Assembly: GCA_033584155.1 (NCBI GenBank)
Contig: CP138355.1
Location: 2,279,826-2,303,825, forward strand
Source of the DNA: Candidatus Electrothrix scaldis
Lineage (GTDB): Bacteria > Desulfobacterota > Desulfobulbia > Desulfobulbales > Desulfobulbaceae
Length of the DNA: 24,000 nt
Direction of reading: 5' to 3'
A program made the position numbers and the translations under genes. Of this stretch, positions 1 through 24,000 are shown piece by piece. Position 1 is the stretch's first letter. Every line of letters starts with the position of its first letter. The notes beneath the pieces were generated by a model. That model worked only from the letters and a program-made list of their open reading frames with translations. It had not been told where the DNA came from and did not search any database.

Positions 1-1950
1 CATTTTGGCGGTGATCTCTTTGACAAACTCAGGAGCCTCAGCAGGTACGGTCGGGGGCAGTTCGTGTCCGGTGATCTTGTCCGACAGAGCAACCTCAACG
101 ATGTTGTTGACTGCGGCATCAACGGCGTCGTAGTTCATGTTAACGATCTTATCACCCTTCTTGCCGTAGGTCTTCTTGATCGCGGTCTTGATTGCGTCAA
201 TAGCCTCGTCTTTCTTCAGGATGCCGGAGATCAGGAAGAAAGCGGTCTGCATAATCATATTGATGCGTGCGCCCAGACCAATAGCTAGACCCAGCTTGAT
301 TGCATCGATGATATAGAATTTTGCTTTCTTATCGATCAGCTGCTGCTGTACCTTAGCTGGCAGGTGATCCCAAACCTGATCCTTATCATAGGTAGTAGTC
401 AGCAGGAAGGTGCCGCCGTCTTCCAGGTTAGCCAGCATATCGTAGCTGTTCAGGAAAGTGAAATTATGGCAGGCAATGAAGCTGGCCTTGCTGATCAGGT
501 ACGGAGCAACAACCTGATTCTCACCAAAACGGAGATGAGAAACAGTCATGGAACCGGATTTCTTGGAATCGTAAACAAAATAACCCTGAGCAGAGTTATC
601 TGTCTCAGTACCGATGATCTTAATGGTGTTCTTGTTGGCACCAACAGTACCGTCAGAACCCAGACCGTAGAACATGGCGCGGTAGACATCATCACCTTCG
701 ATGTTGAAGGCCTTGTCGTAGCTCAGAGAGCTGTGAGTCACATCGTCGTTAGGGCCAACGCAGAAATGGTTTTTCGGGGCCAGGGAAGCCATGTTGTCAT
801 ACACAGACTTAACCATTGCCGGGCTGAATTCCGCAGAACCCAGACCGTAGCGACCATTCAGAATCATAGGGACAAACATCGTCGGATTGGCCTCAGCAGC
901 CTCACCGATTGCAGCGCGAACATCCAGATACAGAGGATCTCCCGGAGCACCAGGCTCTTTGCAGCGATCCAATACTGTGATGCGCTCAACAGAAGAGGGC
1001 AGAGCGTTTACCATCGCCTTCATATCAAAGGGGCGGAACAGGCGAACAATAACCATACCCACCTTGCGTCCTTCAGCAACCAGATGGTCGATGGTGGCGG
1101 CCACGGTCTCAGCACCAGAACCCATGATGACAACGACGTCGGTTGCATCAGGCGCACCGTAGTAATCAAAGAGGTGATACTGGCGACCGGTCAGGGCAGC
1201 AAATTTGTCCATTGTCTCCTGGACAATACCTGGAACCGCGTTGTAATACTTATTAACCGTCTCACGACCGGTGAAGTAGACATCCGGGTTCTGGGCTGTA
1301 CCAGACATAGAAGGACGATCCGGGGTCAGCGCGCGGGCGCGGTGCTCGGTGATCAGTTTTTCGTCGATCATCTCCAGCATGTCCTCATTGGTCAACTGCT
1401 CCATTTTCTGGATCTCGTGGGAGGTCCGGAAACCATCAAAGAAATGGAGGAAAGGAATTCTGGAAGCCAGAGTGGACTGGGTAGAGATCAGCGCCATATC
1501 CTGTGCTTCCTGAACGTTTTGTGAACAGAGCATGGACCAACCGGTCTGACGAGCACTCATGACATCGCCGTGGTCGCCGAAGATCGATAGACCCTGACAG
1601 GCAATGGAACGTGCTGTTACATGAAAAACTGTCGGGGTGAGCTCACCAGCCAGTTTGTACATATTAGGCAGCATCAGCAGCAGACCCTGGGACGCGGTAA
1701 AAGTGGTGCAGAGTGCGCCTGTGGCCAAAGATCCATGCAGGGAGCCAGCAACACCACCCTCAGACTGCATCTGAGAGATGACGGGTACAGAACCCCAGAT
1801 ATTTTTCTGCTTCGCAGTGGCCTTGGCATCTGCCTCAGCCGCCATCGGTGAAGAAGGGGTAATGGGGTAGATGGTGATGACTTCACTGGTGGCGTAGGCA
1901 ACATGTGTACACGCCTGATTGCCGTCAATGGTGACCATTTTTCGCGACAT
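1..1950 (-). CDS. por: pyruvate:ferredoxin(flavodoxin) oxidoreductase, homodimeric PFOR/NifJ type; N-terminal 650 codons, 3' end beyond window edge
   Basis: I checked the minus-strand frame triplet by triplet: it is open from 1950 to position 1 with no stop. The ATG at 1950-1948 has an AAGGGAGA Shine-Dalgarno about 7 nt upstream. The translation begins MSRKMVTIDGNQACTHVAYATSEVITIYPITPSSPMAAEADAKA..SQMQSEGGVAGSLHGSLATGALCTTFTASQGLLLMLPNMYKLAGELTPTVFHVTAR..HFFDGFRTSHEIQK. At the window edge it reads ..IKKTYGKKGDKIVNMNYDAVDAAV... Both stretches closely match the Desulfovibrio-type PFOR as I remember it. It is absent from the ORF track only because no stop codon falls inside the window. Confidence 0.92.
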   Translation of the reverse strand, partial: MSRKMVTIDGNQACTHVAYATSEVITIYPITPSSPMAAEADAKATAKQKNIWGSVPVISQMQSEGGVAGSLHGSLATGALCTTFTASQGLLLMLPNMYKLAGELTPTVFHVTARSIACQGLSIFGDHGDVMSARQTGWSMLCSQNVQEAQDMALISTQSTLASRIPFLHFFDGFRTSHEIQKMEQLTNEDMLEMIDEKLITEHRARALTPDRPSMSGTAQNPDVYFTGRETVNKYYNAVPGIVQETMDKFAALTGRQYHLFDYYGAPDATDVVVIMGSGAETVAATIDHLVAEGRKVGMVIVRLFRPFDMKAMVNALPSSVERITVLDRCKEPGAPGDPLYLDVRAAIGEAAEANPTMFVPMILNGRYGLGSAEFSPAMVKSVYDNMASLAPKNHFCVGPNDDVTHSSLSYDKAFNIEGDDVYRAMFYGLGSDGTVGANKNTIKIIGTETDNSAQGYFVYDSKKSGSMTVSHLRFGENQVVAPYLISKASFIACHNFTFLNSYDMLANLEDGGTFLLTTTYDKDQVWDHLPAKVQQQLIDKKAKFYIIDAIKLGLAIGLGARINMIMQTAFFLISGILKKDEAIDAIKTAIKKTYGKKGDKIVNMNYDAVDAAVNNIVEVALSDKITGHELPPTVPAEAPEFVKEITAKM

Positions 1951-2017
1951 AAAAAATCTCCCTTAATCGTGAGGTTGACGTATTTCGGCGATGCAGCCGA
2001 AAAAAGAAAAAACTAAA

Positions 2018-2037
2018 AATAAACAGTACTGTTTATT
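2018..2037. promoter_or_regulatory. perfect 20-bp palindrome AATAAACAGT/ACTGTTTATT in the por / HAD divergent intergenic region; candidate operator or 5'-UTR hairpin
   Basis: Read directly: 2018-2027 is the exact reverse complement of 2028-2037. It lies 68-87 nt upstream of the por ATG. Confidence 0.3.
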
Positions 2038-2252
2038 CGATAATGCAGTTTGTTGAGTATAAGACCCGGCCTCTATCATGCCTGTTGACAGGTTGCGCCA
2101 AGCAGGCGTCCATGATACAAAGTAGAGAATTCCTGGTAGGTTGGTGTACTTTGATGCCAAGAGACTGGGCTGGAAAGTAATACTTCATAAAAGAACAATA
2201 ATTTATCATTATAGAGCATTGTTTCCAATTATGCAAGGGTGAAAGCACGTCA

Positions 2253-2915
2253 ATGGGCTTAGATATGCTTGAGCCAAGGGAAAGGTCTATGCATCAGGCG
2301 ATAATTTTTGATTTTGACGGCACTATTGCTGACTCCTTTAATAGTTTTTTTGTTGTCTGGAACAGGATAGCAGTTGAGAACGGCTATAGAGTTGTATCGG
2401 CAGAGGAAATTGAGGGCTTTCGGGGAAAAGAATCTCAGGAGGTGGTGCGAGCTCTAAAGATTCCTTCCTTCAAGCTTCCCTTTGTTCTGCACCGTGCAAG
2501 AAAGGAATTCGGAAAAATCATACCGGAAATTCCCCTGGTGGCGGGCATGAAAGAAACCTTGTTCGAGCTCCAGGCACAGGGGATTCAGCTCGGCCTGCTA
2601 ACCTCTAATGCCTCGGAAAATGTACAGGCCTTTTTTACTGTCCATCAACTGGATTGCTTTGATATTCTCTTTGCCTCTTCCGGGCTCTGGGGAAAAGCGA
2701 GACGCATCGAAAAAATCATTACCATACATCAGCTTGAGAAAAAACAGGTACTCTATGTCGGTGACGAAACCAGGGATATTGAGGCGGCACGGAAGGCAGG
2801 GGTGCAAGTTGCCGCTGTGACCTGGGGATATAATAACGCGGAGGTTCTGAAGAATTTTTCACCGGATCATCTGGTAAACCAGCCCCATGAACTTCTTTCG
2901 TTTATGGGGTTGTGA
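2253..2915 (+). CDS. HAD-IA family hydrolase (phosphoglycolate phosphatase / PpaX-like)
   Basis: HAD motif I IIFDFDGTIADS (DxDGT), motif II LLTSN, and motif III/IV K..YVGDETRDIEAARKAG. The true start may be the internal Met at 2265 or 2289 (MHQAIIFDFDG). Confidence 0.8.
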   Translation: MGLDMLEPRERSMHQAIIFDFDGTIADSFNSFFVVWNRIAVENGYRVVSAEEIEGFRGKESQEVVRALKIPSFKLPFVLHRARKEFGKIIPEIPLVAGMKETLFELQAQGIQLGLLTSNASENVQAFFTVHQLDCFDILFASSGLWGKARRIEKIITIHQLEKKQVLYVGDETRDIEAARKAGVQVAAVTWGYNNAEVLKNFSPDHLVNQPHELLSFMGL

Positions 2916-2940
2916 CAGAAAAGCCATCTTATCCATTCTA

Positions 2941-3696
2941 TTAGAGCAAGATTTCTGTAAGTACTAATCCTGTTGCGGCAAAGAGTAAGCTTGCTGACAG
3001 AAGCACATCGCTTTTTTGCAGACCATTTGTGTCATATAGGCTATGAAATTCCCCCGAGAAACCACGTAACTCCATTGCTTGCTGGACTCGCGTCCCCCGA
3101 TTCCAGCTCCGCACCAGCATCATACCCAACATATAACTATAGGTCCTGTAGGTATGGAGGTCGGTTTTCGGCTGAAAGCAGCGCAAGGTAGCTGCTCGCT
3201 GCAAACGAAAAAGCTCCTGCTGGATGAGTGATATGTAGCGGTAAGAGAAAAGGAGCAGCAGGCAGAGCTTAGGAGAAAGGCGCAGTTGCTGAAGCCCGTG
3301 GCCAAGCTGGGCAGCTGTAGAGGTAGCCAGGAGGCTGATGAAAAGAAGAACAACCGCGTTGGATTTAACGGTGATCAGGAGACCGAGAAAAAGACCAGTA
3401 CTGTTCAGCTTGAGTCCGAGCAGTGAAAAGCTGTCTTCGCCGGTATAGGTCAGCGGCAGAATAAGACAGAGTAAGATATTGAAGCTGTTCACCAGGAGTA
3501 GACGGCGTAGGAGCATCTTCCAGGAAAGATGGGCTGCCAGGACGAGGATGCATGCGAGCAGAAAGCCAAGTAAACTGGTGGCCCAGCTCTGACTCAGGGC
3601 AATAATCAGACTGAGGATAGCAGTGCAGATCAGCTTCGCTCTGGGATCTGTCCGGTGCAGGAATGAAGTGCCGTCACTGAATTGTTCAAAGGTCAT
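2941..3696 (-). CDS. cbiQ: ECF transporter transmembrane (T) component, CbiQ/NikQ
   Basis: 251-aa polytopic membrane protein. The N-terminus ..FLHRTDPRAKLICTAILSLIIAL.. is typical of CbiQ/EcfT. It is the last gene of the cbiM-containing operon. Confidence 0.8.
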   Translation of the reverse strand: MTFEQFSDGTSFLHRTDPRAKLICTAILSLIIALSQSWATSLLGFLLACILVLAAHLSWKMLLRRLLLVNSFNILLCLILPLTYTGEDSFSLLGLKLNSTGLFLGLLITVKSNAVVLLFISLLATSTAAQLGHGLQQLRLSPKLCLLLLFSYRYISLIQQELFRLQRAATLRCFQPKTDLHTYRTYSYMLGMMLVRSWNRGTRVQQAMELRGFSGEFHSLYDTNGLQKSDVLLSASLLFAATGLVLTEILL

Positions 3697-3775
3697 ACGC
3701 TGCCAATAACGTTTTGCGGTGTGTCGCTGCTTGATGAGTTTTTTGAGAGGACTCTAGAAAAGAGTCTTGAGAGAT

Positions 3776-3795
3776 CCCGCCCCCGAAAGGGCGGG
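3776..3795 (-). other. GC-rich intercistronic stem-loop between the periplasmic-component gene and cbiQ
   Basis: CCCGCCC (3776-3782) pairs with GGGCGGG (3789-3795) around a 6-nt loop. No U-tract follows on the minus strand, so this looks like an attenuator or mRNA-stabilising hairpin rather than a full terminator. A second 6-bp hairpin, GACTCT-AGAAA-AGAGTC, lies just 5' of this stem-loop in + coordinates (about 3751-3767). Confidence 0.4.
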
Positions 3796-3833
3796 CATGT
3801 AACTTCTCTTCCTGAACGATAAACGAGGGGGGG

Positions 3834-4604
3834 CTATTTTTTATAGGAGTCCAGGTAAGTCCAAAGAACCGCACCCAGCTCTACTCCCTTCTCGTTTCCT
3901 TCAGGATCCTTGATGGTGTAGTCAGCTTCATTCAGTGCGGCAAATCCCCACCAGCCAGGCTGAGGGCAGGCAAAGGTGAAAACGCCGTTCTCATCAGCCT
4001 TAACTACCTGGGTGACATGGTAGTCGCTCGGTGCTTTGAATTTCTTGTCTTTATTGTACAGCTCAACCTCAACCTCAGCACCAGGAACCGGTTTTCCTTT
4101 TAGCAGAACCTGACCGGAAAAGCTATTGCCTGCATAATTACCAAAAGGACGGGTGAGTGGAACAATCTCTGTGGCAATACCAACTGGCTCGTCCCAGCCT
4201 TGGTCATCACCAAAGGCTGCGATCAGGGTTTTGGTGTAGTGGATGATAGATACATCCTCAGCTGGCTCCCAGTAGGGAGTCGGTTCCATAACAAAGGTGT
4301 ATACGCCAGGGCGTTTAATGGCCACCTCGGTTGTCCAGGCAGCATGATCCATGACCTTCGACTCTTTGAGCGCAGGCAGCAGGTCGGTTTTCTTGTCGCC
4401 TGCCATCATAAAAAATGCCTTAGGTTTTACCAGATCCATGCCGATCATTTCAAAGGGATGGGAAAAAGAAAGGTCAAGTTCAACACTCTTCTTTTTAGGC
4501 TCCAGAATGTTCTCTGAAGGAATAACCATTCCGAAATGGGCAAGGGCCTCACCTGTCATGCAGGCGAGAAAGAGTGCGGTTGCGGCAACAGCTTTGATCT
4601 TCAT
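3834..4604 (-). CDS. periplasmic DUF4198/COG5266-type metal-uptake component (NikK-like)
   Basis: Sec signal peptide MKIKAVAATALFLACMTGEALA with His directly after the predicted cleavage site (HFGMVIPS), as in DUF4198 'nickel uptake' proteins. GGAG RBS 9 nt upstream. Sits inside the cbiM..cbiQ operon. Confidence 0.65.
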   Translation of the reverse strand: MKIKAVAATALFLACMTGEALAHFGMVIPSENILEPKKKSVELDLSFSHPFEMIGMDLVKPKAFFMMAGDKKTDLLPALKESKVMDHAAWTTEVAIKRPGVYTFVMEPTPYWEPAEDVSIIHYTKTLIAAFGDDQGWDEPVGIATEIVPLTRPFGNYAGNSFSGQVLLKGKPVPGAEVEVELYNKDKKFKAPSDYHVTQVVKADENGVFTFACPQPGWWGFAALNEADYTIKDPEGNEKGVELGAVLWTYLDSYKK

Positions 4605-4685
4605 CGGTTGTACTCCTTTTTTTACATCAGATATTATATTTGAGGATCAGAAAATACGATCCAGTTTTTTCCGACAGTGAATTTC

Positions 4686-5294
4686 TTATTCGGCTGTCGA
4701 GTTCTTCTTCTTTTTTTTGTTTGATTGTATCCAGGCAAAGAGAGCGGCCAGGCCGATAATACAGCCGATCCCGCCGACAATATCACGTGGGCGTACTTTT
4801 TTTTCCCGTGCTTCAGCTAATTGTTGTTTTATGGGAGTCAGTTCCCTTGTTAATTCCTGCCGCACTATTTCCCGGACAGTTTTTACATCCAGTGTTCCTT
4901 GGTTTGCCTCCACAACAGGAGAGTTTGTGGAGGCATCCGGCAGAAGGTATTCATCTGCTGTGAGGAGCCATTCTCCACGGTGCCCGTCCCCTGAGTTTGC
5001 TATGATCCGTAGATCAGCTTTTTGTTCTATAGCCTTTTGGGGTGGCGGAAATTGGAATTTTCCTTCTCTATCTGTCTCTACACTGAGAAGAACCGTGTCT
5101 GATTGAGCATTCTGAACCTGTATGGTTATATTCTTTGCCTTGCGTCCCCCACTGAAGAAAGCCTCACCATAGATCTGGTCACCTTCTGCCCAGGAAAATA
5201 TGTTCAGTTTATGTGCCCGGGCTGGTGATGCTGTCAGCAGACTGAACAGGCAGATGAGAACGACAAATATTCCATGAAGAGAAGGTCTCTTCAT
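4686..5294 (-). CDS. bitopic periplasmic protein, NikL-like accessory component of Nik/Cbi ECF transporter
   Basis: Signal peptide ..LLTASPARA followed by HKLNIFSWAEGDQIYGEAFFSGG. It has a C-terminal TM anchor IVGGIGCIIGLAALFAWI plus a Lys-rich tail. Its ATG overlaps the cbiM stop (ATGA at 5291-5294), which suggests translational coupling. Confidence 0.55.
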   Translation of the reverse strand: MKRPSLHGIFVVLICLFSLLTASPARAHKLNIFSWAEGDQIYGEAFFSGGRKAKNITIQVQNAQSDTVLLSVETDREGKFQFPPPQKAIEQKADLRIIANSGDGHRGEWLLTADEYLLPDASTNSPVVEANQGTLDVKTVREIVRQELTRELTPIKQQLAEAREKKVRPRDIVGGIGCIIGLAALFAWIQSNKKKKKNSTAE

Positions 5295-5893
5295 GCGTAC
5301 TTGAGGTGGAGGATTTCAGGCTGTACCTTGGCAAGGAAGCTGACCGTAAACATGGTAATACATCCCTCAATGATCATGATCGGGAGGTTTGCAGCAACAA
5401 TAAGTTGGGCCGCTGCCATGAAGCCTGTGTCTGTCAGGGCAAGAGCGCAGGAGGTCAGGAGTGAGGCCAAGAGGATAGCGAAAAAGCCTGCAAAAAAAGC
5501 AGCTAGAGAACGTGTTTTCGGGTTATCCATCCAAGGACGGGTGAGGTAGTAACAACAAAGGGCTGGGGCACCCATTGTTACTGTATTTACACCAAGAACG
5601 GCAAATCCCCCGAATTGGAAAAACAGGGCTTGCAGAAAGAGGGCAACCAAGATCGCCGGAAAAGCTGCCCACCCGAGCATTACCCCAAGGAGACCGATTA
5701 GCATCAAATGCACGGAACCTGGGCCGAGCGGTACATGAACAAGTCCAGCAACAAAAAAGGCTGAAGAGAGAAGGGCGACAGGCATGATCTCATCAATATC
5801 AATTTTTTTCAAGCCGATAACGGTACCTATTGCAGCTATAACGCCACCACTTATTAAAACTGGTGCGGAAAGAATGCCTTCTGAAATGTGCAT
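5291..5893 (-). CDS. cbiM: ECF transporter substrate-capture (S) component CbiM/NikM
   Basis: The conserved mature N-terminus MHISEGIL.. starts at 5893; Met1-His2 belong to the metal site in CbiM/NikM. The track ORF extends to 6022, but that 43-aa extension is not CbiM-like. The rest is a multi-TM protein. Confidence 0.85.
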   Translation of the reverse strand: MHISEGILSAPVLISGGVIAAIGTVIGLKKIDIDEIMPVALLSSAFFVAGLVHVPLGPGSVHLMLIGLLGVMLGWAAFPAILVALFLQALFFQFGGFAVLGVNTVTMGAPALCCYYLTRPWMDNPKTRSLAAFFAGFFAILLASLLTSCALALTDTGFMAAAQLIVAANLPIMIIEGCITMFTVSFLAKVQPEILHLKYA

Positions 5894-6206
5894 GGGAATC
5901 ACCGGTAATATTTTTTTAATGTTTGTAACACTAAAATCCTGTTTACTATAAAGCAGAATGCTTGTCAAGCTGTAGGTAAAAAATGCAAAAGAAGGATCTT
6001 TTTCGTAGGGAAAATGGGGCACTAAATATTTTTTGAAGAATTTATATTAAAAAATACGGTAATCAAGCCGGTTACAAAGGAAGGGAAGGAGAGATGGAAT
6101 GCAATGCTGTGTAGATAATATTCTGTTTTTTTGCCGTTATTTTGTGTTGCGCTCCTGTGTAATTGGGTAGGGAAAGATAGGGTTAACAGATCATGCAAAA
6201 AAAATA

Positions 6207-6234
6207 TTGACAGTAAAAATATTAAGGGTATCTT
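6207..6234 (+). promoter_or_regulatory. candidate sigma70 promoter for ferredoxin gene
   Basis: TTGACA (6207-6212), a 16-nt spacer, then TATCTT (6229-6234). This would give a 5' UTR of about 90 nt ending in the AAGGAG RBS at 6318-6323. Confidence 0.4.
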
Positions 6235-6329
6235 TGCCGAAGTCAGTACATGTTATATTGTACAAAATTAATCGTGAGGTTATTTTATAAAAAGGGCTCG
6301 TCATAAGGGCCGCTAACAAGGAGAAAACC

Positions 6330-6515
6330 ATGTTTGAAGTAGTTGTAGACAAAGACAAGTGTGTAGGTTGTGAAGAGTGTGTTGGATCTTGCCCTGCTGG
6401 CGTGTTCGAGATCGCTGACGGAAAAGCTGATCCTGTTAACGAAGATGAATGTCTGGGTTGTGAGACCTGTGTAGAGGTTTGTGACGCAGATGCTATCACC
6501 GTTACTGAGGTTTAA
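6330..6515 (+). CDS. small 2x[4Fe-4S] ferredoxin
   Basis: 61 aa with two cluster motifs: [12 protein letters not shown] and [12 protein letters not shown] (8 Cys). Strong AAGGAG RBS 6 nt upstream of the ATG. Confidence 0.92.
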
Positions 6516-6533
6516 GAACCACAGTTGATGATG

Positions 6534-6576
6534 AAGGGCAGCGGTTTATAGCTCTTGAGGTATTCCGTTGTCCCTT
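6534..6576 (+). terminator. possible terminator hairpin after ferredoxin
   Basis: AAGGGCAGCGG (6534-6544) pairs with CCGTTGTCCCTT (6565-6576) with one bulge and one G-U pair. TTTATCGTTCATT follows. The loop is long (20 nt), so the call is only moderate. Confidence 0.4.
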
Positions 6577-6872
6577 TATCGTTCATTAAGTGGGAGTTCT
6601 TACGTCCCCTGTTTCCTGCTTTAAAATTTTTTCCCTAATATTTTCTCAGCTTCTTCATCTTTCCTCTCCATTTTTCTTTCTTCAGCAAACTTTTCAGATA
6701 GTTTTTTACACCTCGTCCGTCTCACTTCCTCGCTGTGGTGCCCGAGATAGGGGAGGATCTGTCTTCGTAGCGATCATACGTGTTACCTCTCCCTCCTCTA
6801 CACTCTCTTCTGAGAGGTTTACGGAAGAGTTATTTTTCTTTTCCTGCGTTGTTGCTTTCCTGGAAATGACAC

Positions 6873-6912
6873 AAAAAAGGGGGCACAGGGAATTTCTCCC
6901 TATGCCCCCTTT
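6873..6912 (-). terminator. rho-independent terminator of the Cys-repeat gene (potentially bidirectional)
   Basis: On the minus strand, AAGGGGGCATAGGGAGAAATTCCCTGTGCCCCCTT is followed by TTTTTGTG. The outer stem is 9 bp perfect with an inner AGGGA/TCCCT pairing. It lies 31 nt past the stop at 6943. Confidence 0.75.
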
Positions 6913-6942
6913 GGACTTTTTGTTATGGCAGCAGCGATTTAA

Positions 6943-8004
6943 TTAGTGCTGAAAACGCAGGCCGATACCAAAACGTCCGTACTGATCAATATCACTCATC
7001 TCGTCAACAGCACTTCGGGCTTCCAGGAATACGGAGATATTGAAAGCATTGGGATCTCCGTACACGCGAGCACCTATATTGGCGAGAACGTCAAGGTCGG
7101 AATCATCGGAATCAAGATCGCTGTCATTATCAGTGATCCAACCACCGAGACCCAGGCCGACAAAGCCATCAAAGGCTCCAGACCAGTTATACTGAGCAAA
7201 AACATCAACAAGTAATGCATCATCGCCGTCTGAACCGTCCAATTTAGGAGCAGCTCCTGCCATTGCCAGGAAGGAGAGATTCTCAAGCGAGGTGCCTGCA
7301 AAGGGAGAATATTGAACACCCAAGCGGGCAAAGAGATAGTCTGCTGGATCAGAGAGACGCAGGTAACCAAGGTCGCCAACAAAGCGCAAAGGGCCTATTG
7401 CCAGATCTGCTTCTGTGTCTTCTATCTCGTCGGTGTCTGTATCATCGACAACGTCAGTCGGCAAACACTCAGCAGGAACTCCCTGGCATTCAGCCGGGCA
7501 ACCTTCCTGATCCTTGGTATCGTCTACGCAGGATTCAGGGCAATCTGTGGGAAATTTATCACAGATATTACAGCCCAATTCATCGCATACAGGAGGACAA
7601 TTCTCACCTTCAGGGTTTTCAATACATTCTACAGAACAATCATCACAGCTGTAACATTTTATGTCACGACAGATATCCGGACAACCTTCGCCGTAGGGAT
7701 TCATTTTACATTCCGGAGTACAGTCCTCGCAGGATTGACAACTGATATCCTTGCAGATGTCTGGGCATCCTGGACTATAAGGATTCATTTTGCACTCGTC
7801 TGAGCAGTCGTCGCAGGATGCCTGGGATGCCTGACATGCCGGATCTTTACATACAGATGGACAGCCCTTGCCATAAGGATTCTCCAGACATTCATCTGAG
7901 CAGTCATCGCAGGTATAGGCTTTGCCACCGGCAAAAGCAACACCTGTCGACAACAGGACGAAAACAGCACCCTGTGCCAACACTTTCAGTCTCATTGTTC
8001 TCAC
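6943..8004 (-). CDS. secreted cysteine-rich tandem-repeat protein with C-terminal beta-barrel-like (outer-membrane?) domain; unknown family
   Basis: AAGGAGAG RBS. Signal peptide MRTMRLKVLAQGAVFVLLSTGVAFA/GG. 30 Cys fall between residues 32 and 180 in about 28-aa repeats, followed by an acidic linker. The C-terminal ~150 aa consist of alternating-hydrophobic strands with Asp-rich loops and end GIGLRFQH. Confidence 0.8.
   Translation of the reverse strand: MRTMRLKVLAQGAVFVLLSTGVAFAGGKAYTCDDCSDECLENPYGKGCPSVCKDPACQASQASCDDCSDECKMNPYSPGCPDICKDISCQSCEDCTPECKMNPYGEGCPDICRDIKCYSCDDCSVECIENPEGENCPPVCDELGCNICDKFPTDCPESCVDDTKDQEGCPAECQGVPAECLPTDVVDDTDTDEIEDTEADLAIGPLRFVGDLGYLRLSDPADYLFARLGVQYSPFAGTSLENLSFLAMAGAAPKLDGSDGDDALLVDVFAQYNWSGAFDGFVGLGLGGWITDNDSDLDSDDSDLDVLANIGARVYGDPNAFNISVFLEARSAVDEMSDIDQYGRFGIGLRFQH
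7570..7911 (-). repeat. in-frame tandem coding repeats (4 units of 84-96 nt) encoding the 6-Cys module
   Basis: The units start at Cys32, Cys64, Cys92 and Cys120. Consensus: C-[DE]-D-C-[ST]-x-E-C-x2-N-P-[YE]-[GS]-x-[GN]-C-P-x-[VI]-C-[KRD]-[DE]-x2-C. A degenerate fifth unit extends to 7462. Confidence 0.8.
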
Positions 8005-8097
8005 TCTCCTTGTTCTGTGAAGTTTATCTCATTGCCCGTGGTTGCGGACGAACTGCATTTTCCCTACAAAAGAGGGTAAAATTTTTTTTACTTATAA

Positions 8098-8126
8098 TAT
8101 ATATAAAGTCCTTGGTGATCTGGCAA
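8098..8126 (-). promoter_or_regulatory. candidate sigma70 promoter of the Cys-repeat gene
   Basis: Minus strand: TTGCCA (8126-8121), a 17-nt spacer, then TATATA (8103-8098). This gives a 5' UTR of about 90 nt. Confidence 0.35.
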
Positions 8127-8296
8127 CAGAAAAAAACAACAAGCAGCTATAGCGATGTTTTTCGGCCCTGAAAAAGCTTTGCAGGTGAAAAATACAAATA
8201 GCAGTTGCTTTTGACTTCCCAGGGGCTACAGTAAAATGAACAGTATGTTACTGCGTGGTCAACAAATGGGTTGTTTTTTGTTTTTCTTTAACAGGT

Positions 8297-8920
8297 ATGG
8301 TGGAAATGAAAAAGATACCTCTCCTCACCGGGCTACTTTGGTTGCTTATATGTCTGGGGCACAGCTTTTCTTTCGAGTTGATCAGGCAGGATGTTGTTCA
8401 ATTCCCCTTAGCCCTCCTTCTCTCTATTCTTTTACCAGTGAGCTTCTGGCTGCTTGCCAAGGGTGAGAAACAGCGATATCTTGCCCTGCTTTTTGTCGGG
8501 ATATTTATAATCAACACTTCCTTTCTGTTCATTATCATGCGCGGCAGTTTTGCCACCAAGCAGCAAATGACTGAGCAGCTCAAGGCGGGAATACAGCCAG
8601 ATCTGGCAGAATATCTCATTACCGCTGTGAGTGCTCATAAACGACAGATTGCAGCCCGGCTTATTTATCAGCTGCATGGGGTGGCCTTACCCTTTAAAAA
8701 CGATGCCGGTGGCTATACCTTATATGAACCCGACAAGGCCGATAAGGAAAAATTTCAAAAGAATTTTTTCGCCCAGAATGACCTGAAACTGAGACAAGGA
8801 GGCTTTGCAGCGTCTTTTGCCACAGCAACACTTTTGATGTTGATTCATGTCGGGCTGTTTATTGCCTTACTGGTTTTTTTAGTGCTTTATGATCAGGGAA
8901 AGCTGGAAAGAGATGAGTAA
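8297..8920 (+). CDS. hypothetical integral membrane protein (about 4 TM with a ~100-aa soluble loop)
   Basis: The ORF is open 8255-8920. Likely starts are ATG 8297 (MVEMKKIPLL) or 8306. Hydrophobic segments: IPLLTGLLWLLICLG, FPLALLLSILLPVSFWLLA, YLALLFVGIFIINTSFLFIIM and FAASFATATLLMLIHVGLFIALLVFLVLY. I recognised no motif. Confidence 0.6.
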   Translation: MVEMKKIPLLTGLLWLLICLGHSFSFELIRQDVVQFPLALLLSILLPVSFWLLAKGEKQRYLALLFVGIFIINTSFLFIIMRGSFATKQQMTEQLKAGIQPDLAEYLITAVSAHKRQIAARLIYQLHGVALPFKNDAGGYTLYEPDKADKEKFQKNFFAQNDLKLRQGGFAASFATATLLMLIHVGLFIALLVFLVLYDQGKLERDE

Positions 8921-8926
8921 GGATGA

Positions 8927-8948
8927 GGGAGAAGCTAATTCTTCTCCC
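8927..8948. terminator. hairpin between convergent genes (membrane protein / response regulator)
   Basis: GGGAGAAG (8927-8934), loop CTAATT, then CTTCTCCC (8941-8948). There is no clean U-tract on either strand. Confidence 0.35.
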
Positions 8949-8994
8949 CTAATTCTGCGCTTTTTCGGGGACTGCTCTGTATTGCCAGCGTTAT

Positions 8995-10341
8995 TTATAC
9001 GCCGTATCGCTTAAGCTTATTCAGTAGGGTTTTTCTGGTAATCTGGAGACGACGGGCCGCCTCGCTGCGATTTCCGTTGGTTTCATCAAGAGTTTTGAGG
9101 ATAAGCTGGCGCTCAGCGTCTCGTAGGGTGGACGGCTGTTCTTCGTCCTTTTTGGGGTTCATGCCAGCCCAATTCTGAACAGCCATAGGCAGGCTCTCAA
9201 TATCGAGATATTCTCCCCGCATCAGAATAACCCCGCGTTCAATAGCATTTTCCAGTTCCCGAACATTGCCGGGCCAGGGGTAGCGATTGAGTATATCCAT
9301 ACAATCAGGAGTAATGCCCTGCACTTCCCGTTTATTTCTTTTAGCAAAACTGCGCAGAAAATAATCAGCAAGTAAGGGGATATCTCCATCACGGTCTGCC
9401 AAGGACGGCATATCCAAGGCCACTACATTTAAACGATAATAAAGATCTTCCCGGAAATTTCCTGCTTTGACTTCGGCTTCCAGGTCGCGGTTCGTGGCCG
9501 TAACAATGCGGACATCCACCTTTATAATTTCCTGACCACCAACCCGTTGCAACTCATGCTCCTGAATAACCCGGAGTAGTTTTGCCTGCATAGCAGGGGT
9601 GGTTTCGCCTATCTCATCAAGAAAGAGTGTGCCTTCCTGGGCCTGGACAAAACAACCTTCGCGACGGCGATCTGCTCCTGTAAAGGCTCCTTTTTCATGG
9701 CCAAACAGCTCAGATTCCAGCAGGGTTTCTGACAAAGCAGCGCAGTTTACCTTAACAAAGGGGCCCTTTCTCCGGTGACTTTTATAATGCAATGCCGAGG
9801 CAACTAACTCTTTTCCTGTACCGGAATCTCCGGTAATCAGTACAGTAGCTTCAGTTGGAGCGACTTGAACAATCATTTCCCAGAGAGTCTGCATCGGCGT
9901 AGAGGAGCCAATAATCTTGCCATCCTCGCCAAAGGGTTTTTCCGTGAGCTCTGCCTTGTCCGGTTGCTGCCGATGTCCCAGAGCGGCTTCCAGGGTTTGG
10001 CGAAGTCGCTCAAAATCTATGGGTTTGGTCAAATAGTCATGGGCACCTAATTTGATTGCTTCAACGGCCGAATCTATTGAGGAGTAGGCTGTCATCATGA
10101 CAACCGGAATTGATGGATTAATGGCGTGTATCTGCCGTAAGGCCTGTAGGCCGTCTATTGGCTCCATACAGACATCCAGGAGAATGACATCAAAAGGACC
10201 TTGTCGGACAGCATTAACTGCTGTTTCTCCGTCCTCTGCTTCCTGACATGACCAGCCCCATTCCGTCAGCATGGAGTAGAGCATGTACCTGTGAACCTGC
10301 TCGTCGTCTACAATTAAAATTTTGACCTTCTTTTTATCCAT
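8995..10341 (-). CDS. sigma54-dependent response regulator (NtrC/AtoC/ZraR family: REC + AAA+ + Fis-type HTH)
   Basis: REC domain KILIVDDE..DVILLDVCMEPIDG. Walker A GDSGTGKE. The GAFTGA sigma54-contact loop is present as EKGAFTGA. The C-terminal HTH reads NGNRSEAARRLQITRKTLLNKLKRYG. Confidence 0.92.
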   Translation of the reverse strand: MDKKKVKILIVDDEQVHRYMLYSMLTEWGWSCQEAEDGETAVNAVRQGPFDVILLDVCMEPIDGLQALRQIHAINPSIPVVMMTAYSSIDSAVEAIKLGAHDYLTKPIDFERLRQTLEAALGHRQQPDKAELTEKPFGEDGKIIGSSTPMQTLWEMIVQVAPTEATVLITGDSGTGKELVASALHYKSHRRKGPFVKVNCAALSETLLESELFGHEKGAFTGADRRREGCFVQAQEGTLFLDEIGETTPAMQAKLLRVIQEHELQRVGGQEIIKVDVRIVTATNRDLEAEVKAGNFREDLYYRLNVVALDMPSLADRDGDIPLLADYFLRSFAKRNKREVQGITPDCMDILNRYPWPGNVRELENAIERGVILMRGEYLDIESLPMAVQNWAGMNPKKDEEQPSTLRDAERQLILKTLDETNGNRSEAARRLQITRKTLLNKLKRYGV

Positions 10342-10579
10342 GGATTCAGTAAACTGTTACAGCTCCTTCTGCTGGGGAAAGAATTTTGACTGGTACGCTT
10401 ATTTGATGCACCCTAATATTTGGCTTAATAAATAATACAGACTCGATTGATGTCGTAAAATTATCATTTAAAAAATAGGCTTCACTATATAAGTTATGTA
10501 GAAAACCAGGCGCTGTCCATAAAAAAAGGACATTTGAAAAACAATATTTGTTCGAGTGATAACGCTTCCTGAAGAGGAT

Positions 10580-11320
10580 TCACTTATCGCGGAGTGAAAT
10601 ACATTTCCAACCTCTTTCCCGGGCCAGTGCAGCCAATTTTTCATCAGGATCCACAGCAACCGGGGTATCTACTTTTTCCAATAAGGGCAGGTCGTTGATT
10701 GAATCACTGTAAAAGCAACTTCCCTGAAGAGACATCTTCTTTTCTGCCAGCCAGTTTTCCAGGCGTTGCACCTTACCTTCATGGAAACAGGGAATTCCAT
10801 CAACCTCTCTGGTATAGCGATTATTGACGATCTTTGGTTCTGTTGCCAAGAGATGCTCTATCCCGAAGGCCCGGGCAATGGGGCTGGTGATAAAGCTATT
10901 GGTTGCCGTGATCACCATCGCTGTGTCGCCTTGTTCTTTATGTTTATCTACCAAAGCCTGGGCAGGTTTGCCGATCATCGGCTCAATAACCTCTTGCATG
11001 AATTCTCCGTGAAGCACGTGCAGTTCTTCCATGCTGCGTTCTGCCAGGGGTTGGAAGCTGAAGGCGGAGAACTCATAGATATCCAGAGTTCCTTGCTTGT
11101 ACTGGTCATAAAAACGGTTATTTTCCGCTTCGTAATAATCCTCATTAACCAGACCTTTTCTGATGAGGAAGCGGCCCCATTCATAATCACTGTCACCAGC
11201 GAGGAGTGTATTATCAAGATCAAAAAGAGCAAGTGCCATAAGGAATATATCGAGAGTGAGTTGTTTAACGGGGTGTCTTTGACTGGTCAGTTTTCCGTAT
11301 TGGAATTGACTGAGGGGCAT
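10580..11320 (-). CDS. HAD-IB family hydrolase (SerB-like phosphatase family)
   Basis: ALFDLDNTLLAGDSDYEW (motif I), VITATNSF (motif II) and FYSDSINDLPLL (motif IV). The track ORF runs to 11488, but that part overlaps miaB. Plausible starts are ATG 11320, one nt after the miaB stop (TGAcATG), or ATG 11239 (MALALFDLDNT). Confidence 0.8.
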   Translation of the reverse strand: MPLSQFQYGKLTSQRHPVKQLTLDIFLMALALFDLDNTLLAGDSDYEWGRFLIRKGLVNEDYYEAENNRFYDQYKQGTLDIYEFSAFSFQPLAERSMEELHVLHGEFMQEVIEPMIGKPAQALVDKHKEQGDTAMVITATNSFITSPIARAFGIEHLLATEPKIVNNRYTREVDGIPCFHEGKVQRLENWLAEKKMSLQGSCFYSDSINDLPLLEKVDTPVAVDPDEKLAALARERGWKCISLRDK

Positions 11321-11321
11321 G

Positions 11322-12674
11322 TCAGGATGCCTCCGGGGCTGCCAGTTCTCCTTTGAGGGAATGCTGACCAGCGTGGGTAATCGTAACCAAAGCAAAATCT
11401 CCGGGCAGCAGGTTGGTCGGGGAGGTAAAGTGAACAATATGATTTGTCCCTGTTCGACCTTGGGTGCCAGATTCCCCATTGGATTCAATCATAACCTCAA
11501 CGGTCTTGCCAAGGAATTCCTGATTGCGTTCCAGGCTGATTTCATCCTGGCGACTCTGAAAACGCTGGAGCCGTTCCCCTTTTACCTGTTCCTCAACCTT
11601 GTCGGGGAAATCCGCTGAGCGGGTATGGGGTCGGTCTGAATACTTAAAGGAGAAGGAACCGTGAAAGCGCACGGTCTCCAAGAGATCCATTGTCTGATCA
11701 AAATCCTCCTCTGTTTCGCCGGGAAAGCCAACTATAACATCTGTGCAGAGCGCGATGTCCGGGCAATAAGAGCGCAACTCTGCAACCTTTTCCAGATACA
11801 GCTCTCTGGTGTATTTGCGATTCATTCGTTTGAGCACGGCATTGGAACCGGCCTGCACGGGGAGATGAAACTGTGGGCAGAGATTGGGCAGATCCCGGAA
11901 GCATCGCATTAACTCGGTTGAGAGATCCTGCGGGTTGGAGGTGGTAAAGCGGAGGCGCTGGACTCCCGGTATTGCTGCAACCATTTTCAGCAGGTCGGCA
12001 AAGCCGATGGGCTCATCGGCAACTGCATTCGTGCAGCCATAGGAATTGACATTTTGCCCCAGCAAGGTGATTTCCTTGATGCCACGGGCAACCAAGATCC
12101 GCACTTCTTCCAGGATATCCGCAACCGGTCTGCTGATCTCCCTTCCCCGGGTAGTCGGCACCACACAATAGCTGCAATAATTATTACAACCTTGCATAAT
12201 GGTGACGAATTTTCTGAACTCTGTGGGCTGTTGCGGAACATCTTCCAGTAATCTCTGGAAGGGAGGAATGCTGAATTCTTTCTCAAGATTGCAGGAAATC
12301 TCCCGGCTAGTCTCCTTACGCTCAAGGCGCCCCAGCATCTCCGGCAGCTGATAGAGCTGCTGGGTTCCCACCACGATATCCACATGGGGCATGCGGCGGA
12401 AAATCTGCTCTCCTTCCTGCTGGGCTACACAGCCTGCCACGGCGATGCGGAGTTCCGGTTGCTGTTTTTTCTGCTTACGGAGCGACCCGAGCAGGCTGAA
12501 GACTTTTTGTTCCGCCTTGGCGCGAATGGAACATGTGTTGAGGATCACCAGATCAGCATCTGTTTGCTCTGCCACCGGGATATAGCCGGATTGGGCCAGG
12601 AGCTGAGCCATGATTTCCGAGTCCCGCTCGTTCATCTGGCAGCCAAAGGTCTTTATATAAACGTGTTTACTCAT
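11322..12674 (-). CDS. miaB: tRNA (N6-isopentenyl-adenosine-37) methylthiotransferase MiaB
   Basis: N-terminal UPF0004 domain VYIKTFGCQMNERDSE..LNTCSIR. Radical SAM motif CNNYCSYCVVP. The C-terminal TRAM-like region ends ..ALVTITHAGQHSLKGE. Confidence 0.9.
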   Translation of the reverse strand: MSKHVYIKTFGCQMNERDSEIMAQLLAQSGYIPVAEQTDADLVILNTCSIRAKAEQKVFSLLGSLRKQKKQQPELRIAVAGCVAQQEGEQIFRRMPHVDIVVGTQQLYQLPEMLGRLERKETSREISCNLEKEFSIPPFQRLLEDVPQQPTEFRKFVTIMQGCNNYCSYCVVPTTRGREISRPVADILEEVRILVARGIKEITLLGQNVNSYGCTNAVADEPIGFADLLKMVAAIPGVQRLRFTTSNPQDLSTELMRCFRDLPNLCPQFHLPVQAGSNAVLKRMNRKYTRELYLEKVAELRSYCPDIALCTDVIVGFPGETEEDFDQTMDLLETVRFHGSFSFKYSDRPHTRSADFPDKVEEQVKGERLQRFQSRQDEISLERNQEFLGKTVEVMIESNGESGTQGRTGTNHIVHFTSPTNLLPGDFALVTITHAGQHSLKGELAAPEAS

Positions 12675-12690
12675 TATGTGTATTTTATTA

Positions 12691-12711
12691 TTCCGTCCCA
12701 GGAGGACGGAA
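12691..12711 (-). terminator. 8-bp perfect hairpin between livG and miaB
   Basis: TTCCGTCC (12691-12698), loop CAGGA, then GGACGGAA (12704-12711). On the minus strand A/U-rich TAATAAAATA follows rather than a pure U-tract. Confidence 0.4.
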
Positions 12712-12728
12712 TAGAGTTTGTTATGTTG

Positions 12729-13541
12729 TTATATATCATGAATTTCTTCCATGTCTTCCCCAAGATAGGCCTTAATCACCTCTGGATTATTGCGGACCTC
12801 GTTCGGCGTACCTTCCGCGATCTTTTTGCCGTAATCCATGACAAAAATATGGTCGGATAGGCTCATCACCAGTTTCATATCGTGCTCAATGAGCAGGATA
12901 GAGATGCCGTCATCTCGGATTTCGGTGATAAGTTCATCAAGTTCTACGGTCTCCTGGGGGTTCATTCCGGCTGCGGGCTCATCAAGGAGGAGCAGGGACG
13001 GGTCGGTTGCCAGTGCTCTGGCTATCTCCAGTCTGCGCTGGGCGCCATAGGGGAGGTTTTTTGCAAATTCATCAGCCAGTTCAGCCAAACCGATTTTCTC
13101 CAGCAGGCTGTAGGAACGGGTAATGACCTCTTTTTCTTCATTCTGTGTGCCTTTGTCGCGAAAGATCGCACCTAATACCCTGGCCTTGGTGCGGCAATGG
13201 CAACCAATCATGACGTTTTCCAGAACGCTCATGTCCGGGAAGAGGCGGATGTTCTGAAAGGTCCGGGCAAGTCCCTGCTCCGTCACCTGATTGGGTTTTA
13301 AGCCGTTGAGTCGTTTGCTGCTCCGGCCCGGTGGTGTCAGAAAAAGATTGCCAGAGGTTGGTTTGTAAATCCCGGTCAGGCAGTTGAAAAAGGTGGTCTT
13401 GCCTGCGCCGTTTGGGCCAATCAGGGCGGCTATTTCTCCCTGTCGAACCCGGATATTTAGCTTATCCAAGGCCCTGATGCCCCCGAACTGCATGGTCAGG
13501 TCGCTGACCTCAAGGATGGGATTGTTACTTTGCTCGGTCAT
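12729..13541 (-). CDS. livG: branched-chain amino acid ABC transporter ATP-binding protein, LivG type
   Basis: Walker A GPNGAGKTT. Other LivG-type stretches are GLARTFQNIRLF, LPYGAQRRLEIARALATDPSLLLLDEPAAGMNP, ILLIEHDMKLVM and the LivG-specific C-terminus NPEVIKAYLG. The likely start is MTEQSNNPILEV at 13541; the track ORF starts at 13586. Confidence 0.85.
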   Translation of the reverse strand: MTEQSNNPILEVSDLTMQFGGIRALDKLNIRVRQGEIAALIGPNGAGKTTFFNCLTGIYKPTSGNLFLTPPGRSSKRLNGLKPNQVTEQGLARTFQNIRLFPDMSVLENVMIGCHCRTKARVLGAIFRDKGTQNEEKEVITRSYSLLEKIGLAELADEFAKNLPYGAQRRLEIARALATDPSLLLLDEPAAGMNPQETVELDELITEIRDDGISILLIEHDMKLVMSLSDHIFVMDYGKKIAEGTPNEVRNNPEVIKAYLGEDMEEIHDI

Positions 13542-13554
13542 AATCTCGCGAGAA

Positions 13555-14361
13555 TTAAGATGCTTCGGAGCCTGAAACTGCGACACCGGTTTTTATTTCC
13601 AGTATGACATCAAGAGGGAATCCAGTGGTTTTGGCTATAATATCAGGAGCAATCCCCTCCTGAAGTAAAGCCTTGGCAACAGAGAGCTTGCCCTCGTCAA
13701 ACTGTGTTTTTTGGAGTTCTTCCTGATGATACTCTTCAATCATCCGCGCACGTTCAGCAGGTGAGATCCGATTCTTCTGGATGTGCTCAAAGAGTTTATG
13801 AATCTCTGGTCGAGTATAGCATTTTTCATCAACTTCTTCATCCAACGTGTCATTGATTGCCTGCAACCATTCCCGATAGGGTTCCGGTGTGTCGTCACTT
13901 ACATATTTCGGGCAGAGATAGATAATCTTATGCGGAATTTCTTTTAGAGGGTGGCCTGATAAATCGTGAGGATCAAAATCTGTAATTGCGATGTCTGTTT
14001 TATGACGGTCACCGGAAGTCAGAACCACAAGGGTGTACACCTTGAGTGGTGGATGATAATCTTTTGAATTTGCAATCTGCTCCAATAAAGCGACACAGTG
14101 ATAATAAAGAAACCTGTCGTAATGATCAATGCTGCGGGCATGCTGAATATCAACGATGACACGGTGTTTCTTGTCTTCTGCAAACAAATCAAAACGCGGT
14201 GCGACATAACCTATGGGAGAATTAAATTCTTTTTCGGTTTCAACCTGTTCGATTTCCAGAGTCAGCCCCAGTATGTCTTGAATAAATGCGGCAAAGATCT
14301 CCGGGTCACAGAATGCTTTTTTAAAGACAACTCCGTATCGTAATGATGCCACATGTTTCAT
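13555..14361 (-). CDS. PD-(D/E)XK nuclease family transposase / Rpn-like recombination-promoting nuclease
   Basis: MKHVASLRYGVVFKKAFCDPEIF..FDLFAEDKKHRVIVDIQHA.. shows the PDDEXK_2 pattern D..(D/E)xQ. The C-terminal helical tail reads ..AKALLQEGIAPDIIAKTTGF. The 19-codon N-terminal extension in the track runs into the IS terminal repeat, so I start the gene at ATG 14361 (GAGG 11 nt upstream). Confidence 0.7.
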   Translation of the reverse strand: MKHVASLRYGVVFKKAFCDPEIFAAFIQDILGLTLEIEQVETEKEFNSPIGYVAPRFDLFAEDKKHRVIVDIQHARSIDHYDRFLYYHCVALLEQIANSKDYHPPLKVYTLVVLTSGDRHKTDIAITDFDPHDLSGHPLKEIPHKIIYLCPKYVSDDTPEPYREWLQAINDTLDEEVDEKCYTRPEIHKLFEHIQKNRISPAERARMIEEYHQEELQKTQFDEGKLSVAKALLQEGIAPDIIAKTTGFPLDVILEIKTGVAVSGSEAS

Positions 14362-14383
14362 TGAGATTAACCTCGTATTTTTA

Positions 14384-16121
14384 CCTAAATTGAGCGATTC
14401 ATGGTCTGGGTAAAGCAATTCCGGTAAGAAAAGCTCAATTTTTTAAAAATTGGTTCTCAGGGGAAAACAAAAACACCTCTGAATATAGCTTTTCTTCAGA
14501 TCCGTTACGTTTTGGGGCCAATTTCCGCAGTTTTCATGAAAATTGGGCGCACTTATCCTGTCTGAATTCAAATTGAGAATTGCCAGAGATGCTCACCTAG
14601 TGTTGTAACACAGGGGGCTCAATACACCTTTTTAACATTTCGGCTAATTGAAGCCCTTCAAAAGCACACCGGGCCACTTTTAATACAACCTGACCGCTGT
14701 GCCTGACAATTTTACCCGCTACATCTATCAGTTGACGGCGCACTGTTGATGCATAGGCTGTTATTGAAACTACGGGAGAAGCTGCATCCTCTTTGAATGA
14801 TTCAAAAAGAAAAAAGCCGACCAGTAGCATGTAATACCACGCAGCGTTTGGAGTGAATCGAGTGAACGGCAGTTGTTCATGGCCAAAATCCTTGAAACCT
14901 CGGTTAACCAACTCGTCGCTACCGCGTACATGATACCCTGCAACAATAGCGTTGGCACTTACATATTCTGACATAACTCCCGCCTTTTCAAGAAGTTCGT
15001 CAATAGTTCCGCCACGCCCAAGATTTGTAATGATCACGGTGTCTGGACCAGTTCCTGGAAGCCGAAGCTGAGACCCGTGGTTGCACAGGCGACAGTATAT
15101 AGCACGTCGAAATTGCTTCCAATTACCCCTTTTAGTGTCGAATTCCGCATACTCCCAAATATCTTTCTTACCGGGTGCGGCAAAACGCCTCCAACGGGTT
15201 GTCTCACTTGCAAATTCTTTTATATCTTTATACATCTTCCCACCACAGATATAACCAACACCAAGTTGCTCACAAGATTCAAAAAATCTTCTGGTCGAAA
15301 AAACCACTGTCCATTCGGATAACAATCGGGACATCATGTCGATATTCCTTTCTGATGCGATTCACAATATGCAATATCATTTTTTGGACAGTGTCACCGT
15401 GATTCGAGTGCTTATCACCACCGCGAAAAACCGCATCTACAAAAAATCTTCCCCAGTTCATCTGTAACGGCTGGAATCCTTTCTTTTTTTTATAGGTCGG
15501 TTTTACTCCATGTCGACACTCTGCGTCATCGTTTTCCATAACCATTGTATCAATGCCGAGTTCAACAACGGCTGGCTTGGTTATATTCAATCGCCAAATG
15601 AACAGTTTCTGCAGCAGACGTCGAAAAACAAACACTTTAACAAAAGAAAAATTGCCGAAAAAACGCTTGATTGTATGCGAGGAGGCCATGTCATCCTCTG
15701 ATGTCTCTATACAGGCGGCATAGCCCTTATCTGCCTTAAGATCGTCAAAGTACACCAGATGTCGACTGGTTCCGTCCATCATGAAACAGAATATCTGCTT
15801 GAATATCTCAACCGCCGATGCACCTTTTTTGCTTTTTCTCAGATCGCCGAACAAACTCTCAATAATAGGGAATAATGAAATACCATGCAGGTACGCTATA
15901 AAAAGAGACAGACCTGACCGACTGGTCAAACAGTCGTCAGTTATGTCAATATAATTAATTTTCAGGTCACTTTTTCGATAGGTCGTGTTTTTTTTTCTTC
16001 ATGGTACTTCACCCGGAGGGTTGCAAATCAATTAAGCTGTAGTTCTTTACTTACATGAATAATAACATATGGTTGAAACATGGAAAAGGATTATTTTATA
16101 TCAAGAATCGCTCAATTTAGG
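14384..16121 (-). mobile_element. IS1380-family insertion sequence (1738 bp) with intact terminal inverted repeats and 5-bp target-site duplication
   Basis: IRL CCTAAATTGAGCGATTC (14384-14400) is the exact reverse complement of IRR GAATCGCTCAATTTAGG (16105-16121). Direct repeats TTTTA flank it at 14379-14383 and 16122-16126. The CC termini, 4-5 bp duplication and single long DDE ORF fit the IS1380 family as I recall it. Confidence 0.8.
14597..16002 (-). pseudogene. IS1380-family DDE transposase disrupted by two single-nucleotide frameshifts in homopolymers
   Basis: ATG at 16002 gives MKKKK..., which hits a stop after the A9 run (15988-15996 on +). Removing one A joins it to ..NTTYRKSDLKINYIDITDDCLTSRSGLSLF (track ORF 15279-15929). 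A second shift sits at the T6 run (15281-15286). Removing one T joins ..RMDSGFFDQKIF to ESCEQLGVGYICGGK.. (track ORF 14597-15337). DDE-type motifs: GIDTMVME, RMDSGF and ..GHEQLPFTRFTPNAAWYYMLL. The repaired length is about 467 aa. Confidence 0.8.
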
Positions 16122-16131
16122 TTTTAATGTG

Positions 16132-16176
16132 TCTGGCGGAAAGTCAGAAAAAAGCAAGTCTCTAGTAACGACAACT
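16132..16176. repeat. copy A of a ~45-bp dispersed intergenic repeat (copy B at 19636-19677)
   Basis: Copy A: TCTGGcggAAAGTCAGAaAAAAGCAAGTctctagTAACGaCAACT. Copy B: TCTGGtaaAAAGTCAGAgAAAAGCAAGT---tgaTAACGgCAACT. About 36 identical positions and one 3-nt indel, in the same orientation. Confidence 0.6.
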
Positions 16177-16183
16177 TTTTGAT

Positions 16184-16651
16184 TTATAAAATTTTTAAGA
16201 TGTTATTAATCAAAGATTTAGCATAAACTCTTCTTTTCTCTGCTTGCTGTATTATATATTCAATACCTTCCTTTGTTCCTACATCTGCCTTGGAGATATC
16301 GTCAACTTTATTAGCAAATAGACTCACTACCTCAAGTTGCTTTTCTGCTTCAAAATACTGGGTGTAGATTTTCCATTGTTCTTGAAAATAGTTCTTTTTT
16401 CGTTGTGGAAGAAATAGCATCAATTTTCTAGCAGCTTTATCTTCGTCTGGAAAAAATTGTGTAACGAGCGAACCTGGATCTTTTTTAGGGTCATCAAGCT
16501 GTTGTAGATGTGGAATAAATACCTCTTTGAAACTCAGTATCTCTCCTTTAAGAATTTTATCTAAATCCCATCTTTTGTTTATTCGGTGAGTAAGAAATAG
16601 AGTTAGTAAAACTCCTAAAATTGCACCTATAGATATTTTTAAATCTATCAT
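16184..16651 (-). CDS. hypothetical protein, N-terminal TM helix plus helical cytoplasmic domain; very AT-rich
   Basis: 155-aa ORF with N-terminal MIDLKISIGAILGVLLTLFLTH and a charged helical remainder. I saw no recognisable motif and no clear SD. It lies 38 nt downstream of the Rpn-fragment ORF. Confidence 0.5.
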   Translation of the reverse strand: MIDLKISIGAILGVLLTLFLTHRINKRWDLDKILKGEILSFKEVFIPHLQQLDDPKKDPGSLVTQFFPDEDKAARKLMLFLPQRKKNYFQEQWKIYTQYFEAEKQLEVVSLFANKVDDISKADVGTKEGIEYIIQQAEKRRVYAKSLINNILKIL

Positions 16652-16689
16652 CAGAATTTTTTAAAGTTATTCTTTGCCGTTCCGATTCA

Positions 16690-16992
16690 TCATTTCATCA
16701 GTCCAAGCCCCTGCTTCAATCCCTGAAGCTCTTCAACCGACAACCCTGTAATTTCCGCAATCGCTTCTATCTCCAAACTCCCGGAAGCAAGTAGTTTGAC
16801 CGCAACTTCTCTTTTTCCCTCAAGCTGCCCTTCCGTTCTCCCTTCGGCCCTTCCTTCCTCTTTTCCTTTCTTTTCCCCCTTCCTAAGACCTATGGTATAG
16901 GATGATTCCACCATGCTTGCCTGATAATGAAGATCGTGTTGGTAACGTTCATAAGCCTGCCGTTCTTCGTCGGACAGCTTCAATATATCCAA
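16690..16992 (-). pseudogene. C-terminal fragment of a PD-(D/E)XK/Rpn-family protein (nuclease domain missing)
   Basis: LSDEERQAYERYQHDL..KGKEEGRAEGRTEGQLEGKREVAVKLLASGSLEIEAIAEITGLSVEELQGL is the characteristic C-terminal tail of this family. The ORF begins at a TTG with AGGAG directly abutting it, and an in-frame TGA lies at 17011-17013. No N-terminal nuclease domain is present. Confidence 0.6.
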
Positions 16993-17268
16993 CTCCTGCT
17001 TGGCTTTACTTCACCCGATTTCATCATTATGAGGCCGGAAGGGTACCGGGAATCCTCTGCGTGTAGCGAGACGGGGATTACGAGTAAAGTAACAAGGATC
17101 AAGCTAAAAAATTTATTTCGTTTCATATTGTAGTATTACTTTGTTTTTACTTGAATTGACTGTTCAGTACCTTTTAGCCTTCAATTTAGCATATGCCCCT
17201 TAAGTTGTAGAGAGGCCTGACTGGACCTACGGGATAATAAATCAAGAGAATTGGTGATTCTTTTTGTG

Positions 17269-18864
17269 TTATTTCATATCTTTGGTTGAGTTTATTCTTC
17301 TCCGTAAGTGATATTTTTTTGGTAGCCCCTTAACTTGAACAGGCTCAAAGTGTTTCATAATATATTGCCAGAGCAATGTATGCGTATTTCGAAAACGCAA
17401 GTTCTCCCGCCCGTCAAGCGCCACATCCCCCAGAACGATCCAGTTGACGTTATTCGTTTCGACATCTGAAATTTGTTGGTGTTGATCAGCTTTTGAAGCC
17501 GTCCATAAAAAGTACGTGTCCCATAGAGGTGATTTTTTTTGTAAAATGGGATAAAATCCAGGCCAATGCGGAGCAATTAGCACTCCTTCATCTGGATGTA
17601 CTTTTGAGGCTACGACCTCCCTGACAGTGTGGATCAGGTTGGCAGTATATTTATGCAGCCAGAGTATATCTCCATGAATGTCCTTCTGGACAAATGAATC
17701 AGGAGTAGACAATTTCCGATAATATGGGCTGACCATAGCAATAGACAAAAAAGATAATATATAGACAACAATAAGGAAGCCTACTCCTACTTTTTTTATA
17801 TACACTTGTTTACAGAAAAATGGCAACGAGAGTAATCCGATTAAAAGAGGATGAATGGCTTGCGCGAGATGGTTGATATCAGCCCGGCTAAAGGCATGAT
17901 GCATATAAGGAATGCCTATAAAAACGGAGGCAATAATAACAGATTTCCGTCGCAGCTCTTTGGGGTGAATGAGTAGTGTGTATATTGATGAAAATATGTA
18001 GAAAGCTGGTAACAAAAGAAAGAAAACACCTGTAGAAATAAATTGAATGGCTGTTAGTGGGCTGGTATGTGAAATGTTTACCTTCCAGGGCCATGGTACA
18101 GGCAATGGAAGATTAGTACTTTTACTTTGTAACATGCCAGTGATGCTTTGTATAAACAGATCAAAAAAATCAGGAAGACCGATGAACATGAAAAGCATAG
18201 GAGAGTAACCGACAACGACCCCGATGTTCCATATCGCAAGGTGTTTGAAAAATCCATCTTTCCCAATTTTTAGCCATATAAACCCTATCAAAAGACAAAA
18301 TGATATACTTGTGTACAGTCCATGATTGCGTCCGAAAAAAGCTGATATGCCAACAAAGAAACCGGCAATAAAATGTCTTTTAAATGTTGGTCGCTCAAGA
18401 AGGATGATAGCAAAATAAACCGCCATCATTGCGAGACTTGATTCAAACAGTTTCCAACGAGGGTGCATCCAAATAAGGAGCAACACTCCCGCACTTACAA
18501 GTCCCCACCAGGAGTGAATGACTCGCCTTAATGCTAGTAAACCGCATAGCAATCCAATCGCCTGAAAGATTGCGGTCGAAAGACGAAGAGCGATGATCCC
18601 ATCTCCCAGGATAAATGAACAGGCTGCCCCCCAATAATAACGACCGGGATCGTATGACCGAAAGTCACGTAGTGGAACGTTGCCATCAATGGTCGCGAGC
18701 GTTCCATGCCAGAGAAAGCCTTCATCAGCTAGACCTATGCCGATGTTCCCTTGAAGCCAAAATGAGATTCCCACCAACGTAAAAGCAAGTAAAGCTGTGG
18801 TTAAACTGCTCGGAATTATTTGGTATACTTTGCAATGCAATGAATCTGTGATTACTGTTTTCAT
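17269..18864 (-). CDS. GT-C fold membrane glycosyltransferase (ArnT / PMT_2 / GT39-83-like)
   Basis: 531 aa with about 11-13 TM segments. The first periplasmic loop LADEGFLWHGTLATIDGNVPLRDFRSYDPGRYYW matches the DE..(aromatic)..G..P..PP/PG.YYW signature of ArnT/PMT-type polyprenyl-phosphate-sugar transferases. There is a ~150-aa soluble C-terminal domain. Confidence 0.65.
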   Translation of the reverse strand: MKTVITDSLHCKVYQIIPSSLTTALLAFTLVGISFWLQGNIGIGLADEGFLWHGTLATIDGNVPLRDFRSYDPGRYYWGAACSFILGDGIIALRLSTAIFQAIGLLCGLLALRRVIHSWWGLVSAGVLLLIWMHPRWKLFESSLAMMAVYFAIILLERPTFKRHFIAGFFVGISAFFGRNHGLYTSISFCLLIGFIWLKIGKDGFFKHLAIWNIGVVVGYSPMLFMFIGLPDFFDLFIQSITGMLQSKSTNLPLPVPWPWKVNISHTSPLTAIQFISTGVFFLLLPAFYIFSSIYTLLIHPKELRRKSVIIASVFIGIPYMHHAFSRADINHLAQAIHPLLIGLLSLPFFCKQVYIKKVGVGFLIVVYILSFLSIAMVSPYYRKLSTPDSFVQKDIHGDILWLHKYTANLIHTVREVVASKVHPDEGVLIAPHWPGFYPILQKKSPLWDTYFLWTASKADQHQQISDVETNNVNWIVLGDVALDGRENLRFRNTHTLLWQYIMKHFEPVQVKGLPKKYHLRRRINSTKDMK

Positions 18865-18912
18865 TAGATACCCTTCAGGTGAAGGATGGATGATATGTGT
18901 TACATTGAGTTT

Positions 18913-19136
18913 GGGTGCGGCTCTTCTGTTTTGATGTTAACATATTTATAATATATCAATTGTAGATTTCAAATTGAGTGTTATTCGCTCGAACCGCTCT
19001 ACTTTTAATCCGGTAAAAATAGACCCCATAATTACCACCACATTAACAGGAGCAGTTTAGACAAATAGCACTTAAAGTGAAATGAAGTATTGGCACTTTT
19101 TCAATACCCTAGCTTTGATTTAGAAGAGCCGCACCC
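18913..19136. mobile_element. 224-bp MITE-like non-autonomous element with 15-bp perfect TIRs and 9-bp target-site duplication
   Basis: TIR GGGTGCGGCTCTTCT (18913-18927) is the exact reverse complement of AGAAGAGCCGCACCC (19122-19136). Identical ATTGAGTTT repeats flank it at 18904-18912 and 19137-19145. There is no coding capacity inside. Confidence 0.75.
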
Positions 19137-19149
19137 ATTGAGTTTTCCA

Positions 19150-19524
19150 TCACCCTTTGCTGATAAAAAGAATACCTATCATGATAAAGAGCGCTCCTAC
19201 TATTTTGTGCATAGTGAGAGATTCATGAAAAAAAATAACACTGGCAAACATCATAAACGCATAAATGGAACTTAAAAAGGGATAGGCATAACTCAGATCA
19301 AATTCCGACATGACGAACATCCAGCTGACTCCAGCGCCAAACGTCGCGATAATTGCAGAGACAACCCAGGGGGTTAACAATAACGTTCCTATAAAAATGA
19401 TTTTCCCTAAATCATCTACAGGGAGTTCTCCGGCACTGTTGACTTGCCACTTTATAATAAGCTGACTATAAATTGAAAGAACAATGGTCGTAAAGACACC
19501 AATATATCCGATGGTGTTATTCAT
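19150..19524 (-). CDS. small 4-TM DMT/EamA-type protein, ArnE/ArnF-like (polyprenyl-phosphate-sugar flippase subunit family)
   Basis: 124 aa with four hydrophobic helices. ..DLSYAYPFLSSIYAFMMFASVIFFHESLTMHKIVGALFIMIGILFISKG resembles the EamA half-domain of ArnE/ArnF. It sits next to the GT-C gene. Confidence 0.6.
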   Translation of the reverse strand: MNNTIGYIGVFTTIVLSIYSQLIIKWQVNSAGELPVDDLGKIIFIGTLLLTPWVVSAIIATFGAGVSWMFVMSEFDLSYAYPFLSSIYAFMMFASVIFFHESLTMHKIVGALFIMIGILFISKG

Positions 19525-19635
19525 TTATTTTTTTTTATTGAGTTGTATAAATTTGTTATACAGTGAAGATGTGATATAATCCACAGGGTGCAAACCTGAA
19601 GATCGTATTTTGGTGAGGCTCTAACCGGCTGATGA

Positions 19636-19677
19636 TCTGGTAAAAAGTCAGAGAAAAGCAAGTTGATAACGGCAACT
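19636..19677. repeat. copy B of the ~45-bp dispersed intergenic repeat (copy A at 16132-16176)
   Basis: See copy A. It lies in the 203-bp gap between the carbamoyltransferase stop and the ArnE-like start. Confidence 0.6.
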
Positions 19678-19727
19678 CAGCAAGTTACGATACGAGTTTC
19701 CACGAAATTGAACTTCTTACGAAAGCA

Positions 19728-21410
19728 TCAACGGTTATACGACTGTTTTTGGAGAAGTGGAGCGCCGTTATAGTCGTGCTCGGTTTTTTCGACGATATAA
19801 TTTCCTAATACCAAACAATCCATGCCACAGCGGTAAAAGGTACGGAGAGCATCCTCAGGGCTACATACAATCGGTTCGTCTGATAAATTGAAACTGGTAT
19901 TTAAGAGAACGGGAACTCCTGTCAGTTTTCTGAATTCATCAATAAGAGTCCAAAACCGCAGATTCACTGCTTGACTGACGGTCTGGGGGCGTGCAGTGCC
20001 ATCGACGTGGGTCGCGCTGACCATTTCATGAATTTTTTCAGGCTTCACCTGAAACGTCAGTGTCATATAAGGTGAGTGAAAAAAATTTTCTAAATACGCA
20101 GGAGCATATTCTTCTAAAATAGAAGGTGCAAAAGGTCGCCATGGTTCTCTTCCTTTGACTTTTATGTTTATTTGGTCTTTCATATCAGGATTCTTAGGAT
20201 TGGCGAGAATACTTCTATGCCCCAATGCTCGTGGTCCCACTTCTAATCGTCCTTGAAACCAACCGATGATCTTGTTTGCCGCTAACATATTTGCAGTCTC
20301 TTTACAGACATTCTCAACATAGCGATACTTGCTGACGTTACACTTAACAAGAGCAGCTTCAATATCATCATGATGATATTCTGGCCCCCAGTAAGGGTGT
20401 GTAAAACCGATATCAGGTTTTTCCCCTTTTTTATCAAGATGCACTTGAATTGCAGCCCCTAATGCAGTTCCTGAGTCCCATGAAGATGGGTGGATATAAA
20501 TATGGTCGATGAGACCTGACCTCAGTAATGTGCCATTCATGGCACAATTAAGAGCGACTCCTCCTGATACACATACATTTCGCGATGTCGTTTTTTGAAC
20601 GGTCCACTCAAGCATCCGCAAAACGACCTTTTCAAGAGATGCTTGAGCTGTGGCGGCAATATCCTGACTCGTTTTGCTCATAGGGTTATGGGGATCGACA
20701 ACATGACCAACCCATCGCCGGTAGCGACGGTATTTTTCTCTGTTAACTGAGGGAATGGGTGTATCCCATTCAATAAAAGGCAGTCCTTGTGGATCAGGAG
20801 TGCCGAAGGATGCCAGCCCCATGACTTTATACTCGTCAGCATGGGGTTGAAAACCCAGAAGCCGGGTTATCCTTGAAAAAACATGACCCAAGCTGTTGGA
20901 ATTGCTGATTTCATGATAGTTTTTTATATTTGTTCCTTCGGCATAGCCAAGAAAACCGGCATTCTTTCCGCCAGAGCCATCCAAAGAGAGGATATTGGCA
21001 TGTTCAAACCCGGAACTATAAAAGGCTGTATTCACATGCGAAAGATGGTGATTAATAAAGAAGGGCTTTTTTTCAGAGATATGTCTGGGAATTTTGAACA
21101 TATGTCTTGTAAGGTGCATCGTAAAGAATCCGGCTGTCAAAACACCATACACAATAGGCTGACCGGTCAAATTAGGAATGATATTTTTCAAAAATTTATC
21201 GAATCCCACAGCGACATAATCAACATCCTGCCATGTTATTCCAGCCTTTTCCAAACAAAATATTATCGCCTGCTTTGGGAACATTCTCGGAGCAAACTTA
21301 ATACGGGCAAAACGCTCTTCTTCTGCCATCGCAACAAGTCGTCCATCAATGAGCAGGCAGGCTCCATTATCCTGCGAAATAGGGTGGGTTATACCAAGGA
21401 TAACCGTCAT
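19728..21410 (-). CDS. carbamoyltransferase, NodU/CmcH/TobZ family
   Basis: 560 aa. The N-terminus ILGITHPISQDNGACLLIDGRLVAMAEEERFARIKF and the stretches ..HHLSHVNTAFYSSGF.. and ..VSGGVALNCAMNG.. are typical of Carbam_trans_N. The C-terminal ..GHRSILANP....VDGTARPQTV....VLLNTSFN matches Carbam_trans_C. AGGAGGAAATT RBS. Confidence 0.88.
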   Translation of the reverse strand: MTVILGITHPISQDNGACLLIDGRLVAMAEEERFARIKFAPRMFPKQAIIFCLEKAGITWQDVDYVAVGFDKFLKNIIPNLTGQPIVYGVLTAGFFTMHLTRHMFKIPRHISEKKPFFINHHLSHVNTAFYSSGFEHANILSLDGSGGKNAGFLGYAEGTNIKNYHEISNSNSLGHVFSRITRLLGFQPHADEYKVMGLASFGTPDPQGLPFIEWDTPIPSVNREKYRRYRRWVGHVVDPHNPMSKTSQDIAATAQASLEKVVLRMLEWTVQKTTSRNVCVSGGVALNCAMNGTLLRSGLIDHIYIHPSSWDSGTALGAAIQVHLDKKGEKPDIGFTHPYWGPEYHHDDIEAALVKCNVSKYRYVENVCKETANMLAANKIIGWFQGRLEVGPRALGHRSILANPKNPDMKDQINIKVKGREPWRPFAPSILEEYAPAYLENFFHSPYMTLTFQVKPEKIHEMVSATHVDGTARPQTVSQAVNLRFWTLIDEFRKLTGVPVLLNTSFNLSDEPIVCSPEDALRTFYRCGMDCLVLGNYIVEKTEHDYNGAPLLQKQSYNR

Positions 21411-21438
21411 AATTTCCTCCTGTTGTCAGTCATTTCTC

Positions 21439-22977
21439 TCAGAGATGTGACCGCTGGCTTTTTCCCTTACGTTTTAACATATTGGTGACATGTCTGTGTG
21501 CTAGCATGAATAACACACTAAAACTATATCGAATGTCACCTGGGGTTCTAAATTTTGGCAGCAAACAATTGACAAATTTTTTTGGGTGGAGATAAAATGA
21601 AACCTTATGCAAGAGCCACCCCTGTGAAGCATTGAGTTGAATGGCATTCAATTCGTCCGCCGTGATTTCAAGAGTATCATGCCAAGCCCCGAAAATAAAC
21701 GACCCTTTCATACTCTCTTTTTCTAAAAGTTGCTCTTTGTGGTAGATGTCATATAATTCGGTTCCAATATAGGGTTGAGCCACAAAAAAATGAGCGAAGT
21801 CAAGTTGAGAGCTATAGGCAAATGCAACAGTTTCCATGATTTGTTCACGTGTTTCATAAGGGAAACCGATAATGAAGAATGCGCCTGTCCAATAGCCGAG
21901 TGTGTTGGCTTTTCGAACCAATCTGCTGACCTGATCTAAATCGACATTTTTTTGAATAAATTTAATAGTTTCAGCGTTGCCGCTTTCAACCGGCATCGTG
22001 AGTTTGTAAAATCCGGCCTGACGCATCTTGACAAGCAATTGCTCGTCATCTACCAACCAAATGCTTAAGCCAGCGATATTGCTAAATGCAATGTCTAATT
22101 TTCTGTCAATGAAATAGTCACAGAACGCATAAATTCGGTCTTTTTTGAGAATAAATTGATCGTCAAGAATGCAGAATTCACGGATACCATAGTCTGAGAC
22201 CAGCATTTCAATTTCTTTGACCACGTTGTCAATGCTTCGTGGTCTCCATCGACGTCTCCACAAATTTTTACTACAACAAAAGACGCATTGATAGGGACAA
22301 CCGCGGGAGGTCATGATAGTTGCAATGGGCTTTTTGCGGGAAAAATTGAACTGTTTATGATTCGTCCGCATATAGTGTTCCATATCAATAAACGCCCGAT
22401 CAGGGATAGGTAGACGATCCAAATCCTCAATAAATTCTCGATGAGGATTCATGACAACAGTATTTTCAGCATTTCGGAAGCATAAACCATCTACCGCAGC
22501 CAAACTCATTTCCCCGCGAAGCGCCCGTACCAAGTGCTCTAACGTAATTTCACCTTCATGACATACAATATAATCAATACAGGAATATTCATGGAGAATG
22601 GATTGAGCCTCTAAGGTGGCATGAGCGCCGCCTATCACAATAGGTACAGAAGGATAGAGTTCTTTTGCCATCTCAGCGACTTCTACCGCTTCTGCAAAAT
22701 ATCCTGAAAAACAACAGCCGATGCCGATAAGGTCAGGTTGATTTTTTTTCAATTCCTTATGAATGACTGTCTTGTCATGAACACCTTTGACATATAAGTC
22801 CCCTTGTTGTTTTGGGGCTTCGGCCCCCATCGCATACAGATCAAGAATGGATATGTGGATTTCATCCCGAAGTACCTGTCGCAAATATGTCGCCAGACTA
22901 ACTAAGCCTAAAGGTTCTGAAAGATAAATATTCGTATCTCGAACAGTAATATATGGGTGTATCAACACAATGTTCAT
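21439..22977 (-). CDS. B12-binding-domain radical SAM enzyme (class B rSAM, probable methyltransferase)
   Basis: The likely start is MNIVLIHPY.. at 22977, with AGGAGA 8 nt upstream inside the preceding gene. The N-terminal Rossmann/B12-like region reads ..DLIGIGCCFSGYF..VPIVIGGAHAT... The rSAM motif is SRGCPYQCVFCCS (CxxxCxxC). The track ORF extends to 23049. Confidence 0.8.
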   Translation of the reverse strand: MNIVLIHPYITVRDTNIYLSEPLGLVSLATYLRQVLRDEIHISILDLYAMGAEAPKQQGDLYVKGVHDKTVIHKELKKNQPDLIGIGCCFSGYFAEAVEVAEMAKELYPSVPIVIGGAHATLEAQSILHEYSCIDYIVCHEGEITLEHLVRALRGEMSLAAVDGLCFRNAENTVVMNPHREFIEDLDRLPIPDRAFIDMEHYMRTNHKQFNFSRKKPIATIMTSRGCPYQCVFCCSKNLWRRRWRPRSIDNVVKEIEMLVSDYGIREFCILDDQFILKKDRIYAFCDYFIDRKLDIAFSNIAGLSIWLVDDEQLLVKMRQAGFYKLTMPVESGNAETIKFIQKNVDLDQVSRLVRKANTLGYWTGAFFIIGFPYETREQIMETVAFAYSSQLDFAHFFVAQPYIGTELYDIYHKEQLLEKESMKGSFIFGAWHDTLEITADELNAIQLNASQGWLLHKVSFYLHPKKFVNCLLPKFRTPGDIRYSFSVLFMLAHRHVTNMLKRKGKSQRSHL

Positions 22978-22981
22978 AATG

Positions 22982-24000
22982 TTACTTTTCTCCTGTTGAC
23001 AACAAATCCACGATGCTAAGTATGGACGTGACTTCTGGAAAGGCATCATGAATAGTGTTTTTTAAACTGGCAAAAAATTGTACGACCGACACAATAACAC
23101 AGCCGATCTCGTCTCGTTCAATGATCGTTGGCGATTCAATACATGTGCCAGACAGCGTTACCCCTTGACGAACAACAGAATCATCGACATAATGTATATG
23201 TCTAGCAATATCGCTGTTAATCTTTTTAGTGACGTGGTGAAAAAAATCATAGAGGTATGAATTTATTCCCCAAAATACAATATCTCCGTGTTGGTCAATC
23301 ATTCTCTGAACGCTTTCTGCTGCTCTTGCGACCACCTCCTCAACAATAGGGGCAGTATGCCTTCTGCCGCATTCAGAGCATATTAAACTGCTGGTAATAA
23401 ATAGGCGGACGTCTTTCCAGAGGTTTTTATACCCACAGGATACGCACTCACCTTCAAGTGTTATATGACCATTATGCCAGTGAATATTCAGGGTGTGACA
23501 TTCTGCCGGAATAGCTTGTGATTTCCTGGGCAAAGAGAGTATTTGACCAGCCAGCCATGCATGATCAGCATCGGACATTGTTGACAACTTGACGACAGGA
23601 CATGACTGCCTGATAAACTGCACCGGGTCTGAAATAATTCCTTGCGCTCTCGCATGCTCATAGAGCGGAGTCCCAGGATAGGTTACAAGCATACTTAATT
23701 GCAATTGATAGTGACTATGCTTTTTCCACCATTCAAGCGTGTTGTAAGCGGTCTGTCGGGTTTCTGCCCTGTCTCCGAAAATTAAGTTGCCTTGTATACC
23801 GATACCTGACCGGTACGTTAATTTTAACGCCTTTTCAGATTGTTCAATGGTAATGCCTTTCTGCATACTTTTTAAGACAGTATTATCAGCGCTTTCAATG
23901 CCTAATGAAATCGTGCTGCAGTTGGCATCTTTTAACATTGTCAGAACATCTCTTGAAATATCAGAGACTCGAAATTGTGCCCACCATTTCACCTCATATT
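22982..24000 (-). CDS. radical SAM family protein, C-terminal ~339 codons (5' end outside window), with Cys4 zinc-ribbon-like and Rossmann-like C-terminal extension
   Basis: The frame is open to the window edge (..YEVKWWAQFR..). The late rSAM core reads ..LKDANCSTISLGIESADNTVLKSMQKGIT..GIQGNLIFGDRAET... The tail carries CVSCG..(x17)..CSECG, then DIVFWGINSYLYDFF..IHYVDDSVVRQGVTLSGTCIESPTII..CVIVSV. The CxxxCxxC motif itself must lie beyond 24000. Confidence 0.65.
   Translation of the reverse strand, partial: YEVKWWAQFRVSDISRDVLTMLKDANCSTISLGIESADNTVLKSMQKGITIEQSEKALKLTYRSGIGIQGNLIFGDRAETRQTAYNTLEWWKKHSHYQLQLSMLVTYPGTPLYEHARAQGIISDPVQFIRQSCPVVKLSTMSDADHAWLAGQILSLPRKSQAIPAECHTLNIHWHNGHITLEGECVSCGYKNLWKDVRLFITSSLICSECGRRHTAPIVEEVVARAAESVQRMIDQHGDIVFWGINSYLYDFFHHVTKKINSDIARHIHYVDDSVVRQGVTLSGTCIESPTIIERDEIGCVIVSVVQFFASLKNTIHDAFPEVTSILSIVDLLSTGEK

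Follow-up and report, generated by a model that had tools for sequence, protein, structure and literature searches.

A cysteine-repeat protein of cable bacteria with a predicted eight-stranded outer-membrane barrel

Described systems with similar parts

Eight-stranded outer-membrane barrels are represented by PagL (2erv), NspA (1p4t), the N-terminal domain of OprF (4rlc), OmpW (2f1t), OmpX, and the N-terminal domain of OmpA. Their fold is shared, by prediction, by residues 200-350 of the protein described here, along with a length of ~150 residues, amphipathic strands, a signal peptide, and, at the level of the family, a GLRFxF end. Identity to the PagL, NspA, OprF-N, OmpW, and OmpX structures is only 11-18%, and the loops are unusually rich in Asp and conserved. 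OmpA and OprF place the barrel before the extra domain, whereas here the extra domain is N-terminal and the barrel C-terminal. In addition, the last residue is His, in contrast to the aromatic residue of typical outer-membrane barrels.

The order of parts is that of BamA and LptD, in which a signal peptide and a soluble N-terminal module precede a C-terminal barrel, an order implying that the module stays periplasmic. However, the barrels of BamA and LptD are 16- to 26-stranded and are combined with POTRA or jellyroll domains, and neither protein is known to be related to ours in sequence or fold. Barrels for type V secretion need 12 or 16 strands; eight are predicted here, and autotransporter barrels gave weak, partial Foldseek matches only.

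The Cys-rich N-terminal part resembles twin-CX3C helical hairpins (small Tim proteins and plant alpha-hairpinins) in that C-x3-C...C-x3-C with short predicted helices is present in all five units. In contrast to these hairpins, the units have a third, outer Cys pair, an 8-9-residue loop, very short helices, and tandem repetition. A Foldseek search of the Cys domain against the PDB returned no relative, and the likeness is one of resemblance only.

The repeat had been described, from the sequence alone, as belonging to no named family. In agreement, neither profile searches (Pfam and NCBIfam) nor the Foldseek search found a relative, and the repeat is, as judged by these comparisons, previously undescribed. 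The exclusion of ferredoxin, haem-binding, and thrombospondin-type-3 repeats stands as well. The spacing is CxxCxxxC...CPxxC, in contrast to the CxxCxxCxxxCP of 4Fe-4S ferredoxins, and no Fer4 profile matches the repeat; residues 23-180 contain no His, hence no CxxCH of c-type cytochromes; and the TSP_3 profile does not match. Metallothionein models give no match either, and the region has no CxC or CC motifs and is predicted with confidence to carry ordered short helices. A borderline profile match to the poxvirus A16/OPG143 entry-fusion protein, which is Cys-rich and disulfide-bonded (~130 residues, E 0.007), was rejected as compositional: bias accounts for 12 of its 18.8 bits, and the PDB searched with Foldseek includes these entries. 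A Pfam match to RALF (E 0.6-2.7) was also rejected.

To our knowledge, no protein has yet been assigned to the conduction machinery of cable bacteria, and the sole cable-bacterial proteome is reportedly that of Kjeldsen et al. 2019. Structural work of 2025-26 left open which proteins hold the ribbons of the nickel bis(dithiolene) cofactor NiBiD. On the protein and its accessions, and on Cys-rich proteins, Dsb, or the proteomics of fibres in cable bacteria, our literature search returned nothing specific; nor did it return expression or localisation data for the protein.

The gene and the nickel importer next to it

We analysed a window of 24,000 nucleotides (the whole stretch of DNA under study), which carries the gene on its minus strand. 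The coordinates of the features are listed in Table 1. The encoded protein is 99-100% identical to proteins of Ca. Electrothrix aestuarii and scaldis, with 100% identity to WPD24874.1 of Ca. Electrothrix scaldis. The cable-bacterial source, which the sequence-only reading had offered as pure speculation, is thus correct.

The open reading frame proposed in that reading (6943..8004, minus strand) exists, but its GTG start at 8004, giving 353 residues, is almost certainly wrong. AAGGAG (8011-8006, minus strand) is positioned 10 nt 5' of the ATG at 7995, and every orthologue in the alignment starts with MKLKVL or MRLKVL. The protein almost certainly starts at this ATG and has 350 residues. Residues are numbered accordingly; the earlier numbers are higher by three.

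Table 1. Features of the cysteine-repeat gene and its product, in window coordinates
Feature	Position	Strand	Details
Putative sigma70-type promoter	8098..8126	-	TTGCCA (8126-8121), 17-nt spacer, TATATA (8103-8098); T-run precedes
Conserved 5' leader	7996..8091	-	~95 nt with small hairpin (GTCCG...CGGGC); high sequence conservation
Ribosome-binding site AAGGAG	8006..8011	-	10 nt before ATG; invariant in upstream comparison of Electrothrix
Coding sequence	6943..7995	-	350 aa plus stop codon (6943-6945)
Sec signal peptide	7930..7995	-	aa 1-22, MRLKVLAQGAVFVLLSTGVAFA / GG; n, h, and c regions readable
Cys unit 1	7834..7911	-	aa 29-54, C-x2-C-x3-C-x8-C-x3-C-x4-C
Cys unit 2	7738..7815	-	aa 61-86
Cys unit 3	7654..7731	-	aa 89-114; holds invariant CPDIC-D--C
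Cys unit 4	7570..7647	-	aa 117-142
Degenerate Cys unit 5	7465..7563	-	aa 145-177, C-x6-C-x3-C-x9-C-x3-C-x6-C
Acidic, poorly conserved, disordered linker	7399..7455	-	aa 181-199; pLDDT <50
C-terminal eight-stranded outer-membrane beta-barrel (predicted)	6946..7398	-	aa 200-350, ends GIGLRFQH
Intrinsic terminator	6876..6912	-	17-bp stem (9 G-C pairs), then T-run

A consensus scan of the upstream region called no sigma70 promoter, because the -10 hexamer ends in A. However, both hexamers and their 17-nt spacing are invariant among the 7 Electrothrix species compared, and the promoter of its own that had been ascribed to the Cys-repeat gene is plausible. The textbook terminator of the earlier description is present, and together with the promoter-like hexamers it agrees with a stand-alone transcription unit. 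The 5' leader folds into a weak structure with one compensatory pair only and little covariation (RNAalifold), and an Rfam search of the window, leader included, returned no match. On inspection by eye, no sigma54 or NikR-like element is evident in the conserved upstream region.

In Electrothrix, fd-nikMLKQ is located ~1 kb from the gene, and all Electrothrix loci whose flanks are long enough keep the adjacency. A neighbouring 61-aa ORF gives a strong Fer4 match. In Electronema, the adjacency is absent from all loci, and a search for shared neighbours found no Electronema counterpart of the membrane protein that is transcribed divergently in the window. In gene order, the adjacency looks like genus-level inherited synteny, not conserved functional pairing. 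The functional weight that had been placed on the Ni/Co importer is weakened by this confinement to Electrothrix and by the lack of an evident NikR-type element upstream. Because the adjacency is restricted to one genus, the link of the protein to nickel is weakly supported; the function of the protein is a prediction.

Cysteine units, barrel, and distribution

The Sec signal peptide was recognised correctly from the sequence. Residues A22 and G23 at the cleavage site AFA/GG are invariant among the 24 aligned sequences, and a pLDDT below 50 in the AF2 model is expected for a cleaved peptide.

The 30 Cys fall between residues 29 and 177, in count and pattern as first described: four units with the exact spacing given for unit 1, and a degenerate fifth. 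Calling the four units near-identical went too far, since their protein identity is 50-73% and their DNA identity 51-65%. By comparison among orthologues, the units are old repeats, each conserved with its orthologous counterpart. Among the 24 aligned sequences, 23 of the Cys are invariant and the other 7 are at least 90% conserved, and exactly 30 Cys are present in the region in 22 of the 24, indicating that the pattern is not due to chance. The sequence-only reading had set conservation beyond the source genome as a test, and the repeat is so conserved. Identity at non-Cys positions is 59% in the Cys region (71% in unit 1, the best-conserved unit), 65% in the barrel, and ~30-33% in the linker.

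The Cys region (19% Cys) has a pLDDT of 83-90, with ordered short helices predicted on both arms of the units. Residues 23-180 contain 35 Asp/Glu versus 10 Lys/Arg. The twin C-x3-C is the invariant core of every unit. The outer-Cys spacings change together, being (2,4) in 135 units, (6,6) in 33, and mixed in only 2, a co-variation that amounts to few independent evolutionary events. The mini-unit of homologues P0011/P0012 lacks exactly the two inner Cys. The number of units differs among orthologues, which have 30, 36, 37, 44, or 49 Cys in total. The linker also varies, from 20 to ~90 residues (~90 in E. gigas), and at its position most orthologues have an insertion, which consists of a sixth Cys unit, a spacer rich in Pro and Glu, or both.

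The full-length AF2 model has a mean pLDDT of 80. The barrel blocks, mostly at 85-97, form eight strands. The barrel matches PagL, NspA, OprF-N, OmpW, and OmpX with Foldseek E values of 1e-4 to 1e-3, and the top matches are all eight-stranded outer-membrane barrels with a probability of 1.00 and a target TM-score of 0.59-0.66. The small outer-membrane barrel suspected at the C-terminus is thus supported by both the model (pLDDT mostly >85-90) and the structural matches. In accordance, the UniRef name is 'Outer membrane protein beta-barrel domain-containing'. Pfam and NCBIfam barrel models (e.g. OMP_b-brl and OmpA_membrane) do not match even at E <=10. The C-terminal domain is predicted to be a structural member of the OmpA/OmpX-like superfamily that would constitute a new sequence family. 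As originally noted, the protein has an acidic linker and Asp-rich loops and ends in GIGLRFQH. The consensus end of the barrel family, GLRFxF, is a typical OMP end, whereas the window protein ends in GLRFQH and its Electrothrix orthologues in H, L, R, Q, or Y. The stretch rich in Asp is one of the loops of the barrel and is conserved across the family. In the model, the long Asp-rich connections are positioned opposite the N-terminus side, and by standard topology these loops would be extracellular.

A scan of 185,579 species genomes found full-length orthologues at 20 loci in ~19 assemblies, 17 loci being named Electrothrix or Electronema and 3 belonging to unclassified Desulfobulbaceae MAGs. 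The scan used two patterns, one of them CPDIC[RK]DI, and the alignment of orthologues; an alignment of diverse barrel sequences alone proved too divergent to serve here. All cable-bacterial species genomes that the scan recovered have the gene, no named organism outside the cable bacteria does, and the named homologues are all Electrothrix, Electronema, or cable-type 'Desulfobulbus sp.'. This distribution shows the gene to be restricted to cable bacteria, probably as a lineage-specific envelope protein. An index-free HMM search of 1.84 billion representative proteins matched 83 clusters, each through the barrel, and never matched the Cys repeat without this barrel. It replaced a word-indexed search with the Cys region alone, which returned 3 fragments only, missed the 99%-identical full-length E. 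aestuarii protein (P0001), and is uninformative because of its prefilter.

Cable-bacterial paralogues (e.g. P0040, type B; P0032, P0071, and P0074, type C) have the same barrel at 40-65% identity and a signal peptide, and occur in the same organisms. They differ in an N-terminal globular domain of ~150 residues (NPFYxPPL...CGNLAL), which the window protein does not have. Between this domain and the barrel they have a linker rich in Pro, repeats of the VPGPERIV type, PKD domains, or Cys repeats of a different, more basic pattern. The name 'IMCp domain' on one paralogue is a low-complexity artefact of VEKIVE-type linkers.

Possible roles of the cysteine domain

The most likely of the readings considered, to which we give about even chances, is that the protein is an outer-membrane-anchored, periplasm-facing, disulfide-stapled stalk with a structural role in the cable-bacterial envelope. 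The protein would be exported by the Sec pathway and cleaved at AFA/GG, and its C-terminal 150 residues would enter the outer membrane as a barrel of the OmpX/PagL/NspA type. Since both ends of such barrels face the periplasm, the N-terminal part would hang into the periplasm on the flexible acidic linker. There, five small helical units, each with the twin C-x3-C...C-x3-C core and an outer Cys pair, would make up a rod, and three nested disulfides per unit, ~15 in total, would hold the units together. Rigid and with a conserved surface for binding, the rod would serve as a stalk or spacer, tethering the outer membrane to, or spacing it from, a periplasmic envelope structure. In this proposal, we infer the periplasmic orientation of the Cys domain, its structural or tethering role, and the disulfide bonding of its Cys, the pattern of which is drawn from spacing only.

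The comparative evidence leans towards a disulfide-stabilised structural repeat rather than a metal-thiolate domain, because of the twin C-x3-C core, the co-varying outer spacings, the P0011/P0012 mini-unit, and the acidic excess without His. Such a composition does not favour 30 thiolates and would be atypical of Ni sites. A role as a spacer is suggested because paralogues place Pro-rich, PKD, or Cys modules at the same position and because unit number and linker length vary. However, the stalk is at odds with several points. Part of the habitat of cable bacteria is sulfidic, reducing sediment; the conservation of the non-Cys residues is stronger than a passive spacer needs; and surface exposure of an N-terminal domain with a small C-terminal barrel is conceivable.

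It is unlikely that the Cys repeat is a thiolate-rich module anchored under the outer membrane, where it would coordinate Ni, Cu, or Fe or would be bonded, through S-S or S-metal links, to NiBiD oligomers in the conductive fibres of the periplasm and so anchor, nucleate, or cap them. Like NiBiD (PMC12093952), the gene occurs only in cable bacteria and in both of their genera, and published comparative genomics gave no periplasmic nickel-binding candidate for the fibres (PMC11976967). In the published model, terminal sulphurs of NiBiD oligomers are S-S linked to cysteine residues, one possible capping of the oligomer ends, and Cu and S have been reported in the cartwheel. The Cys domain is probably periplasmic, the conservation of its non-Cys residues is close to that of the barrel, and the nik genes are close by in Electrothrix. 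However, the nik adjacency is missing in Electronema, the region is strongly acidic without His, unit 5 loses the C-x2-C spacing, paralogues swap the Cys modules for Pro-rich or PKD spacers, profile searches match no metal-binding family, and, being anchored in the outer membrane, the protein cannot be a continuous fibre on its own. The more specific proposal, in which the 30-Cys stalk is the protein partner of the NiBiD conductor in the ridge compartments, its thiols forming S-S or S-Ni links to oligomer ends or binding the Cu and S of the cartwheel and so providing the fibres with a template, a cap, or an attachment to the outer membrane, is quite unlikely.

It is unlikely that the Cys domain is displayed on the surface with the barrel as an adhesin-like anchor, for attachment to sheath or surface layer or for contact with other filaments or minerals. 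The pore of an eight-stranded barrel is too narrow for a 160-residue passenger, no known type V signature is present, and the Asp-rich connections opposite the N-terminus are arranged like extracellular loops in standard OMP topology, all of which argue against display. Yet some adhesin families combine a large exposed N-terminal domain with a small C-terminal barrel, and disulfide-rich acidic repeats and the PKD domains of the paralogues are typical of extracellular proteins. In addition, cable bacteria possess surface layers and sheaths (PMC12093952). Highly improbable is a periplasmic carrier or buffer of redox equivalents or sulfane sulfur (a persulfide/polysulfide shuttle or a thiol/disulfide capacitor) tied to electrogenic sulfide oxidation. 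Dense thiols in the compartment where sulfide enters and a lineage-specific distribution in sulfide oxidisers are consistent with it, but similarity to the SoxYZ, Sud, TusA, DsrE, or rhodanese families is absent, a fixed membrane anchor would be unexpected in a shuttle, and the rigid, fully conserved six-Cys geometry looks structural.

Exported, anchored by prediction in the outer membrane, and with 30 conserved Cys in a fold without known relative, the product of this gene is a concrete and cheap-to-test candidate for the gap in the conduction machinery. If it were the partner of NiBiD, it would serve as a genetic marker and as a starting point from which to reconstitute the biosynthetic nickel-organic wire. 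Even if purely structural, it would define a new cysteine-repeat domain and a small modular protein family, mainly of cable bacteria, with a common outer-membrane anchor, and would inform how the ridged envelope is constructed.

The gene and its relatives

The Cys-repeat protein consists of a signal peptide, five Cys units, an acidic linker, and a predicted C-terminal barrel. Its gene lies in the minus-strand ORF 6943–8004, which is present as the sequence-only reading stated, but the GTG start at 8004 is unlikely. An AAGGAG motif precedes ATG 7995 by 10 nt, and every orthologue in the alignment begins with MKLKVL or MRLKVL. Therefore, we take ATG 7995 as the start of a 350-aa product and number residues from it, which shifts the earlier residue numbers by +3.

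A 17-bp stem 3' of the stop codon corresponds to the terminator described earlier. The proposed sigma70-like promoter is plausible: a consensus scan upstream of the gene calls none, but an upstream alignment of seven Electrothrix species contains an invariant TTGCCA-17 nt-TATATA ~100 nt before the start, followed by a well-conserved leader of ~95 nt. Neither a sigma54 promoter nor an obvious metal-regulator operator is seen in this conserved upstream region. The gene is a stand-alone transcription unit, as had been described. In addition, the ~130 nt before the start codon are unusually conserved in the seven species (including loci L002, L008–L011, and L013), and the leader contains a small hairpin (GTCCG/CGGGC; GCCCGC/GCGGGC in YB6) with just one compensatory pair and no Rfam match.

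The source is a cable bacterium (genera Electrothrix and Electronema), as the sequence-only reading had guessed. The protein is identical to WPD24874.1 of Ca. Electrothrix scaldis GW3-3, in the same cluster as the closest homologue (99%), from Ca. Electrothrix aestuarii. A search of 5.8 billion clustered proteins gives 73 matches, and the organism-named ones all belong to cable bacteria. When 1.84 billion representatives are searched with an index-free HMM approach, only 83 proteins match. In each of them the match runs through the barrel section of the profile, and none has a Cys repeat that lacks a barrel. A genome scan in which each of 185,579 GTDB species is represented once, and which relied on two short conserved patterns and can detect only fairly close relatives, finds 20 loci in ~19 assemblies. 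Of these loci, 17 carry an Electrothrix or Electronema name, among them E. laxa, E. aarhusensis, E. gigas, E. marina, YB6, En. aureum GS, En. halotolerans, and En. nielsenii, and three are from unclassified Desulfobulbaceae MAGs. The repeat is thus conserved beyond the source genome, in orthologues of both genera.

The barrel is common to a small family with three architectures. Type A, which includes the window gene, has a signal peptide, Cys repeats, and the barrel. Type B has a signal peptide, a ~150-aa N-terminal domain (NPFYxPPL...CGNLAL), a spacer (a Pro-rich or VPGPERIV-type linker, or PKD domains), and the barrel, and type C combines the same N-terminal domain with other Cys-rich modules and the barrel. 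Distant type B members are not confined to cable bacteria (a Desulfocapsaceae MAG, for instance, has one), whereas no type A protein was found outside them. The gene that combines Cys repeat and barrel belongs to the core set of cable bacteria and is specific to them, and searching the literature found no discussion of it.

Type B and C proteins are an uncharacterised modular family centred on Desulfobulbales. Their N-terminal domain (G-x-HPFY-x-PPL ... WM ... Y-x-F-x-VP-x-CGN), carried by homologues P0040, P0047, P0088, P0142, and others, is without Pfam annotation, and the spacers joining it to the barrel are very different (Pro-rich, VPGPERIV repeats, one or two PKD domains). The type A gene of some Electronema genomes has a type C paralogue immediately upstream. 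Tandem paralogues are located at L019 6991–7761, L020 6473–7777, and L021 2745–3509, and the L020 ORF translates into a full type C protein with the NPFY...CGNLAL domain, an irregular Cys-rich region, and the common barrel. The tandem pairs suggest that duplication and N-terminal domain loss produced the Cys-only form, or that the reverse took place.

The barrel and the cysteine repeat

The whole protein has no match in Pfam, NCBIfam, or PDB sequences. In an AlphaFold2 model built with 24 orthologues (mean pLDDT 80), residues 24–180 form short helices (blocks mostly pLDDT 83–90), residues 182–199 are disordered, and residues 203–349 form eight long strands (blocks mostly pLDDT 85–97). The top Foldseek matches in the PDB are the eight-stranded outer-membrane barrels PagL, NspA, OprF N-domain, OmpW, and OmpX, and then OmpA. 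The automatic UniRef name also points to an outer-membrane barrel, and the superfamily consensus ends in GLRFxF. Together these support the small outer-membrane barrel proposed earlier; its fold is of a known kind, and its sequence family is new. The three longer barrel connections, residues 255–262, 289–302, and 330–339, are extremely acidic and conserved superfamily-wide (consensus GGW-x3-GD-x-D-x-D-x-ED-x3-DL). They do not match the TSP_3 model; their sequence resembles that of a divalent-cation site, which would lie on the presumed outer face.

The 30 Cys fall within residues 29–177, where four units share the exact spacing C-x2-C-x3-C-x8-C-x3-C-x4-C, and the fifth is looser (C-x6-C-x3-C-x9-C-x3-C-x6-C). 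Contrary to the earlier description, the units are not near-identical: inter-unit identity is 50–73% for protein and 51–65% for DNA, and they are old, diverged repeats. Across 24 aligned sequences, all 30 Cys are invariant or at least 90% conserved, and 22 sequences have exactly 30 Cys in the five-unit region. Many non-Cys residues are also fixed, e.g., the NPY turn and CPDIC-D--C in unit 3. At non-Cys positions of the repeat, pairwise identity averages 59%, compared with 65% in the barrel and 30% in the linker. The linker region is where the orthologues diverge; a sixth unit is present in most, and one orthologue has additional units, with 49 Cys in total. In the giant cable bacterium Ca. Electrothrix gigas (L022, 8001–9248), a ~90-residue spacer, which is Pro/Glu-rich and includes a four-Cys mini-unit, connects stalk to barrel, compared with ~20 residues in the window protein; homologues P0011 and P0014 have the same kind of spacer.

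Modelled alone (pLDDT 82.6), the Cys region has zero Foldseek matches in the PDB, and 16 orthologous Cys domains scanned singly match no Pfam family. Poxvirus A16, its only match in the PDB sequence profile search, is borderline and biased and was rejected. The Pfam, PDB sequence profile, and Foldseek searches bear out the earlier view that the repeat is outside any named family; it is a new domain without detectable relative.

Genomic neighbourhood

Features of the window around the Cys-repeat gene
Feature	Position	Strand	Remark
ORF	364–1524	+	sizeable; no Pfam match
HAD phosphatase			neighbour on nik side; other strand from nik locus
CbiQ, DUF4198 (NikK), NikL, CbiM	2941–6022	-	nikMLKQ locus
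2x[4Fe-4S] ferredoxin (fd)			between nikMLKQ locus and Cys-repeat gene
Cys-repeat gene	6943–7995	-	
Acidic barrel connections	~6979–7233		within Cys-repeat gene
Conserved upstream region	7996–8126	-	
AAGGAG	8011–8006	-	
Divergent membrane protein, 221 aa	8255–8920	+	sizeable; no Pfam match
Sigma54 response regulator			beyond divergent membrane protein
Second HAD protein and MiaB-like enzyme			beyond sigma54 response regulator
PD-(D/E)XK family transposase ORF; two adjoining ORFs, two halves of DDE_Tnp_1_4 transposase	13555–15929	-	
ORF	16184–16651	-	sizeable; no Pfam match
ORF	17269–18864	-	sizeable; no Pfam match
Carbamoyltransferase (NodU/CmcH type), B12-binding radical SAM enzyme, ORF reaching window edge	19728–23992	-	

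In Electrothrix, all loci with sufficient flanking sequence keep the fd-nikMLKQ side, E. gigas and YB6 among them. The membrane-protein/sigma54-regulator side is also kept, except in these two. No Electronema locus has any of the window neighbours around the orthologue, which is surrounded by unrelated housekeeping genes; no counterpart of the divergent membrane protein is found in these loci. The proximity to nik noted earlier is therefore real in Electrothrix but absent from all Electronema loci. Because of this pattern, the adjacency reads as inherited gene order in one genus and is weak evidence for a functional link.

The nik locus has the order CbiM-NikL-NikK(DUF4198)-CbiQ with no adjacent ATPase (NikO/CbiO) gene, consistent with the 'nikMLKQ' drawn by Hiralal et al. 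2024 (PMC11247825). That study shows pgp, nik genes, fd, and 'hyp.' in that arrangement in closed cable-bacterial genomes and leaves 'hyp.' without comment; we infer that 'hyp.' is the Cys-repeat gene. Of the four sizeable ORFs without a Pfam match, two, the 386-aa ORF and the membrane protein of 221 aa, are kept beside the nik/Cys-protein region across Electrothrix species and are absent from the Electronema loci examined. The split DDE_Tnp_1_4 ORFs are probably a frameshifted or decayed insertion sequence, and the insertion breaks synteny with other Electrothrix loci past the ABC ATPase gene. The group at 19728–23992 has the look of a small cluster for modification or biosynthesis and seems to have no relation to the Cys-repeat gene.

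Possible role of the cysteine repeat

In classical even-stranded outer-membrane barrels, both termini are periplasmic, and BamA and LptD have the same order of parts as the Cys-repeat protein. By this topology, the Asp-rich conserved long connections (DGSDGDD, DNDSDLDSDDSDLD, and helix 330–339) would lie on the outside, and the Cys stalk would be suspended in the periplasm by the flexible linker. Surface display of the Cys domain is disfavoured, as the eight-strand barrel speaks against it. A sulfur or redox carrier role for the cysteines has no support from family similarity.

Thiolate metal binding, or covalent or coordinative attachment to nickel bis(dithiolene) (NiBiD), the cofactor of the periplasmic conductive fibres, is attractive. 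The cofactor has no known protein partner, and published comparative genomics turned up no candidate for a periplasmic Ni-binding protein of the fibres (PMC11976967). In addition, structural studies model Cys cross-links as one way in which the oligomer ends may be capped, and they report Cu plus S in the cartwheel (10.1101/2025.10.10.681601, PMC13534509). Several features lean towards a rigid stalk that disulfides would hold together, and away from a thiolate metal site. A twin C-x3-C core is common to all units. The outer Cys spacings covary, over few independent events: they are (2,4) in 135 units, (6,6) in 33, and mixed in only 2. In one natural mini-unit, precisely the two inner Cys are missing. 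The region is also strongly acidic (35 Asp/Glu, 10 Lys/Arg) and His-free, and in paralogues the Cys module is replaced by Pro-rich or PKD spacers. The strong conservation of the non-Cys surface suggests that such a stalk may also bind something specific. A link of the Cys-repeat protein to nickel or conduction is hypothetical; the protein is of clear interest for the search for protein parts of the conduction machinery.

Follow-up and report, generated by a model that had tools for sequence, protein, structure and literature searches.

Do five genes on one strand, coding for two radical SAM enzymes, a carbamoyltransferase, a small transporter and a larger membrane protein, make up one pathway? 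The question is raised by the end of a stretch of 24,000 nucleotides from Candidatus Electrothrix scaldis GW3-3, the whole of which is called hereafter the window. An original prediction, made from the letters of this stretch, took the cluster for a pathway in which a lipid-linked sugar is tailored, flipped and transferred outside the cytoplasm. The genes found upstream of the window, the GT-C fold of the larger membrane protein and the SMR-like fold of the smaller one all support this reading. We propose, with a probability of about 0.7, that the window contains the 3' half of a nine-gene cassette, self-contained and mobile by horizontal transfer, for a three-component periplasmic glycosylation of the Arn/Gtr type.

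Layout and enzymes of the cassette

All five ORFs announced on the minus strand are present between 17269 and 24000 (Table 1). They form the 3' half of a nine-gene operon, the missing half of which was found on an overlapping contig, L001, identical to the window over 3498 nt. This contig contributes the genes of a WecE-type aminotransferase, an ATP-grasp ligase, a GtrB/ArnC-type GT2 and a Gfo/Idh/MocA oxidoreductase, plus the part of the first radical SAM gene that codes for its N-terminus, four and a half genes in all. Sugar-activating genes had been thought possible in this 5' part, and it does code for an aminotransferase acting on sugars and for a polyprenyl-phosphate glycosyltransferase of the GtrB/ArnC type. 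The RiPP-type precursor also envisaged was not found, nor were antibiotic-type genes, upstream of the window genes on L001. Neither acceptor-synthesis genes nor polysaccharide genes lie near the cassette.

Gaps of 4 and 28 nt between the first three genes are borne out by the coordinates, the 512-aa radical SAM ORF beginning 4 nt past the upstream stop codon. RBSs had been placed inside the upstream genes; this holds for the first junction, where a GGAG lies within the 3' end of the upstream gene, but not for the second, where an AGGAGG, 6 nt 5' of the carbamoyltransferase ATG, is located in the 28-nt spacer. Most junctions among the nine ORFs are tight (4-40 nt), and all nine ORFs are intact in two genomes.

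Table 1. Features of the cluster and of its low-coordinate side (window coordinates).
Feature	Position	Strand	Basis
Radical SAM, C-terminal 338 codons of a 606-aa class B (B12-binding) enzyme	22982..24000	-	identical contig L001
512-aa class B radical SAM enzyme, ATG at 22977	21439..22977	-	B12-binding + Radical_SAM
560-aa TobZ/NodU-type carbamoyltransferase	19728..21410	-	Carbam_trans_N + Carbam_trans_C
124-aa small transporter, SMR/EamA-like, putative flippase	19150..19524	-	fold, sub-cut-off EamA
MITE-like insertion with target duplication	18903..19145	.	empty site in sister contig
531-aa membrane protein, GT-C fold, putative periplasmic glycosyltransferase	17269..18864	-	AF2 model + Foldseek
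End of segment common to sister genome, including ~144 nt GH127 remnant	16979..17268	-	blastn
Mobile/scar zone, low-coordinate side of cluster	13555..16992	-	ORFs, IS, inverted repeats

The 381-aa aminotransferase scored 566 bits against PRK11706 (cut-off 375) and 534 bits against TIGR02379 (cut-off 435), thereby passing the NCBIfam equivalog cut-off for dTDP-4-amino-4,6-dideoxygalactose transaminase, and it matched E. coli WecE (4piw) with E=4e-126. As judged from sequence, it is a WecE-type dTDP-4-keto-6-deoxyglucose 4-aminotransferase, the C4 stereochemistry of the product being left aside. The 324-aa GT2 has the layout of the GtrB/ArnC type, a GT2 domain followed by C-terminal membrane helices (hydrophobic segments 243-261 and 271-299), and its similarity is full-length both to GtrB (sll0501, 5ekp; E=1.3e-50, residues 12-316) and to ArnC (E=2e-46). 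It scored below the ArnC and PgfS equivalog cut-offs, and therefore its donor specificity differs or is not assignable.

One class B radical SAM enzyme and a second radical SAM protein had been distinguished in the cluster. The 512-aa enzyme is of class B, with B12-binding and Radical_SAM domains (Pfam) and the motif CPYQCVFC, but so is the other: its in-window part matches Radical_SAM over profile positions 91-164 only, and the full 606-aa ORF (L001 7817-9637) carries a B12-binding domain and the motif CPFRCTFC. In both proteins, a B12-binding domain at the N-terminus is thus followed by a radical SAM core that contains CxxxCxxC. The reactions catalysed by this class are not confined to methylation. 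For neither protein did a named class B subfamily (HpnJ, BchE, PhpK/Sden_1168, ApyD, GenK-like) score above its NCBIfam cut-off, the best score being 185 bits for Sden_1168 (cut-off 575) and the top match of the 606-aa protein HpnJ at 160 bits (cut-off 578), so that the reaction type is not assignable from these scores. Among solved radical SAM enzymes, AprD4 and TokK come nearest, the resemblance to characterised members being remote.

The predicted carbamoyltransferase was recovered with strong matches over the full length of both domains that mark the NodU/CmcH/TobZ enzymes, the Kae1-like N-domain (Carbam_trans_N, 160 bits, profile 2-346 of 346) and the YrdC-like C-domain (Carbam_trans_C, 235 bits, profile 1-170 of 170), each above cut-off. 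The 560-aa protein matched TobZ in the PDB with E=1.7e-98. With 163 bits, where the NodU cut-off is 1000, it does not qualify as a NodU orthologue.

The small transporter and the GT-C-fold protein

The 124-aa protein had been described as a small ArnE/F-like DMT protein. It has four hydrophobic segments, and its EamA score of 28.0 bits is just short of the 28.2 cut-off, an EamA match being precomputed for 26 of its 26 homologues. Its top NCBIfam match is ArnF (46.5 bits, cut-off 99, E=4e-12), and ArnE scored 32.5 bits (cut-off 92, E=8e-8). With its AF2 model (pLDDT 87), the ten best Foldseek matches were all EmrE or Gdx, with TM-scores of 0.5-0.76 and probabilities of 0.85-1.0, yet with E-values of 0.17-1.4. 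Four helices, an EmrE-like predicted fold and an EamA-type sequence place it in the SMR/DMT superfamily. It was rejected as an ArnE/ArnF orthologue, the scores being far below the equivalog cut-offs and a single gene standing against a two-gene heterodimer. It is ArnE/F-like in kind, with an SMR-like fold in the model, and a putative flippase for a polyprenyl-phosphate sugar.

The 531-aa protein was expected to match GT-C families, which it did in fold but not in sequence. It matched no Pfam and no NCBIfam family, a 32-sequence profile of its family had no match among PDB sequences, and no similarity to a described GT-C family was significant. Its AF2 model (pLDDT 90, pTM 0.90) retrieved by Foldseek, among PDB structures, GT-C enzymes exclusively at ranks 1 to 28 (ArnT, STT3, AglB, DPY19, AftA/B, PglB, ALG12, Pmt4, Emb; probability 0.99-1.00, 21 of them with E<=1e-3), and all but one of the matches beyond rank 28 were below 0.25 probability. 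ArnT (5f15) came first with E=1.5e-6, and TM-scores to solved GT-C structures were only ~0.5. A GT-C fold combines a multi-helix membrane domain, a structured first extracytoplasmic loop and a soluble outer domain; the model agrees with it, and has ~13 helices in residues 19-374 and an alpha/beta domain at the C-terminus (385-525). The signature LADEGFLW...PGRYYW, which had been likened to the ArnT/PMT loop, is present at residues 44-79, where most positions are invariant in the family or conserved to 90% or more; in the predicted topology, D47-E48 (at least 90% conserved), the putative catalytic Asp/Glu, stand at the start of the first outer loop. The GT-C assignment is one of modelled fold only, and it makes the protein a putative periplasmic glycosyltransferase. 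Its family, large and present in many phyla, is most likely an undescribed, widespread transferase family that no database recognises.

Neighbours within 10 kb were counted at 80 genome loci carrying the 531-aa family. An aminotransferase was present in about 45 of them (directly adjacent in 17; co-oriented in 40 out of 46), a GT2 was present in about 40-45, and at least 17 had the small transporter; the trio of GT2, transporter and GT-C recurs in at least 17 out of 80. In the cassette, the polyprenyl-phosphate glycosyltransferase, the small putative flippase and the GT-C-fold protein are encoded in one same-strand operon. A polyprenyl-phosphate-linked sugar is the putative donor of the family, whose context includes a GtrB/ArnC-type GT2 in the operon and a GT2 in these ~40-45 loci. 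Instead of the ATP-grasp ligase, most related loci have a hexapeptide or GNAT N-acyltransferase. Next to the 531-aa family, genes for the radical SAM enzymes, the carbamoyltransferase and the oxidoreductase occur in the cassette and its sister only; the radical SAM and carbamoyltransferase genes are not part of the family core.

A donor-side sub-module was found in loci L094 and L098, with identities of 60-65% for the ATP-grasp ligase, 45% for the GT2, 66% for the 512-aa radical SAM enzyme, 77-78% for the carbamoyltransferase and 70-71% for the transporter; L098 has in addition the aminotransferase (49%), and L093 carries the three-gene core. Orthologues of the 512-aa enzyme (66-77% identity) adjoin GT2, carbamoyltransferase and small-transporter genes in other lineages. 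In Beggiatoa-like genomes, the radical SAM and carbamoyltransferase genes recur with ATP-grasp, GT2 and small transporter, and the adjoining large membrane protein is unrelated in sequence to the 531-aa protein. Co-conservation of the five genes is limited, for the exact set, to one near-identical sister contig, but two overlapping sub-modules are kept more widely.

Which acceptor would such a system decorate? Since the cassette is self-contained and has no polysaccharide genes nearby, one answer is that the acceptor must be one that any recipient makes, as in an Arn-like modification of lipid A or core, where the tailored amino sugar, possibly with a free aminoacyl amine, would be placed on lipid A phosphates, altering surface charge and resistance to cationic compounds. 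The series aminotransferase, GT2, SMR-like flippase and GT-C does parallel ArnB, ArnC, ArnEF and ArnT, and ArnT is the top structural match of the 531-aa protein, but this match is no better than those to STT3, AglB and DPY19 (E within ~10-fold, TM ~0.5). Moreover, the family is also found in Paenibacillus, Cohnella and Metasolibacillus, Gram-positives that have no lipid A, and it frequently stands beside Wzm/Wzt polysaccharide exporters (these ABC exporters adjoin it in ~15 of the 80 loci). The cassette has no ArnD-like deacylase, and carbamoylation would take away, not add, positive charge. An Arn-like role is thus unlikely.

The Wzm/Wzt association, which points to glycans, also argues against a PMT-like O-glycosylation, in which the lipid-linked sugar would be delivered to Ser/Thr residues of periplasmic or surface proteins (pilin-like, PEP-CTERM or fibre). 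The Asp-Glu conserved at the start of loop 1, which we take to resemble the PMT 'DE' motif, and the presence of Pmt4 and oligosaccharyltransferases among the fold matches would suit such a role. PMT_2 is the sole sequence echo of the family to a known one, but it is sub-threshold and limited to one or two members (E=2.1; E=5.5e-4, 20.6 bits, cut-off 26.1). Likewise, a prepilin-type (N_methyl) or PEP-CTERM protein gene adjoins the GT-C gene in two unrelated loci, neighbours that are anecdotal, and the window contains no candidate acceptor gene. We regard protein glycosylation as rather improbable.

Horizontal transfer and probable unity of the cassette

As predicted, the cluster lies in AT-richer DNA (41.7% GC, versus 48-49% in the flanks). 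Its horizontal acquisition, which had also been suspected, appears directly in the synonymous divergence from the sister genome: dS is 0.005-0.10 for the cassette and 1.2-1.6 for flanking genes, and therefore the cassette was recently transferred horizontally. The blastn block covering window positions 18912..16979 corresponds to positions 13830-15767 of the sister, where a GH127 gene succeeds the GT-C gene; the ~144 nt homologous to the GH127 5' end are what is left of it here, the gene being truncated at a rearrangement breakpoint.

Mobile elements had been noticed on the low-coordinate side and one inside the cluster, and both were identified. The low-coordinate zone comprises a 287-aa PDDEXK_2 gene (13555-14418), an IS of 1.74 kb (14383-16122) with 21-nt inverted repeats and a DDE transposase split into two ORFs, a 155-aa orphan ORF, and the C-terminal fragment (16690-16992) of a PD-(D/E)XK (Rpn-like) protein whose full-length counterpart is in L093. 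The internal element is MITE-like, 223 nt long (18913-19135), with terminal inverted repeats of 14-15 bp (GGTGCGGCTCTTCT) and a flanking 10-bp target duplication, AAACTCAATG. The element lies in the intergenic spacer that separates the transporter gene from the GT-C gene, and the sister contig has an empty site in a 52-nt spacer. No phage genes were seen at the cassette.

It might be argued that this is a chance adjacency or a decaying island, with genes gathered by mobile elements and not forming one pathway. The IS, Rpn-like genes, MITE and truncated GH127 around or within the region are compatible with decay, as are the fall of identity to the sister at the spacer upstream of the GT-C gene, the dS of 0.10 for this gene (versus 0.005-0.05 for the others of the cassette) and the seven non-synonymous changes against one synonymous in the GT2 gene. 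We find it very improbable, however: the nine ORFs are intact in both genomes, with mostly short junctions, dN/dS is mostly 0.03-0.3 and well below 1 in seven of the nine genes, the MITE broke no ORF, and sub-modules recur in distant lineages.

Finally, a secondary-metabolite cluster of the aminoglycoside or nucleoside-antibiotic type, making a soluble product with the membrane proteins serving export or resistance, is hardly credible, for although the enzymes of the cassette bring to mind the tailoring of gentamicin and tobramycin (class B radical SAM enzymes of the GenK/GenD1 type, oxidoreductase and aminotransferase of the GenD2/GenS2 type, TobZ), down to the TobZ match and to AprD4 and TokK as nearest solved structures, the GT2 is of the membrane-anchored polyprenyl-phosphate type over its full length, the aminotransferase is a WecE orthologue, the cassette has no 2-deoxy-scyllo-inosose synthase, NRPS/PKS, regulator or resistance genes, and the GT-C and SMR-like genes co-occur with aminotransferase and GT2 in dozens of genomes where antibiotic-type genes are absent.

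A proposed pathway and its relation to known systems

In the glycosylation pathway that we favour, the WecE-type aminotransferase would convert dTDP-4-keto-6-deoxyglucose, a precursor supplied by the host (the rmlA/rmlB genes that it requires are absent from the cassette), into a dTDP-4-amino-4,6-dideoxyhexose. The ATP-grasp ligase would then acylate this sugar at its 4-amino group, using either a carboxylic acid or an amino acid, and the GT2 would transfer the sugar to undecaprenyl phosphate. Tailoring, either of the sugar itself or of its N-acyl group, would take place on the cytoplasmic side and involve the oxidoreductase, both B12-dependent radical SAM enzymes and the TobZ-type carbamoyltransferase; unactivated carbons would probably be methylated, and carbamoyl groups probably placed on O or N. 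The 124-aa protein, as a dimer, would flip the lipid-linked sugar, and the 531-aa GT-C would then add it to an acceptor that lies beyond the cytoplasmic membrane and is most likely a polysaccharide of the cell surface. We infer the substrates after the first step, the order of tailoring, its nucleotide- or lipid-linked stage, the radical SAM chemistry and the acceptor. No described pathway was known to the original prediction for such a combination of functions, and none was found in the literature; the cassette would represent a three-component system in the style of Arn and Gtr, with tailoring that has no precedent and a transferase from an undescribed family.

The Arn pathway (ArnB, ArnC, ArnA, ArnD, ArnE/F, ArnT), which places L-Ara4N on lipid A, follows the same logic with the same kinds of proteins: a 4-aminotransferase of the DegT family, an amine that is N-acylated before the sugar is loaded onto the lipid (as proposed here for the cassette), an ArnC-type GT2, a small SMR-like flippase, and a GT-C for which ArnT is the best fold match. 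It differs in its sugar, UDP-Ara4N as opposed to a dTDP-linked 4-amino-4,6-dideoxyhexose, and in having two small transporter genes where the cassette has one. The cassette has an ATP-grasp ligase in place of the ArnA formyltransferase, lacks ArnD, and goes beyond Arn with a carbamoyltransferase, a Gfo-type oxidoreductase and two B12 radical SAM enzymes; in sequence, its GT-C is not similar to ArnT (GT83).

With the WecE/WecD branch of enterobacterial common antigen (dTDP-Fuc4NAc), the cassette shares the aminotransferase, a WecE orthologue by NCBIfam cut-off and PDB match. There, however, WecF, a cytoplasmic glycosyltransferase, puts the sugar on a pyrophosphate-linked repeat unit, whereas we propose that here undecaprenyl monophosphate receives the sugar by itself, for use by a periplasmic GT-C.

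Tailoring has a parallel in the aminoglycoside enzymes GenK/GenD1, GenD2/GenS2 and TobZ, the last a close relative of the cassette carbamoyltransferase. In aminoglycoside pathways, class B radical SAM enzymes, Gfo-type oxidoreductases and DegT aminotransferases act on amino sugars. Their substrates are soluble pseudo-oligosaccharides, whereas the context of the cassette is lipid-linked.

A pentofuranose three-component system, ORF12-15 of Citrobacter youngae with GT136, offers a precedent, in that its GT-C, an orphan in sequence, was identified from its predicted fold and its gene context and then shown to glycosylate an ABC-transporter-dependent O-polysaccharide after polymerisation (PMC11127046). 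The 531-aa family likewise often adjoins Wzm/Wzt. Unlike the cassette, the GT136 system takes a PRPP-derived pentose as donor, has a flippase of the MATE type and a carbohydrate-binding module on its GT-C, and is without radical SAM or carbamoyl tailoring.

The GtrA/GtrB/GtrC cassettes for O-antigen glucosylation, carried by Shigella and Salmonella phages, are likewise compact, mobile and self-contained three-component modules. Their GtrB is homologous to the GT2, they decorate an acceptor that the host already makes, as we propose here, and in both systems the transferase, specific for the acceptor (putatively so in the cassette), can be swapped beside a conserved donor module. The present flippase is SMR/EamA-like and not of the GtrA family, the signs of mobility are an IS, Rpn-like genes and a MITE instead of phages, and the donor would be a tailored amino sugar where that of Gtr is glucose.

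Extent and gene content of the operon

The original prediction described five minus-strand genes for the tailoring and transfer of a lipid-linked sugar. All five ORFs were recovered, with the gaps of 4 nt and 28 nt that it had reported when the ATG at 22977 is taken as the start of the 512-aa gene. Ribosome binding sites were said to lie inside the upstream genes; this is the case at the first junction (GGAG within the end of the upstream gene), but not at the second, where AGGAGG is in the spacer. The ORF at the window edge matches the Pfam radical SAM domain in its second half only, and is therefore truncated by the window. A 12.1 kb contig, L001, found by exact protein match, is identical to the window across a 3498-nt overlap and reaches 8.6 kb beyond coordinate 24000. 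As anticipated, the cluster continues there with further same-strand genes, giving nine genes, all on the same strand, with successive gaps of 5, 17, 40, 107, 4, 28, 203 and 285 nt (see table). Sugar-activating genes and more tailoring enzymes had been guessed to lie there; a sugar aminotransferase and further tailoring-type enzymes are present, but the suggested RiPP precursor is not. Upstream of the aminotransferase, where crcB and a livM-like permease gene (housekeeping genes) are located, no RiPP precursor, antibiotic-type gene, polysaccharide polymerase or exporter was found. Rfam returned no families, cobalamin riboswitches included, and ARAGORN no tRNAs. A promoter and terminator scan gave no excess over shuffled sequences and was uninformative on operon structure.

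The two radical SAM enzymes had been told apart by a B12-binding domain in only one of them. Both are indeed radical SAM proteins, but both belong to class B, since the 606-aa enzyme carries this domain as well. In class B, methylation at unactivated carbons is the commonest reaction; ring contraction, dehydration and others are also known. Assignments as HpnJ/hopanoid enzymes, BchE, P-methyltransferases or RiPP methylases were rejected: scores were far below cut-offs, and hopanoid, phosphonate and precursor-peptide genes were absent. Elsewhere in the window, genes for ECF-type cobalt or nickel uptake are conserved in the sister contig, a metagenomic contig with a near-identical cassette. They are worth noting because two enzymes of the cassette require cobalamin and because cable bacteria need nickel, on which their conductive fibres depend.

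The 124-aa protein had been labelled ArnE-like. Its match to EamA in Pfam was borderline (28.0 bits, cut-off 28.2), and its best NCBIfam matches, ArnF (E=4e-12) and ArnE (E=8e-8), were both far under cut-offs. Its 26 homologues all have EamA, under the label 'EmrE-like' or 'EamA family'. The top ten fold matches of its structural model (pLDDT 87) were solely SMR transporters (EmrE, Gdx; TM 0.5-0.76), with the weak E-values expected for a 124-residue helical bundle. The protein is ArnE/F-like in kind, but it is not an orthologue and a single gene encodes it.

Table. Genes of the cassette and other features (window coordinates, unless L001 is named)
Feature	Position	Description
Gene 1, aminotransferase, 381 aa		dTDP-4-amino-4,6-dideoxygalactose transaminase, NCBIfam 566 bits (cut-off 375); E. 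coli WecE, E=4e-126
Gene 2, ATP-grasp ligase, 392 aa		Nearest solved relative uncharacterised
Gene 3, GT2, 324 aa	L001 5561-6535	GtrB (E=1e-50) and ArnC (E=2e-46), both full-length; hydrophobic helices at C-terminus
Gene 4, Gfo/Idh/MocA oxidoreductase, 377 aa		Family assignment only
Gene 5, radical SAM enzyme, 606 aa	22982 onward	B12-binding domain, class B
Gene 6, radical SAM enzyme, 512 aa	21439-22977	Class B; strong Pfam B12-binding radical SAM match
Gene 7, carbamoyltransferase, 560 aa	19728-21410	TobZ/NodU type; both Pfam domains full length, strong
Gene 8, small transporter, 124 aa	19150-19524	SMR/EamA-like
Gene 9, membrane protein, 531 aa	17269-18864	GT-C fold (predicted)
MITE-like element, 223 nt	18903-19145	14-15-bp terminal inverted repeats (GGTGCGGCTCTTCT); 10-bp target-site duplication (AAACTCAATG)
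GH127 remnant, 144 nt	about 16979-17123	Abuts the Rpn-like fragment
PD-(D/E)XK 'Rpn-like' fragment	16690-16992	C-terminal fragment only
PD-(D/E)XK 'Rpn-like' gene	13555-14418	Full length (PDDEXK_2)
IS, 1.74 kb	14383-16122	21-nt inverted repeats, 95% complementary
Transposase of this IS	15279-15929 and 14597-15337	DDE_Tnp_1_4, split over two overlapping ORFs
Cobalt or nickel uptake genes	2941-6022	CbiM, 202-aa protein, DUF4198, CbiQ
ORF, 386 aa	364-1524	No Pfam match; exact 17-nt direct repeat (654-670, 834-850), 180 nt apart
ORF, 353 aa	6943-8004	No Pfam match
ORF, 221 aa	8255-8920	No Pfam match
ORF, 155 aa	16184-16651	No Pfam match

The 531-aa family and its genomic neighbours

An exact match places the window in Candidatus Electrothrix scaldis GW3-3, a cable bacterium. 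Its 531-aa protein (WPD24883.1, annotated 'hypothetical') had no match in Pfam or NCBIfam. A profile made from 32 sequences of its family found nothing in Pfam or among PDB sequences (phmmer/hmmsearch for PDB), and scanning the 32 members one by one gave only sub-threshold echoes of PMT_2, one member reaching E=5.5e-4. Longer members, inspected for informative fusions, had no extra domains. The family is large: more than 1163 word-indexed matches, all of them 'hypothetical' by name and free of Pfam domains, and 911 representatives at 50% identity (E<1e-30). It occurs in 363 species genomes, including Desulfonema, cyanobacteria, Paenibacillus, Cohnella, Nitrosospira, Pseudomonas, Verrucomicrobia and Planctomycetes. 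Judged by these searches, the family is without described sequence relatives and is recognised by no domain database.

The GT-C call of the original prediction thus finds no backing among GT-C families at the sequence level, whereas the predicted fold agrees with it. When the AlphaFold model (pLDDT 90, pTM 0.90) was compared to the PDB with Foldseek, ranks 1 to 28 were all GT-C glycosyltransferases, headed by ArnT (E=1.5e-6) and followed by STT3, AglB, DPY19, AftA, PglB, ALG12, Pmt4, AftB and Emb; below rank 28, all but one match had a probability below 0.25. From this model we conclude that the protein adopts a GT-C fold, whose structural class is probably ArnT/PMT/STT3.

Co-conservation was examined at 80 genome loci carrying the GT-C family, by searching 10 kb on either side with all nine proteins and by clustering all ORFs of these loci. 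A WecE-like aminotransferase (47-61% identity) was present in about 45 of the 80, directly adjacent in 17 and on the same strand in 40 of 46. The GT2 was found in about 40-45 loci, and the small transporter in at least 17. Tailoring genes were variable (SAM methyltransferases, WbqC, hexapeptide and GNAT acyltransferases), and Wzm/Wzt polysaccharide exporters were present in about 15/80. Neither of the radical SAM genes, nor the carbamoyltransferase or oxidoreductase gene, was found with the 531-aa family outside the window and one sister contig, so that the exact set of five genes, whose co-conservation had been proposed as a check, is not widely conserved. A family of membrane proteins of ~750 aa, devoid of Pfam domains and absent from the window, often lies 3' of the GT-C, aminotransferase and GT2 genes (15 of the 80 loci; L003 11583-13829 and L068 15763-18015 are examples) and may represent another envelope-glycan enzyme still to be characterised. 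In a planctomycete (L084, 10052-13155), two tandem paralogues of the 531-aa family follow an aminotransferase, a GT2 and an ATP-grasp gene whose product is 62% identical to that of the cassette, so that the ATP-grasp variant of the donor module (the cassette genes up to the small transporter) pairs with this family in a distant phylum too.

A second, overlapping module was found at two loci, L094 and L098, which share the ATP-grasp ligase (60-65% identity), the GT2 (45%), the 512-aa radical SAM enzyme (66%), the carbamoyltransferase (77-78%) and the small transporter (70-71%); L098 also has the aminotransferase (49%). The three-gene core is present at locus L093, and GT2, radical SAM (69%) and transporter (69%) genes are together in Candidatus Parabeggiatoa (L090). 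In Beggiatoa-like relatives, the gene for the 512-aa radical SAM enzyme is placed between the GT2 and flippase genes. A metagenome scan with the carbamoyltransferase yielded three loci only. The large proteins encoded 3' of the flippase gene at six loci (L090, L097, L098, L003, L068, L091) were ruled out as members of the 531-aa family by blastp and hmmsearch, and the two large membrane proteins of L090 also by hhalign. Wherever the second module was found, its large membrane neighbour thus shows no sequence relationship to that family, although in one of these neighbours (586 aa) the first helix is followed by an acidic motif of similar kind, 'LDVTDTGFFL'. These comparisons suggest that the donor-building module is conserved and that the transferases attached to it can be exchanged.

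Exchange of the cassette between genomes

Positions 16979-24000 of the window and 3205-8618 of L001 were compared to the sister contig Ga0450804_2264011. Identity was 99.0% over 10.3 kb, from 9 nt before the aminotransferase ATG to just past the small-transporter stop, 92% over the following 1.9 kb (GT-C gene and 290 nt; about 92-95% for the gene and its tail), and only 81-85% in the flanking genes. Synonymous divergence was 0.005-0.053 in genes 1 to 8 and 0.098 in gene 9 (GT-C), versus 1.15-1.63 in the flanks (miaB, livG and regulator genes). The nine ORFs are intact in both genomes, with dN/dS mostly 0.03-0.3. In the GT2 gene, seven non-synonymous changes and one synonymous change were counted, numbers too small for a claim of positive selection; among the other eight genes, dN/dS was 0.03-0.32 in seven and 0.54 in the small transporter (1 synonymous, 2 non-synonymous). 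The GC content of the cluster is 41.7%, that of its flanks 48-49%. The low divergence of the cassette relative to its flanks, its different site, its GC content and its intact ORFs with low dN/dS make recent horizontal exchange of a functional cassette well supported, in agreement with the horizontal acquisition originally proposed. The sister illustrates such an exchange cleanly, as its copy is nearly the same although synonymous divergence in the rest of the genome is saturated. The step in identity between donor module and GT-C gene falls within the intergenic spacer that also holds the MITE, and this mosaic suggests separate recombination histories for the transferase and the donor module.

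Gene order is livG-miaB-cassette-GH127-HAD in the sister and livM-cassette-(GH127 remnant)-mobile zone-livG-miaB-HAD in the window. A simple insertion into the liv operon was dropped in favour of an IS-associated rearrangement, because the cassette of the sister is on the other side of livG-miaB. The junction of the GH127 remnant with the Rpn-like fragment marks a rearrangement breakpoint. A full-length Rpn-like relative also lies 3' of the flippase gene in L093 (3652-4506), so that such recombination-promoting nucleases may travel with the cassette or help to move it. The split transposase of the IS is either a frameshifted pseudogene or a case of programmed frameshifting. For the MITE, located upstream of the GT-C gene, the empty site is kept in the sister contig, and no second copy was found in 32.6 kb of sequence.

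Ca. E. aestuarii, a very close relative, has an identical copy of the neighbouring sigma-54 regulator. The 90%-identity clusters of the GT-C protein and of the carbamoyltransferase contain E. scaldis and one metagenomic sister only, and no GT-C homologue falls in the identity range from 57% to 95%; Ca. E. aestuarii therefore appears to lack the cassette. This apparent absence offers a natural comparison for glycan analysis.

Proposed pathway and comparison with known systems

The interpretation as a pathway for lipid-linked sugar tailoring and transfer is supported by the presence in one operon of an Arn/Gtr-type set (sugar 4-aminotransferase, polyprenyl-phosphate GT2, SMR-like transporter and GT-C-fold protein) that recurs across phyla. 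The ATP-grasp ligase, which occupies the place where other loci carry N-acyltransferases, would N-acylate a dTDP-4-amino-4,6-dideoxyhexose, and the GT2 would load the product onto undecaprenyl phosphate. The oxidoreductase, the two B12 radical SAM enzymes and the carbamoyltransferase would tailor the sugar; the small transporter would then flip the lipid-linked sugar and the GT-C enzyme transfer it. A known O-antigen, capsule or antibiotic locus was rejected, as no Wzx/Wzy, Wzm/Wzt, initiating transferase, NRPS/PKS or inosose synthase gene was present in 32.6 kb.

Concerning the acceptor, lipid A cannot be the general one for the family, which is found in Gram-positive bacteria. The association with Wzm/Wzt speaks for surface polysaccharides; the acceptor may also be a protein (PMT-like) or, in this host, lipid A. 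The cassette moves between species without acceptor genes, so the acceptor must already be made by the recipients, the same logic as in phage-borne gtr seroconversion cassettes. In two unrelated genomes, a gene for a prepilin-type (N_methyl) or PEP-CTERM protein lies near-upstream of the GT-C homologue, adjacent to it in L004 (8868-9890) and one gene away in L006 (8185-9075). These proteins are possible acceptors, on anecdotal evidence.

The boldest joint reading compatible with the data is one to which we tentatively assign a probability of about 0.3. The sugar would be a previously unseen 4-amino-4,6-dideoxyhexose, N-acylated by the ATP-grasp ligase, carbamoylated, and C-methylated (or otherwise rearranged) by the radical SAM pair, of which at least the 512-aa enzyme would act at the membrane on the undecaprenyl-phosphate-linked sugar. 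With the 531-aa protein as its founding member, a new GT-C (CAZy) family would be established, whose general role in hundreds of species would be the addition of N-acyl-4-amino-4,6-dideoxyhexoses to glycans or proteins of the envelope. Mobile cassettes for surface variation, made up of the conserved donor module and a swappable transferase, would circulate among filamentous sulfur bacteria of sulfidic sediments, including cable bacteria, with their unusual envelope bearing conductive fibres.

If true, radical SAM tailoring would be seen here for the first time in periplasmic glycosylation that proceeds through a lipid-linked sugar. Two kinds of chemistry that are, to our knowledge, known so far from antibiotic pathways, B12-dependent radical SAM reactions and TobZ-type carbamoylation, would be linked to envelope glycan decoration. 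The organism is an uncultured cable bacterium, in whose biology the envelope plays a central part. Antibiotic resistance, serotype and phage susceptibility are under the control of three-component systems for periplasmic glycosylation (Arn, Gtr, mycobacterial arabinan, GT136), and new transferase families of such systems are still founded one at a time. The locus points to a large unrecognised GT-C family with a specific predicted donor, N-acyl-4-amino-4,6-dideoxyhexose on undecaprenyl phosphate. In the literature, including the E. scaldis genome papers, we found no description of this combination of enzymes, of the 531-aa family or of the locus, nor of a periplasmic transferase of Fuc4N/viosamine.

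The cassette would work like Arn and Gtr, and also like the recently described pentofuranose systems, whose orphan GT-C became the founder of family GT136 (PMC11127046). It differs from all three in its predicted sugar and in the ATP-grasp step. To their common scheme it adds two cobalamin radical SAM enzymes and a TobZ-type carbamoyltransferase, and the family of its transferase matches none of the described GT-C families in sequence.
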